In this document: positions 1-64,000 of the stretch, piece after piece
Layout: every line of letters starts with the position of its first letter
Numbering within the stretch: the stretch's first letter is position 1
Source: Haliotis cracherodii
Taxonomy: Eukaryota
DNA length: 64,000 bases
Direction of reading: 5' to 3'
NCBI RefSeq assembly: GCF_022045235.1
Contig: NW_027266330.1
Coordinates: 31,744,001 to 31,808,000 of the forward strand
The notes under the pieces: model-generated
What the model was told of the DNA's origin: nothing
Database searches by the model: none
The model's input: only the letters and a program-made list of their open reading frames with translations
Program-made: the position numbers and the translations under genes

Positions 1-49
1 AGTATTACATCCGACTGCATTCTAGTGTTGTGTCCGAAGGCCCTAGAAA

Positions 50-671
50 ATGGATCCAGTTCAAGTTGCCATCAAGCTGAGACGACTCCTTATTGCCCAC
101 GACAATGCAGTGAAAGAGATCCTGACATTAGGTAAATATGAACTGTGCTCTTTTTCAGTCCCCTGCAAGCATTGCAATATCGGTATCACACTGAATTTTA
201 GAATTGAACAAAATAAAATGATATTGTTGTGAACACATTTACCGAGATTTCTAATTACCCGTTTTATTGTTTTCAGATACCCAAGTCTACTATCTGATGC
301 GGAAGATGACAGCCAACTCCTCCAACAACTGCATAATCCGAGGTGAACAGCTGATCCAGAGACGATGGGTGCTGGAAGGTGTCAAGGAGATGTTTACCAT
401 CTACAGACAACTCAAGTGGCAAGAGGTGCAAGCCTGTGTAAACGCCATCACCAAAGATGCTTCTGGAGAGAGTGATTCGGAGGCGGACTGGAATGCAGAT
501 ACCTCTTTCAATGACGATGAAGCTTCCTTCACGGAACTCCTGTCCGACAGCTCATATAGTGAGGACGACGAAGACCAGGGAGACCTATACAGCAACGACA
601 GCAGCTACGATATGACGACTCTCAGTCGAGCTTTGTCTGTAGACGACAGTGCACTTCATAGAAACGCCTAA
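50..671 (+). CDS. Array gene copy 1: two exons join(50..131,277..671), 158-aa uncharacterised protein with acidic C-terminus (W99 allele)
   Basis: Kozak-like AAAATGG. Donor TTAG|GTAAAT at 131/132, branch-like CTAAT 251-255, acceptor TTTTATTGTTTTCAG| at 276. The phase-1 join (G+AT=Asp) fuses the 60-aa and 134-aa ORFs in frame. AATAAA at 823-828. Confidence 0.8.
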
Positions 672-911
672 GGGAAATCACAAGTCCCATCCACATCAAC
701 TAGTGCTGCATTTACCTTGTTATTCATTTTTTGTTATTGTACACAAATGTTGCCTGACAGTGTGCAAAGGGCATCCTATTATATTGTAAACCACATTTGT
801 TTGTTGATGAATATGCTGAGGAAATAAATAATGAAGTCGATATTATAATCTTGATCATTTGCTGACACGCTCACGACATCTTGGAGACATCATTCGCATA
901 GAAAGTTTGTG

Positions 912-956
<45 letters not shown>

Positions 957-2199
957 TAATTTGAGATGGTATCTCACAATACCAAGCCTTCCATCATTTT
1001 ACTTGGTTCTGAGTATGGCAATCATTCGAAGATATCGTCCTTAATCTATTCTTTGAAATAGGAAAAGATACAGACTAATCAATTGAAATGAAACACATTA
1101 GGTATTGATGGAGAAGAAGAGATTCCAAGGTAATGGTTGCACCATAACATTAAATACAGTTTGGAGCGTTGCAATTCGTTTGCCCGTATCCATGCCGATC
1201 CTATAGCAAAAGGATTTAGACAGACGAACCACAACCCCATATGATATTCATCTGAGAGAGATATATGCCAGGTTGTATTTCATATTATCAGAGCATTTAA
1301 TTGTTTCTCTTTCTTTTTGCAATGTACATGCCCAAGTGCTTAAGGAGAGAGTCATGCATGTTAAAAAGTGTCAATGCACACAACATGCAAAACAAAAGGA
1401 AATTGAAACATTGACATCAACACAGGCCAAATAACATTTTTGATCCAAGTCAGCACTTGATGAATACTATTCCCCTGAAAGCACTAAAAAGTAAAGATCA
1501 GAATATCCTGACATGAAACAGTGGGATTCTTTCAAAAACAATGCTAACAACGTGCTTATGTTTATCTAGCAACATACTCCAATTTCCATCATGTGCTTTA
1601 ACAGCATTCTGTATTCAAAGATATAAATCATGACACAGTGCTTTGTAATTCTCCCCAAAACATGACAGTTATACACTGAAGATGATGTCTCTAGATCATT
1701 TAACACACATAAACTTTATTGTACATGCCTATTTATTTATATAGTAACCTTTTAAGTACCCGACGTCCACCCAAAAGCTTCTAAGATGGTAAATATCCAG
1801 ATACTTAAGCCAAATGAGCTGCTTCAATTATACCATGATGATGGTATTCATCAAAAATAGTATTTGAAATGCTTCAAAACATACGTGCTGTATTTCGATC
1901 ATGTAAGACGGGTTGGGAAAATGCTCAGATTAACATAGCATTTACGACCTCCAACAGATGTGTACAATAAGTTCCAGATTTGACTGTACATGTATTCACT
2001 TTGCCTTTGCCTACCTGATTAAGGATTTTTTAGGATTGTGGACATGGTTTTCTCGGCTTTTTTAATTGAAACTAAACGTTCAGAGAAGCATGCATCAGAC
2101 GATTTCCAAGCTGATAGAAGTTTCTGTGACTTGGTTTCTGTGGAAGCGAAAGTAACCACATCGGATTTTTAAGTAATACAATGTACTGCACCGTTTGAT

Positions 2200-2495
2200 C
2201 AATCCCGATTTAATCAATTAACAATGATTGATAATCCCTGGAGATAACAGGACTAGATTGGTTGAACTCTTCTCAGACCTGTCCCTTTATACGGAAACTT
2301 GTTTTGACAAGAAGTTGATTGGTTTCTCAAGTGGACAGTGAGATTCCTTTCGGATCAAAGCCGAATGAAGTTGCAGTGTAGCTTTGATCTCGCCACTGGC
2401 TTCGAAAATGCTCTCTTTGATCTATAAATCTCTACTACTATGTTTATACTAAGGGTAAGTATAAATGTTTTGCAAGGACTGGAGTCCTTCACTGC
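2200..2495 (+). promoter_or_regulatory. Putative promoter of the array gene (repeated in every unit)
   Basis: Inverted CCAAT boxes (ATTGG 2257-2261, 2318-2322), TATAAA at 2423 and 2460, and Inr-like TTCACT with its A (2491) 31 nt from the second TATA. Palindrome AAGGACT-GG-AGTCCTT at 2474-2489. Confidence 0.5.
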
Positions 2496-2612
2496 ATCTC
2501 AATCCGTGAAAACGAACACATCTACTTTCCAATTAACTAAATTTGGCGCTACTGAATTCCTGTAGTATTACATCCGACTGCATTCTAGTGTTGTGTCCGA
2601 AGGCCCTAGAAA

Positions 2613-3234
2613 ATGGATCCAGTTCAAGTTGCCATCAAGCTGAGACGACTCCTTATTGCCCACGACAATGCAGTGAAAGAGATCCTGACATTAGGTAAAT
2701 ATGAACTGTGCTCTTTTTCAGTCCCCTGCAAGCATTGCAATATCAGTATCACACTGAATTTTAGAATTGAACAAAATAAAATGATATTGTTGTGAACACA
2801 TTTACCGAGATTTCTAATTACCCGTTTTATTGTTTTCAGATACCCAAGTCTACTATCTGATGCGGAAGATGACAGCCAACTCCTCCAACAACTGCATAAT
2901 CCGAGGTGAACAGCTGATCCAGAGACGATGGGTGCTGGAAGGTGTCAAGGAGATGTTTACCATCTACAGACAACTCAAGTGGCAAGAGGTGCAAGCCTGT
3001 GTAAACGCCATCACCAAAGATGCTTCTGGAGAGAGTGATTCGGAGGCGGACGGGAATGCAGATACCTCTTTCAATGACGATGAAGCTTCCTTCACGGAAC
3101 TCCTGTCCGACAGCTCATATAGTGAGGACGACGAAGACCAGGGAGACCTATACAGCAACGACAGCAGCTACGATATGACGACTCTCAGTCGAGCTTTGTC
3201 TGTAGACGACAGTGCACTTCATAGAAACGCCTAA
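2613..3234 (+). CDS. Array gene copy 2 join(2613..2694,2840..3234), G99 allele
   Basis: Same exon/intron signals as copy 1, ORF intact. Confidence 0.8.
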
Positions 3235-3474
3235 GGGAAATCACAAGTCCCATCCACATCAACTAGTGCTGCATTTACCTTGTTATTCATTTTTTGTTAT
3301 TGTACACAAATGTTGCCTGACAGTGTGCAAAGGGCATCCTATTATATTGTAAACCACATTTGTTTGTTGATGAATATGCTGAGGAAATAAATAATGAAGT
3401 CGATATTATAATCTTGATCATTTGCTGACACGCTCACGACATCTTGAAGACATCATTCGCATAGAAAGTTTGTG

Positions 3475-3517
<43 letters not shown>

Positions 3518-5173
3518 TAATTTGAGATGGTATCTCACAATACCAAGCCTTCCATCATTTTACTTGGTTCTGAGTATGGCAATCATTCGAAGATATCGTC
3601 CTTAATCTATTCTTTGAAATAGGAAAAGATACAGACTAATCAATTGAAATGAAACACATTAGGTATTGATGGAGAAGAAGAGATTCCAAGGTAATGGTTG
3701 CACCATAACATTAAATACAGTTTGGAGCGTTGCAATTCGTTTGCCCGTATCCATGCCGATCCTATAGCAAAAGGATTTAGACAGACGAACCACAACCCCA
3801 TATGATATTCATCTGAGAGAGATATATGCCAGGTTGTATTTCATATTATCAGAGCATTTAATTGTTTCTCTTTCTTTTTGCAATGTACATGCCCAAGTGC
3901 TTAAGGAGAGAGTCATGCATGTTAAAAAGTGTCAATGCACACAACATGCAAAACAAAAGGAAATTGAAACATTGACATCAACACAGGCCAAATAACATTT
4001 TTGATCCAAGTCAGCACTTGATGAATACTATTCCCCTGAAAGCACTAAAAAGTAAAGATCAGAATATCCTGACATGAAACAGTGGGATTCTTTCAAAAAC
4101 AATGCTAACAACGTGCTTATGTTTATCTAGCAACATACTCCAATTTCCATCATGTGCTTTAACAGCATTCTGTATTCAAAGATATAAATCATGACACAGT
4201 GCTTTGTAATTCTCCCCAAAACATGACAGTTATACACTGAAGATGATGTCTCTAGATCATTTAACACACATAAACTTTATTGTACATGCCTATTTATTTA
4301 TATAGTAACCTTTTAAGTACCCGACGTCCACCCAAAAGCTTCTAAGATGGTAAATATCCAGATACTTAAGCCAAATGAGCTGCTTCAATTATACCATGAT
4401 GATGGTATTCATCAAAAATAGTATTTGAAATGCTTCAAAACATACGTGCTGTATTTCGATCATGTAAGACGGGTTGGGAAAATGCTCAGATTAACATAGC
4501 ATTTACGACCTCCAACAGATGTGTACAATAAGTTCCAGATTTGACTGTACATGTATTCACTTTGCCTTTGCCTACCTGATTAAGGATTTTTTAGGATTGT
4601 GGACATGGTTTTCTCGGCTTTTTTAATTGAAACTAAACGTTCAGAGAAGCATGCATCAGACGATTTCCAAGCTGATAGAAGTTTCTGTGACTTGGTTTCT
4701 GTGGAAGCGAAAGTAACCACATCGGATTTTTAAGTAATACAATGTACTGCACCGTTTGATCAATCCCGATTTAATCAATTAACAATGATTGATAATCCCT
4801 GGAGATAACAGGACTAGATTGGTTGAACTCTTCTCAGACCTGTCCCTTTATACGGAAACTTGTTTTGACAAGAAGTTGATTGGTTTCTCAAGTGGACAGT
4901 GAGATTCCTTTCGGATCAAAGCCGAATGAAGTTGCAGTGTAGCTTTGATCTCGCCACTGGCTTCGAAAATGCTCTCTTTGATCTATAAATCTCTACTACT
5001 ATGTTTATACTAAGGGTAAGTATAAATGTTTTGCAAGGACTGGAGTCCTTCACTGCATCTCAATCCGTGAGAACGAACACATCTACTTTCCAATTATCTA
5101 AATTTGGCGCTACTGAATTCCTGTAGTATTACATCCGACTGCATTCTAGTGTTGTGTCCGAAGGCCCTAGAAA

Positions 5174-5795
5174 ATGGATCCAGTTCAAGTTGCCATCAAG
5201 CTGAGACGACTCCTTATTGCCCACGACAATGCAGTGAAAGAGATCCTGACATTAGGTAAATATGAACTGTGCTCTTTTTCAGTCCCCTGCAAGCATTGCA
5301 ATATCGGTATCACACTGAATTTTAGAATTGAACAAAATAAAATGATATTGTTGTGAACACATTTACCGAGATTTCTAATTACCCGTTTTATTGTTTTCAG
5401 ATACCCAAGTCTACTATCTGATGCGGAAGATGACAGCCAACTCCTCCAACAACTGCATAATCCGAGGTGAACAGCTGATCCAGAGACGATGGGTGCTGGA
5501 AGGTGTCAAGGAGATGTTTACCATCTACAGACAACTCAAGTGGCAAGAGGTGCAAGCCTGTGTAAACGCCATCACCAAAGATGCTTCTGGAGAGAGTGAT
5601 TCGGAGGCGGACGGGAATGCAGATACCTCTTTCAATGACGATGAAGCTTCCTTCACGGAACTCCTGTCCGACAGCTCATATAGTGAGGACGACGAAGACC
5701 AGGGAGACCTATACAGCAACGACAGCAGCTACGATATGACGACTCTCAGTCGAGCTTTGTCTGTAGACGACAGTGCACTTCATAGAAACGCCTAA
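5174..5795 (+). CDS. Array gene copy 3 join(5174..5255,5401..5795), G99 allele
   Basis: Same signals as copy 1, ORF intact. Confidence 0.8.
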
Positions 5796-6035
5796 GGGAA
5801 ATCACAAGTCCCATCCACATCAACTAGTGCTGCATTTACCTTGTTATTCATTTTTTGTTATTGTACACAAATGTTGCCTGACAGTGTGCAAAGGGCATCC
5901 TATTATATTGTAAACCACATTTGTTTGTTGATGAATATGCTGAGGAAATAAATAATGAAGTCGATATTATAATCTTGATCATTTGCTGACACGCTCACGA
6001 CATCTTGAAGACATCATTCGCATAGAAAGTTTGTG

Positions 6036-6078
<43 letters not shown>

Positions 6079-7734
6079 TAATTTGAGATGGTATCTCACA
6101 ATACCAAGCCTTCCATCATTTTACTTGGTTCTGAGTATGGCAATCATTCGAAGATATCGTCCTTAATCTATTCTTTGAAATAGGAAAAGATACAGACTAA
6201 TCAATTGAAATGAAACACATTAGGTATTGATGGAGAAGAAGAGATTCCAAGGTAATGGTTGCACCATAACATTAAATACAGTTTGGAGCGTTGCAATTCG
6301 TTTGCCCGTATCCATGCCGATCCTATAGCAAAAGGATTTAGACAGACGAACCACAACCCCATATGATATTCATCTGAGAGAGATATATGCCAGGTTGTAT
6401 TTCATATTATCAGAGCATTTAATTGTTTCTCTTTCTTTTTGCAATGTACATGCCCAAGTGCTTAAGGAGAGAGTCATGCATGTTAAAAAGTGTCAATGCA
6501 CACAACATGCAAAACAAAAGGAAATTGAAACATTGACATCAACACAGGCCAAATAACATTTTTGATCCAAGTCAGCACTTGATGAATACTATTCCCCTGA
6601 AAGCACTAAAAAGTAAAGATCAGAATATCCTGACATGAAACAGTGGGATTCTTTCAAAAACAATGCTAACAACGTGCTTATGTTTATCTAGCAACATACT
6701 CCAATTTCCATCATGTGCTTTAACAGCATTCTGTATTCAAAGATATAAATCATGACACAGTGCTTTGTAATTCTCCCCAAAACATGACAGTTATACACTG
6801 AAGATGATGTCTCTAGATCATTTAACACACATAAACTTTATTGTACATGCCTATTTATTTATATAGTAACCTTTTAAGTACCCGACGTCCACCCAAAAGC
6901 TTCTAAGATGGTAAATATCCAGATACTTAAGCCAAATGAGCTGCTTCAATTATACCATGATGATGGTATTCATCAAAAATAGTATTTGAAATGCTTCAAA
7001 ACATACGTGCTGTATTTCGATCATGTAAGACGGGTTGGGAAAATGCTCAGATTAACATAGCATTTACGACCTCCAACAGATGTGTACAATAAGTTCCAGA
7101 TTTGACTGTACATGTATTCACTTTGCCTTTGCCTACCTGATTAAGGATTTTTTAGGATTGTGGACATGGTTTTCTCGGCTTTTTTAATTGAAACTAAACG
7201 TTCAGAGAAGCATGCATCAGACGATTTCCAAGCTGATAGAAGTTTCTGTGACTTGGTTTCTGTGGAAGCGAAAGTAACCACATCGGATTTTTAAGTAATA
7301 CAATGTACTGCACCGTTTGATCAATCCCGATTTAATCAATTAACAATGATTGATAATCCCTGGAGATAACAGGACTAGATTGGTTGAACTCTTCTCAGAC
7401 CTGTCCCTTTATACGGAAACTTGTTTTGACAAGAAGTTGATTGGTTTCTCAAGTGGACAGTGAGATTCCTTTCGGATCAAAGCCGAATGAAGTTGCAGTG
7501 TAGCTTTGATCTCGCCACTGGCTTCGAAAATGCTCTCTTTGATCTATAAATCTCTACTACTATGTTTATACTAAGGGTAAGTATAAATGTTTTGCAAGGA
7601 CTGGAGTCCTTCACTGCATCTCAATCCGTGAGAACGAACACATCTACTTTCCAATTATCTAAATTTGGCGCTACTGAATTCCTGTAGTATTACATCCGAC
7701 TGCATTCTAGTGTTGTGTCCGAAGGCCCTAGAAA

Positions 7735-8356
7735 ATGGATCCAGTTCAAGTTGCCATCAAGCTGAGACGACTCCTTATTGCCCACGACAATGCAGTGAAA
7801 GAGATCCTGACATTAGGTAAATATGAACTGTGCTCTTTTTCAGTCCCCTGCAAGCATTGCAATATCGGTATCACACTGAATTTTAGAATTGAACAAAATA
7901 AAATGATATTGTTGTGAACACATTTACCGAGATTTCTAATTACCCGTTTTATTGTTTTCAGATACCCAAGTCTACTATCTGATGCGGAAGATGACAGCCA
8001 ACTCCTCCAACAACTGCATAATCCGAGGTGAACAGCTGATCCAGAGACGATGGGTGCTGGAAGGTGTCAAGGAGATGTTTACCATCTACAGACAACTCAA
8101 GTGGCAAGAGGTGCAAGCCTGTGTAAACGCCATCACCAAAGATGCTTCTGGAGAGAGTGATTCGGAGGCGGACTGGAATGCAGATACCTCTTTCAATGAC
8201 GATGAAGCTTCCTTCACGGAACTCCTGTCCGACAGCTCATATAGTGAGGACGACGAAGACCAGGGAGACCTATACAGCAACGACAGCAGCTACGATATGA
8301 CGACTCTCAGTCGAGCTTTGTCTGTAGACGACAGTGCACTTCATAGAAACGCCTAA
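7735..8356 (+). CDS. Array gene copy 4 join(7735..7816,7962..8356), W99 allele
   Basis: Same signals as copy 1, ORF intact. Confidence 0.8.
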
Positions 8357-8596
8357 GGGAAATCACAAGTCCCATCCACATCAACTAGTGCTGCATTTAC
8401 CTTGTTATTCATTTTTTGTTATTGTACACAAATGTTGCCTGACAGTGTGCAAAGGGCATCCTATTATATTGTAAACCACATTTGTTTGTTGATGAATATG
8501 CTGAGGAAATAAATAATGAAGTCGATATTATAATCTTGATCATTTGCTGACACGCTCACGACATCTTGAAGACATCATTCGCATAGAAAGTTTGTG

Positions 8597-8641
<45 letters not shown>

Positions 8642-10297
8642 TAATTTGAGATGGTATCTCACAATACCAAGCCTTCCATCATTTTACTTGGTTCTGAGTA
8701 TGGCAATCATTCGAAGATATCGTCCTTAATCTATTCTTTGAAATAGGAAAAGATACAGACTAATCAATTGAAATGAAACACATTAGGTATTGATGGAGAA
8801 GAAGAGATTCCAAGGTAATGGTTGCACCATAACATTAAATACAGTTTGGAGCGTTGCAATTCGTTTGCCCGTATCCATGCCGATCCTATAGCAAAAGGAT
8901 TTAGACAGACGAACCACAACCCCATATGATATTCATCTGAGAGAGATATATGCCAGGTTGTATTTCATATTATCAGAGCATTTAATTGTTTCTCTTTCTT
9001 TTTGCAATGTACATGCCCAAGTGCTTAAGGAGAGAGTCATGCATGTTAAAAAGTGTCAATGCACACAACATGCAAAACAAAAGGAAATTGAAACATTGAC
9101 ATCAACACAGGCCAAATAACATTTTTGATCCAAGTCAGCACTTGATGAATACTATTCCCCTGAAAGCACTAAAAAGTAAAGATCAGAATATCCTGACATG
9201 AAACAGTGGGATTCTTTCAAAAACAATGCTAACAACGTGCTTATGTTTATCTAGCAACATACTCCAATTTCCATCATGTGCTTTAACAGCATTCTGTATT
9301 CAAAGATATAAATCATGACACAGTGCTTTGTAATTCTCCCCAAAACATGACAGTTATACACTGAAGATGATGTCTCTAGATCATTTAACACACATAAACT
9401 TTATTGTACATGCCTATTTATTTATATAGTAACCTTTTAAGTACCCGACGTCCACCCAAAAGCTTCTAAGATGGTAAATATCCAGATACTTAAGCCAAAT
9501 GAGCTGCTTCAATTATACCATGATGATGGTATTCATCAAAAATAGTATTTGAAATGCTTCAAAACATACGTGCTGTATTTCGATCATGTAAGACGGGTTG
9601 GGAAAATGCTCAGATTAACATAGCATTTACGACCTCCAACAGATGTGTACAATAAGTTCCAGATTTGACTGTACATGTATTCACTTTGCCTTTGCCTACC
9701 TGATTAAGGATTTTTTAGGATTGTGGACATGGTTTTCTCGGCTTTTTTAATTGAAACTAAACGTTCAGAGAAGCATGCATCAGACGATTTCCAAGCTGAT
9801 AGAAGTTTCTGTGACTTGGTTTCTGTGGAAGCGAAAGTAACCACATCGGATTTTTAAGTAATACAATGTACTGCACCGTTTGATCAATCCCGATTTAATC
9901 AATTAACAATGATTGATAATCCCTGGAGATAACAGGACTAGATTGGTTGAACTCTTCTCAGACCTGTCCCTTTATACGGAAACTTGTTTTGACAAGAAGT
10001 TGATTGGTTTCTCAAGTGGACAGTGAGATTCCTTTCGGATCAAAGCCGAATGAAGTTGCAGTGTAGCTTTGATCTCGCCACTGGCTTCGAAAATGCTCTC
10101 TTTGATCTATAAATCTCTACTACTATGTTTATACTAAGGGTAAGTATAAATGTTTTGCAAGGACTGGAGTCCTTCACTGCATCTCAATCCGTGAAAACGA
10201 ACACATCTACTTTCCAATTAACTAAATTTGGCGCTACTGAATTCCTGTAGTATTACATCCGACTGCATTCTAGTGTTGTGTCCGAAGGCCCTAGAAA

Positions 10298-10919
10298 ATG
10301 GATCCAGTTCAAGTTGCCATCAAGCTGAGACGACTCCTTATTGCCCACGACAATGCAGTGAAAGAGATCCTGACATTAGGTAAATATGAACTGTGCTCTT
10401 TTTCAGTCCCCTGCAAGCATTGCAATATCAGTATCACACTGAATTTTAGAATTGAACAAAATAAAATGATATTGTTGTGAACACATTTACCGAGATTTCT
10501 AATTACCCGTTTTATTGTTTTCAGATACCCAAGTCTACTATCTGATGCGGAAGATGACAGCCAACTCCTCCAACAACTGCATAATCCGAGGTGAACAGCT
10601 GATCCAGAGACGATGGGTGCTGGAAGGTGTCAAGGAGATGTTTACCATCTACAGACAACTCAAGTGGCAAGAGGTGCAAGCCTGTGTAAACGCCATCACC
10701 AAAGATGCTTCTGGAGAGAGTGATTCGGAGGCGGACGGGAATGCAGATACCTCTTTCAATGACGATGAAGCTTCCTTCACGGAACTCCTGTCCGACAGCT
10801 CATATAGTGAGGACGACGAAGACCAGGGAGACCTATACAGCAACGACAGCAGCTACGATATGACGACTCTCAGTCGAGCTTTGTCTGTAGACGACAGTGC
10901 ACTTCATAGAAACGCCTAA
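10298..10919 (+). CDS. Array gene copy 5 join(10298..10379,10525..10919), G99 allele
   Basis: Same signals as copy 1, ORF intact. Confidence 0.8.
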
Positions 10920-11161
10920 GGGAAATCACAAGTCCCATCCACATCAACTAGTGCTGCATTTACCTTGTTATTCATTTTTTGTTATTGTACACAAATGTTG
11001 CCTGACAGTGTGCAAAGGGCATCCTATTATATTGTAAACCACATTTGTTTGTTGATGAATATGCTGAGGAAATAAATAATGAAGTCGATATTATAATCTT
11101 GATCATTTGCTGACACGCTCACGACATCTTGAAGACATCATTCGCATAGAAAGTTTGTGTA

Positions 11162-11202
<41 letters not shown>

Positions 11203-12855
11203 TAATTTGAGATGGTATCTCACAATACCAAGCCTTCCATCATTTTACTTGGTTCTGAGTATGGCAATCATTCGAAGATATCGTCCTTAATCTATTCTTT
11301 GAAATAGGAAAAGATACAGACTAATCAATTGAAATGAAACACATTAGGTATTGATGGAGAAGAAGAGATTCCAAGGTAATGGTTGCACCATAACATTAAA
11401 TACAGTTTGGAGCGTTGCAATTCGTTTGCCCGTATCCATGCCGATCCTATAGCAAAAGGATTTAGACAGACGAACCACAACCCCATATGATATTCATCTG
11501 AGAGAGATATATGCCAGGTTGTATTTCATATTATCAGAGCATTTAATTGTTTCTCTTTCTTTTTGCAATGTACATGCCCAAGTGCTTAAGGAGAGAGTCA
11601 TGCATGTTAAAAAGTGTCAATGCACACAGCATGCAAAACAAAAGGAAATTGAAACATTGACATCAACACAGGCCAAATAACATTTTTGATCCAAGTCAGC
11701 ACTTGATGAATACTATTCCCCTGAAAGCACTAAAAAGTAAAGATCAGAATATCCTGACATGAAACAGTGGGCATCTTTCAAAAACAATGCTAACAACGTG
11801 CTTATGTTTATCTAGCAACATACTCCAATTTCCATCATGTGCTTTAACAGCATTCTGTATTCAAAGATATAAATCATGACACAGTGCTTTGTAATTCTCC
11901 CCCAAAACATGACAGTTATACACTGAAGATGATGTCTCTAGATCATTTAACACACATAAACTTTATTGTACATGCCTATTTATTTATATAGTAACCTTTT
12001 AAGTACCCGACGTCCACCCAAAAGCTTCTAAGATGGTAAATATCCAGATACTTAAGCCAAATGAGCTGCTTCAATTATACCATGATGATGGTATTCATCA
12101 AAAATAGTATTTGAAATGCTTCAAAACATACGTGCTGTATTTCGATCATGTAAGACTGGTTGGGAAAATGCTCAGATTAACATAGCATTTACGACCTCCA
12201 ACAGATGTGTACAATAAGTTCCAGATTTGACTGTACATGTATTCACTTTGCCTTTGCCTACCTGATTAAGGATTTTTTAGGATTGTGGACATGGTTTTCT
12301 CGGCTTTTTTTATTGAAACTAAACGTTCAGAGAAGCATCAGGCGATTTCCAAGCTGATAGAAGTTACTGTGACTTGGTTTCTGTGGAAGCGACAGTAACC
12401 ACATCGGATTTTTAAGTAATACAATGTACTGCACCGTTTGATCAATCCCGATTTAATCAATTAACAATGATTGATAATCCCTGGAGATAACAGGACTAGA
12501 TTGGTTGAACTCTTCTCAGACCTGTCCCTTTATACGGAAACTTGTTTTGACAAGAAGTTGATTGGTTTCTCAAGTGGACAGTGAGATTCCTTTCGGATCA
12601 AAGCCGAATGAAGTTGCAGTGTAGCTTTGATCTCGCCACTGGCTTCGAAAATGCTCTCTTTGATCTATAAATCTCTACTACTATGTTTATACTAAGGGTA
12701 AGTATAAATGTTTTGCACGGACTGGAGTCCTTCACTGCATCTCAATCCGTGAGAACGAACACATCTACTTTCCAATTATCTAAATTTGGCGCTACTGAAT
12801 TCCTGTAGTATTACATCCGACTGCATTCTAGTGTTGTGTCCGAAGGCCCTAGAAA

Positions 12856-13477
12856 ATGGATCCAGTTCAAGTTGCCATCAAGCTGAGACGACTCCTTATT
12901 GCCCACGACAATGCAGTGAAAGAGATCCTGACATTAGGTAAATATGAACTGTGCTCTTTTTCAGTCCCCTGCAAACATGGCAATATCGGTATCACACTGA
13001 ATTTTAGAATTGAACAAAATAAAATGATATTGTTGTGAACACATTTACCGAGATTTCTAATTACCCGTTTTATTGTTTTCAGATACCCAAGTCTACTATC
13101 TGATGCGGAAGATGACAGCCAACTCCTCCAACAACTGCATAATCCGAGGTGAACAGCTGATCCAGAGACGATGGGTGCTGGAAGGTGTCAAGGAGATGTT
13201 TACCATCTACAGACAACTCAAGTGGCAAGAGGTGCAAGCCTGTGTAAACGCCATCACCAAAGATGCTTCTGGAGAGAGTGACTCGGAGGCGGACTGGAAT
13301 GCAGATACCTCTTTCAATGACGATGAAGCTTCCTTCACGGAACTCCTGTCCGACAGCTCATATAGTGAGGACGACGAAGACCAGGGAGACCTATACAGCA
13401 ACGACAGCAGCTACGATATGACGACTCTCAGTCGAGCTTTGTCTGTAGACGACAGTGCACTTCATAGAAACGCCTAA
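12856..13477 (+). CDS. Array gene copy 6 join(12856..12937,13083..13477), W99 allele
   Basis: Same signals; one synonymous GAT>GAC change. Confidence 0.8.
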
Positions 13478-15271
13478 GGGAAATCACAAGTCCCATCCAC
13501 ATCAACTAGTGCTGCATTTACCTTGTTATTCATTTTTTGTTATTGTACACAAATGTTGCCTGACAGTGTGCAAAGGGCATCCTATTATATTGTAAACCAC
13601 ATTTGTTTGTTGATGAATATGCTGAGGAAATAAATAATGAAGTCGATATTATAATCTTGATCATTTGCTGACACGCTCACGACATCTTGAAGACATCATT
13701 CGCATAGAAAGTTTGTGAGAGACAGAGAGAGAGAGAGAGAGAAAAGGTTAATTTGAGATGGTATCTCACAATACCAAGCCTTCCATCATTTTACTTGGTT
13801 CTGAGTATGGCAATCATTCGAAGATATCGTCCTTAATCTATTCTTTGAAATAGGAAAAGATACAGACTAATCAATTGAAATGAAACACATTAGGTATTGA
13901 TGGAGAAGAAGAGATTCCAAGGTAATGGTTGCACCATAACATTAAATACAGTTTGGAGCGTTGCAATTCGTTTGCCCGTATCCATGCCGATCCTATAGCA
14001 AAAGGATTTAGACAGACGAACCACAACCCCATATGATATTCATCTGAGAGGATATATGCCAGGTTGTATTTCATATTATCAGAGCATTTAATTGTTTCTC
14101 TTTCTTTTTGCAATGTACATGCCCAAGTGCTTAAGGAGAGAGTCATGCATGTTAAAAAGTGTCAATGCACACAGCATGCAAAACAAAAGGAAATTGAAAC
14201 ATTGACATCAACACAGGCCAAATAACATTTTTGATCCAAGTCAGCACTTGATGAATACTATTCCCCTGAAAGCACTAAAAAGTAAAGATCAGAATATCCT
14301 GACATGAAACAGTGGGCATCTTTCAAAAACAATGCTAACAACGTGCTTATGTTTATCTAGCAACATACTCCAATTTCCATCATGTGCTTTAACAGCATTC
14401 TGTATTCAAAGATATAAATCATGACACAGTGCTTTGTAATTCTCCCCAAAACATGACAGTTATACACTGAAGATGATGTCTCTAGATCATTTAACACACA
14501 TAAACTTTATTGTACATGCCTATTTATTTATATAGTAACCTTTTAAGTACCCGACGTCCACCCAAAAGCTTCTAAGATGGTAAATATCCAGATACTTAAG
14601 CCAAATGAGCTGCTTCAATTATACCATGATGATGGTATTCATCAAAAATAGTATTTGAAATGCTTCAAAACATACGTGCTGTATTTCGATCATGTAAGAC
14701 GGGTTGGGAAAATGCTCAGATTAACATAGCATTTACGACCTCCAACAGATGTGTACAATAAGTTCCAGATTTGACTGTACATGTATTCACTTTGCCTTTG
14801 CCTACCTGATTAAGGATTTTTTAGGATTGTGGACATGGTTTTCTCGGCTTTTTTAATTGAAACTAAACGTTCAGAGAAGCATGCATCAGACGATTTCCAA
14901 GCTGATAGAAGTTTCTGTGACTTGGTTTCTGTGGAAGCGAAAGTAACCACATCGGATTTTTAAGTAATACAATGTACTGCACCGTTTGATCAATCCCGAT
15001 TTAATCAATTAACAATGATTGATAATCCCTGGAGATAACAGGACTAGATTGGTTGAACTCTTCTCAGACCTGTCCCTTTATACGGAAACTTGTTTTGACA
15101 AGAAGTTGATTGGTTTCTCAAGTGGACAGTGAGATTCCTTTCGGATCAAAGCCGAATGAAGTTGCAGTGTAGCTTTGATCTCGCCACTGGCTTCGAAAAT
15201 GCTCTCTTTGATCTATAAATCTCTACTACTATGTTTATACTAAGGGTAAGTATAAATGTTTTGCAAGGACT

Positions 15272-16186
15272 ACAAGCCCTCCAAAACAAAAATACCAAAA
15301 ACCGACCTAAATTAATAAATCAAATACTTAAAAGCTCCAACGACCTAACAAAAGCAGGCAAACAAATAACCTTCTTGTGGATACCCGCCCACGTAGGAAT
15401 ATACGGTAATGAAAACGCCGATAAAGCAGCTAAACTATCCCTTAAAATCCCAGAAATAAGCTTAAACTTACCCATCTCAAAATCAGAAATTAAAAGTGTA
15501 AACAAACAAAAAATCACAAAAAAATGGCATAACCTATATCTAAACTCAAATAGCAAAATCAAAAGAGTGCTCAGCAAACCACTAACCAAACCAAAAATTC
15601 TCCATCCATCAAAAAAAATCGACAGAGTAATCACTAAACTCCAAACAGGACACACCAACCTAAATAACCACCTAAAAAAAATTAAAAAACACACTACAGG
15701 TAACTGCCCACACTGCAAACAACCAGAAACCCCAGAACACGCACTCATCCACTGCACACACTACCTAACACATCGAACCGCATTACAAACCACCCTCAAT
15801 CTAAACAAGGCTCTCACTCTAGAAGCAATACTAAACCCACAAAATAAACTAGAAAACTTCAAGGCCTTAGGCGTATTCTTAATAAAAACGGAACTAATAA
15901 AACGCATCTAAAACCATAATAACCTACCAAATCAAAATCACATAAACAAACAATCATCCACCATACCCAGCTCCCTTAGTTCTCCTCCCCAACCCCATCA
16001 GCATCTATTCCAAATCTCAAAATTCCCAAATTCTATATAAGCAACCCCTAAAGCCCCCTCTTGGGTTGCACAGACCACCCTCGCCCCTTTCGGAAACACA
16101 TTAAATGGCCTGGCCGGGCCCGTGTGCGAAATACGCATCAGTCGGAAAGCGCACGTTAAATCTCCAAAGTAAGTAAGTAAGTAAGT
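15272..16186 (+). mobile_element. 5'-truncated non-LTR retrotransposon (I group, Nimb-like), insertion 1
   Basis: Encodes the end of RNase H (WIPAHVGIYGNENADKAAK) and a CCHC finger (CPHCKQPETPEHALIHC), stop at 15911. 3' UTR and (AAGT)5 tail at 16167-16186. 5' junction via GGACT microhomology; no TSD beyond at most one T. Confidence 0.93.
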
Positions 16187-16318
16187 GGAGTCCTTCACTG
16201 CATCTCAATCCGTGAGAACGAACACATCTACTTTCCAATTATCTAAATTTGGCGCTACTGAATTCCTGTAGTATTACATCCGACTGCATTCTAGTGTTGT
16301 GTCCGAAGGCCCTAGAAA

Positions 16319-16940
16319 ATGGATCCAGTTCAAGTTGCCATCAAGCTGAGACGACTCCTTATTGCCCACGACAATGCAGTGAAAGAGATCCTGACATTAG
16401 GTAAATATGAACTGTGCTCTTTTTCAGTCCCCTGCAAGCATTGCAATATCGGTATCACACTGAATTTTAGAATTGAACAAAATAAAATGATATTGTTGTG
16501 AACACATTTACCGAGATTTCTAATTACCCGTTTTATTGTTTTCAGATACCCAAGTCTACTATCTGATGCGGAAGATGACAGCCAACTCCTCCAACAACTG
16601 CATAATCCGAGGTGAACAGCTGATCCAGAGACGATGGGTGCTGGAAGGTGTCAAGGAGATGTTTACCATCTACAGACAACTCAAGTGGCAAGAGGTGCAA
16701 GCCTGTGTAAACGCCATCACCAAAGATGCTTCTGGAGAGAGTGATTCGGAGGCGGACTGGAATGCAGATACCTCTTTCAATGACGATGAAGCTTCCTTCA
16801 CGGAACTCCTGTCCGACAGCTCATATAGTGAGGACGACGAAGACCAGGGAGACCTATACAGCAACGACAGCAGCTACGATATGACGACTCTCAGTCGAGC
16901 TTTGTCTGTAGACGACAGTGCACTTCATAGAAACGCCTAA
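16319..16940 (+). CDS. Array gene copy 7 join(16319..16400,16546..16940), W99 allele; upstream region interrupted by LINE insertion 1
   Basis: ORF intact; 915-bp LINE fragment ends 132 bp upstream of the ATG. Confidence 0.75.
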
Positions 16941-17180
16941 GGGAAATCACAAGTCCCATCCACATCAACTAGTGCTGCATTTACCTTGTTATTCATTTTT
17001 TGTTATTGTACACAAATGTTGCCTGACAGTGTGCAAAGGGCATCCTATTATATTGTAAACCACATTTGTTTGTTGATGAATATGCTGAGGAAATAAATAA
17101 TGAAGTCGATATTATAATCTTGATCATTTGCTGACACGCTCACGACATCTTGAAGACATCATTCGCATAGAAAGTTTGTG

Positions 17181-17223
<43 letters not shown>

Positions 17224-18768
17224 TAATTTGAGATGGTATCTCACAATACCAAGCCTTCCATCATTTTACTTGGTTCTGAGTATGGCAATCATTCGAAGAT
17301 ATCGTCCTTAATCTATTCTTTGAAATAGGAAAAGATACAGACTAATCAATTGAAATGAAACACATTAGGTATTGATGGAGAAGAAGAGATTCCAAGGTAA
17401 TGGTTGCACCATAACATTAAATACAGTTTGGAGCGTTGCAATTCGTTTGCCCGTATCCATGCCGATCCTATAGCAAAAGGATTTAGACAGACGAACCACA
17501 ACCCCATATGATATTCATCTGAGAGAGATATATGCCAGGTTGTATTTCATATTATCAGAGCATTTAATTGTTTCTCTTTCTTTTTGCAATGTACATGCCC
17601 AAGTGCTTAAGGAGAGAGTCATGCATGTTAAAAAGTGTCAATGCACACAACATGCAAAACAAAAGGAAATTGAAACATTGACATCAACACAGGCCAAATA
17701 ACATTTTTGATCCAAGTCAGCACTTGATGAATACTATTCCCCTGAAAGCACTAAAAAGTAAAGATCAGAATATCCTGACATGAAACAGTGGGATTCTTTC
17801 AAAAACAATGCTAACAACGTGCTTATGTTTATCTAGCAACATACTCCAATTTCCATCATGTGCTTTAACAGCATTCTGTATTCAAAGATATAAATCATGA
17901 CACAGTGCTTTGTAATTCTCCCCAAAACATGACAGTTATACACTGAAGATGATGTCTCTAGATCATTTAACACACATAAACTTCATTGTACATGCCTATT
18001 TATTTATATAGTAACCTTTTAAGTACCCGACGTCCACCCAAAAGCTTCTAAGATGGTAAATATCCAGATACTTAAGCCAAATGAGCTGCTTCAATTATAC
18101 CATGATGATGGTATTCATCAAAAATAGTATTTGAAATGCTTCAAAACATACGTGCTGTATTTCGATCATGTAAGACGGGTTGGGAAAATGCTCAGATTAA
18201 CATAGCATTTACGACCTCCAACAGATGTGTACAATAAGTTCCAGATTTGACTGTACATGTATTCACTTTGCCTTTGCCTACCTGATTAAGGATTTTTTAG
18301 GATTGTGGACATGGTTTTCTCGGCTTTTTTAATTGAAACTAAACGTTCAGAGAAGCATGCATCAGACGATTTCCAAGCTGATAGAAGTTTCTGTGACTTG
18401 GTTTCTGTGGAAGCGAAAGTAACCACATCGGATTTTTAAGTAATACAATGTACTGCACCGTTTGATCAATCCCGATTTAATCAATTAACAATGATTGATA
18501 ATCCCTGGAGATAACAGGACTAGATTGGTTGAACTCTTCTCAGACCTGTCCCTTTATACGGAAACTTGTTTTGACAAGAAGTTGATCGGTTTCTCAAGTG
18601 GACAGTGAGATTCCTTTCGGATCAAAGCCGAATGAAGTTGCAGTGTAGCTTTGATCTCGCCACTGGCTTCGAAAATGCTCTCTTTGATCTATAAATCTCT
18701 ACTACTATGTTTATACTAAGGGTAAGTATAAATGTTTTGCAAGGACTGGAGTCCTTCACTGCATCTCA

Positions 18769-20764
18769 TACTTACTTACTTTGGAGATTTAACGTGCGCT
18801 TTCCGACTGACGCGTATTTCGCACACGGGCCCGGCCAGGCCATTTAATGTGTTTCCGAAAGGGGCGAGGGTGGTCTGTGCAACCCAAGAGGGGGCTTTAG
18901 GGGTTGCTTATATAGAATTTGGGAATTTTGAGATTTGGAATAGATGCCGATGGGGTTGGGGAGGAGAACTAAGGGAGCTGGGTATGGTGGATGATTGTTT
19001 GTTTTTGTGATTTTGATTTGGTAGGTTATCATGGTTTTAGATGCGTTTTATTAGTTCCGTTTTTATTAAGAATACGCCTAAGGCCTTGAAGTTTTCTAGT
19101 TTATTTTGTGGGTTTAGTATTGCTTCTAGAGTGAGAGCCTTGTTTAGATTGAGGGTGGTTTGTAATGCGGTTCGATGTGTTAGGTAGTGTGTGCAGTGGA
19201 TGAGTGCGTGTTCTGGGGTTTCTGGTTGTTTGCAGTGTGGGCAGTTACCTGTAGTGTGTTTTTTAATTTTTTTTAGGTGGTTATTTAGGTTGGTGTGTCC
19301 TGTTTGGAGTTTAGTGATTACTCTGTCGATTTTTTTGGATGGATGGAGAATTTTTGGTTTGGTTAGTGGTTTGCTGAGCACTCTTTTGATTTGGCTATTT
19401 GAGTTTAGATATAGGTTATGCCATTTTTTTGTGATTTTTTGTTTGTTTACACTTTTAATTTCTGATTTTGAGATGGGTAAGTTTAAGCTTATTTCTGGGA
19501 TTTTGAGGGATAGTTTAGCTGCTTTATCGGCGTTTTCATTACCGTATATTCCTACGTGGGCGGGTATCCACAAGAAGGTTATTTGTTTGCCTGCTTTTGT
19601 TAGGTCGTTGGAGCTTTTTAGTATTTGATTTATTAATTTAGGTCGGTTTTTGGTATTTTTGTTTTGGAGGGCTTGTAGTCCACTTAGGGAGTCAGTAAGT
19701 ATTAGGATTTTTTGGTTGTTTTTGGATTCTTGATTGTGGAGGGCTGAGGCCATGCCCATTAGTTCGGCCGTGAATATTGATTGGTTATTTGGGAGTCGGA
19801 AGGATTGTGTGGTTTTAGTTGGTTGTGTGGTATGGACTCCGAAACCCGTGTGTTTGGAGGTCGGATCTGAGGATCCGTCCGTGTAAATGTGACACCAATT
19901 TGGCCAATTTTTGTGTATGTATGCTAGTGTGGTAGTTTTAGCTATGTTTGGGTCGGTTTGTTTATTTATTTGGCTAGCTAGTGTTGTGTCTATTTTGGGT
20001 ATTTTAAGTTTAGGGGTGAAGATATTTGATTGTTTGCAGTTTTGTTTAAGATTTTTAATTTGGTGTTCATTTAGGTAGTTTGTTATTCTTTGGGATATTG
20101 GGGTAAGTAAGGGGTGTTTACGAGCTAGAGCTTGGTTTTTAGGGCTGATGTTTTGGTTTATTAAGTTTTGGATGAGAGGGTTTGATTGGGACGCGGCCCA
20201 GAAATTTAAGCTTAGCTGTTCCCTGCGTAGACTTAGTGGCATTTCTCCTGTTAAGGCCTGAAGTGAGGTGTAGGAGGTGCCATGTTGGGTGCGTGTAATG
20301 AGTTTGAGAGCCTGATATTGTATTGAGTCAAGTTTTTTAGATAGAGAGTTGTTTAGGGTGTTGTATATGGCGCAGCCGTAGTCTAGTTTTGATCTAATTA
20401 GGGATATGTAGAGAGAGAGGAGAGTATCTTTGGAGGATCCCCAGTTAGAGCCAGTTAGGCATCTTAGGGTGTTTAGGTCTTTACTGCATTTAGTTGTTAG
20501 GTTTTGGATGTGAGCATCCCAGGTGAGATGTTCATCGAAAATAAGTCCTAAGAATTTGGTTTGTTTTTGAAATTTGATTGTTTGATTGTTTAGCTGGAGG
20601 ATTGGGGAGGCGGGTTTCATGTTTTTATGTTTGAATACTATTCCTGTTGTTTTTTCTGAGTTAAGGGAGAAGCCCCATTTGTCAGCCCATTGTTGTATTT
20701 TATTAAGAGATTTTTGGAGTAGATTTTTGGCCATTTTCATGCTAAGTAAGTAAGTAAGTAAGTA
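18769..20764 (-). mobile_element. 5'-truncated non-LTR retrotransposon of the same family, insertion 2, antisense, 22-bp TSD
   Basis: TSD TGGAGTCCTTCACTGCATCTCA at 18747-18768 and 20765-20786. Minus-strand tail TACTTACTTACT at 18769-18780 and an extra plus-strand (TAAG)n run at 20743-20764. Confidence 0.95.
19037..20740 (-). pseudogene. Truncated LINE ORF2: C-terminal part of RT, RNase H, CCHC zinc finger (567 aa open)
   Basis: QWADKWGF..KFLGLIFD (distal RT/thumb), IRSKLDYG, RNase H motifs IYTDGS, FTAEL, TDSLS, WIPAHVGIYGNENAD, then CX2CX7HX4C. Begins downstream of the YADD motif, so it is not a full protein. Confidence 0.92.
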
Positions 20765-20897
20765 TGGAGTCCTTCACTGCATCTCAATCCGTGAGAACGA
20801 ACACATCTACTTTCCAATTATCTAAATTTGGCGCTACTGAATTCCTGTAGTATTACATCCGACTGCATTCTAGTGTTGTGTCCGAAGGCCCTAGAAA

Positions 20898-21519
20898 ATG
20901 GATCCAGTTCAAGTTGCCATCAAGCTGAGACGACTCCTTATTGCCCACGACAATGCAGTGAAAGAGATCCTGACATTAGGTAAATATGAACTGTGCTCTT
21001 TTTCAGTCCCCTGCAAGCATTGCAATATCAGTATCACACTGAATTTTAGAATTGAACAAAATAAAATGATATTGTTGTGAACACATTTACCGAGATTTCT
21101 AATTACCCGTTTTATTGTTTTCAGATACCCAAGTCTACTATCTGATGCGGAAGATGACAGCCAACTCCTCCAACAACTGCATAATCCGAGGTGAACAGCT
21201 GATCCAGAGACGATGGGTGCTGGAAGGTGTCAAGGAGATGTTTACCATCTACAGACAACTCAAGTGGCAAGAGGTGCAAGCCTGTGTAAACGCCATCACC
21301 AAAGATGCTTCTGGAGAGAGTGATTCGGAGGCGGACGGGAATGCAGATACCTCTTTCAATGACGATGAAGCTTCCTTCACGGAACTCTTGTCCGACAGCT
21401 CATATAGTGAGGACGACGAAGACCAGGGAGACCTATACAGCAACGACAGCAGCTACGATATGACGACTCTCAGTCGAGCTTTGTCTGTAGACGACAGTGC
21501 ACTTCATAGAAACGCCTAA
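20898..21519 (+). CDS. Array gene copy 8 join(20898..20979,21125..21519), G99 allele; upstream region interrupted by LINE insertion 2
   Basis: ORF intact; one synonymous CTG>TTG change. Confidence 0.75.
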
Positions 21520-24500
21520 GGGAAATCACAAGTCCCATCCACATCAACTAGTGCTGCATTTACCTTGTTATTCATTTTTTGTTATTGTACACAAATGTTG
21601 CCTGACAGTGTGCAAAGGGCATCCTATTATATTGTAAACCACATTTGTTTGTTGATGAATATGCTGAGGAAATAAATAATGAAGTCGATATTATAATCTT
21701 GATCATTTGCTGACACGCTCACGACATCTTGAAGACATCATTCGCATAGAAAGTTTGTGAGAGACAGAGAGAGAGAGAGAGAGAAAAGGTTAATTTGAGA
21801 TGGTATCTCACAATACCAAGCCTTCCATCATTTTACTTGGTTCTGAGTATGGCAATCATTCGAAGATATCGTCCTTAATCTATTCTTTGAAATAGGAAAA
21901 GATACAGACTAATCAATTGAAATGAAACACATTAGGTATTGATGGAGAAGAAGAGATTCCAAGGTAATGGTTGCACCATAACATTAAATACAGTTTGGAG
22001 CGTTGCAATTCGTTTGCCCGTATCCATGCCGATCCTATAGCAAAAGGATTTAGACAGACGAACCACAACCCCATATGATATTCATCTGAGAGGATATATG
22101 CCAGGTTGTATTTCATATTATCAGAGCATTTAATTGTTTCTCTTTCTTTTTGCAATGTACATGCCCAAGTGCTTAAGGAGAGAGTCATGCATGTTAAAAA
22201 GTGTCAATGCACACAGCATGCAAAACAAAAGGAAATTGAAACATTGACATCAACACAGGCCAAATAACATTTTTGATCCAAGTCAGCACTTGATGAATAC
22301 TATTCCCCTGAAAGCACTAAAAAGTAAAGATCAGAATATCCTGACATGAAACAGTGGGCATCTTTCAAAAACAATGCTAACAACGTGCTTATGTTTATCT
22401 AGCAACATACTCCAATTTCCATCATGTGCTTAAGATATAAATCATGACACAGTGCTTTGTAATTCTCCCCAAAACATGACAGTTATACACTGAAGATGAT
22501 GTCTCTAGATCATTTAACACACATAAACTTTATTGTGCATGCCTATTTTTTATTCATATAGTACCTGAAGTCCACCCAAAAGCTTCTAAGATGGTAAATA
22601 TCCAGATACTTAAGCCAAAATGAGCTGCTTCAATTATACCATGATGATGGTATTCATAAAACATAGTATTTGTAATAGGAAAAAGATACAGACTAATCAA
22701 TTGAAATGAAACACATTTTGACATTATGTATTGGTGGAGAAGAAGAGATTCCCATGTTTCATTTAATCCGAGCATTCAATTGTTTCTTGTAAATGAACAA
22801 ACGAACAAAATCGCACCTTTTGGCATTTGGTGTTAGGAAAAGGTGTTATGCTACTCCAAGTATAGTATAGTTTCGATTATGGCCAGTTCAGTCATTTCTG
22901 TTCGAAATTTAATGAAATTTGATATGCTATAAAAGCATATTGTTTCGAAGTTTCGTGTTATCCGAGGTTCGACATAACTGAAACTGATAAATAAAGAAGC
23001 AATACGCATGATTTTACTTGGTACAACGGTATGTTAGACACAACAGTGTTTTTGACAGGTACGTGTCGTTGGTGGAACGAGTGAATAAGTGAGTGAGTGA
23101 ATTTTGAACAGTATTCTTGTTACACCATGGCGTGTCAGCTGAATGCGGAGGTAAAGCCTAAAGTGGTGCAAGTTCCAGACCATAATCGGGGCAAACCGGA
23201 ATTCGAACCCACGATCATAGATTTCTGCCAATCAGTCGTTGTTTTATCCCCCTAATGCGAAGCCCCAGACAGGGTAACAACAAGTACCATCTTTTAACGT
23301 CTTTTGGTATGATGCGGACGGGGATCGAACCCCGGACCTACCGCTCTCTGGACGGACACTCTACCACTAGACCACGTTTGCAGTCTGTCTGAACATGAAT
23401 ATGTTTGCAGCGATGTAAGCGAGATCAGGCTTTTCCAATTGTACGCAGAAATTTATCAAAAGATCATATATATTAGTGGTCGGTCATTTATTATATGGTC
23501 AAAGGAAATCAGTGGAAGATCACCAAAAAATATGACAGTCTCTTGGGGAGGGTTATAAAACAATACACATACTTGGTGAGGGTCATGAAAAGTGCACATT
23601 TTATAATACAATATAAAATGCTTTTGCATTTTGTCTTTTGGGGAGGGTAATGAAACAAATGTACAAGGCCATGGGCATGGTCTTCCGAAAATATGACGAG
23701 CATTAGGTGATGGTGGGTTGAAATGGCATTTAACATCGCGTCCAAGATTATTGCACTTTATGTAGCGACGTGCATGCATGTGTGTGTGGCTGCTTGTACT
23801 AGTCCGGACTGGTGCTGATTTATAGTGCTAGCACACTTAGATACCATGCCGCAGTTTAACATGAATACCCCACTCAGACACAGCATACTGACTCCACGCC
23901 GACCAGTCGTTTTAGTTTGTTTGTTTGTTTGTTTTTAACGCTGCACTCAGAAATATTCCAGCTATATGACAGCGGTCTGTAAATAATCGAGTCTGGACCA
24001 GACAATCCAGTGATTGACATGATGAGCATCGATCCACGCAATTTGGATACGATGACATGCAGCAACCAAGTCAGCGAGCCTCACCACCCGATCCCATTAG
24101 TCGCCCCTTACGACAAGCATAGTTGCCTTTTACGCCAAACATGGGTTGCTGAAGACCTATTCTACACCAGATGTTTAGCCCCTTAATGCGGAGTGCCAGA
24201 CAGGGAAACAACAAGTACCATCTTTAAATGTCTTTTTGTATGACACGCCCGGGAATTGAACCCCGGACCTCCCGTTCTCCGGGCTGACGCTCTACCACAA
24301 GACTATGGTGGCGGTCTTGAGCATTAGGGGAGGGTCTCCATTTTCTGTGCATCAAAAACATCTGACCCTCTGTAATAAATGACCAGTCCCTTTGGCAAGA
24401 CAAATAAAACACATAAAACAACAATGATGTTGAAGCTGATGTTTTATTCTTTGGCTCATTGACTGTAAAATGTCTCCCAAATTCTACCTGCACAGAGTTA

Positions 24501-27105
24501 CCTCCCTTATAAAGTCAATGCAATAATCTGTCATAGTCAATAATATTATGCTGTAAAAAATAAATGAAAATTGAAAGAGTAAATGATAAATTACCTCTAC
24601 AATGACTAGAACATTTATGAAAATCACATTAGAATTAAAGAAAACATTTCACGAAACAAGCTCCCTTTAAACAATTTCCTTGACAAAAAAATTAATGGTG
24701 TTAAACATGAATAAAGGGGACACACAGTGACCTAAACTATCCAATAGCAGGTGTGATTATAGAATGTGTTTTCCACCTAATAGTATCATAAAAGCCAGAT
24801 AAAACATTAAGTATTTGGGTAGGTTACCCGCACCCTGGATGTGAAACATGTGTCAGTGGTAAAAACATGTCAAAATATATTTGTTTCAACAATAAAATAT
24901 ACTAAAAATATACTGAAACTTTTTGAAAATGCATATTTGACATTTTGTAATATTTGACAAACTGGCCATAAAAATCAAATTAAGTTTAGGCATGAGATAA
25001 TCAAACTCAACAACGTCAATTTGTCACAGTCATCATTCTCAGTCAAGTAAGTAACTATTTACAGTTAAAATCGTCTTCCTGTCCTTCGAGTTAAAGCTGA
25101 TAATGCGTTTTCATTGTATATCAGTATACTTAGTCATGGGGAGCCGAATAAATAGTGGAACAAAAACTATACCTTTTACCAAAAAACACAAAATACCAAA
25201 TACAGCACCAATCATTTGGAATTATACCAATTTTACATGAAACATGTACTCAACAAAGACATTTGCAAAAGACTAATGCTTATTAACGCATAGATACTTC
25301 TGTTGTTGGTATTGACTGACATGCTGTATGACATGGCCTATAACTGTGTTCTATATTCCATGTGTTGTAAGACCAGTGTTTTCTACAAGAAACTGCAACA
25401 ATCCGCTCAATATTATTGTGTAACAAACATAAAAATATAACTTGATTAAGTCTTGTTGGTGTATATAATAAAAGATGAACTTTGGACCAATATTTTTGAA
25501 TATATAATTTGGAAACATTACCAATAATATCTTCATCAGTGTAATATGCTCCAATTTTCAATGTATTCATGACAGTCTTGCTGATCTCACAGGTCAAGAA
25601 TTATGTGGCTAGTGTCACATGTTATAACAATGTACAAATACATTTATTCTCAAACCCAAAATGACAAAGAGTATAATCCGTACATTGATATTTCTAGGCA
25701 AGTTCAATTCCAAAGGCATTTTTACATGCCTGGAGACCAGTGAAGATCCAGGGTAGATTAGGTCTTCAGCTACACACGCTTGCCACAACTGGCGACTTTG
25801 CTTGTCATAAGAGGCGACTAATGGGAATGGGTGGTCAGGCTCGCTGACTTGGTTGATGCATGTCATCATGCCCCAATTGCGTCGATCTAAGCTCATTATA
25901 TCAATCACTGGATTGTCTGGTCCAAACTCGATTATTTACAGACCGCCGTCATATAGCTGGAATATTGCTAAGTGCGGCGTTAAACCAAAAACAAACATAC
26001 AACATGCCAGGAACCAAATCTTGTTGACAGTTCATTACTGCAAATACATTAGTTGAATTTGATCAAGAAAATCTGGAAATCCAGAAAAGAATGGTTGGGT
26101 TATTCCCGACAATGTCTTGTATCAATGTATAAAACATGTAACTTGATCACGGCCTGAGACAATGTCAGCAATCATTCATATGGTGTAACAATTCATTTGT
26201 TGATGGTCCGATCGCAGAACACATTAACAAGTTCAAACATCACAAAGTAAACAAATAATACAACAATCACCCTGAGAACCACTGGCTATCATTCAAACTG
26301 TCATGTTTAGAGACACTAGCGGGCATCCATTTGGAACATCTCCACAGTCTCGTGGCAAACTTTAATTAGAGTTACCTCCCTTACCAAGCTCCTTCCCAGC
26401 GTGTGACACCTTCGTTACACTCTCGGTAACATCGCTGCCACCAGTGAGGACGCAACTATTACAAGAATCTCGAAATTTGTCCTCTAACCCCAAATTAAGT
26501 AACGTTTATACTTTTGTTTCTGTCTTCCGGAATGCCATCGTAGTTATTTTTGAAAAGTTTTATGACTGACCATTTTTCCAACATGATTTTAACTTTTTGT
26601 TTGTTTGATCATATTGGTTCAAGATTGCAGGCAAACGGAAAATCAACCAACTTCCCCCTTACATTCTTACCACATCAATTACAAGATAGTTGTAATGAAA
26701 CAGAAATTCAAATAGCCAAACAAAGAAAATAATTAAGCAGGAGTAAGAGTATTCGGCGCCACGGCAGTCATCACTTGTTTGTAAACATAACTGTCAGTAG
26801 GTTGCGAGTTCAACTCAAAGCATGGTTCTGGCCACCGATCACAGTGCGGAGTTTTAACAGGTGGCAGCAATAGCATAGAGAGCTCCATGAACAGGCTAGC
26901 GCTGTGAGGAGCTTAGGATCTGGCAGAGATGACAATAACATCACAACATTGTTAAAGGAGTCATAATGACCCGTCCACGTTCATGAAATATCCTGACAAT
27001 AAACAGTTTCCCAGCTGCTCATGCACAGCAACTTCATTTCAGAAGACACACACCTGACCAGAAGTGTAATGATTCAACAACGTCCAGGACACACGAGTGA
27101 TAATA

Positions 27106-27449
27106 CTGTATTCGACGTAATAAGCGCCCCTCTCTAAAAAGCGCCCAAAGTGATATTTGCTAATATACTGGCTAGTGAACAATCCCCAAAAGCACCCCTT
27201 CCGATTGATCAATGTACAAAAGACTTATTTATTCGCATATAATACGCACTCTTGGGTAATATGCACCCTTAATTGTGGGCAATTATATTCTGGAAAGATA
27301 TATCTGTCATATATAAACATTTCAGGCTGTCAGCATAAACCACAAAATTTATTCTTCAACTCTGTTTCTTCCACGAAAATAATATTCTAACAAGAGCCCC
27401 CTATTTCTAATTTTGAGAGTGCCCTGGGCGCTAATTACGTCGAATACAG
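27106..27449. mobile_element. MITE with TA TSD (Tc1/mariner-pogo type); copies 47564-47888, partial 46855-47168 and 51070-51222
   Basis: TIR C(T/C)GTATTCGACGTAATAAGCGCCC / GGGCGCTAATTACGTCGAATACAG flanked by TA. Confidence 0.88.
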
Positions 27450-27610
27450 TACATACATGTTCGAGACAGAATAGTTTTTGATTCGGCGCTTCAAAAATAT
27501 GCAACCATTTCTTTGAAAGGACCCAAACAAACAAATTTATCCAAAGATGATATTTTTCCTCAATATCCAGCATGTCTGATGAATTTTTTGTTATTTTTTT
27601 TTTTTAAATC

Positions 27611-27840
27611 TAAGGCTAAAAAAAAATAATAGTCATGGTTGTCAGGCACCACCCACATTATCATAAAGTCTGCCGCACGTTTTGTTTTTATTTCCATTTT
27701 AAAAAAATTATAAAAATCCTAATATTTAAACACAATGCACACACACAAAAAAAAATGGAAACAAAAACGAAATGTGCAATAAACTTTATGATAATGTGAC
27801 CAGGGCCTGAGAACCAAGACTATTTTCTTTTTTAGCCTAA
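27611..27840. mobile_element. Fold-back MITE with long imperfect inverted repeats; related half at ~33770-33850
   Basis: AGGCTAAAAA..ATAGTCATGGTTGTCAGG..CACATTATCATAAAGT mirrored by ACTTTATGATAATGTG..CCTGAGAACCAAGACTAT..TTTTTAGCCT. Confidence 0.7.
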
Positions 27841-28574
27841 GGAGTCAAATTTATATATAAAATATTGTAAAATACATTTGTGGTATTAGCCTAGTGGTAC
27901 TGGCCCAGCACTTCTAAATCCCAGGTTCAATAAACAAAATCAATAAATCATAGCATTGAGCGTATTTTGATACATACCCCAATGCCCATGTATCCTGATT
28001 CACACTGTGTAACTCAGTAGGCAATATTTGGCAATATATTGGCAGACAATACTCCTTCACTGAATTAAGAGAAACCTTGTTACTTCAAACTCCGCTACCT
28101 CAATATATGATAAAAGTGGTTGAAATGACATTTGAATGTAAAATAACTAATATTTAATTTCATTTATGCCAAGAAAAACATATTTTAGTTTGCCAGTTTG
28201 ATCAAGCCGTTTTGGTATATGTATTGTGTTTCCAAAATAATGATGACTCCCTGTTGTGTTTTGAGAGCTCCAGCGATGAGCGTGAGTGACCCGCGATGGT
28301 CAAATGTGTGCGAATTTCTGTGTTGCAGAGAGTTAGCTGCTGAGCACTAATCTTCGGAACATATTTAATGTTACGAAGGACTCAGCCAATAAAGAGTGGT
28401 GAACACTATCTTCTCTTCATCATTTGTACCACAAAGTAACATGAGAATTACGGCAGTATTTTGTATCTGCACCATATGGTATTCCGCTTGGTTCAGTGAT
28501 GGCTCTCTCAATACACATTCAATAGCAGTCAATGAACTCAGCCACTTGTTAAAAACCTGACTCAAGTAGGATGT

Positions 28575-28840
28575 TTAATCTGCTCAGCTAATAATAGTCC
28601 CATGTTAAGGCCAAACTTTGCTAAAAATTACAAAAAAACCCATCTGGATGGAAGACAAATAGCTCTGCTAATAATAGTCTAATGTAAGGCTAAATATGAC
28701 AGAAAAGTCAATTCTGGGTGGTAGACTATTAGTTCAGCTAATAATAGCCTTTGGCCAAACTTTGCTAGAAAAAACAGAAACGTCAATTCAGGGTGGTAAA
28801 CTATTATCCCAGCTAATAATACTGTATATGTTAAGGGCAA
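28575..28840. repeat. Degenerate ~70-80-bp tandem repeat (4 copies) downstream of the FMO stop
   Basis: Recurring GCTAATAATA...GGC(C/T)AAA blocks. Confidence 0.65.
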
Positions 28841-28980
28841 TACCTGCTGATAAAGACTAAAGTTCTGGCTTGTACACTTAAACATTCAGGCACAGACAAC
28901 GATCACCTCGCGACTTTGATTTAACAAGGTTTCAAAGCATATCCTGACTGACACAATATTGTATTTATAACAGAGTTTGT

Positions 28981-31900
28981 TTAGAAGAGGAAGGCGGTGA
29001 CTTTACACATGCAGCAGAGAGCCATCAACACGAAGACACCGACGACTACCACTAGGACGAAGCCTGTGAAGTTCATCATGTCGGTCATGGGCGTCTTCCG
29101 CACCAACTCCTCTGCCCCGCTCCACGCGTGGGGACCCTGGAGACGCCACTGGGAGGCACCGCATGAACTGAACAACAACCTACAAAGATGAGGAAACACT
29201 GTTACCACGTTTACATAAATAACGAGAGGATATTTGTCTTTCGTCCTAAGGTAATGCATATCTCATCAAATGATCTTCCATCTCTTCCACTTATCTGGGG
29301 GCTGTAATTAAAGCCTTATCATACTGGGTCAGTTTTTGTTGTTTTACGCCGCACTCAGCAATATTCCAGCTTTATGATGGCCGTCTGCCAATAATCGAGT
29401 CTGGACCAGACAATCCAGTGATTGACATCATGAGCATCAATCCACACAATTGGGATACGATGACATGCATCAACCAAGTCAGCGAGCCTGACCACCCGAT
29501 CCCGTTAGTTGCCTCTTATGACAAGCATAGCCGCCTTTTATGGCAAGAGTGGGTTCCTGAAGACTTATTCTACCCTGGGTTTTCACGAGTGAGAGAGTGT
29601 GGTTTTATGCCCCATGTTGCAATATTCCAGCAATATCATGGCGGGGGATACCAGAAATGGGCCTCACACATTGTACCAATGTGGGGAATCAAACCCAGGT
29701 CTTCACCATGACAAGTGAATGCTTTAACCACTAGGCTACCCCACTGCCCTTATCATGCTGAAGGTTGGACTCCACAAGGCAGAGTGCACTCACTCACTTG
29801 CTAATCTGGACCCTACCCAGTCTAGCCACCCAACATTCTCACTCACTCATTATTTACACTAAGATACCGCAATTCGCAGAAACCTATGATAGTGGATTCG
29901 AATCCCGGTTCACCCCGATTATGTTTCGAGGTTTGTCAGTACCACACCCATGCTTGTGGGTTGCAACAAAGTGGGAAACGTCAAAGTAGGAGACGGGCTT
30001 TCCTCCCATAGGCCATGGCATGTCATGGCATCAACTGAAATGCTGTTAAAAATGTTGTTAAACCCAACTCACTCACCGACAACTCACTCACTCACAGACT
30101 CAGCCAGCACTCCCACTCCACGCACCACGCACAACCACTTTCACTTACTCACTCACTCACTCACGCAGCACTCTCACTCACTCACCCACCACTCTCACTC
30201 ACTCACTCACTCACTCACCCACCACTCTCACTCACTCACTCACTCACCCACCACTCTCACTCACTCACTCACCCTCCACTCTCACTCACTCACCCTCCAC
30301 TCTCACTCACTCACCCTCCACTCTCACTCACTCTCCCACCACTCTCACTCACTCACCCTCCACTCTCACTCACTCACCCACCACTCTCACTCACTCACCC
30401 TCCACTCTCACTCACTCACCCTCCACTCTCACTCACTCTCCCACCACTCTCACTCACTCACCCACCACTCTCACTCACTCACCCTCCACTCTCACTCACT
30501 CTCCCACCACTCTCACTCACTCACCCACCACTCTCACTCACTCACCCACCACTCTCACTCACTCACCCTCCACTCTCACTCACTCACCCACCACTCTCAC
30601 TCACTCACCCTCCACTCTCACTCACTCACCCTCCACTCTCACTCACTCACCCACCACTCTCACTCACTCACCCACCACTCTCACTCACTCTCCCAACACT
30701 CTCACTCACTCACCCACCACTCTCACTCACTCACCCACCACTCTCACTCACTCACTCACTCACTCACTCACCCACCACTCTCACTCACTCACCCTCCACT
30801 CTCACTCACTCACCCTCCACTCTCACTCACTCACCCTCCACTCCAACTCACTCACCCACCACTCTCACTCACTCACCCTCCACTCTCACTCACTCACCCA
30901 CCACTCTCACTCACTCGCCCACCACTCTCACTCACTCACCCACCACTCTCACTCACTCACCCTCCACTCTCACTCACTCACCCACCACTCTCACTCACTC
31001 GCCCACCACTCTCACTCACTCACCCACCACTCTCACTCACTCACCCTCCACTCTCACTCACTCACCCACCACTCTCACTCACTCACCCACCACTCTCACT
31101 CACTCAACCACTAATCTCACACAACCACTCACACTCAGCACTCACTCACTTACCCACCACTCACTCACCCTCCACTCCAACTCACTCACCCACCACTCTC
31201 ACTCACTCACCCTCCACTCTCACTCACTCGCCCACCACTCTCACTCACTCGCCCACCACTCTCACTCACTCACCCACCACTCTCAGTCACTCACCCTCCA
31301 CTCTCACTCACTCACCCTCCACTCTCACTCACTCACCCACCACTCTCACTCACTCACCCACCACTCTCAGTCACTCACCCACCACTCTCACTCACTCACC
31401 CACCACTCTCACTCACTCACCCTCCACTCTCACTCACTCGCCCACCACTCTCACTCACTCACCCTCCACTCTCACTCACTCACCCACCACTCTCACTCAC
31501 TCACCCACCACTCTCACTCACTCACCCACCACTCTCACTCACTCACCCACCACTCTCACTCACTCGCCCACCACTCTCACTCACTCACCCACCACTCTCA
31601 CTCACTCACCCACCACTCTCACTCACTCACCCTCCACTCTCACTCACTCGCCCACCACTCTCACTCACTCACCCACCACTCTCACTCACTCACCCACCAC
31701 TCTCACTCACTCACCCACCACTCTCACTCACTCACCCTCCACTCTCACTCACTCGCCCACCACTCTCACTCACTCACCCACCACTCTCACTCACTCGCCC
31801 ACCACTCTCACTCACTCACCCACCACTCTCACTCACTCACCCTCCACTCTCACTCACTCGCCCACCACTCTCACTCACTCACCCACCACTCTCACTCACT

Positions 31901-34900
31901 CACCCACCACTCTCACTCACTCACCCACCACTCTCACTCACTCACCCACCACTCTCACTCACTCACCACTCTCACTCACTCACCCTCCACTCTCACTCAC
32001 TCACCACTCTCACTCACTCGCCCACCACTCTCACTCACTCACCCACCACTCTCACTCACTCACTCACTCGCCCACCACTCTCACTCACTCACCCACCACT
32101 CTCACTCACTCACCCACCACTCTCACTCACTCACTCACTCGCCCTCCACTCTCACTCACTCGCCCACCACTCTCACTCACTCACCACTCTCACTCACTCA
32201 CCCACCACTCTCACTCACTCACCCACCACTCTCAGTCACTCACCCTCCACTCTCACTGACTCACCCACCACTCTCACTCACTCACCCACCACTCTCACTC
32301 ACTCACCCTCCACTCTCACTCACTCACCCACCACTCTCACTCACTCGCCCACCACTCTCAGTCACTCACCCACCACTCTCACTCACTCACCCTCCACTCT
32401 CACTCACTCACCCACCACTCTCACTCACTCGCCCACCACTCTCAGTCACTCACCCACCACTCTCACTCACTCACCCTCCACTCTCACTCACTCACCCTCC
32501 ACTCTCACTCACTCACCCACCACTCTCACTCACTCGCCCACCACTCTCACTCACTCAACCACCACTCTCACTCACTCACCCTCCACTCTCACTCACTCAC
32601 CCTCCACTCTCACTCACTCACCCACCACTCTCACTCACTCGCCCACCACTCTCACTCACTCAACCACTAATCTCACACAACCACTCACACTCAGCACTCA
32701 CTCACTTACCCACCACTCACTCACCCACCACTCTCACTCACTCAACCACTAATCTCACTCACTCACTCACTCACTACTAACCTCCATGCAAGGAGTGGGT
32801 GCCTCCATATTTCTGGCTTGGCCCCGAAGAAGGAGGCCACCTCATCGTTGTAGAGTATAGGGTCCTTCTGGATGGTGTGTCGCGCCGTCTTGTACCATCT
32901 CTCAGAATATATCCTCTGAAACACAGACCATGTCAGAAGTCAGAGATCCACCTCGTGAAGCAGGACATATATCTCTTCTGAGTTCTCAAGAACTTTCAGG
33001 GGGCACGGGTGGCCCAGTCGTCTATGATGTCGTGAGTTGCGTCCCATGCGCACGCCAGAAACCTATGATTGTGGGTTTGAATCCCGGTTTGCCCTGATTA
33101 TGTTTCTAGCACCATACCCGTGCTCGTGGGTTTCACCGAAGTAATAAATATCTGAAACCTGCATCCCTTCGGGCTTTCCTCCCATATTAAGCCAACTGGA
33201 ATACTGTTAAAAGAGGCTTTAAACCCAACTCACTCACTCAAGAACATTCCAAACCTTTTCTCTGGTGATGTCTTGCTCCATCTGAAAGTTGGAGGGCAGC
33301 TTGACCCGCCCCTTGATCACCTCGGAGAACCAGCGAGCTTGTGTCTCGGACATCGTCAGCACCCCACCAGAAGCCGGTTGGACAAAGCCGATGAAAGCCA
33401 GGGACTTGCCGATATCGGGGCTGAACACGTTCTTGAACAACTGAAACGGACGAAAGTATGGTTACTCAAACATATCAAATTAATGAGCAACTTGTTTACA
33501 TGAAGGGAGAGACAGGATTCTGGTAACAACGACAAATGTATTCAAACTTTATAAAGCTGCTGTGGGTACTGGCTTAACTTTTGTGTTGCAATTTATGGTT
33601 CATGTATTGCAATCTTTCATCTGTAAGTTGGTATAAACATGAATAGGAAAACGTTCCCCTCACAATTTTGACAACTTCATAATTGTCTGGATTCGTGTTA
33701 AATCATGACTTCAAAAATTTAGAAAACAACTCCCACAAATAATGTGGTGAACATTTTTTAAATTGAAAATGGAAATATAAATGAAACGTGGCAGACTTTA
33801 TGATGATGCGGACAGTCCCTGAGAACCAAGACAATTATTTTTCTAAGCCTTATCTCGAACCTAGCAGAAGCGAGTAAACCGTATTATTTGCAAGGCTACG
33901 GCTACGTAAACCCTGCAGAAGCAAAGAGTTTACCTTCAATTCGTTGCTGTTGTCAACGACGACCTTGTCCTTCACACTGTCAGGGAGGTACGGCAGGTCG
34001 ATGCTGTAGCCCGTGCAGTACAGGATCTTGTCAAACTCCGCAGACTCCCCATTCACAAAATACACTTTCTCGCCTTCAATTCTCTAAAATGTGAAATTAG
34101 AAATATGAAAATGACAGATATTTGTTACTGCAACAAAACTTTTGAAATGTTACTCTCTGGTGAAACTGAATTTTCTGTTTGTATGTGCGTTGTGTAACAC
34201 CTCATTCAGCAATGTTGCAGCTAAATGACAGCGGCCTGTAAATAATCAGGTCTAGACCAGACAATGCTGTGAATGATACTGTGAGAAACGATTCATGCCA
34301 TCAACCAAGTCACCGAGTCTGACCACCAGATCCATGTTGCCTACTTCAACCAGCACAGGGTATCAGCACAAGCTATCAGTGACAACATGATAGAGTTTTG
34401 TTTGTTTTTTAACACCATTTTTAGTAAAAGTGCAGCTATGTGACAACTGCCCCAAAATAATCTTGGTTTGTTTGTTAGTTGTTTAATGCCACACTCACAA
34501 ATATTCCAGCTATATGATGGCAGTACACTTGTCTGCTAGCCATCTCCTACCAGTATATTTGGCACGACGGTGATCTCCTTCCTCTGTATGTGGTGGACAA
34601 GGGTAGGGCTCACTGTCGGCTGGGTCTGCATGGCTCTCATCTTCGGGTTTAGGTTCCACCTGGAATATACACACGAGATGAGGGATTCATCACTGTTTTA
34701 CTATACAGTCATACTTCAACAATGAAGACAGCATTGGCATGGATTTCTTTCAGTTAGGGGATAAAAATACTGTATTCTTGTACTAGCTACCTTAAGACAT
34801 AAATGGTGAAATGGAATTTGGAACTTACTGACAATGACTGGGAATATATTCTTCAGCGACCATCACAGTCCGTGACTTTAGCCACTAGTTCATAACCCGA

Positions 34901-36828
34901 GTCTAGCAAAATTTCTTTCGGTCAAGTAAGCTTTGCTAATCAAAGATCTACTGACTATGATGTCAAGAGAAAGGCTCCGGCTTGTAGGCTGACAAGTTTT
35001 GGGCACAGACTGCCATCAGCCGTTTCAGAGGTGGTTATTGTGATTTGAAACCTCTGATTCACCAATAAGAGTCATGGAATTCATGGTAGAAGACACTTTG
35101 CTGGAAAAACATACTTGTATTTCTTTATGAAACAATGCACTGAAATTTGTAAAGAAATCTGGAAATCAGTAAGTCTTTTGTGTTTCCATGGATACTGCAG
35201 CAGCTACAAAACGCCACAAGACATGATTCTATGACACATGAAAATAATTATTAAAAATGCTTCTTTCACAACACATCTGATTCAATATTGAATGTACCTA
35301 AGGGACAGACCATTTCATTTTCTCCGGAAGCAAGGGATTTTTATAAATAAAGAGACATTGTCCAAGAAAATGTTGAAAAATATAATTCTGCTTCAGGCTG
35401 TTGTCTTCCACAAAAATAACACTGGTGCAAGGTGGGTTTTTAAAAGAAAATATTTAGGCTTACAGCTCTAATTAAAAAAATAACTGGTTTTGCATCTGTA
35501 GCTGAAAAAATACCATATAAATAGCAGGTTCCCACAATTTATCTCTGAAACCAGAGAACTAAAAAAGGGCACTGTCAATTTTCATCAAGTACTTACTTTC
35601 TTGGGTTGCCGGACACAAGTTTAATAACTGTCTCCAGGACCATATTTGCCCATCTCCATGGCAACAAGAAAAAAGCTCTGCATGCATAAAGATCTGTGGG
35701 AAAGCCGAAGATGTAGTTTGGGATGACCCAACACCCAGAGCGGGTGCTGATGTAGACCGACTTACACCTGCAACACAGAGGGACACCAAAACAGGAGTGA
35801 ATGTTCATAACACAAAAGGGGGCATGGGTGGCCCAGTCGTCTAAGGCGCCGCGATTCGCTGTGCAGAGTTTCGTCCCTTGGGCACGCCAGAAACCTATGA
35901 TTGTGGGTTCGAATCCCGGTTCGCCCTGATCATGTTTCTAGGTTTTTCAGCACCATACCCGTTCTCGTGGGTTTCACCGAAGTGGTAAACGTCTGAGACC
36001 TGCATCACTTCGGGTTTTCCTCCCACATTAACTGGAATACTGTTAAAAGCGGCGTTAAACCCAACCCTTCACTCACTCATAACACAAAAATGAGCAATAA
36101 GGCAAGGAGTGAATGTTCTCTCTAATACCCCTGACCTCGACCATAACATCAGCTGAAGAACAATTTTGATATTGGAGATATATGGATGCCTTAACGTTTT
36201 AGCTGGTTAATAATATAAAATACTAATGGCATCAAGTCATAGGTCGTACAAATGTTGAAGTAAAAAAGTGAAAAATGTCTATTTTTTTAAGAAAATCCAA
36301 ATATTAAAATCAAACTTTCAGTGTTCCCACTGGCTTTTGAAACTGCCAGTCCACCACGACTGGCAACTCTAAAAATTACCAGTCCCCCTAATTTTTGTCA
36401 ACAAACTTTCAACAAATGAAAAAACTCATGAAAATCACCTGGTTTTAATTCTTTCCCCTCTCTTTTTGTATAATATTTCAAGACTAAATCACTGCAAATA
36501 TATATTTAACCTTGAAGCAAAGCGAAATGTTATTTAATAGCACTAAAAACAGACAAGGGGAACCAAGAACTCAACTGACAACTTGACTTTGTTCAAAATA
36601 TATACTTATTTGAATATCGTCAATGTTTTGTTCAACAATAAAGATTTATAAGATGCTATATTTGCCGGTCCACATGGACTGGCAGTAACATGAATTACCG
36701 GTCCAAGCCTAATTTTACCGGTAAAAAACTGGTAATTACCGGTAAACGGGAACACTGACTTTTACCAAGCTTGAAAAGAATCAATGTAGGAGTTTTCACG
36801 TTAATAGGTCATAGATTTCCTTGACACC

Positions 36829-36874
<46 letters not shown>

Positions 36875-39800
36875 TTCTCAACAGGTCTCACCTTCCTACT
36901 GTGGCACAGTTGACTGCAGCGTCCACGGCGCTGTTGCCGATGCCGACAATGAGGACCCGCTTGCCGGTGTAGCCGTTGCTGATAGCATCATTGAAGTCCA
37001 CACTGTGAATCCTTTCCCCTGCAGCACCAGACAGCTGACATAATCTCAGGAAGTTCTACTGTTCTTCAAACTACCTGGGCCTGTATTGCATGTATTATGG
37101 CAGGTACCAGGAAAATATGCCCGACACTATTACAAACTAGGAATAATTAAGATATAAAGTACAGAACGATTCATCAAGCATGCCATTACGAGACATGTAG
37201 GGCAGGATAGGCTCCTCTTTTCGCGAACACCTGGTATCATCACTATTTTATATTGATTCATGATCATAAACACATATTTTTATAATAAGGCGATGAACCT
37301 CGAATTATTCTTTCACTTACAATGATTGCAAGACCCCCAAATCCCTGGTATTTTAGCGTGGAGGCTAAAAATGGCGGTATAAAATGTAGAAAGTGTTACT
37401 AAGAAAAGATGTGCGAATTCCTTTTGAATATGGGAGAAGGTATCAGGTATCCGGTATTCTGTATTCCAGCCCTCAAACATACTCCCCTGTAAACATGGTA
37501 AATGCATTGGGCAATAAAACATCCATGTCTCACCTGGGAATGTTTCCTCCCCCTTGAAGCGGCCCCATGTTGGCTTGGCGTGATGTCCACTCGCGACGGC
37601 CAGGTAGGGTGCCGTGAACACTGTCTTGATGTTTGTGTCCAGGCCGGCCTTACCATCTTCCTCCACGGAACACGTCTCCACCACCCACTCATCACCTGCA
37701 CACACCATCACCGCTTCGTTACAAGGGTGGCAAGGCTCAGTGATACATATACATGTAGGTCTCAGATCAAAGGTAGGATTCTGATCCGTGGCGGAATCTC
37801 AGATCTATGAAGGATTCCCAAAATAGGGCAGATATTGGCGTATGCTCAGATCTATATCAGATTATCATATAATATTGGTGAGTGAGTGAGTGAGTATGGT
37901 TTTATGCCGCTTTTAGCAATATTCCAGCAATATCACGGCGGAGGACACCAGAAATGGGCTTCAAACATTGTACCCATGTGGGGAATCAAAACCGGGTCTT
38001 CGGCGTGACGTGCAAACGCTTTAACCACTAGGCCACCCCACCGCCCATTATATAATATTAATAAATGGTAATTTCTACAGCGCTAAACATTGACTTTCAA
38101 TGATCAATGTTGTGATTTTTCTGGATTATATTTATGTTTTCCCCTTTGGCACAGCATCATCGATGCAGGGATGGCATATCGGTACTTTTCTTAAATACCT
38201 TAGCCGAAGTTACATCATAAAATCCTAAATATTTTCGCACTTCCCGAATACGTTATTTAGAGCATTTTGAAAATGATTCGGCATGAAGGCATTTTGATCC
38301 TTTGCCGGCATAAATCCACCAAAGAAACAGTTCATTTTCATAACTCTATATAAACCTGGAGTTGGTTGATTGGTTTGTTGTTTAACGCCGCACTCAGCAA
38401 TATTCCAACTTTTGACACAGCTGTATCAATACCAGGGTGTAACTATTCAGCAATATGTATATATCCTGTAATTTTCAGATACTGATATTTTCCCAAGTCT
38501 GTAAGATCAGTATTTTGAATAAAAACTTTCCTGTTCACATTATCATAATTCATAATAATTTTTCAGTTACATAATGGTGTCTTATATTTCTCTGTTCTCC
38601 AACTAGATTCCAGGTTAGAACAGCTCCCCAGCAACATTTGCTGGTCGTAACATGTGAGGCCACTTGATGGTTGCTAACACGTCATCGTGTTCCAAAGCCA
38701 TTGGTTATTGCTCATTATATCAATCACTGGAGTATCTGTTTGACTTAGAATGTAAATTCTTATGTCGTTATAAAGCTTGAGTGACTACAACCAAGGAATG
38801 AGAGGTATAGTACATGACCTGTTGGCATAAGCAGCAGAATAACATGGAAACAACAGGTTATAGACAACAGGTAGAACACAGATGACTGGACGAAGCCAGA
38901 TGTACAGTTGGAATAACAGGTGAGGTGAGGTGAAATTGGTTTTAACGTCGCGTCCAAGATAAGTGCACTTATATTGTAACGTGCATGCACGTGTGTGTGT
39001 GTGGCTGCTTGTACTAGTCCGGACTGATGCCAATTGATAGTGCTAGCCCACTGAGATACCATGCCACATGAATACTCCACTCAGACACAGTATACTGACT
39101 CCGAGCCAACCAGTCCTTGTTTTAGCCCCTTAATGCCGAGCGTCAGACAGGGTAACAACAAGTACCATCTTTTAACCTCTTTAGGTATGACACAGCCGGG
39201 GATCGAACCCTGGACCTTCGGTTCTCCGGGCAGACGCTCTACCACTAGACCACGGAGGCGGTAAGTTGGAATAACAACCAGCACAAGGAAATGAAGCCAG
39301 ATGCATAGTAAGCATTAACAAATTAAACAGGCTGATTGGGTACTACTTAACTTGTTGAACAAGCTAATAAGGAACTAATTCAAAAGTCTATTGCTTTATT
39401 AGATCTTCAGCAGCAGCCAGGATGTAATACCCTTGATCTCTGGTGAACGAAGGTTTGCGACGGCAGATTTCTATAGCTTCCTAGAGTTGTTTTTTTTGTG
39501 AAGTCTTGGTCAAGAGGATTTGGCCATTATGAAACTGGATGCGATGGCTTGGGATCTTTTGTTGGTGGTCTGAGAGCTCCTTTGCTGTCTGTTTTGGCTG
39601 TTGAAGTCTTGTGTTCTTTAATGCTGGGATCTACTAGGCTGGAGGTCACCACAGTCACAGTTAAAGTACTCCTTTGGGGGGTTGCTGGTTGGAGGCGGGT
39701 TACGCCTATTATTTTGGAGGATGGTTCTAGGGATGGGGAGCCAGTGAAGATGGTGCTAATGCCTACTTGATGCTTAAGTAATCTGTTTATCTGAAGTCTT

Positions 39801-42800
39801 GCCAATCTAGGGTTCAGATTCTCTTTTGGTCAGCTTGGGTTTTGGTACTGGAGTGTTTTGGAGATGGTCCTCTTGACTAGCTTGGTAGAATACTCGGTGA
39901 GGTTGGTGAATACATGCCGCAGATGTATAAGTTCATGGTCAAGGTCAAGACCTTTAACTTGAGACCCCAGCAACAAGATCAAAACCACAAAGCCTACCTA
40001 TTCTGACCAGTACATTTACTTCATCTCTAACCGTCTCCCTAAAACTAAGTCTGGCATCATCTCCACACTGACCAAGAGATCCAAGAACATCTGCTCCAGC
40101 AAGCTTGACCTTGATCAGAAACTGAAAACATCTTCAGCACGTCTTCACGAATCTCAACCAGTACCCCACCAAGCTAGTTAAGAGGCCCATCTCCACCACA
40201 CTCCATTCCAAACCTAAACCAACCAGACCAGAATCCACCCCCATCACAATCACCCTACCGTTCATTGGCAAAGCCTCTCATCAAGCAGCAGAGTACGAAA
40301 GCACCATGTTGGCATCGACACCATCTTCACTGGCTCCCCATCCCTTAGAACCATCCTCCAAGTTAATATCCTCTTCAACCAGAGGCCCCCCAAAGGAGTT
40401 ATCTATAGGATTAACTGTGACTGTGGTGATTCATACATTGATGATACTTCCCGCCTTGTATCCAAAAACCCAAACAACAAAGTCCAAACAACAAAGTCCA
40501 AACAACAAAGTCCAAACCACCGTGTACAGGACACCACCAATTCTGACCAGTATATTTACTTCACCTCTAACCACCAACCAAAAACTAAGCCTGGCATCAT
40601 CTCCACACTGACGACCTTGCCCTTGACCAGATCATCCGCAGTAGGTATTCACCAACCTGAACCAGTATCACTTCCCTGGCGTATTGCGGCATTACACAAG
40701 CACTCACTCACACACTGGGCCATACCTTTCTTTTCCATAGACAAGACCTTCGTATTAAACTGGATGTTGTCTTCCAGCTTGAAATGGGTGGTGTAGTCGG
40801 CGATGTACTTGGCCATGTCGATGTTGTGGGGGTAGTCTGGGACATCGTCGGGGAAGGGGAAGTCAGAGAAGCTGTAGTTGTACTTGGACACATTGCTGCA
40901 ACAAGAACACTACAGGTGTTAGGAATGTTAGCTGGGACGTCATCGGGGAGGGGGAGGTCAGAGAAGCTGTAGTTGTACTTGGAGACATTGCTGCAACAAG
41001 AACACTACCAGTGTCAAGCATGTTAGCTGGGACATCGACCCAGATGGGAGACTCAACTACAGCAGGGCGTGGAGTCATCCCACAGATGACATCCTAACCG
41101 TGTCAGCTTGCTCACAGGGTTAACCTCTGTGGTCATGTGGTCATGTGGACAAGGTATCCAACCTCGGATCAGATGGTCTGTGATTCGAATCCCATCACAG
41201 GACTCGGAAATTTTATGGCCGCTACACTACCAGTATGAAAGATGTCGGCTGGGACATTTGTCAAACAAGAAACCTCCTCCACTGTTCGAACGATTATTTG
41301 AGACATTGCTCAAACAAGGAGAAACCATCACCATCTTTTTTGGAACATATTAACTTTGTGAGTATTTTGGGAAATTTAGTTAAAGTTATCCCTGAAAACA
41401 TTTTTTGGTTATTTTTTCTATTTTCTTCCATGAATTCGTCAAGCATTATCAGCATGCAGAGAACAAACACCTGCTACATTGTGCTGGGCACCACTCCACA
41501 AAGTGATCTTAGTGAGAGTGAGTGAGTTGAGTTTTATCGCCACTTTTAACAGTATTCCAGTTATATCGCGACATGTGGGAGTTTAATGTGGGAGGAAAAC
41601 CCGAAGTGATGCAGGTCTCAGACATTTACCACTTTGGTGAAACCCATGAGCATGGGTATGGTGCTGACAAACCTAGAAACATAATCGAGGCGAACTGGGA
41701 TTCAAACCCACAATCATAGGTTTCTGGCATGCCCAAGGGACGCGACTCTGGACAGCAAATCGCGGCGCCTTAGACAACTGGGCCACCTGTGCCCCCGATC
41801 TTAGTGAGAACACTGAACTGTGCTAAGACGGCTTAATTGAATGATGGGGATAACTCTCTTTACAGTAACCGTTATAAAGATACCACTTTTGTTCTCTTTA
41901 TAAGGTCCTTGTGGTATCTTAGCATTTCATCAGTCATCCTTTTAAGAAAGTAACCATGGTAACAGGAGCATTTTGGTTGCACTTTCTTGTGTCTTTCTAC
42001 TTTTCTGGATGTTCAGCAGATGGACAATTGAAACATACATAAATAACTCAGACTTTATTTCATGATGGTGTCTTTTCAATCAAGTTGGTAGATTTGTAAA
42101 TGGAAATGTTAACAAAATGTCATCATAGGGTCCTGAAGAACTAGCCTAACCTAGGTCCCAGTGGAGTAGAGTGAGTGAGTGTGTGTGTATGGTTTTACGC
42201 CGCTTTTAGCAATATTCCAGCAATATCACGGCGGGGGACACCAGAAATGGGCTTCACACATTGTACCCATGTTGGGAATCGAACCCGGGTCTTCGGCGTG
42301 ACGAGCGAATGCTTTAACCACTAGGCTACCCAACCGCGCCCCCCAATGGAGTAGAAATGTCAGGTAAGAAGAGGATGAGTGTCATAAAATATGTGCATAC
42401 AAGTTGTCAACTATTCTCAAGGGGTATATAGTGTGAAGAACCCTGTGTGGGAGTCCCTGAGGGTTTGGTTGAAGACAAATTTACATAACCGACACTCATT
42501 CATACAGGTGAGGAATTTATATCCGCAGTTTTACCGAATTAGCAATATTCATAGCAGACGACGCAAACGAACTGAGTTACTTCCCTTTTCTCAAATGCAT
42601 TCAGATCAACTTCTGTTTATTTCAGACTCAACGATACTTATGCGAGATAAGCAAGTTAGATGTGTTACGATTGATTTTTCAGCGGACTACATTGAAAACG
42701 AGAATCATCAGGAGATGACATATCCTCCCGGTCTGGTGCAATTCAGAAACAGAGTTTGAGTACTTATGCCTCACTTTCGGTTCATTGCCATTGGATACCT

Positions 42801-45800
42801 TCAGTTCAGTGGAGAAAAAAAAATGCTGTTCAGTATTTTTCAAAATCCCAAATCATCAAAATGCAACCAGTTCACCCCTAGACTCATCTCCATAGCAAGT
42901 CTCATCTAGAAATATTCAACGGTTTAGGAGATCTCCTCCGGAAACAAGCACTACCCTCTTTTTCAGTAAATTCCAACTTGTTGTCATTAAAACATACAAT
43001 AATTTAAAATGAAAATCTTAAATCATCAAAAGGCACACAGTTCCCCACTAGACTGATCTATACAGCAAGTTTCAACAAGAAATATTCAACAGGTTTGGAG
43101 ACAGAAACAGAAATCGAACAGCTGACAGACAGACGGTTGGTTGTTTGTTGTTTAACGCAGCACTCAGCAATATTCAACCTATATGACGGCGGTCTGTAAA
43201 TAATCGAGTCTGGACCAGACAATCCAGTGATTGACATGCATCAACCAAGTCAGCGAACCTGACCATCCGATCCCGTTAGTCGCCTCTTACGACAAGCATA
43301 GTCGCCTTACGGCAAGCATGGGTTGCTGAAGACCAATTATACCCCGGATCGACAGACAGACGGACATGGTGATTGCAATATCCCCACATTTTTCAAACCG
43401 TGGAGATAATAATTGCCCACTCCTTAACCAATCAAAAGTTAATATTTTAATGTAAGGTACGATGAGACACTTGTACACGATATGCATAACAGCTATAGCA
43501 AAGGGTGTTGGGTCGGGCCCTATCTACATGAATCACTGAAGACGATGAGGTCAGTAAATATGCCTATATCGACAGGAGAGTTATCAGTGTACCTAAGACA
43601 TGGTACGTGCATTTCAACATGGTGAAAAAGAACACACAGCATTCACATGGCATTTGTCTGAGACAGGATTAACATGGGATTAATTCACATTTATTTGGGG
43701 GAATTAGAAAAAAAAATGGATGGGCCTAGGGTTTATTATTTCCTGTCTTTTTTCTTCAATTTAATTTTTATCAAGAGTTCTTAAATTTTCAATTGCTATA
43801 TGACTGAGGCAACATTGAACTTTCACTCCCTCACTCACTTTAAAAAATCTATAAAAATCAGTGTCATGACAAAGACCACTTTCGTTTCAGCGTTTGTTGT
43901 GTAACGCCGCACTCGCTTTTAGCAATATAACGTTGAAGGATACCAGAAATTGGTTTTACACATTGTACACATGAGGGGTATCGAACCCGGGTCTTCGGTA
44001 TAAGGCTTTAAACAATAAGCTACCTGTTTTAAAAAAAGAAAAGACTTTGTGTCAAGCGATTAAGTTAGTTTGTGACTCAGCTCATGGTTCTATGCATTGG
44101 AGAAATCTATCTAGTCCTGCTCAGACGGCCCCACGTCTGCAGCAAATGTCAGCAAAATCCCATCTTCCCAAGGGAAGAGAGTTAACTGACAATATAAGTC
44201 CAGTTCGGCAAGGGTGGAAACCGGACTTTTATAGTCAGTTAAAGGGGCACTGAGCAGTTCCCCGGGTTGTTGCGTTTGTTATTGTTTTTTCCTCGTGAGT
44301 ACCTAGATAATATAGCAGAAATCTAGACTAGTTCGCGACCTCTACTGTGCAATTCGTAAGCGCATTTGTCACTTTTATTGATAGTATAAGGGTGTATGGT
44401 CACATTGATCAACAAAAAGAATTACAGTTTTGGAAATAATAAGGAAATGTAGGTTTTTTTGTGGGTAGCATCGGTAATGGTGACAAAGTTTTGATAAGTC
44501 TCTTGCTTTGTAATTGTTCGATTTTCCTTTACACTATTTTGACTTGAACACAAAGAAAATATTTCACCTGAGCATTGCTTATTTCACCGTGTTTATATCT
44601 ATAAAATAAAAATGTGCAAAATTTCACTTTTGGAAATTTATTAAACGTCTAAATATTCAGTTATTTTACAAATTGACTGAAAAATATGTCCATCTGTATT
44701 ATCATGACATTATTAGTATAAATCTCCCTATGCTGATTTCATAGTGCTAGCTAGAGCTGGCTAGACTTGCTTTTGTATGCATTTCTAGATTATTATATTT
44801 TTCATAAAATAAATATATTCCACGGTCATGGTGCAGGACTATGCTACAGCAAATGAAGGAAAACCAAATGCAAATATCTTAATTACAACCTACCAAATTT
44901 ATATGTATAATTTTAGGTTGCTTCCTTGTTTGAAGAATGTATCCGTGAATATCCACATAAAGGAACAATATCCCGCATGTCTGCAGCTGTACAAAGAAAC
45001 TTATTCAATGTCACGTGTAACAATCAAATATTTTAAAATATATATATCATTTGGGGATATTATAACCCGTGCTCGTTTCTCAGCTGATCACTTAGATTGT
45101 TTCAGGTGTTTCACATAGGTGTCAAGTCTTAAAGGTCGGCTGAGAAAGCCCACATGACAACTATTTTCATAACTTCCACGGTTCCTAAAACGATCCATTG
45201 AGTTAGATAACAATGAGCAATCAATCAATCATCGGTTATCCTCTTGAAAAAAGTATGCTGTTTTTACATCAGCATTTCACGCCATGATATGAGTGTATTC
45301 CCTTTTCTTTGGTAAACCTACACATGTAAACACTTACTTTTGACATATCCACTGTGCAAGATAACAGTGATTAATCAATCAACATATTTTCTGTTAATCC
45401 TTTGATGACTAGAAACGATCTGTTGATTTACCAATAAGTAAATCAACTGATTATTCATCTCTTGCTGGGCTGTCACGTGCATATTACATAACACACATTT
45501 CACCTCACTTCAAACCTGGATTTAGAATGAATAATTACCCCAGACACAATAAATGCCAAATGGGAACCTTTATCAGGTAATCTAAGTGGTACTACCACTA
45601 ATCATACCCGTAATAAATTCATTAACTGAGCATCAAGTGAATGACGACAAATACACAAGTGTAGGGTTATACCAGAAAACGTGGATGACAACAAAGGAGT
45701 AGTTACCGTACTATCGAAGCAATCCGAAATCCGAAAATGCTTTCACTGCATGGATACTTCTTTTTATTATTTAACTATAACCATCTGGGGTATTTTCAAA

Positions 45801-48800
45801 TGACGACATCCGATGAGCTCCGCCGTTCTTTTTGTCTGTTGCTATAGGCTTAAGAAATTAATCAACATGCAGCCTTTGTCGAAATCTTTATAGATCACAA
45901 TCAGTGTTAAAAAATGCGCAAAACAAACATTGCCTCTAAGTTTATTTACGCTGTCTTTACAGACGGTAGCACGGTCTCTTGTCACTCTCAGTTGCGTTAG
46001 CGAGCAAATGGACTCGAGCACCTTGTGAGCCCCAGCGGCCAGTGTCAGACAGCCGAGAAGTAGCCAGAGATTAGTGCCCCTTTAATGCTCTTGCTTTGGG
46101 AAGATGGTAAAATCCCAAAATGGAATTAATTACTTCCCAATTCAAGTTAATATTGTTTTGACAAAAGTTATGGCTTTATATCACTGATAACAGGACAAAG
46201 GGAGAGAATCAAAGCTTTGTTTACATTACTGAATAAATACATCCTAAGCTGTAGCCTGATACATAGTATGCTATGTGGACAACTTGAACCAAACTGAATT
46301 AATTTTTGATAAGCAATTCTTAGAAGTTTGTGAATGACAAAGTAGGCAAAAGTTCATGAATAAGAACTTCTTTATTATAGTGTAATAGCAATCCAGGCTA
46401 CTTCATCTAATCCGCGAGGGGCGGTTGGGTAGCCTAGTGGTTAAAGCGTTCGCTCGTTACGCTGAAGACCCAGGTTCGATTCCCGACATGGGTACAATGT
46501 GTGAAGCCCATTTCTGGTGTCCCCCGCCGTGATATTGCTGGAATATTGCTTAAAAACGGCGTAAAACCATACTCACTCACTCTAATCCGCGACCCGTGAA
46601 GATCCAGGGTAGAATAGGTCTTCAGCAACCCATGCTTGTCGTAAGAGACGACTAACGGGATCGGGTGGTCAGGCTCACCAACATGGTTGATGCATGTCAC
46701 CGTATCCTAATTGCATAGATTGATGTTCATGATATCAATCACTGGGTTGCCTGGTCCAGACTCAATTATTTACAGACCGCCGTCATGTAGCTTGAATATT
46801 GCTGAGTGCGGCGTTAAACAACAAACAAACAACAATCCTCCCATCCGCCAACTTTAGAAATAGGGGGCTCTTATTAGAATATAATTTTGGAAAAAAACAG
46901 AGTTGAAAGATTGTAAACTTCTAGGTTTATGTACCTGAAATGATACAAAAGAAAAGTCTGTGCGTATTATACACGACAGATTTATTTTTCTAAAATTTAA
47001 TTGCTCATAATTAAGGGTGCATTTAACACATGAGTGCGTATTATACACGAATAAATAACTCTTGTGTACATTGATCAATCGGAAGAGGTGCTAATTGGGA
47101 TTGTTCACTAGCCAATATATTGGCAAATATCACCGCGGGTGCTTATTAGAGCAGGGCGCTTATTACGTGTTCTCTGTTTCATAGCTCTTATTTAGGTTTA
47201 CCATATTTATTACCCCTTTTTATTTACATAATACATTATACTAATTATGCGTAGCAGAGCCTAACTGATTCCTTTTCCTTCAACAATTATCTAGGCTTAA
47301 TACTATGCTAGAATAGGACTTTTACAATCTCTCTATAGGCAATGCCTTGCCTCCTAAACCCTCTACCTAGCCTTTTTTTCCTATCTGATCGCCACTCATT
47401 TTACATTTTGGGGGGCCGGACGATTATCACTACTATTCCCACTATTTATTATCACGTAAACCCACAGGCCCCGAGTGCGACATAGCCAGAGGCTGAAGCG
47501 GTCATTCAACTCTTAAACTACTGTACATAGCACTTATTCACCTGATGAAGGAGTAAGCATATACCGTATTCGACGTAATAAGCGCCCACGGCAATATTTG
47601 CTATTATATGGCAAGTGAAAAATCCCAATTAGCATCCCTTCCGATTGATCAATGTACACAAGACTTATTTATTCGTGTATAATACGCACTCATGTGTTAT
47701 ATGCACCCTTAATTATGGGCAATTAAATTCTCGAAAAATATATCTGTCGTATATAAACAGTTCAGACTGTCAGCATAAACCACGAAATTTATCTTTTAAC
47801 TCTGTTTTTTCCCCCAAAATAATATTCTAATAGAGCCCCCTATTTCTAATTTTGAGAGCGCCCTGGGCACTTATTACGTTGAATACGGTACTTCTAAACG
47901 TGTTCCTCATAATAAAAAAGTTGAGGTCTCTTCCTTTCGACAGCAAATGTTTATCTATACACATGATACACATGCAAAATAACAAATTTTGTTATTAAAC
48001 GATATATCAATATAATATTATCATGATACCGAGTCAATATATCAATACTAAACTTTTCAACCAATAACACCCAACTTAAGTCAAAGACGTATTCCTCTAC
48101 TGTTATTAATGCAGGGCTTTCGGTGCATGTATCACAGAATGTTAATTCATAACAAACACGTTACGACACTACGTTAAACCTCCCCGCGGTTAATAACGAA
48201 ACACAATAACAATGACATCACACAGTTCAATCACTTCCACTATCACGTCAAAGCTCCCTGTGCCAACACTAATTCAATAACACCTCTTTTATCAACCCCG
48301 ACAAAGACAACCAGTTTATACGACCTGTCAACGCTCAGAGACACGACTTTTATGCCCTACCTGTATATCCATGTCACATGACCAATAAAACAACCTTTGA
48401 TAACCACACCCTCCATTCAAGAAATCCACTGTGACGACATTGCACAGTGCGCAGTATTCAGGGACTGTGTCAAACATGTTTTCATAATTTACACGACAAC
48501 TCCCAAATGGCCTAATAATATAAATATGATCATCTCTCTATGTGGGCACTGTCTACATGTTTGGGAGCAGTCGATACTTCTCTACCTCTAGTCAGGACAA
48601 GGTTTCTTGTGGCCGATGATAAAGGTATGGGCTTTGACAGCACATGTCTTTACTGTTTATCAATGTTTTAATTAGTTTTTAGTACGTATTGTTAAGTAAA
48701 TTGAAATTAATGATTTTATTTCACTGTGAATCAAGCTTTTAATCCTCAATGACAAACTTAAATGTAATCCTATAAATTTAGTGAGAACTGGAAATTACCA

Positions 48801-51800
48801 GAAACAATAATACAAACTGGTTTGATAGAATGTAGGCATTTTGGGATGTAGGCTCAATCCCAGAGGAGACGTGCTAATCCCAAATTGAGACAATTAGAAA
48901 CAGCTGGGTACTTGGTGTCTAAACTTTGAGACAGACNNNNNNNNNNNNNNNNNNNNNNNNNNNNNNNNNNNNNNNNNNNNNNNNNNNNNNNNNNNNNNNN
49001 NNNNNNNNNNNNNNNNNNNNNNNNNNNNNNNNNNNNNNNNNNNNNNNNNNNNNNNNNNNNNNNNNNNNNNNNNNNNNNNNNNNNAGTTTATGTAAGTCTC
49101 ATCCCAAATACATTAAAAAATGGGGATGAAGATGGAAAACAGGCGGGCCACTCTATACAGAGTTGGAGGAGACTAAGATGGGTAAAATATACATGCTTAT
49201 ATTCTATGTCCACACTTAAAATATATATATTATAAGCAATTAATACACATTTCTAATTCTTATTATATCAAAAATGACAATGAAGGACTGACTTTCTCTG
49301 TTTGAAAATAGCACAACAGGTTTAAGCCGTTACACTAAAATAGTCACATCATGATGAAATAAAACAAACCTTTGGAATATTTTTTTGACCATTTATAAGA
49401 ATATCTGGGGTAATTGGCGTCTAAACTGTGAAATTTTCTTACAAAAATTAGAAATCATTCTTAGCATGGTTTGGTTTTCATGAAAAACGTCTTCTGCATC
49501 CATTTTGTTACTCAAACTCCAATCACAAGCCAAAACAAGCGATGGCTCGAAAGACTAATGTGTCCACAACAGACATACAAAACTAACGATGCTGTTTAAA
49601 TACTTATTGGGTAAAAGAATGTTACAAACTGCTGTATCAGAGCTTCAGATATGCTGTGTATTTGCGTAAAATACCCCCCAAAAATATTCAAAACCCAATT
49701 ACTTTCAATTATCTTGCATACAGAAACGTGTGCATTTATTGACTTTCCGAGTCAAACCTTTAGTTAGAACCCTTATATACATCTCAAACATATTATTTAT
49801 TTTTTTGAAATCTCAAAATGTTTACTAATTTTGGGGTTCAAAGTACAATTTGATTGTGTTCAAGGTAGTGAAGTACATATCAATATGTTCCTTTATGTTC
49901 CCAAGATACATAGAAGTTATTAGGTGTCAGTTTTCATATGATTCCCTATATCAACCCTCGACCCCGGTATCAGTCTTCTGACCTTCGGCCTTCGCCCCTG
50001 GGGCTGATATGGGGGTCGAGGGTTGATATGTAAATATAAAATATAAAAATTGTAAAATGTACTATTTGCAAGTGAATGCAAGACATTTTCACCTTGTTTG
50101 GAAGTCATTGTCACAGGAAAGCTAGCTGAGCAGACAAGCAGGCGACGCACTAAGTGATGTAACTCTTAATTTTTTTTACCACCTAGGCTGATGTCAATCA
50201 TCCATTCAAAACACATTGACAAGACACATGAGCCCGGCAGGGGATGTAATACAGGTCTGGTTATTACACCCCTGTGGTATGACCTTCTCCATGTTGGCTC
50301 TATCGCATATGCAAAATGCCTCATAACATTGACAGGTATACAGTGTTCCCGCTTGCTTTTGAAACAGCCAGTCCTTGTGGACTGGCAACTCTAAAAATTA
50401 CCAGTCCCCCCGAATTTTTGCCAGTCCCAACTTTCAAAAAAAAAAAACACATATGAAAATTATTTGGTTTTAATTCTTTCAACATAATCTTCAGTGCAAA
50501 GATGTCATGTCTGAAGTAACTTAGTTAGATCTATATGTCATTCACACAAACTTCAGTCACAATTTTCTCTTCTTTTTTTAATATTTCGAGACAAGGTCGC
50601 TACAAATGGATATTTAACCAGAAATAGACAAGAGGAAACCCTGATGGTAATAGACATGCTGACTTTGTTAAAAAAATGTACTTTTATGAATATCCCTGAA
50701 GTTTTGTACAACAATAAAGAATTATAAAGTACTTTATTTGCCGGTCCACAGGGAGTAATTTTACCGGTAAAAAACTGGTAGTGACTGGTAAACCGGAACA
50801 CTGGTATATGACAAATATTGATTTTACCCTGGTACAGAACACCCTATGCGCATCACTGGACACTGTGATGAAACGAACCAGTCAAATAATCCAGCCCTCT
50901 CACTCTACCGTCCCTCCATATATGCCTCGGATATTTTTTCGAGCCAGTGAGTATTGACTCGCTTGTAATAATCTCATTGTACACAACATATTTTTCTCCA
51001 AGCCGACCAGTTCTTGTTTAAGCCCCTTAATGTCGAGCACCAGGCAGGGTAACAACAAGTACCAACAGAATTAAATTCTGGAAAAATATATCTGTCGTAT
51101 ATAAACATTTCAGGCTGTCAGCATAAACCACGAAATTTATCCTTCACAAAAAAAATATTCTAATAAGAGCCCCCTATTTCTAATTTTGAGAGCGCCCTAG
51201 GCGCTTATTACATTGAATACGGTATTTACAGACCGCCATCATATAGCTGGAATATTGCTGAGTCCGGCGTTAAACAACAAACAAAACAAAAACACAACCT
51301 TGACACAAGTGCTCGTTTGCAAAAACTCAAAACTAATCATATTTGCAATTTAATGCTGATTCACAGCTTATCTGTAGCCCCTAAAAAGTGAGTGAGTGAG
51401 TGAGTTGGATTTAACGCCGCTTTTAACAGTATTCCAGTTATATCACGGCGTGTCAGCTTCAAGTGGGACTCTGGAAAGCTCGAAGTGGTGCAGGCCCCAG
51501 ACGTTTACCACTTTGGTAAAACCCACGAGCACGGGTATGATGCCGACAAACCTAGAAACATAATCGGGGCGAACCGGGATTTGAACCCACAATCATAGGT
51601 TTCTGGTGTCCCCAAGGGACGCAACTCTGCACAGCGAATCGCATTCTTCATGACTATGAATGCATTCCTTATGACATATATGTTTGAATAAAGATAAAAC
51701 TTCTGTCAACTTGAGTGTATATGCATCACCAGATCGTTTTATACACTTTGCTCGGGCTACTGTTAAACTATTCCCAATCGGACATTTTGTACCCATCTCT

Positions 51801-52687
51801 TGAAACCAACAGTGGGTACCCGGGTAGGGTCGGGTACAAGGGGTGAGGGTACCCGGGTAGTAAATTTAGACTCGTCCCAGGCCTAAATACCAGTCCCTTT
51901 TTCTTATGTACGCTACACATCCTCAATACAAACCCTTTCACAACAAGCCCCAAATAATACAGAATACTGTCTAACCACAAACCACAATTGACTCAATAAT
52001 CCAGAACATTGTTAGAACTAGTCCCTCCATAATACATCAACCTCTATATATCTACAACCCTGTCAAGTCAAGATCCTTCATAATCAAGAACACTGTCAGA
52101 ACAAGTCACTCAGTACACTAAACCATGTCTTCTCAAGTTCCAACACAATCCAGATTCATGTCTAATTAGCTATCAGTCTGTCGAATGATACCCTCGATTA
52201 TCCAACAACTTATCTAAACTGACTTCTCGTTAATCCAGCACACTATGATTAGGTCAATTCATAAACCCGAATCCTAATTAGTTCATCAGTTGACAACGCA
52301 ACAAATACTCATGCACAATAAACAAAGGCGACCTGCAGCAATTACTTGGATGAAACAAGAAAATGCTGACAGGATGATGACTGCATCACATGTCTGTACA
52401 TGACTTTGATTGTTATGGGACATACAGATCCTCAGCTCGTTGATTTCAAACAAAGGTCAAGTCCAAATTTGATTGATAAGCTTACGTTGTGGTACTTACA
52501 TGTGCGTAAACCTCATGACACCATAGTCGTTCTCTCGGAAAGTCCACAAGCCTCCCACTTCACCGGTCCTCTCAAGCACAACAACATTCAACCCGTCATC
52601 TTTCAAGCACTTTGCCGTCACAAGACCTGAAATACCAGCTCCGATGATGATGACATCTTTGCGCGTTGTCGGAGTTTCAGAGGCCAT
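28981..52687 (-). CDS. FMO: Flavin-containing monooxygenase (FMO family), 10 coding exons, 531 aa: complement(join(28981..29179,32782..32915,33255..33440,33934..34083,34551..34659,35597..35767,36892..37018,37534..37695,40726..40895,52500..52687))
   Basis: FAD motif IIGAGISG, ERTGEVGGLW, FMO signature FPGERIHSVDF, NADP motif VGIGNSA, CTGY and a C-terminal hydrophobic membrane anchor. All introns are GT-AG with matching phases; total CDS is 1596 nt. Confidence 0.95.
30070..32775. repeat. CACT-based ~21-bp minisatellite (CACTCTCACTCACTCACCCAC and variants) in the last FMO intron
   Basis: Directly visible; an interrupting block (ACTCAACCACTAATCTCACACAACC...) recurs at ~31100 and ~32655. Confidence 0.97.
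35818..36076 (+). mobile_element. SINE family B (tRNA-Leu-like head); other copies ~23088-23230(-), 29870-30075(+), 32999-33238(+), 41518-41796(-), 51388-51645(-)
   Basis: TGGCCCAGTCGTCTAAGGCGC ... GTGGGTTCGAATCCC, GGCGTTAAACCCAAC..ACTC tail. TSD TCATAACACAAAA (35805-35817/36077-36089); TSD GATCTTAGTGAGA for the 41518 copy. Confidence 0.88.
36319..36757. mobile_element. MITE with CAGTGTTCC termini and 5-bp TSD; second copy 50341-50803
   Basis: TIR CAGTGTTCC/GGAACACTG; TSD ACTTT here and GTATA at the second copy. Confidence 0.85.
36827..36872. repeat. (GCAC)n microsatellite
   Basis: Directly visible. Confidence 0.95.
38919..39263 (-). mobile_element. SINE family D (tRNA head, CACCT tail); other copies ~23245-23385(-), 23707-24316(-, split by a family C copy), 52895-53165(+)
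   Basis: Box A TGGTCTAGTGG, box B GGTTCGATCCC, 3' GACGTTAAAACCAATTTCACCTCACCT. TSD AGTTGGAATAACA 38906-38918/39264-39276. Confidence 0.88.
39390..40630. mobile_element. Decayed Penelope-like element fragments in inverted arrangement
   Basis: Plus strand ~39985-40100 reads KPTYSDQYIYFISN..KSGIISTLTKRSKNICS (PLE RT C-terminus) and ~40395-40455 reads GVIYRINCDCGDSYI (GIY-YIG). Minus strand ~39390-39650 reads IKEHK...LEAIEI...P...RDQG (GIY-YIG end). Frameshifted. Confidence 0.8.
44243..46081. mobile_element. 1.84-kb non-autonomous DNA transposon, Kolobok-like
   Basis: TTAA|AGGGGCACT ... AGTGCCCCT|TTAA (TTAA TSD, purine-starting termini); no transposase ORF. Confidence 0.6.
46591..46833 (+). mobile_element. 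SINE-like family C (GCTTGTCGTAAGAGGCGACTAA core, CAAA tail); other copies ~23917-24170(-), 25735-26000(+), 29333-29590(-), 43137-43350(-), 57190-57440(+), 59985-60350(+, interrupted), 61706-61925(+)
   Basis: Many similar dispersed copies ending GGAATATTGCTGAGTGCGGCGTTAAACAACAAAC. The core resembles the Nin-type SINE domain (from memory, unverified). Confidence 0.85.
48937..49084. other. Assembly gap
   Basis: Run of N. Confidence 1.
49946..50032. repeat. Short hairpin/inverted repeat, likely a transposon remnant
   Basis: ATATCAACCCTCGACCCC..TATCAG mirrored by CTGATA..GGGGTCGAGGGTTGATAT. Confidence 0.6.
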
Positions 52688-53346
52688 ACTTAATAGTTTC
52701 TGACTGCATATGTAGATCCAAATGTAAGAGATGAGATGACAAGATATTTGGCTTGATATACACCCGAGATGGTCAAACTCAAAGTCCACATTTCGTCCAT
52801 GTGATAAGTAAATACTGTATTCTTCACAACTGTTCAAAGAAATTGTTTTCTCGAAGAACCTCTGTTTGCTTTTGTATTTGCCATGTATGTCTGTCTGGTA
52901 GTAGACCATCCGACCTGATGGCGGAAGGTCTGGGGTTCGATCCTCGGCCGAGTCATACCAAAAGACGTTAACAGATGGTGGTCATTGTTTCCCTGTCTGG
53001 CGCTTGGCATTACGGGGCAAAACAAGGACTCGTCAGCTCGGAGTCAGTATATTGTATACCCTATAATTGGGTATTCATGTTAAACTGCGGCATGGTATCT
53101 CATACGTTTCTATACATAACTGCAATAATCTTGGACGTGACGTTAAACCCCATTTCACCTCACCTGTCAAAGAAATTGGGTAAATACATTCACAGGAACA
53201 AGCCTAACTCATGTTTTGTAGTCTTGTGCAATCAAGCAATAACTTAGTTACTCTCCCATACAGAAACTTCACATAGAACGCTATACAGCTTTAAATTAAA
53301 CTAAATTGAGACAAAACAAGAAATCGATGGGAACAGGTTGAGGAGA

Positions 53347-53502
53347 NNNNNNNNNNNNNNNNNNNNNNNNNNNNNNNNNNNNNNNNNNNNNNNNNNNNNN
53401 NNNNNNNNNNNNNNNNNNNNNNNNNNNNNNNNNNNNNNNNNNNNNNNNNNNNNNNNNNNNNNNNNNNNNNNNNNNNNNNNNNNNNNNNNNNNNNNNNNNN
53501 NN
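53347..53502. other. Assembly gap
   Basis: Run of N. Confidence 1.
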
Positions 53503-53894
53503 ATTGGCCAAGGATATATCTAATACAACATATTTTTTTGAATTTTCATAACATCAATTAACTGATGGTGATAGGCAACCTAAAGTGAAACATCTATCTT
53601 TTGATAACATATACACATCCTTCATATCAGCTAAGAAGTGAAGTCGTTGCGGATAACGTAACTTATTAATGAAGTATTTTCTCCTGTCAGTGTAATTACT
53701 CGGGACTCATTTGCTCTCAGTTTTTCTAAAGCATATCTCAAAACTGTTTGATATTTCTTCAAAAACATTCGCATGGATCGGACGGGTTGTGTGGGTGGCA
53801 TTTCATGCGTTGCACCGCCTAGAAAACTGACGCCGATACTCTTATTTTGAACCCAAAGTATGTTGTTTGGCTAATGGTTTAATCCAAACGTCAA

Positions 53895-53982
53895 TTTCAT
53901 ACTTCCGGGTTTGCGCACTTGTTCATATGTGACGTCACTTGCTCAAAGTTTTTTAGGTGAGGTATTCTTAGTTTTGGTAAGT
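53895..53982 (+). promoter_or_regulatory. Probable housekeeping promoter and first non-coding exon of CAB39
   Basis: ETS site ACTTCCGG 53901-53908, palindromic CRE GTGACGTCAC 53929-53938, donor GTAAGT 53977-53982. Confidence 0.5.
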
Positions 53983-56072
53983 TTTTGACAATTCATTACT
54001 ATTTAGATGATTAACTTTAACTGAATGATGTGTTTAGACGGACAAGACATTAAGTCTTCGTTTAAAGACGCCTGTAAACTACAATGTTTTTGTTTTGTAT
54101 TCACCTGACCCATCATCACAACTCATGAACGAGGAAGATCGGCTCGAACAGACGGCCATATTTTTCCGATACGAGCGTTTCAGTGTCTCAAAATTTCACA
54201 ATTATAAATTTCTGTTGACTTTGTTTATGAATTAACTTTATTGGCGATATAATCCACCAATACAAACATTGGATATATTCTTATCATGTCAATTTTCTAA
54301 GATTTCTTAATTCTAAATATGACCCTGCTGTCCCCGGTCGATGTCGGACCAGGTGACCCAGCCCATTGATAGATGAAATCATGCTGACACATTTAAATCC
54401 TGTAAAACATGAAATGTTAATCTCAGTTTCCTTTTGACAAGACGTCTGACCTTATTACATATTCAAGTATCACAACTCCTAGATTATTTGAAGATGAATA
54501 TGTTAGACATTTATTTTAGTGACCGACTGTTGGAGTTGCGTCCCTTTGTTACTGAAATCGATGTTGCATGTTTGTTTAGTCACCTGGTTGTGTTTCGGTT
54601 TATAAGGAAATATGTTGTTTGTCACTCTAATTTAAGTAATTTTACTTAAGTAGAAGAAACTGACACTTTATCAAAAGAATTGTGTACAGTTACAATGATA
54701 ACAATAACATTTTTCATCACTGATCACGTTTGTCAATAAATGAAACATCTTCTGTGATATACATGCGCTTGTAACTTGAAGAGGAACTAGTCAAGTAACT
54801 TAAGTTGTGAAAGGATAAAAGAATGTTGTTCCTGAGTCTCTATGTGTTAAACGCTGGGAGTAGGGGGAGGTGGCATTAAACGAGTAGTAATTTATTTTAG
54901 CAAGTGTAACGTCTTTTATTGATAACAAAAAAATATTTATATTGTGTATTGTATCGTTGCATGAAAACCCACGATGCACCTCAACTAGCATGGTCCGTTA
55001 CTCATGATATAGATATTAACATTAACCAATGTTAACAATGCTTCTTTTTTCTATGAGTCTGTGATAGTGTACATGTTTTATCCTTTCTCTTTAACCTTAA
55101 AGCATATCAATACTCTTTTCTAATACTTTTTCATCATGAAATGAATATCTCAAATTCCCTCATACCTGTAAATATGATAAAGTGTGGTAAAATAAAGCCA
55201 AAATTACCAATGTTAATCATCTATAACCATGATAACCGAGAAGGCAGAATATTTTCTTGTAGTAATGACTCACAATATAGATGAAATGTTGCTGATGTAG
55301 GGTAAAATATTTAACTCACTCACTTATCTCATAGTGCTGTTACTGTGCTAGAAACATTCCACTGTTATGCTTGGGATGTTCCTCGGGGTGTGGTAGTTTG
55401 ATTCCACTGGTAGTGTTGCTGATGTTCTACTGGTCCTGCTGGTAGCGCTGATGATGTTCCGCTGACAATGCTTTTAAAGTGGTAATTGGGTTTGTGATGA
55501 TCCTTCCACTGGTACCATATATTTTCACTAGATTGCAAAATGATCTGCTACAGAGTTCCCACTTTATGGTAAAAGTGGTAGTCCACAAGGAAATGTCACT
55601 TGTCCTGAAGGGGTAACCCGATCTAATTGGGGATAAATGTTAGCTGTTCGCCAGTATCTTACTAATCAGCTGTTTGCCATCACTTTGTCTTTTTTCTGTT
55701 ACTTCTTGTGATGGCCACAAAACCACAGTTGACAAGAAAGGCATGATCGGTCACCATTTTTTAACTCAACTGCTCCCAGGGATAGAAAGTTTGCCAAGGA
55801 TGTCTACTAGCCTGAATAGTGATAACACATAGTAATATACCTCAAAATCTTTGAAATTCTACTAGCCATAGGGATACCGTTAACATTATCAAAACTGATC
55901 AGGTTTAGCAGGCTAGTGCTAATTTCTTATCCCAGGCTCTGGTATAGGGAAACCCTATTATATCCCGATAGGTTTACATTGCGACCGTGAAAAAGATTCT
56001 TTGGCTTTCATGCTTCCTGCTTAATGATACTTCACTTGAGTCCCTGAGTGAATATATTCTAATTTGTAAAAC

Positions 56073-56228
56073 CAGCGTTAGAAATTGGCACCAGTCCTGT
56101 AGTCATCACTAAACTGCCCAGTAGTAAAGGTATCCTAAGGACTAGTAGCGATTGGCCCATTTTAAGGGTTTTGCTATATATCATCATTATAAGGACTAGT
56201 GGGCAAAAACTGTTAGTTTCTAACCCTG
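56073..56228. mobile_element. ~155-bp MITE with CAG..TTAGAAA termini and 5-bp TSD; copies 58723-58878, ~59114-59220, ~61925-62084, ~63575-63679
   Basis: TIR CAGCGTTAGAAA/TTTCTAACCCTG; TSD AAAAC here and TTTGT at 58723; internal AGGACTAGT repeats. Confidence 0.85.
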
Positions 56229-59200
56229 AAAACAGTGGAAAACGAGAACTGATTTATATACTTATATTTTTTTTATTTTTGACTGTGCATGTTTTGTGAC
56301 CAAACCTATTATGATCATCATCCAAATCAAATTTCAAAGTTAAACCTGAAATTCAAGGGATCCTTGTCATGTTACAGTTACAGATTTTGCTGACCCCAAG
56401 AATCAAATAATATTGGAGCAAACATCAAGGTTTAACTTTTTAGGTATATCAGTCTGCAACTTTTGCCACTTGTCCAAAGTCCAAGTGTAGTTAAATTCTG
56501 TTCCGTCTTGTAAGCTCAGTAGTCCACACAAACTAAATTCTTCTGTTTGACAGAAAATAAAAAAATGACAAATGAACTGTTTGGTTAATACTTTTCTCTG
56601 TTTGGAGCATGAACAGTTTCACTAATGTGCTGTAAGCATAGTAAGGATATAACTTTGCTTTTATTTGATGAAGGCCCTAATAAAGATGGCAAACATAGCC
56701 TGCTACTGTCACGACCTGTGTCAGCGCGGACTGGTATAGTATGCAGTATTTCATGTACTGTAGAACCCTGCATAATCCCAATTACCATGATTTACTCAAC
56801 TAGAATAGTTTTATAAAAATTCTGTTCATCCTGTCATTTACTGTTTGACTGCTCATTGTCAAACGCAAAAAAATTCATAACCATGCTGAAACTGAAATGG
56901 AAAAAGCAAACATTCAACAAAAATAAAAAATATTTAAAAAAAGAATGATTCATTCTTATGTGACTGTTTTGGAAAATATCAATTTGCATGGGCTGTATAA
57001 CGATATGTGTATTGCTGACGGCCATATTGCAATATACCGGTGTGCCAGTAATGTTGCATACAACTACTAAACAATGCTAAACATGCACAATATCTATTAC
57101 CATATGTCAGTTTTTGTGGGAATAATTAAAGGCAAGTTGTGAAACATTACAAACACACAAGATATGTCACAACAGATTGAAGTAAAGATATGGCGTAGAA
57201 TATGTCTTCAGCAACCCATGCTTACTGTAAATGGCGACTATGCTTGTCATAAGGGGCGACTAACGGGATCGGGTGGTCAAGCTCTCTGACTTGGTTGATC
57301 CATGTCATTGTATCCCAATTGCGTGGATTGATGCTCATGATATCAATCACTGGATTGTCTGGGCCAGACTTGATTTTTTTTTTTCAGACCGCCGTCATAT
57401 AGCTGGAATATTGTTGAATGCAGCGTTAAACAACAAACAATAAAGAGGATAATTTTGTTGAGTTTGCTCGGCACCTGAATCGTGTCAGTCTGCACATTGT
57501 ATCTAGTTTCATTGAGCTGTAGATCATGGAATATGTTACCAGTCTCTCCATCATCTACTGCTGTAAATCTTCTGTTTTCATCAACAAAATCCATTGTGTC
57601 CTTGGCTGACCCATATCTGCTGTGCACAAAACATGACCTACAAATACAACTCATGAGAGCAGCAGAAATGGAGGACAGATGTTGTGCAGAATTACTATGT
57701 CCCTGACCCTATGTTAAACACAATGAATGTCCAGAGTGAAATTGAGGTTGAATGTGAGAGTCTGGCCACTTATTGAGATGCAGAACACCACTGATATATG
57801 ATGTACACATGTGTATTGGACGCAGTTGGTTCCAGTGCAATAACATGTAATCAGTATCCATGGTAGATGGTAATAAGCCTAGTATGCACGATATATGATC
57901 CTGCTACATGATGTTCCTGATAGAAGTGATAAGCAGGAGTGGGTACTTTACCTACATTTGGAATAATGGAAACAGGTTATGTTTCCTGATTGTTTTGAGA
58001 TGCAAATATGAGAATATCTGTGGCATATTATGTGGAGTTTTTTCATATACTGTAAGCCATCTGTCTCTTGATTCAGAAAAACAAGCTGAATCATTATGAT
58101 GGATGCAAAACACTGTGCCCTAGGCATATAACACTATAGGCATTCATTTGGAACTACTCAGAGGCTGATATTCGGCCCTAAGGCTGCGGAAAATAACAGT
58201 AAAAATCCGCGATTTGAATTTTAAAAATTCCCAAATCCTCAGAATTGACAAAAATAAATTAAAAAATATCCAGTTTTGAACAATATCACATCTTTTTCAA
58301 CATGTTCAACTTTGAGTGCATTAAAATATTGGAATTTGGAACACTTGGTTTGAGTATGCATGTTGGAAGGATTGAAGTTAATTAAGCTTAAGCATGTATG
58401 TGAGATTTATCTAATATTTCATATTTGTAGCGGAGTCTGTCAACATATATAATATACATTCAATGCTTGGACAGTCCGTGTCGGGTTTTCTTCACTCAAT
58501 CACGTAGAGTTTGGATTCAAACAAGGAATTCCCATCTAAAAAATGCATACAGCATCACAGGGATGAAAATTAACCAAGAATGTCTAGCCAAAATAGTGCT
58601 ACCATATAGCAATATCCCCAATAATGTTTCAAATACTACTAGCCCAAAGGATACCTTTAACATCAACAAGACTGGTCCAGGCTAGCAGACTAGTGGTTAT
58701 TTCTATCTCCAGCATACTTTGTCAGAGACAGAAACTAACAGTTTTAGCCCACTAGTCCTTATAAAGATAACATATAACAAAACCCTTAAGAAGGGCACAT
58801 TTCTACCTGTCCTTAGGATCCTTTTACTATTGGACAGTTTGGCAAGGACTATAGGACGAGTGCCAATTTCTAACACTGTTTGTAGTGAACCTGCTGTTTG
58901 TGAACTGGTCACCGTGAGACCCCAATTCAGCGGTCCATAGTCCGTGCCAGGCTGCCCAATAGTTACGGTATCGTAAGGACTATTTTTTAAGGGTTTTGGT
59001 ATATGTTATCATTTTAAGGACTAGTGGACTAGAAATTTTATTTCAATACCCAGGACCCCAAGACTCACGATTATTTATATACAAATAGAAACGAACATAA
59101 ATCCTCCTCAGTGCAGCATTAGAAATTGACATGAGTCCTCTAGTCCTTGCAATTTTTAAATGTTTTGCTATGTTACCGTTATAAGGACTAGTGTACTAAA

Positions 59201-59427
59201 AATGTTAGTTTCTACCGCTGTCATATAGTGTCAATGTCTTTTGTTTTTCAAAAGGCAACATTTCTGGTGCCAAGCATTTAGTCTAGCCCTCTTGTTTTCC
59301 CTCCTTGACCATTGTATGATGTTGAGCAATGTTTGATTAACACTGTCTATATTGTGGTTGCAGGTTGTACCATAAAGAGAGGGGACGTAGAGAGCCTGTC
59401 GTCTAGCCCAGGCAGTCTGTAAACAAG

Positions 59428-62400
59428 ATGCCGCTCTTTGGGAAATCACCAAAAAGTCCATTAGACTTGGTGAAAAACTTAAAAGAGGCAATTGCAAACA
59501 TTGATAAACAGCAAAAAAGGGTAAGCTCATATAAATGATGTTATCTTTATTATTACTATTATTAGGATGCATACAAAAAATTAATTGTTTCCTGGGCACA
59601 CTTTGCTCTGAAGATGGGAAGGCAGTAGGACTTTATTTATATTTTGTATTGGAAACAAGTAGTGCAGGAGAAATACTTTGTATTTTTATCCCCACCAAGA
59701 ATACCAACAAACACAGCTGGGTGCATTGGCTCTTTGATAAAGTGACAAGTTCTCAACATAGTCAAGCATTTTATTTTATGGATAATACTACGTTCATGCA
59801 TGTCATATTACATGGGAAATTTGAAAAATATGTTTTTGTGGGCAATAGAAATGAGGTGCCTGAGAACCATTTCCTTTTTGGCATTATGTACATGATATTT
59901 TATGTTTAGAAGAATTTTCTCCTTTTCCAGCTCTACTGTATGCTTATTTGTACACTTAGTCACTTTATCTTATTTCTTGTGAATGGGGCTCGCTGACTTG
60001 GTTGATGCATGTCATCAATCCCAATTGTGTGGATTGATGCTCATGATATTAATCACTGAATTGTCTGGTCCAGACACGATTATTTACAGACCACCGGGTC
60101 GGATGAAAAGAAAAAGTGTTTTTTTTTAATATGGGCGGTCGGGTAGCCTATTGGTTAAATTGTTTGCTCGTCACGCCGAAGCCCCGGGTTCGATTCCCGA
60201 CGTGGGTACAATGTGTGAAGCCCATTTCTGGGGTGCCCCGCCGTGATATTTCTGGAATAATGCTAAAAGCAGCATAAAATCATACTCGATTACTACTGAC
60301 CATCGTCATATAGCTGGAATATTGATGAGTGCAGCGTTAAACAACAAACCCATCCTGTGAATGGGGAAGTATGGGAGTTAGGATAACCCTAGCACTATGA
60401 TAGATTTGTGGAACAGACTCCTGTATTGTACATGTTGTAATCTGGTAATGATCCGTTGTATGGTATTAAATTAATACATGTTTAACATTTTACGTGTTTG
60501 AAGTTTTATTCTGGTATTTTCAATTAGAGTATGCTGTGGATCGCGTCAATGTCTGCCTATTGACACACGACAGTGAAATATCATTTTAAAAAGTTATTGA
60601 CAGCAAGTAATAAAGAAAACAGTGAACTCGCTGCAGTGTTATTCCAAATTTTTGAAACTCGTGAATAGTTCTGCTATCTGACTTGCTTTCATTCATCAGA
60701 TACCATAATTATTCAATCGTTTCAGAAAAATAGTTTTACACAGGAGTTAGTATTCTACATTATAAATAATAACTATAATGTATTCTCCATCCACAGACGA
60801 GTGAGATCATCACGCAGATGAAGCTGATGGTGTATGGAACGGCCGACCAGGAGCCTTTGTCTGAGCAAGTGGCGCAGCTAGCTCAGGAGATGTACCTGAA
60901 TGATATCTTCAAGCTCCTCATTTTCAACCTGAACAAGATAGACTTTGAGGTAGGTCATTCCTCAGTGTTGATGGGACCCATGTTGAGTAGATCCCCATTC
61001 CCCATTGCTAGTTGTACATGTTTATTGCAACCCTTGAAGATCCGGGTTAGAATAGGTCTTCAGCAACACATGCAGTTCTGACAATATAGTGTTTGATCCA
61101 AATCAGATTTCAAAGTTAAACCTGAAAGTCAAGGGATCCTTGTCATAACCCCAAATGTTAACAGTTACAGATTTCCCTGACCCCAAGAATCAAATAATAT
61201 TGGAGCAATCATCAAGGTTTAACTATTAGAGGTATAGCAGTCTGCAACATTAGCCACAAATAGTCTGCCATTAGTAGTCTAGCGAGATGTAAGCAAAGTC
61301 TCTCATTCTCATGACTGTTTTTTTGCTCCGAAAACAGTTTCCACTTGAGATTTCATGCAGACGGAATGTATTTAAAAAATACATCTATGATCTTAGATAC
61401 GACTTTCCTACACTCCCCAACTGGTTGAAAAGAAAATTCCTCCTTCCTTGAGCTCAGTAAATTTCTGGCAAAATCTCTGAATGTAGTCTTGGTTTTAGTT
61501 TACTGTTTTACTCATTCATTGATGAATCTGACCAAGATGATTTGTTTGTGCTCAGGGTCGTAAGGACGTGGTGTTGATCGTGAACAATCTGCTGAGACGG
61601 CAGATCGGGACACGCACGCCCACAGTGGAGCACATCAGTGTCAGGCCGCAGATACTTCTCGAGCTTGTGAAAGGGTGGGTATTAATGTCTAGATAGATGG
61701 ATACCGACCCGTTAAGATCCAGGTTGTAATAGGTCTTCAGCAACCCATGCTTGTTGAAAGAGGCAACTATTTTTGTCTTAAGAGGCGACTAACGGGATTG
61801 GGTGGTTGATTGGTTGATGCATGTCATTGTACCCAATTGTGTGGATCAGTGCTCATGATGTCAATCACTGGTTTGTCTGGTTGATTATTTTAGACCACTG
61901 TCATACAGCTGGAACATTGCTGAGTGCAAAGAGGTAGAAATTGGCACTAGTCCTATAGTCCTTGCCAAATTGACCAATAGTTAAGGTATCATAAGGACTA
62001 GTAGACATTTGCCCTTTTTAAGGTTTTTGCTATATGGTATCATTATAAGGACTAGTGGATGATAACTGTTTGTTTCTAACGCTGGTGCACATTAAACAAG
62101 AAACAAAGGTGGAAACAAGGATTACATAAACTGTTAAGAAGTACCATATTTTCACATACAGAAACCCTTTTTACAAAAATACAGCTTATTAAAGGTTGTG
62201 CACACACTACACGCCTACAATGAGTTTTGATGTTTTTGCTCCATCACAAAGACGTTATCGTTGGCATGAAACCTAAGAAATACCATGTCAACAAAACCAT
62301 ACCGAGTTACGCAAGTTGATCCCTGTTATTACACTATCAGGTCCTAGAAAGTGTTCATGTGAATTCATCTGAAGTACTGCCATTCGCTTTACATATTAGC

Positions 62401-64000
62401 TTCCCTTGCTTGCTTACGTTGCTTGTGTTTGTTGTGACTTTAAGTCAGGGGTACCGTACACATGCTCATGTTCCTGTTGCAGGTACTCGGTCCCAGAAAT
62501 TGCCCTCAATTGTGGCGTTATCCTCCGTGAATGTTGCCGTTACGAATCACTGGCTCGACAACTTCTAGAAATTGAAATCTTCTTTCAGTTCTTTGATTAT
62601 GTCACTTGTTCTACATTTGATATTGCATCCGATGCCTTCTCAACATTCAAGGTAAGAAGATGGCGCATGTAGGAAGGAATTTAGGGCTGGCTAAAGAGGT
62701 CAATAATCAGAATTATAGATGAGAGGAAATATTAACGATTTTCGATACGAAATTGTTGTCATCGACAATAACTTACGTAAACTATTGTGATGGAATAAAG
62801 TTTCAATTGTCGATGATGGAAAGCAACTGTTTTTGGTGTATCTCAAATGTCGACAAAGTAATCCATGCATAAATGTGTCACTGCTCACCTGTGGCATGAA
62901 ATATGTTGATTTCTTTCAGAATTTTCTTGCTTATTTGCTTAAAGTTACTTCTCCAATATTTTTAAATTTGGCACTTTCAAGAAGCAAAAGCAGTGATCAT
63001 GGTGATGTGGATGCTGTTCAATAATATTACTGCTGATTTTTGTGCTACCACTATGGCACTAACTCAGAGCTATAATCACACTCTGATTTTGTTATCTTTG
63101 GCGAAAATGCCTCTCTGAACGTATTGAGATGTTGAGATTACCAATTTCACTTCCATCGATTGCTGGGGCGGTTGGGTAGCCTAGTGGTTAAGGCGTTAGC
63201 TCGTCACGCTGAAGACCAGGGTTCTATTCCCGACATGGGTACAATGTCTGAAGCCCGTTTCTGGTGTCCCCCGCCGTGATATTGCTGGAATATTGCTAAA
63301 AGCGGCGTAAAACCATACTCACTCACTCCATCGATTGCTGGAGCCTCTGTTCATATTAAGTTCATGACAGGATTCTGGGTTAAAATTGGTCCAAGTTGCT
63401 TGTTGTAAGAACAACAAATGAGGGTGGTCAGGCTCTTTTGACTTGGCTAATCGTAACGTGGGGAGTTATGGCCCTTGGGCATGCCAGGATCCTATGATCA
63501 TGGGTTCGAATCCCAAATTCGTCCTGTTCATTATCCTTGGTGTGTCAGCACTATACTTCATTACTTGTCAAGCTGTTAAGGTATCATAAGGACTAGTAGA
63601 AATTTGTCATGTTAAAGGGTTTTGCTATGTGTTTTCATTATAAGGACTAGTGGACTAAAATTGTTAGTTTCTAGCGCTGCTTGGCCTCACAATGTGATGA
63701 CAAACTTTTATATTACTGTAATACTGTATAAAGCTGTGTTAAACAAAATTTGCTCACACTATTAGGACATGGGCACATTCTGTGAAGCCCATTTCCGGTG
63801 TCCCCCGCCGTGATATTGCTGGAATATTGCTAAAAGCGGCGTAAAACCATACTCACTCACTCACTCACACTATTAGGAAAATTTACAGCGTAACAAACTG
63901 ATTTGTAACCTCTTTCTCCTGACTGACTTTTGTCCTTTTTTTTGTGTTTTGCAGGAAGTTCTCACCAAACATAAAATGTTGTCTGCAGATTTCTTAGAAA
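59428..64000 (+). CDS. CAB39: Calcium-binding protein 39 / MO25 family, partial: join(59428..59520,60797..60949,61556..61674,62483..62651,63955..>64000)
   Basis: [87 protein letters not shown] introns in phase; acceptor of the ATG exon at 59363/59364. Confidence 0.93.
63165..63326 (+). mobile_element. SINE family A (short tRNA-head SINE, ACTC tail); other copies ~29587-29748(-), 37878-38046(-), 42171-42344(-), 46418-46582(+), 60132-60290(+), 63768-63865(+, truncated)
   Basis: Box A TAGCCTAGTGG, box B GGTTCGATTCC-like, shared body, GGCGTAAAACCATACTCACT tail. TSD TCCATCGATTGCTGG here, and TCTAATCCGCGA around the 46418 copy. Confidence 0.9.

Follow-up and report, generated by a model that had tools for sequence, protein, structure and literature searches.

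The question raised by this locus is whether the 2,563-bp unit repeated in it is a genuine gene and, if so, what its repetition means. In the Haliotis cracherodii assembly the tandem array spans C67:31,606,785-31,766,752, and the last 8 of its units lie inside the 64-kb window, the whole stretch of DNA that was analysed (64,000 nucleotides, at C67:31.744 Mb), with the rest of the array outside it. The explanation that probably holds is that an annotated but uncharacterised two-exon gene, encoding an intracellular helical-plus-acidic protein, has been amplified to an array of about 160 kb under concerted evolution, with roles in dosage and as an adaptor that we infer. The whole array contains 47 CDS-bearing copies arranged head to tail. 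Unit identity is 99.1-100% within the window, with 96.8% for the last unit, and 94.6-100% across the whole array (94.6-97.4% in the proximal blocks and 99-100% in the distal ones). Elsewhere in the genome the unit is represented by just a 109-112-bp portion of exon 2 together with a match of 62 bp. Judged by its architecture, the locus is a protein-coding macrosatellite comparable to D4Z4/DUX4 or TSPY.

Each copy of the gene consists of an 82-nt exon, a 145-nt GT..AG intron in phase 1 and a 395-nt exon, together encoding 158 amino acids. In copy 1 (50..671; exon 1 50-131, exon 2 277-671) the intron at 132..276 begins with GTAAAT, ends with TTTCAG and interrupts the GAT codon of Asp28; the two open reading frames of this copy comprise 60 (50..232) and 134 (267..671) amino acids. 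The initial annotation had spliced these frames across the canonical intron, and the resulting 158-aa product matches the RefSeq protein exactly. The other copies are found at 2613..3234 (copy 2; exon 1 2613-2694, intron 2695-2839, exon 2 2840-3234), 5174..5795 (copy 3), 7735..8356 (copy 4), 10298..10919 (copy 5), 12856..13477 (copy 6), 16319..16940 (copy 7) and 20898..21519 (copy 8). All eight are on the plus strand, and the first position given for each is that of its ATG. The remainder of the last unit (21520..22752, plus strand) is truncated at unit position ~1821 (window 22676) and followed by an 84-bp degenerate piece, which marks the distal end of the array.

The coding parts of all eight copies are intact. 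They differ by W99G, found in four copies (2, 3, 5 and 8), and by the synonymous changes D94D (copy 6) and L116L (copy 8), exactly as had been claimed. Copies 1, 4, 6 and 7 translate exactly to P0085, the RefSeq "uncharacterized protein" XP_071085741 (and others). The array gene is thus genuine and not hidden, as it had been called; it is already annotated in RefSeq, yet uncharacterised.

An identical exon junction is present in the separate annotations of four Haliotis species. A search for the spliced junction, as had been proposed, was made in four public runs (including X1, X2, X5 and X11), consisting of contigs for which the tissue is not given and the RNA nature is a guess. One 58-nt contig from X5, presumed to be RNA, carries the exact joint of exon 1 to exon 2 (2692->2838 in copy-2 positions, cut +2). 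The depth in X5 is 16.8 for the spliced joint versus 12.8 for the unspliced path, and the intergenic DNA upstream is covered as deeply as the exons. In both X5 and X11, contigs break where exon 1 ends and stop at the equivalent of the copy-2 AATAAA (3392 and 3383, respectively). The X1 and X2 contigs extend across the entire unit, intron and intergenic part included, with no spliced branch. Paralogues in the C12 clusters have a phase-1 intron in the homologous Asp codon, with donor G|GT and acceptor AG|AT; the C23 paralogue has the same acceptor, and one C12 paralogue is intronless. The spliced 158-aa model is correct: its junction is found in four Haliotis annotations and in one public contig, and distant paralogues have an intron at that position and in that phase.

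These results also bear on the idea that the unit is not a gene, being instead a non-coding satellite with a chance reading frame or else a piece derived from a transposon or virus. The support for it consists of the repetitive character of the locus and the LINE fragments found within. It is extremely improbable, since paralogues with 25-57% identity to the array protein keep the intron position, dN/dS is 0.17 against the closest paralogue (C23; pS 0.70), and bivalves and other gastropods have homologues. Copies of the unit are not scattered through the genome, no Rfam family was matched and no relative was found among viral contigs. Nor was a transposon or virus match obtained, which had been named as a refutation; homologues with a conserved intron position were found instead. 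The reverse transcriptase and RNase H reading frames belong to the LINE pieces, which are secondary insertions restricted to 7 units.

Each copy of the gene also has its own polyadenylation signal, as the initial annotation had stated. The AATAAA of copy 1 is located at 823..828 (plus strand), about 150 nt past the stop codon, and the same offset is found in the other copies (3386, 5947, 8508, 11071, 13629, 17092 and 21671). Two TATAAA(T) boxes precede copy 2 (2423..2466, plus strand; 2423-2429 and 2460-2466). The leader from 2467 to the ATG is 146 nt long and free of any ATG, the start context AAAATGG is good, and transcription of this copy probably starts at about 2490. A TATA-containing upstream region had been assigned to every copy; this does not apply to copies 7 and 8, where a LINE lies between the TATAAA boxes and the ATG and displaces the promoter region, and the upstream region of copy 1 is outside the window.

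The insertion at copy 7 is a 914-bp fragment of a 5'-truncated non-LTR retrotransposon (15272..16185, plus strand) comprising the RNase H or C-terminal part of the reading frame, and it interrupts the unit at position ~2431, downstream of the TATA boxes and ahead of the ATG. The second insertion, of 1,996 bp (18769..20764, minus strand), contains a 567-aa reading frame for a reverse transcriptase C-terminus and RNase H. It occupies the same site in the unit, is flanked by a duplication of about 21 bp (unit positions ~2431-2452) and parts copy 8 from its TATA boxes. In the whole array a LINE separates promoter and ATG in 7 of the 47 copies.

Among the 46 fully aligned copies of the array, 45 are open with GT..AG splice sites, and GT..AG is found in all 46. 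The sole non-intact copy has the change R57* at C67:31,626,469, outside the window. Not one insertion or deletion was found in the 477 coding nucleotides of these copies; the roughly 2.1 kb of non-coding sequence in the unit contain 12 indel runs. Segregating sites per 100 bp are about half as frequent in the CDS (2.4-2.5) as in the intergenic part (4.2-5.3). The coding variants within the array comprise 12 non-synonymous changes, one of them nonsense, and 5 synonymous ones. The resulting omega of about 0.75 implies that single copies are under little or no purifying selection.

Orthologues of 158 amino acids in many copies are present in H. rufescens, H. rubra and H. asinina. The 25 distinct proteins from the four Haliotis species are all exactly 158 amino acids long, with no frameshift. 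Compared at the protein level only, array proteins differ by 1-3 amino acids within species, by 8-16 between H. asinina and H. rubra, and by 16-24 of 158 between the North Pacific and Indo-Pacific clades. The array therefore evolves in concert, with copies homogenised within species and diverged between them, and the array, or at least the many-copy state, is present in all four species with data. Unequal crossing-over together with gene conversion keeps the identity of copies within a species at 97-100%, even as the species drift apart.

The amplification would serve gene dosage, that is, a very high output in some tissue or stage, an argument drawn from architecture and conservation only. 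It is also conceivable, though unlikely, that dosage plays no part and that a satellite-like expansion swept up a small gene, the array persisting through unequal exchange, with most copies silent or redundant. The within-array omega and the nonsense copy are consistent with such an expansion, as are the repeated LINE insertions at the 5' end in seven copies and the differences in identity between blocks of units, which neutral arrays also display. Against it, the many-copy state is shared by species whose proteins differ at 16-24 positions, with exact length and no frameshift in any of the distinct sequences, the CDS is free of indels in all aligned copies, and it is less diverse than the spacer.

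The protein itself is not isolated. A family profile run with hmmsearch against 1.84 billion proteins identified 69 representatives at E<1e-3, 16 of them at E<1e-10. All members with names are from gastropods or bivalves (Pecten, Mizuhopecten, Dreissena, Mya, Mytilus, Potamilus, oysters, Pinctada, Lottia and Patella), and all are 'uncharacterized'; examples are H. cracherodii XP_071106524 (C12), Magallana gigas LOC105345479, Pecten maximus LOC117328993 and Lottia gigantea LOTGIDRAFT_230035. No Pfam family was consistent across members at E<=10, and the earlier statement that no domain is recognised holds for Pfam. The array protein belongs to an unnamed and unstudied family, seen so far just in molluscs.

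The family and the array protein share a layout of N-terminal helix, second helix, variable linker and C-terminal helix. The motif of the first helix is L..LL..HD.A..QI..LD and that of the second R+..EG[VI]+.MY..YR..KW.QVQ. In alignments of 9, 25 and 73 members, conservation of K74 and R156 is complete or reaches at least 90%, the latter residue being a near-invariant Arg at position -3. Several cysteines typical of the family are missing from the array protein, which has W59 and S152 instead. In the array gene and its close relatives (the C23:70,788 kb paralogue, P0007, P0008 and P0010) the linker is far longer and more acidic than in the rest of the family. Homologues in other molluscs sit at single-copy loci, which speaks against their being artefacts of annotation derived from the same repeat. 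The C12 clusters comprise about 8-10 diverged copies in mixed orientation, and none of the other members was found in an array that matches this one in size and identity.

The 158-aa product is probably intracellular and has no signal peptide. Structure prediction, which had been suggested together with the profile search, gave helices at residues 3-44 and 47-90 with pLDDT 90-98, forming an antiparallel hairpin; residues 95-135 are predicted to be disordered, and a helix at 136-154 has pLDDT 60-69. The hairpin is basic (pI 9.3) and the linker acidic (pI 4.05), a split that recurs in six of seven further members examined. The 47 residues of the linker include 17 D/E, 12 S/T and 8 F/Y/W/L, with 8 S/T-x-x-D/E sites of CK2 type. 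The protein would then be composed of a basic two-helix hairpin (3-90), an acidic, Ser-rich and disordered linker (~91-135) and a conserved C-terminal helix. Of the roughly 70 residues earlier described as an acidic tail, the last ~20 are more than that: they form a C-terminal helix conserved family-wide and ending in hydrophobic-x-Arg-x-x.

The initial annotation took the protein for a germline or early-embryo factor in which the acidic and aromatic tail is an activation domain or a histone-chaperone tail. The composition of the linker and the DUX4/TSPY-type architecture of the array accord with this, but no DNA-binding, NAP/SET or nucleoplasmin domain was found with Pfam. Among the four species the linker is the least conserved part (22 of 47 columns variable, versus 12 of 88 in the hairpin and 5 of 23 in the C-terminal part), so that the long acidic segment is the fastest-evolving one. 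It is specific to the abalone subfamily, most family members having linkers of 20-30 amino acids instead. This reading is very unlikely.

The hairpin protein is most likely a binding or oligomerising adaptor of coiled-coil type; its acidic linker and C-terminal helix would serve as regulatory or docking elements for the basic hairpin or for a partner. Among structural matches, the N-terminal dimerisation hairpin of ING3/ING4/ING5 ranks first or nearly so (Z 11.1, 91 residues, rmsd 3.0; Foldseek TM 0.49-0.75). However, identity is 7-10% and the array protein has neither a PHD finger nor a sequence match to ING; in the predicted model, the likeness is one of a very common arrangement only. The match also suggests that the hairpin could dimerise into a four-helix coiled coil.

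A more specific relationship would make the family a very divergent and shortened form of ESCRT-III (Snf7/CHMP), acting on membrane remodelling or VPS4; its basic hairpin would then correspond to alpha1-alpha2, its acidic tail would be autoinhibitory and its C-terminal helix of MIT-interacting type. In both, a basic antiparallel helical hairpin of about 90 residues precedes an acidic C-terminal part with a short helix at its end, and in this family the basic hairpin and acidic C-terminus are found across most members. A protein-language-model search with the oyster member P0111 returned Snf7/CHMP6 clusters exclusively, scoring 0.92 (193 of 256 features), but 4-10% of shuffled proteins reach 0.9. 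ESCRT-III hairpins are among the top structural matches, yet the superposition on CHMP4B/Snf7 (Z 10-10.7) equals that on unrelated hairpins, and the list is flat at Z 10-11, with long helical hairpins throughout, including ING3, IpaB, prefoldin and SMC. Pfam Snf7 (PF03357) was unmatched at its curated cut-off (best E 1.2, in 3 of 73 members). A genome scan with the PF03357 HMM found the canonical abalone CHMP exons and no loci of the family, and the reverse search with the family HMM gave no more than a trivial 17-residue match to those CHMP exons. ESCRT-III proteins have 200-240 amino acids with an alpha3-alpha4 core, whereas family members have 110-160 amino acids and no predicted alpha3 or alpha4 helix. 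Kinship with ESCRT-III is very unlikely.

Mammalian protein-coding macrosatellites and tandem arrays include D4Z4-DUX4, TSPY, RS447-USP17 and the CT47/GAGE type. The abalone array has in common with them head-to-tail units of kilobase size in tens of copies, a whole gene complete with promoter and poly(A) signal in each unit, homogenisation within species with divergence between them, and tolerance of damage to single copies. The resemblance to D4Z4/DUX4 or TSPY that had been proposed thus stands for array architecture and not for homology to DUX or TSPY/NAP. No sequence or domain kinship exists (no homeobox, NAP/SET or USP), neither a DUX double homeobox nor a TSPY NAP/SET domain being found with Pfam, the host is a mollusc, and the abalone unit is a two-exon gene with an ancient intron rather than a retrogene. 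By analogy, the array might be the abalone counterpart of DUX4/TSPY, a lineage-restricted regulator, amplified for dosage, for which demand comes in a burst (gametogenesis, egg or cleavage stages) and which has been kept in many copies since the Haliotis ancestor. Its protein would found a new intracellular family, so far known just from molluscs, with ESCRT-III-like logic: an acidic tail phosphorylated by CK2, together with a docking helix at the C-terminus, would restrain an oligomerising basic hairpin. As a whole this extension is unlikely.

To our knowledge, mollusc examples of large arrays built of intact, non-histone protein-coding genes have seldom been described. The locus is a clean case, with 47 copies over 160 kb in a chromosome-level assembly, at least four abalone species and textbook concerted evolution. 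Its value to specialists is useful rather than startling, the genes being in RefSeq already and their role assigned by inference. The array offers a tractable system for selection that acts on overall dosage and leaves individual copies to drift (omega ~0.75 inside the array versus 0.17 between paralogues), and for the erosion of an array by a site-specific LINE. It also draws attention to an unstudied family of small proteins, so far mollusc-only, with a confident fold prediction and clear motifs.

The window contains eight units of 2,563 bp arranged head-to-tail, with start codons at positions 50, 2613, 5174, 7735, 10298, 12856, 16319 and 20898. Units 1-7 have 99.1-100% identity, and unit 8 (96.8%) is truncated at 22676. 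In the first copy the 60-aa ORF (50..232) and the 134-aa ORF (267..671) of the initial annotation are both present and join, as described there, across a 145-nt GT..AG intron. Exon 1 covers 50-131 and exon 2 covers 277-671; the intron at 132-276 (GTAAAT...TTTCAG) is in phase 1 and splits a GAT codon. The only coding differences among the eight copies are W99G, found in four of them, and two synonymous changes, exactly as first reported. A search with exon 2 alone (window 279-668) gave 158-aa 'uncharacterized proteins' from H. rufescens (98% identity) and H. asinina (88%), and cluster look-ups added further records from H. cracherodii and H. rubra. Exon-by-exon translation of four window copies reproduces a RefSeq protein (P0085; XP_071085741 and others) exactly. 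The gene is therefore already annotated and not, as had been proposed, hidden. Nothing on the gene or its family was found in the literature when searching with family-member locus identifiers and for Haliotis arrays.

Evidence of transcription comes from Logan contigs of public sequencing runs, which are guessed to be RNA, compared with copy 2. In run X5 a 58-nt contig joins 2692 to 2838 (GT..AG, cut +2), that is, exon 1 to exon 2, with a depth of 16.8 for the spliced contig against 12.8 for the unspliced path. Contigs of both X5 and a second run, X11, break at 2694, the last base of exon 1, and stop at AATAAA, at 3392 and 3383 respectively. The start codon context is AAAATGG and the 146 nt before the start contain no ATG, compared with seven in the preceding 466 nt. 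The same exon junction is used by independent gene models in four Haliotis species. Because of the junction contig, the ATG-free leader with its start context and the models in four species, splicing is taken as shown, and the spliced 158-aa model stands. Other observations weaken the transcription evidence. Contigs of two further runs, X1 and X2, extend over almost all of the unit and traverse the intron without a branch, resembling genomic DNA or read-through that was not spliced. In X5, sequence upstream of the TATA boxes is as deep as the exons: a 1,174-nt contig, equal to the exons in depth, lies over about 1.2 kb upstream of the ATG. Its first 42 letters, at 3926, are GC-rich and unmatched, and there is no coverage at 3393-3925. 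The pattern points to a far longer 5' leader, to transcripts reading through or to a difference between species.

An AATAAA is found about 150 nt downstream of every stop codon, in agreement with the initial annotation. The TATA-containing upstream region described for every copy was recovered for copies 2-6, which have two TATAAA boxes 150-190 nt upstream of the ATG, but not for copies 7 and 8, where LINE fragments separate the boxes from the ATG. These fragments lie at window 15272-16185 (914 bp, plus strand) and 18769-20764 (1,996 bp, minus strand, with a 567-aa RT/RNase H ORF). The insertion site in the window is the palindrome GGACTGGAGTCC, directly 3' of the second TATAAAT, and one of the two oppositely oriented insertions has a target duplication of about 21 bp. 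In total seven units are broken by 0.9-11.6 kb of LINE sequence at one shared position (unit ~2431-2452); outside the window, the LINE-bearing intervals on the same contig, C67, are 31,619,967-31,626,336, 31,644,641-31,652,433, 31,687,479-31,691,243, 31,701,473-31,707,801 and 31,714,386-31,726,006. The inserted element is a non-LTR retrotransposon with an ORF for the C-terminus of RT and RNase H, and it looks site-specific for the abalone array.

The whole array was surveyed in the window and 142 kb upstream, minus a 2-kb stretch (31,622,001-31,624,000). It spans C67 31,606,785-31,766,752, about 160 kb, with 47 CDS-bearing copies, 46 of which were aligned in full. All 46 retain GT..AG, the 477 coding nt are free of indels throughout, and 45 copies are open. 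The single nonsense copy (R57*, CGA>TGA, C67 31,626,469) lies outside the window. It belongs, in addition, to the seven copies severed from their promoter by LINE sequence, which fits decay after silencing, though as a single case. Identity to the window unit is 94.6-97.4% in the proximal blocks and 99-100% in the distal blocks. When the 35 full-length units without an interruption are aligned, segregating sites per 100 bp number 2.4-2.5 in the CDS and 4.2-5.3 in the spacer; the CDS is free of indels, and the whole non-coding part has 12 indel runs. The likeness to DUX4 and TSPY loci pointed out initially holds for the locus architecture and for nothing beyond it. Downstream of the array a 21-bp minisatellite, CTCACTCACTCACCCACCACT, is present in about 125 copies at window 30142-32775 (GC skew -0.94); the 769-aa ORF that it creates, with abundant His, Ser, Leu and Thr, is spurious. 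Beyond the array the first gene is a flavin-containing monooxygenase gene, seen as exon-like ORFs on the minus strand at ~37313-52909, with an FMO-like piece at 37313-37711 and the FAD-binding motif GAGISGL at 52496-52909. Stretches of N occupy 48937-49084 and 53347-53502.

The main rival explanation is an amplification without function, tolerated by the genome. The coding variants over the 46 aligned copies comprise 12 non-synonymous changes, one of them the stop, and five synonymous changes (omega roughly 0.75); single copies are therefore hardly constrained, and the within-array dN/dS test gives no purifying signal. This weak constraint favours the rival, as do the LINE insertions. Against it stands the conservation across species of the many-copy state, of the exact length and of the open frames. 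The protein was compared in 25 distinct sequences from four Haliotis species and is 158 aa long in every one. Mean differences inside one species are 1-3 aa, H. cracherodii and H. rufescens are 1-5 aa apart, H. asinina and H. rubra 8-16 aa, and the two Haliotis clades 16-24 aa. At the protein level these comparisons show a many-copy gene under concerted evolution in each of the four species. Runs of accessions point to about 26-28 copies annotated in H. cracherodii and H. asinina. By region, 12 of the 88 hairpin columns vary, as do 22 of the 47 columns of the acidic linker and 5 of the 23 columns of the C-terminal segment. Compared over the helical domain with its closest paralogue (57% identity), the array gene has pS 0.70, pN 0.285 and a dN/dS of 0.17.

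This closest paralogue, on contig C23 at 70,788 kb, uses the same acceptor site and has a Q/H-rich insert. The same contig holds a lone 109-bp piece of exon 2 (3,349,749-3,349,857; 92% identical, residues ~78-117), unaccompanied by the rest of the unit. Two clusters of mixed or alternating orientation on contig C12, at 62,098,120-62,139,817 (62.10-62.14 Mb) and 3,439,208-3,468,563 (3.44-3.47 Mb), have about 8-10 diverged paralogues; RefSeq proteins of 153 aa, XP_071106524 among them, belong here. In abalone the family is prone to local duplication. The C12 genes share with the array gene a phase-1 intron in the homologous Asp codon. One C12 paralogue is intronless (63,483,117-63,483,500; like the 200-aa database member P0005) and continuous across the position of that intron; it is a retrogene or a case of intron loss. 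Single family matches are found on contigs C78 and C45.

A profile of nine sequences searched against 1.84 billion representatives gave 69 proteins at E<1e-3. All named members, one of them a Mya model fused to ankyrin repeats, are mollusc proteins called 'uncharacterized' or 'hypothetical', from Haliotis, Lottia, Patella, Pecten, Mizuhopecten, Dreissena, Mya, Mytilus, Potamilus, oysters and Pinctada. The family alignments have the motif L..LL..HD.A..QI..LD in the first helix and R+..EG[VI]+.MY..YR..KW.QVQ in the second, followed by a variable linker and a C-terminal helix in which the Arg three residues before the end is almost invariant. As the initial annotation had it, there is no recognised domain: exon 1, exon 2, full database proteins, five paralogue ORFs and the 73 members of the family alignment gave no consistent Pfam family, and a sequence-profile search of PDB gave nothing below E 0.29. 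Rfam had no match in window 1-23000, and a scan of viral contigs with a nine-member alignment found no relatives.

The AlphaFold2 model made from the 73-member alignment predicts helices at residues 3-44 and 47-90 (pLDDT 90-98), disorder at 95-135 and a further helix at 136-154 (pLDDT 60-69). Foldseek gave no PDB match at E<=0.001 (E about 0.2). The wider search with VIA-align gave a flat list of generic long antiparallel helical hairpins at Z 9.5-11.1, a level that by the tool's own caveat is uninformative for long helices; ING3/4/5, IpaB, prefoldin, ESCRT-III and SMC arms match equally well. A basic hairpin (pI 9.3) thus precedes a very acidic linker (pI 4.05) that has eight S/T-x-x-D/E sites, and the same split of charge is found in six of seven other family members checked.

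Membership of ESCRT-III (Snf7) was considered and is not supported. The ESM Atlas language-model look-alike search with the oyster member P0111 returned only Snf7/CHMP6 clusters (0.92); with another member, P0001, it gave no usable match. Pfam Snf7 did not match family members (best E 1.2), a genome scan with PF03357 recovered the canonical CHMP exons and no family loci, and the unfiltered family HMM found only a 17-residue coincidence in the abalone CHMP loci. A functional analogy to ESCRT-III is possible, by likeness of the basic hairpin, acidic tail and C-terminal helix.

The analyses together show a real gene in a 47-copy array, its concerted evolution in four species, and a conserved family, with molluscan proteins as all its named members, for which a hairpin fold is confidently predicted. 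The amplification would most likely serve gene dosage. The protein would most likely be an intracellular binding or oligomerising module, which the acidic, probably phosphorylated linker and the C-terminal helix would regulate.

Follow-up and report, generated by a model that had tools for sequence, protein, structure and literature searches.

A LINE retrotransposon that apparently inserts just downstream of TATA boxes and recurrently hits one nucleotide of a tandem gene array in Haliotis cracherodii

A young and abundant LINE retrotransposon of Haliotis cracherodii has been inserted at least eight separate times at the same nucleotide of a gene array of about 60 copies. This is apparently because the family inserts about 21 bases downstream of TATA boxes, in the orientation of the TATA, all over the genome, and not because it recognises the array or its palindrome. 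The analysis started from a window of 64,000 nucleotides (assembly GCF_022045235.1, contig NW_027266330.1, positions 31,744,001 to 31,808,000 of the forward strand). In this window, a first-pass annotation had pointed out two LINE insertions at the same position of adjacent array units, each with an (AAGT)n tail abutting the centre of a palindrome. That observation is confirmed and is stronger than originally described. The interpretation given with it, a site-specific element using the array as its niche in the way R2 uses rDNA, is only partly supported: the events are independent and the site is a true recurrent target, but specificity for the palindrome or the array is not supported.

Recurrent insertions in the array

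The array occupies positions 1-22676 (plus strand) of the window and continues upstream of it, spanning 31606785-31766676 of the same contig (C67); it runs about 157 kb, with about 60 units of 2.56 kb. It was delimited by the (GA)n periodicity found with TRF and by blastn of one unit against 208 kb, and all of 54 candidate units lie on C67. Each unit carries a predicted TATA plus Inr promoter and a two-exon ORF. In the unit downstream of the first insertion, exon 1 lies at 16319-16400, a GT..AG intron at 16401-16545 and exon 2 at 16546-16940 (plus strand), encoding an acidic orphan protein of 158 amino acids whose ATG is 132 nt downstream of the nick. A contig of one sequencing run (X18) joins 16398 to 16544, indicating a spliced product, and the ORF is intact in 46 of 47 units. 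No Pfam family matched the protein and no relative was found in the Atlas (exon 2 by reference only); the joined two-exon protein was translated only to check that it is intact and was not itself used in any search. The TATA box of the unit promoter (TATAAAT) lies at 18727-18733 (plus strand) in the unit carrying the second insertion, at 15251-15257 in the unit carrying the first, and once per unit elsewhere. Its first T is 21 nt before the nick and 31 nt before the predicted Inr A at 18758.

The two insertions in the window, G and H, are the only copies of this LINE there. G (15272-16186, plus strand) is a 5'-truncated copy of 915 bp, equal to element positions 5424-6338, comprising the end of the RNase H region, a C-terminal CCHC motif and the 3' UTR. 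Its (AAGT)5 tail at 16167-16186 abuts GGAGTCC at 16186/16187. G has no TSD, and its 5' junction sits in a 5-nt GGACT microhomology (15267-15271). H (18769-20764) consists of an inverted body of 1,975 bp (18769-20743, minus strand; element positions 6330-4357) with its own tail, read as (ACTT)3 at 18770-18781, and a separate direct (AAGT)5A tail at 20744-20764 (plus strand). The whole is flanked by an exact 22-nt TSD at 18747-18768 and 20765-20786 (both plus strand). An ORF at 19037-20740 carries the C-terminal end of RT and RNase H. The inverted part is read as primed from the top-strand nick 22 nt downstream of the first nick, and the direct part as a tail-only cDNA primed from the bottom-strand nick at the usual site, in a double-tailed, twin-primed event; the same architecture occurs in a dispersed copy (L003). 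As in L1 twin priming (inversion with 5' truncation), both target nicks primed reverse transcription and an inverted segment lies inside one TSD pair. In H and L003, however, the second priming also began at the 3' tail of the RNA, so that the insertion carries two tails in opposite orientations instead of an internally primed inversion. G and H differ at 8 of 908 aligned bases, in agreement with the first-pass annotation.

Six more insertions of the family (A, B, D, E, F1 and F2) lie at the same nucleotide in the part of the array upstream of the window. The first-strand (bottom-strand) nick used by all eight insertions, within 1 nt, is at 18747/18748 in the unit of H, at 15271/15272 in that of G, and at 2480/2481, 5041/5042 and so on in empty units; it falls between -11 and -10 of the predicted core promoter, and the shared junction reads ACT^GGAGTCC. 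The TSDs are of about 12, 7, 7, 10, 10, 0 and 22 nt, and truncation points and tail lengths differ. The array copies do not form one clade: F1 and H share seven diagnostic sites, D is 91% identical to E, and E, A, B, F2 and G sit among the dispersed copies. At least three sublineages are represented, one of them only 91% identical to the rest. For these counts a majority call at variable alignment columns was used only to count differences, and no consensus element was built. Chance is excluded: about 1,630 copies in 1.18 Gb predict about 0.2 copies in 157 kb, whereas eight are seen, all at one phosphodiester bond (within 1 nt). Raw-read support for the two junctions in the window, which had been named in advance as a possible ground for rejection, was not settled, because the raw-read run was sampled at about 1% and the other runs are short contigs; no decisive junction-spanning reads and no RNA starts were obtained, so that the transcription start of the unit gene was not mapped. 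A single ancestral insertion copied by unequal crossing-over and later remodelled is very unlikely: tandem arrays do duplicate units and the 3' junction is identical in most copies, but the TSD lengths (12, 10, 7, 0 and 22 nt) cannot be derived from one another by deletion, the truncation points all differ, D is 9% diverged while its flanking units differ from the reference unit by 2-6%, and F1 and H belong to a different sublineage from E, A, B, F2 and G.

The element is an APE-type LINE with an (AAGT)n tail; a single-motif copy is 6.3 kb and the longer form is about 6.57 kb. ORF2 matches the Pfam families Exo_endo_phos (16-224), RVT_1 (509-760) and RNase_H (977-1103), as in the RNase H-bearing APE LINEs of the I group (I, Nimb, Ingi, Tad1, LOA, R1), and a CCHC motif follows RNase H. 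In the translation of ORF1, three Cys/His knuckle-like motifs are visible but no Pfam family matches, which leaves it undecided whether they are the CCHC zinc knuckles of this group. The nearest named relatives are uncharacterised proteins of Haliotis and teleost fishes at 35-46% identity, which fits the known hosts of Nimb but is not a test of that assignment, since no RT-domain phylogeny with Nimb reference elements was made.

A TATA box upstream of the nick

The criterion that the first-pass annotation had set for abandoning its own reading, namely unrelated 3' flanks in most copies, is fulfilled. A 30-nt motif of the 3' end has 1,628 exact matches in the genome, which therefore has at least 1,628 copies of the 3' end. 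The 3' flanks of 30 retrieved copies and a further 100 listed flanks are unrelated to the array and show no enrichment of TGGAGTCC. The junction of the tail and GGAGTCCTTCAC occurs only inside the array, at seven sites. In an independent individual, reads run from the tail into many different sequences (loose ends at 16186, agreement 0.41). The palindrome itself is a 7-bp inverted repeat with a GG spacer (AAGGACT GG AGTCCTT), and the junction lies 1-2 nt 5' of its centre. In about half of the units, including those carrying inserts A and B, the arm is only 5 bp (ACGGACT), and other targets have no palindrome.

What the targets share is a TATA box starting 20-22 nt upstream of the first-strand nick, in the orientation of the LINE. 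In ten empty sites reconstructed from TSDs, which share no sequence at the nick, the best TATA-like 8-mer within 60 nt lies at -20 to -22 in eight (binomial P about 3e-9). This set, which comprises all the sites with both junctions, includes insert C, an 83%-related LINE on the opposite strand of the array. A search for TATAWA followed by a gap of 10-40 nt and the LINE 5' end gave 107 matches (72 distinct sites), whereas a gap of 41-71 nt gave 21, most of them a second TATA of one repeat family, a difference of about five times. Of the 72 spacings, 54 fall in 9 of the 31 possible lengths (P about 1e-15), which equals 21 nt plus a TSD of 5-13 nt plus CAGTT. This spacing test on full-length copies leaves the TSD length free and is therefore indirect. 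Dispersed junctions were taken from the matched strings of pattern searches, some of them counted by eye. Strict TATAWA in that range is carried by about 19 of 50 evaluable 5' junctions, against about 5% expected from base composition; by eye, about two thirds carry a TATA-like heptamer, and about one third show no convincing TATA-like motif at the right distance. Several recurrent targets are copies of a few repeat families, so that the events are independent but the target sequences are not. As for orientation, 27 distinct forward TATAAA sites were found against 11 matches for inverted TTTATA, ten of which are a LINE tail or overlap a forward TATA, leaving at most one independent inverted site. 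All eight array events have the plus-oriented tail at the site.

The motif alone is not enough. The unit has 4-5 TATAWAW motifs, but all eight hits use the one placed 31 nt before an Inr-like TCA(+1)CTG and upstream of the ORF. Occupancy there is 8 of about 60, against an estimated 0.04% or so for an average TATAWAW motif. A nick-site consensus that the array would match was also sought; the only signal is C as the first base after the tail in 49 of 93 dispersed copies (counted by eye), a weak preference that the array, with G or T, does not match. Base pairing between the RNA tail and the nicked target is rejected, since the bottom-strand 3' end (…GGACTCC) is not complementary to (AAGU)n and the only match, a 5-nt TGGAG, is on the wrong strand. 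Homing through read-through RNA carrying array flank (3' transduction) is likewise rejected, because no copy outside the array carries the tail plus GGAGTCCTTCAC and the array copies come from several sublineages. Head-to-tail stacks with TSD spacers, like F1/F2 in the array, recur elsewhere in the genome (loci L016 and L021, and C1:45.76 Mb). Relatives from other species were not examined for this trait.

How the position might be set

The explanation that fits best, and that is held with fair confidence, is that the integration machinery places the first-strand nick 20-22 nt downstream of the first T of a TATA box, on the strand that puts the LINE in the TATA's own orientation. In this view, the array is a hotspot because every unit offers the same TATA (-31) plus Inr (+1) core promoter; the first nick would fall between -11 and -10 on the template strand, and the second 0-22 nt further on, giving the variable TSDs. 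As the TATA and the 21-nt spacer stay intact upstream of each insertion, the site could be hit again, giving head-to-tail stacks separated only by the TSD. The recurrent independent hits, the dispersal of the family and the spacing and orientation of the TATA are demonstrated by the present analysis. In contrast, it is an inference that a promoter-bound factor (TBP, the pre-initiation complex or the melted promoter edge) rather than the bare motif positions the nick; whether TBP, the pre-initiation complex or direct DNA reading sets the position is untested, no protein-DNA or protein-TBP evidence exists, interaction of an element protein with TBP or TFIIIB was not assayed, and no complex was predicted. 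It is likewise inferred that the usual TSD of 8-12 nt puts the LINE's own CA(+1)GTT start about 30-34 nt from the captured TATA, so that each sense insertion would rebuild a TATA plus Inr promoter for itself.

Direct reading of the TATA sequence by a DNA-binding surface of ORF1p or ORF2p, with no host factor, is a variant of this explanation that is possible but less likely. The spacing is sharp (within 1 nt) and orientation-specific, and targets include TATA motifs inside repeats that need not be active promoters. On the other hand, identical TATAAAT heptamers at two other places in the unit were never used (0 of 8), average TATAWAW motifs in the genome are used an estimated 300 times less often than that of the array, and no DNA-binding domain was found in ORF1p or ORF2p beyond APE and the CCHC motifs. 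It is rather unlikely that a pre-existing break or persistently open point, for example a transcription-associated nick, is patched by LINE cDNA without being chosen by the element, an alternative that the first-pass annotation had raised as a fragile or open site. It is close in spirit because the site is a promoter, lying at the upstream edge of where a TATA promoter melts; G has no TSD and a microhomology junction, and only one of the unit's TATA motifs is used. However, six of the eight events have regular TSDs of 7-22 nt and intact tails, typical of two staggered endonuclease nicks, and the same 21-nt geometry and orientation recur at hundreds of unrelated TATA sites, including TATA motifs inside other transposons, pointing to ordinary endonuclease-driven TPRT. 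No other transposon family has used the site in 157 kb. Recognition of the palindrome by a niche specialist, with dispersed copies as off-target noise, is very unlikely in spite of eight precise hits by several sublineages in a multicopy tandem gene, because more than 99% of copies lie elsewhere with unrelated flanks.

Relation to other targeted elements and implications

Dictyostelium TRE5-A, an APE-type non-LTR element, integrates about 48 bp upstream of tRNA genes, and its position is likewise set at a fixed distance from a promoter complex rather than by the nicked sequence; its ORF1p interacts with TFIIIB subunits including TBP (PMC5911963). TRE5-A targets Pol III genes, needs TFIIIC/TFIIIB and inserts in the orientation opposite to the tRNA gene. 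In the present case, the landmark is a TATA box of a Pol II-type core promoter, in the array in front of a spliced protein-coding unit, or a TATA motif in unique DNA or inside another transposon, and the LINE lies 21 nt downstream of it in the same orientation. Yeast Ty3, an LTR retrotransposon, integrates with nucleotide precision at Pol III start sites via TFIIIB (TBP plus Brf1) (PMC5911963), but it uses an integrase, not TPRT, and targets only Pol III genes. R2, R1, Tx1 and Utopia-type elements also make recurrent precise insertions in a multicopy tandem gene, with head-to-tail reuse of the regenerated site (PMC4640811). Nearly all copies of those families sit in one target sequence recognised by their endonuclease or DNA-binding domains, whereas fewer than 1% of the present copies are in the array and the nicked sequence is not conserved among targets.

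Target choice by APE-type LINEs is usually put down to a short nick-site preference, such as TT/AAAA for L1, or to true sequence specificity, as in R1 and R2. No description of a TATA-directed non-LTR element was found in full-text literature searches, although absence from the library searched is not proof. A LINE positioned at a fixed distance and orientation from TATA boxes would be a third mode in animals and the Pol II counterpart of Ty3 and TRE5-A at Pol III genes. The natural array of about 60 target copies with eight graded outcomes is a directly testable system, in which moving the TATA should move the nick, and it also warns that recurrent same-site insertions in a repeat do not by themselves show sequence specificity. 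Tentatively, and somewhat less likely than not, this may be the first LINE whose integration is keyed to TATA boxes of Pol II-type promoters, nicking the template strand at about -10, the upstream edge of the region that melts in the open complex, probably by reading TBP or the pre-initiation complex, and inserting in sense orientation so that its own Inr-like 5' end (CA+1GTT) lands about 30-34 nt from the captured TATA. Every new copy would thereby acquire a complete TATA plus Inr promoter (promoter capture), and multicopy TATA genes and TATA-bearing transposons would become self-renewing landing pads. TATA-positioned insertion predicts promoter-disrupting mutations at TATA genes, and it would explain how a heavily 5'-truncating element can still be transcribed, namely by borrowing a TATA.

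Structure of the array and of its insertions

The first 22.7 kb of the window are the right-hand end of a tandem array of 2.56-kb units on contig C67, on which the window occupies 31744001-31808000. The array spans C67:31606785-31766676 with about 60 units, and it exists nowhere else in the 1.18-Gb assembly. Units in and next to the window are 99-100% identical to each other, while those further left fall to 97% and some to 94%, forming a gradient of homogenisation, and the left end has an inverted partial unit (31607345-31607528). Each unit carries GTATAAATG, and an Inr-like TCA(+1)CTG lies 31 nt after its first T, although the transcription start of the unit was not mapped. A two-exon ORF of 158 codons (16319-16940 in the window) begins 132 nt downstream of the insertion site. 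This ORF is intact in 46 of 47 complete units, and a contig of sequencing run X18 lacks the GT..AG intron, so the unit is transcribed and spliced in at least a related organism. The encoded orphan protein has an acidic, Ser/Asp-rich C-terminal half and shows no Pfam family and no relative in the Atlas, a search in which exon 2 alone was used and the joined two-exon model was not included. Its variant sites are 5 synonymous and 14 nonsynonymous, giving no clear sign of purifying selection. Runs X11-X19, labelled as three other organisms, hold 39-54% of the sampled words of window 15100-20900, and therefore the LINE, the array unit or both exist nearly unchanged in related species. Elsewhere in the window, a 2.6-kb minisatellite (30142-32775) has about 125 copies of a 21-bp unit (CTCACTCACTCACCCACCACT) with 89% matching, and small tandem repeats are found at 40837-41036 (95 bp x 2.1), 36829-36872 ((CGCA)11) and 40470-40517 (a 14-mer x 3.4); two masked N runs (48937-49084 and 53347-53502) were left out of consideration.

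The two LINE insertions that the first-pass annotation placed at the same position of adjacent units are present as described. Insertion G (window 15272-16186) is a 915-bp 3' fragment in plus orientation, of which the (AAGT)5 tail abuts GGAGTCC; it has no TSD, and its 5' junction lies in a GGACT microhomology. Insertion H (window 18769-20764) is composite, consisting of an inverted 1,975-bp fragment with its own tail and a direct tail-only (AAGT)5A piece at the usual site, with a 22-nt TSD flanking the whole (18747-20786 with both TSD copies). Both junctions are read from the assembly, without read-level confirmation. The arrangement of H, with an inverted tail at one end and a direct tail at the other inside one long TSD, is what results if both staggered nicks primed reverse transcription on an RNA 3' tail, and the same double-tailed build is found in a dispersed copy (locus L003, around positions 300-345). 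G and H differ at 8 of 908 bases.

A pattern search for the tail followed by the target found 7 junction sites, all in this array, and alignment of a unit to the 144 kb upstream of the window then brought the number of interruptions to nine. Insertion A is 4,381 bp with a TSD of about 12 nt, B is 5,798 bp with a TSD of about 7 nt, and D is 3,771 bp with a TSD of about 7 nt and only 91% identical to the rest. E (6,338 bp; L053:1465-7802, where L053 is its extracted locus) has both ORFs open and a TSD of about 10 nt. F (C67:31714387-31726007) comprises two stacked copies separated only by the 10-nt target: F2 is full length, whereas F1 is truncated at element position 1302, and its 5' junction comes with a loss of about 1 kb of unit. 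With G and H, these make eight insertions of the family at one phosphodiester bond (+/-1 nt). The ninth interruption, C (C67:31675050-31679674; locus L050), is an 83%-related LINE with a (TCAG)n-type tail, inserted on the other strand and at another place in the unit (minus orientation, unit position about 2345) with a TSD of about 10 nt. The eight events are independent, because the TSD lengths cannot be derived from each other, the truncation points all differ, and, at the 12 informative columns of the last 1.8 kb, F1 and H carry one haplotype and D another, while E, A, B, F2 and G sit among dispersed copies.

Dispersal of the family and the TATA motif near its targets

The first-pass annotation had read the element as a specialist for this array, and its interpretation is partly supported: the independence of the insertions is borne out, but not the specialisation. 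The 275-bp 3' UTR of G has at least 40 perfect copies on many contigs, and a 30-nt 3'-end motif occurs 1,628 times. The 3' flanks of 30 extracted copies and of 100 further listed copies are unrelated to the array, which is the outcome that the annotation had specified in advance as contradicting its reading. The only regularity in these flanks, as counted by eye, is C as the first base after the tail in 49 of 93 copies, which the array lacks.

Eight 5'-truncated dispersed copies among the extracted loci have clear TSDs, from which their empty sites can be rebuilt. The array site and insert C, read on its own strand, were added to these, so that only 10 sites have both junctions. The best TATA-like 8-mer within 60 nt upstream of the nick lies at -20 to -22 in 8 of the 10 sites, whereas by chance a 3-position window would hold it 5.5% of the time (P about 3e-9). 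Examples are the array TATAAATG at -21, the dispersed copies L014 TATAAATT at -22, L027 TATAAAAT at -22, L018 TATATAGA at -20 and L019 TATAAGGA at -21, and insert C TATAAAGG at -20, where C sits 20 nt downstream of a TATAAAG.

Pattern searches were then used for counting in the genome, and several of the counts were made by eye. TATAWA, a gap of 10-40 nt and the LINE 5' end (GCAGTTTGTACYCC) gave 107 matches, which are 72 distinct sites, and the matched lengths pile up at 45-53 nt (54 of 72; uniform expectation 29%; P about 1e-15). This length equals 21 nt to the nick, plus a TSD of 5-13 nt, plus the 5 nt CAGTT that precede the motif at the true 5' end. The same pattern with a gap of 41-71 nt gave 21 matches, about 15 of which are a second TATAAAC in one repeat family that also carries the proximal TATA. 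The inverted motif TTTATA at 10-40 nt gave 11 matches, of which five are the 3' end of C-type LINEs and five overlap a forward TATA, while the forward TATAAA has 27 distinct sites.

The 56 nt upstream of 100 occurrences of the 5' motif were also listed. About 36 of the occurrences are an internal second copy of the motif, 235 bp inside the longest elements. The true start is therefore CAGTTGCAGTTTGTACCCC, E begins at the second motif, and a 5' tandem duplication is part of the full-length element. Ten others are head-to-tail stacks behind another LINE tail. Of the 50 distinct remaining junctions, 19 have a strict TATAWA in range, against about 5% expected from composition, and about two thirds, as judged by eye, have a TATA-like heptamer that leaves a plausible TSD. 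Recurrent targets include TATA motifs of a few repeat families, hit many times with different TSDs at one point 19-21 nt after their own TATA motif, for example TATATATTCTGCACTATGT^CCCTCATTCA and TATATACTTGCTTACTGCA^CTCTGTAAATC (such sites include C1:44736871, C6:22461179, C23:35992402, C1:46264013 and C1:65458613), and these might be promoters of other transposons. The LINE's own 3' UTR contains TATATAAG (window 16034-16075), and other copies have inserted 21 nt after it (C67:6700891 and C67:6926735), so LINE-in-LINE insertion follows the same rule.

The element and comparable integration systems

ORF2 of the element (1,260 aa in E) has APE, RT and RNase H domains and a C-terminal CCHC motif. 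ORF1 (582 codons) shows three knuckle-like Cys/His motifs but no Pfam match. The nearest named relatives are uncharacterised proteins of abalones and teleost fishes at 35-46% identity, and the best hit overall reaches 54%. This fits the description 'I/Nimb-like' in the first-pass annotation, although the clade was not tested. That the host is probably a mollusc is likewise an inference. The closest mechanisms are those of TRE5-A and Ty3, which are positioned by TFIIIB (including TBP) at Pol III genes (PMC5911963). The present case differs in the landmark (a TATA of a Pol II-type promoter), the distance, the sense orientation and the host (an animal). Full-text literature searches found no TATA-directed LINE.

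Geometry of the target site and its inferred meaning

In the array, the first T of the TATA (window 18727) is at -31 of the predicted Inr A (window 18758). The nick, between 18747 and 18748 on the bottom or template strand, is therefore between -11 and -10, about 20 bp downstream of the TATA, where promoter melting starts in Pol II open complexes, a correspondence that was not tested in the array. The second nick lies 0-22 nt further on. As the insertion leaves the TATA and the 21-nt spacer intact, the same bond can be cut again, which accounts for F1 on F2 and for the stacks with TSD spacers in the dispersed loci L016 and L021 and at C1:45.76 Mb.

The motif alone is not sufficient. The unit has TATAAAT at two further plus-strand places and a TATATAAATA on the minus strand, none of which is used (0 of 8), and, by a rough estimate, the array's motif is occupied about 300 times more often than an average TATAWAW in the genome. 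The unused TATA motifs include those at unit positions 1704 and 2505. Positioning by something bound or opened at functional TATA boxes, such as TBP, the pre-initiation complex or the bubble edge, is favoured on these grounds over reading of the bare sequence. This step is inferred rather than observed, and so is a second one, concerning the promoter of the LINE itself. With the modal TSD of 8-12 nt, the A of the LINE's CAGTT start lies 28-35 nt (mostly 31-35) after the first T of the TATA, which is the canonical TATA to Inr distance, and a sense insertion would then rebuild a complete core promoter for the element.

What the first reader, a model, noticed from the sequence alone, without database searches (positions are those of the whole stretch)
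18747..20786. Double-tailed insertion: both target nicks appear to have primed reverse transcription at the RNA 3' tail
Seen: between 22-bp TSDs, the left end is the antisense 3' tail followed by ~2 kb of antisense element. The right end is a sense (TAAG)5TA run (20743-20764) joined to the same site used by insertion 1. Established: in L1 twin priming the second nick primes internally, giving a 5' inversion with a single tail. Inference: here the bottom-strand nick copied only tail repeats (possibly by slippage) and the top-strand nick 22 bp away primed again at a 3' tail, after which the two cDNAs were joined. This fits a symmetric or dimeric attack near a palindrome.
Basis: partly seen in the sequence, partly recalled or inferred. 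Interest (0 to 1): 0.72.

Follow-up and report, generated by a model that had tools for sequence, protein, structure and literature searches.

The report
Double-tailed LINE insertion beside TATA box
A young jumping gene landed here with its repeat tail at both ends, likely because both cut DNA strands began copying at the RNA's tail (a pattern already described for primate L1), and its family often cuts DNA about 20 bases after a TATA-box sequence, which may be a new way for such elements to choose landing sites.

Summary
Longer copies have no internal (CTTA)n there. The element is a young APE-RT-RNase H LINE with 1,722 exact 3' ends. The structure is known: Meyer et al. 2010 (PMC2837659) describe 11 double-tailed L1s as twin- or dual-priming products. 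I found a second copy of the same build and polarity (L382) and a bodiless double tail with a TSD (L341), so it recurs. The palindrome is not the cause. The right-hand nick is an array hotspot (7 other insertions). Family-wide, the tail-side nick lies 17-21 bp after a TATA motif: 21 of 53 targets, against 0-2 of 53 in ten control windows. So the tail-only end is the normal first nick and the 2-kb body likely came from the second nick. Nine paper searches found no LINE positioned by TATA boxes. Earlier scan notes saw single cases in this genome (e1-9138181, e1-9315527). Reads did not confirm the junction.

The parts
18727..18734 (+). TATA-box motif 20 bp before the first-strand nick of this array unit
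   Evidence: present at the same place in every window unit
18741..18756 (.). Small palindrome (7-bp arms, 2-bp loop) that spans the hotspot nick; probably incidental
   Evidence: arm 7; family-wide arms not longer than control
18747..18768 (+). Left TSD, 22 bp (family mode 10-12)
18769..18778 (-). 3' tail of the long cDNA (two TAAG units plus TA), joined to the top-strand (second) nick
18779..20742 (-). 5'-truncated LINE body, positions 4589-6552 of the 6,552-bp full-length copy L089
19037..20740 (-). Open remnant of ORF2 (end of RT region, RNase H, C-terminal Cys/His motif), 567 aa plus stop
20743..20764 (+). Tail-only product (TAAG)5TA joined to the bottom-strand (first, TATA-defined) nick
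20765..20786 (+). Right TSD
15272..16185 (+). Insertion 1: independent ordinary sense insertion at the same nick, 5-bp microhomology at its 5' end; 99.1% identical to insertion 2
1..22676 (+). Right end of a 2.56-kb tandem array (47 right half-sites counted over about 160 kb of G000:C67) that supplies the hotspot

Best explanation
This is a double-tailed insertion of a young APE-RT-RNase H LINE, likely made in one event in which both nicked target strands primed reverse transcription at a (UAAG)n RNA tail. Shown: the structure, the hotspot, the TATA spacing and the recurrence. Inferred steps: (1) the element nicks the bottom strand 20 bp after a TATA motif, as at its other targets; (2) that primer copies only tail repeats and stops, an outcome also seen as tail-only insertions with TSDs; (3) the top strand is nicked 22 bp on (usually 10-12) and its 3' end primes at a tail again and copies about 2 kb; (4) the two cDNAs are joined head to head with at most 1 bp of microhomology, presumably by end joining. 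Two RNAs (dual priming, about 0.5) seem a little more likely than one RNA read twice or slipped on (about 0.3).
For: No internal (CTTA)n in 27 readable loci or 7 of 7 long copies. Seven other sense insertions with different 5' ends join their tails at the same array base. TATAWA starts at -27..-15 of the tail-side nick in 21 of 53 non-redundant targets, against 0-2 of 53 in each of ten control windows (Fisher p 1e-16). TATAAA is found 9 times and its reverse complement 0 times. On the other strand, relative to the second nick, TATAWA occurs in 2 of 53. L382 (G000:C32, about 1,711,788-1,712,830) has a TATA, an 8-bp TSD, an antisense tail with a 1,007-bp body and (TAAG)5, in the same polarity. 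L341 has a TATA, a 10-bp TSD and two tails with no body. Tail-only insertions with TSDs: L379, L332. Classical internal twin priming: L201. Head-to-head bodies, each with a tail: L148, L149. For two RNAs or slippage: 106 of 108 genomic tails have 5 units or fewer, while the two tails here sum to about 8. Same build in L1: PMC2837659 Fig. 1d-e.
Against: No read spans the junction (other samples, uninformative). The 22-bp TSD is unusual: 2 of 62 TSD calls exceed 14 bp, and one of those lies inside tail repeats. One RNA and two RNAs cannot be told apart from tail-only sequence. 32 of 53 targets lack a strict TATAWA, though 35 of 53 have a 6-bp A/T run there. L148 and L149 lack TSDs and could be two insertions followed by a deletion. 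The sister subfamily gave only 2 of 9 strict TATAWA hits. About four of the 21 TATA-positive targets are Penelope-like repeats that may be related despite clustering.
Confidence: 0.8

Rival explanations
1. Two sequential insertions: an antisense copy with a 22-bp TSD, then a separate tail-only insertion at the hotspot base (or the reverse order).
For: The site is a true hotspot. Stacked insertions occur in this family (L088/L089, L100, L105), as do tail-only insertions. Double insertion at one site is known for non-LTR elements (PMC5932611 passages).
Against: After the first insertion only the left TSD copy keeps the TATA; the right copy has element sequence upstream. The tail sits on the right copy and has no TSD of its own. 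Stacked copies are separated by a TSD copy, and none separates body and tail here. The reverse order needs a zero-TSD insertion exactly at a junction. L382 would need the same coincidence.
Confidence: 0.08
2. Symmetric (dimeric) attack: both nicks are first-strand nicks set by the palindrome.
For: The array site has 7-bp arms, longer than at any of the 53 sampled targets. Symmetric double priming probably occurs elsewhere in the family: L148 and L118 join two tails inside a divergent repeat, and for the L148 repeat the empty form carries a central two-way TATA run.
Against: The top nick lies 12 bp beyond the palindrome and has no TATA on its strand. Every other insertion at this base in the array has its tail on the bottom nick. 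Palindromes are not enriched at targets. The symmetric cases lose the centre rather than duplicate it.
Confidence: 0.05
3. The right-hand run is filler: after ordinary antisense TPRT, the polymerase jumped to the RNA tail, or repair copied the tail, at the 5' junction.
For: There is no microhomology at the inner junction, and both tails end in the same TA register.
Against: This needs the non-TATA nick to be the first nick and the hotspot nick to be second, both here and at L382. In the 94 closed copies sampled, none has a (CTTA)n run within 40 nt of its 5' end.
Confidence: 0.04
4. Assembly artefact in a tandem array.
For: The array units are about 99% alike, and no read support was obtained.
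Against: Perfect TSD, open frame, a copy distinct from its neighbours (8 differences from insertion 1 over 913 bp), and the same build on other contigs outside arrays.
Confidence: 0.03

Closest known systems
Primate L1 insertions with 5' poly(T): twin-priming variant d and dual priming (Meyer et al. 2010, PMC2837659; parts 1-4 of 6 of the text read)
   Same: TSD, inverted tail, truncated element, tail, TSD. The tail-only end lies at the canonical first-nick site. No microhomology at the inner junction. Inverted tail about 22 nt (their mean 23). One versus two RNAs unresolved.
   Different: Not L1: RNase H-bearing ORF2 and a (TAAG)n tail instead of poly(A), in an invertebrate-type genome. The first nick is marked by an upstream TATA motif, not TTTT/A. 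The family also shows bodiless double tails and head-to-head bodies, which bear on the dual-priming idea that the paper could not test.
Classical L1 twin priming (Ostertag and Kazazian 2001, seen only as described in PMC2837659 and in passages of bioRxiv 10.1101/2024.08.27.596794)
   Same: Both nicks prime cDNA synthesis; L201 in this family has the classical form.
   Different: Here the second primer starts at a tail, not internally.
Trypanosome ingi/L1Tc elements (PMC3820030, passages)
   Same: Relative site specificity from a motif upstream of the insertion, a narrow TSD length (12 bp there, 10-12 here), and tandem stacking at one site.
   Different: The motif here is a TATA box 17-21 bp before the nick, with little consensus at the nick apart from an A bias at two positions. 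The ingi motif is ascribed to the element's own endonuclease.
Ty3 and Dictyostelium TRE5-A (review PMC5911963, passages)
   Same: Fixed-distance insertion relative to a promoter; TBP-containing TFIIIB is the host factor (Ty3) or ORF1 partner (TRE5-A).
   Different: Those target Pol III genes. Here the targets are TATA motifs in dispersed DNA, Penelope-like repeats and a protein-coding array, and no host factor has been shown.
Drosophila I-element (PMC10018349, passages; structure recalled)
   Same: I-group layout (recalled): Cys/His ORF1, APE-RT-RNase H ORF2, short-repeat tail. Prefers AT-rich sites, modest promoter enrichment (1.74-fold).
   Different: The paper places I-element insertions about 150 bp upstream of start sites and never uses the word TATA; no fixed spacing was seen in the passages read.

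Membership tests
Double-tailed twin/dual-priming insertion (Meyer 2010) | TSDs bound the whole insertion | tested here: met
   22-bp identical TSDs
Double-tailed twin/dual-priming insertion (Meyer 2010) | Inverted tail touches the 5' TSD and lies within 20 bp of the truncated element | tested here: met
   0 bp on both sides
Double-tailed twin/dual-priming insertion (Meyer 2010) | Tail-only end lies at the element's canonical first-nick site | tested here: met
   Hotspot base used by 7 other insertions; TATA at -20
Double-tailed twin/dual-priming insertion (Meyer 2010) | Verifiable empty pre-insertion site without the repeat | tested here: met
   Empty array units
Double-tailed twin/dual-priming insertion (Meyer 2010) | Verification by PCR or reads | tested here: inconclusive
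   laid four other runs; no bridging piece was listed
Dual priming proper (two RNAs) | The two cDNAs come from different RNA molecules | tested here: inconclusive
   Tail-only end carries no variants. L148 halves differ at 14 of 542 and L149 halves at 8 of 162, but may be separate events
L1 clade | Poly(A) tail and ORF2 without RNase H (definition recalled) | tested here: not met
   (TAAG)n tail; RNase H E 9e-19
I-group LINE (I/Nimb-like; names recalled) | ORF2 with APE, RT and RNase H in that order | tested here: met
   Pfam PF03372/PF14529, PF00078, PF00075 in L089 ORF2
I-group LINE (I/Nimb-like; names recalled) | Separate ORF1 with Cys/His knuckles | tested here: inconclusive
   582-aa frame with C-x2-C-x4-H-x4-C read by eye; Pfam gave no family
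I-group LINE (I/Nimb-like; names recalled) | RT phylogeny places it in a named clade | not tested
   No named reference RTs on hand; atlas hits were unnamed for clade
TBP-guided promoter targeting (Ty3/TRE5-A type) | Fixed distance from a promoter element | tested here: met
   TATA to first nick 17-21 bp, to second nick 28-33 bp in 20 targets
TBP-guided promoter targeting (Ty3/TRE5-A type) | Targets are working promoters | tested here: inconclusive
   Initiator-like motif 4 of 20 against 2 of 20 in control; no RNA data used
TBP-guided promoter targeting (Ty3/TRE5-A type) | Element protein depends on or binds a host transcription factor | not testable with these tools
   Needs biochemistry

The most novel reading that the evidence does not exclude
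This LINE family is steered by TBP-bound TATA boxes of RNA polymerase II core promoters. It nicks about 10 bp before the start site and again at the start site, so it lands in sense orientation at +1. Where the TATA run reads both ways, two RNPs prime on opposite strands and fuse head to head, giving natural proof of two-RNA dual priming. It would be a Pol II counterpart of Ty3/TRE5-A targeting in an animal LINE.
Probability: 0.3. Interest if true: 0.8.

Novelty: new variant of a known kind. Interest (0 to 1): 0.52.

Why it matters
The double tail itself is a known outcome of target-primed reverse transcription, here extended from primate L1 to an RNase H-bearing LINE with a four-base tail. 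The family offers a graded series in one genome: tail-only, two tails, tail plus body, body plus body, and classical inversion. Because the first nick can be read off the TATA spacing, each product can be assigned to the first or second nick. That makes second-strand priming and the one-versus-two-RNA question directly testable. If the TATA spacing reflects TBP, a very active LINE is aimed at transcription start sites and at the promoters of other mobile elements, with consequences for gene regulation. If it reflects the element's own DNA-binding, it is an ingi-like upstream motif that happens to match promoters.

Tried and rejected
Internal (CTTA)n in the element: absent at that position; the only such run is an 8-mer 631 bp further on.

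RNA-gene target: Rfam on one unit gave one chance hit (E 0.76).

Further arrays: the 40 best-scored of 55 candidates all lie in this array.

Tail-run survey for antisense bodies; 30 of 486 hits read, mostly a sister subfamily; L118 found; 23 of 23 read, only this locus, and the pattern was written to include it; 97 of the 100 listed places read, of 172 in all; L382 found; 28 of 28; L382 again and L341; 30 of 56, none; 10 of 10, none. These patterns could catch at most about 39% of possible junctions, so the rate is rough, a few tenths of a percent of 1,722 copies.

Position-ordered sample: 97 of the first 100 places on C1 plus 13 long copies picked. Of 113 3' ends, 94 were distinct and closed; 62 had a TSD of 8 bp or more; 53 remained after clustering. 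The 32 without a TSD were left out of the TATA count. None of the 94 had a tail-only 5' inversion.

L333 first looked like a tail-only insertion with a long TSD but is a tandem repeat; dropped.

Palindrome and initiator enrichment: not found. Sister-subfamily TATA test: too small (2 of 9).

Reads: uninformative; no finer read test was obtained.

Paper searches for TATA-positioned LINEs or non-L1 double tails found none. The library lacks most subscription journals, so older I-factor and ingi papers were not seen. No supplements were read; those of Meyer 2010 and Cao 2023 may hold target logos that bear on novelty.

Full report
Observation. Identical 22-bp TSDs bound an antisense tail (18769-18778), a 1,964-bp antisense body (18779-20742) and a sense (TAAG)5TA run (20743-20764). 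The host is the right end of a 2.56-kb tandem array that runs about 160 kb on G000:C67 (47 right half-sites). Empty units show the target once and carry no TAAG run.

The element. A natural full-length copy in the same array (L089, 6,552 bp) has a 582-aa ORF1 frame with Cys/His knuckles read by eye and a 1,260-aa ORF2 frame. ORF2 holds endonuclease, reverse transcriptase and RNase H domains. That is the I-group layout (clade names recalled, no tree made). The genome holds 1,722 exact 3' ends, and this copy differs from L089 at 12 of 1,960 bases. Upstream of the MKMAKN codons, 27 readable loci and 7 of 7 long copies continue with ordinary ORF2 sequence. So the right-hand run is an inverted tail, with at most one base of microhomology at the inner junction.

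The site. Seven other sense insertions, with different 5' ends, join their tails at the same base of other array units, with TSDs of about 8-13 bp where present. To see why, I read 97 of the first 100 copies on C1 plus 13 long copies. Of 113 3' ends, 94 were distinct and closed, 62 had a TSD of 8 bp or more (mode 10-12), and 53 targets were non-redundant. The nick has little consensus beyond an A bias at two positions. But TATAWA starts 15-27 bp upstream in 21 of 53 targets, against 0-2 of 53 in ten other windows (p 1e-16). It is directional (TATAAA 9, reverse 0) and occurs in only 2 of 53 on the other strand relative to the second nick. The spacing is 17-21 bp to the first nick and 28-33 bp to the second; the latter is the usual TATA-to-start distance of polymerase II (recalled). 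The array site has its TATA at -20. Palindromes are not enriched at targets. An initiator motif is not enriched either (4 of 20 against 2 of 20), and a small sister-subfamily set gave only 2 of 9. The 32 closed copies without a TSD were not counted.

What this means for the finding. The right-hand, tail-only end lies on the normal first nick. The 2-kb body hangs on a top-strand nick that has no TATA on its strand and lies 22 bp away, twice the usual distance. The likely order is an aborted first strand, then priming at a tail from the second nick, then end joining. A later, separate tail insertion is unlikely: only the left TSD copy keeps the TATA, and the tail has no TSD of its own.

Recurrence. 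Pattern searches for tail runs not preceded by the element's 3' end (read counts in Tried and rejected) gave L382, which has the same build and polarity with an 8-bp TSD and a 1,007-bp body, and L341, which has two tails, no body and a 10-bp TSD; both lie downstream of a TATA. Tail-only insertions with TSDs exist (L379, L332). The C1 sample held no tail-only inversion among 94, one classical internal inversion (L201) and two head-to-head pairs of tailed bodies (L148, L149). L148 and L118 sit in divergent hammerhead-like repeats (motif recognised from memory). For the L148 repeat, four empty sites with a central two-way TATA run were found. These cases fit symmetric priming with loss of the centre, but could also be two insertions plus a deletion. 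Genomic tails have 5 units or fewer in 106 of 108 cases, while the paired tails sum to about 8 or 9, so either two RNAs or slippage is needed.

Reads. Four public runs show the element and the array, and in X2 a contig with the ordinary hotspot junction, but no piece bridging this junction. They need not be the same individual, so the check is open.

What is known. Meyer et al. 2010 (PMC2837659; parts 1-4 of 6 read) report 39 L1 loci with a 5' poly(T), 11 of them with a 3' poly(A) too. They place the tail-only end at the canonical endonuclease site and propose a twin-priming variant or two-RNA dual priming, which they could not separate. Double-tailed bridges from synchronous L1 events occur in tumours (bioRxiv 10.1101/2024.08.27.596794, passages). 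Upstream target motifs are known for trypanosome ingi/L1Tc (PMC3820030, passages) and Entamoeba SINE1 (PMC2996970, passages). TBP-containing TFIIIB guides Ty3 and interacts with TRE5-A ORF1 at Pol III genes (PMC5911963, passages). Drosophila I-element shows only AT-rich and modest promoter preference (PMC10018349, passages). PMC3276498 excluded non-LTR elements (passages). Nine searches found no LINE at a fixed distance from TATA boxes and no double tail outside L1; the library is incomplete and no supplements were read. Earlier scan notes on this genome, which call it an abalone (not tested here), describe single LINE insertions at a gene start and in a Penelope promoter, and breaks of this array at the gene's start. 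They agree with the spacing but are unchecked notes.

Verdict. Real, and in structure already described for L1; new for this kind of LINE and recurrent in the family. The palindrome reading is not supported. The more interesting result is the TATA-fixed nick, shown here as a sequence statistic only. Whether TBP or the element's own protein reads it is untested (about 0.3 against 0.5, the rest chromatin or sampling effects). Interest 0.52.

Noticed in passing
C1 sample, L057-L219: Family-wide TATA motif 17-21 bp upstream of the first nick, second nick 28-33 bp from it; little consensus at the nick.
   Followed up: yes
L101, L105, L155, L148, L209, L379, L341 and others: Many targets are repeats with hammerhead-like cores (CTGATGA or TTGAYAA ... 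GAAAC; motif recalled, not tested against Rfam) just downstream of a TATA run, probably Penelope-like terminal repeats; one target family took 6 of 62 sampled insertions.
   Followed up: partly
L148 (G000:C1:38444200-38446900), L149 (C1:38565800-38567600), L118 (C1:16729406-16732422): Head-to-head fusions with a tail at each end and no TSD; L148 and L118 lie in divergent repeats, and the empty form of the L148 repeat has a central two-way TATA run. Candidates for two-RNA dual priming.
   Followed up: partly
L062, L064, L066, L079, L140, L144, L151, L182, L203, L206, L209, L214, L217: A sharp class of 47-52-bp copies, all truncated at element position about 6501-6506, suggests a strong reverse-transcription stop in the 3' UTR.
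   Followed up: no
window 1-22676; G000:C67 about 31,606,785-31,766,676: 2.56-kb tandem array whose unit holds an apparent two-exon gene (ATG near window 5174, second exon about 5400-5795) with an acidic end and no Pfam family above cut-off.
   Followed up: partly
L093 (G000:C67:31604000-31612000): At the left end of the array a 1.4-kb copy and 185 bp of unit are inverted, with the tail on a variant of the hotspot site: a LINE-linked rearrangement.
   Followed up: partly
L088/L089 (G000:C67:31,714,386-31,726,006): Two stacked insertions at the hotspot; the left one is joined to the middle of a unit, so about 1 kb of array was lost.
   Followed up: partly
L089 positions 1-373: 5' UTR holds a tandem 235-bp monomer starting CAGTT, like monomer promoters of mouse L1 (recalled); L382 and L149 inserted at such 5' ends.
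   Followed up: no
L201 (G000:C1:49053600-49057600): Classical twin-priming inversion at element position 5140 in a CA repeat just after a TATA run.
   Followed up: partly
L107-L136, L223, L238 and others: Sister subfamilies (about 80-85% identical) share the 3' end and TAAG tail and often stack with this family at one site.
   Followed up: partly
window 30152-32775: 2.6-kb C/A-rich minisatellite, 21-bp unit, 125 copies.
   Followed up: no
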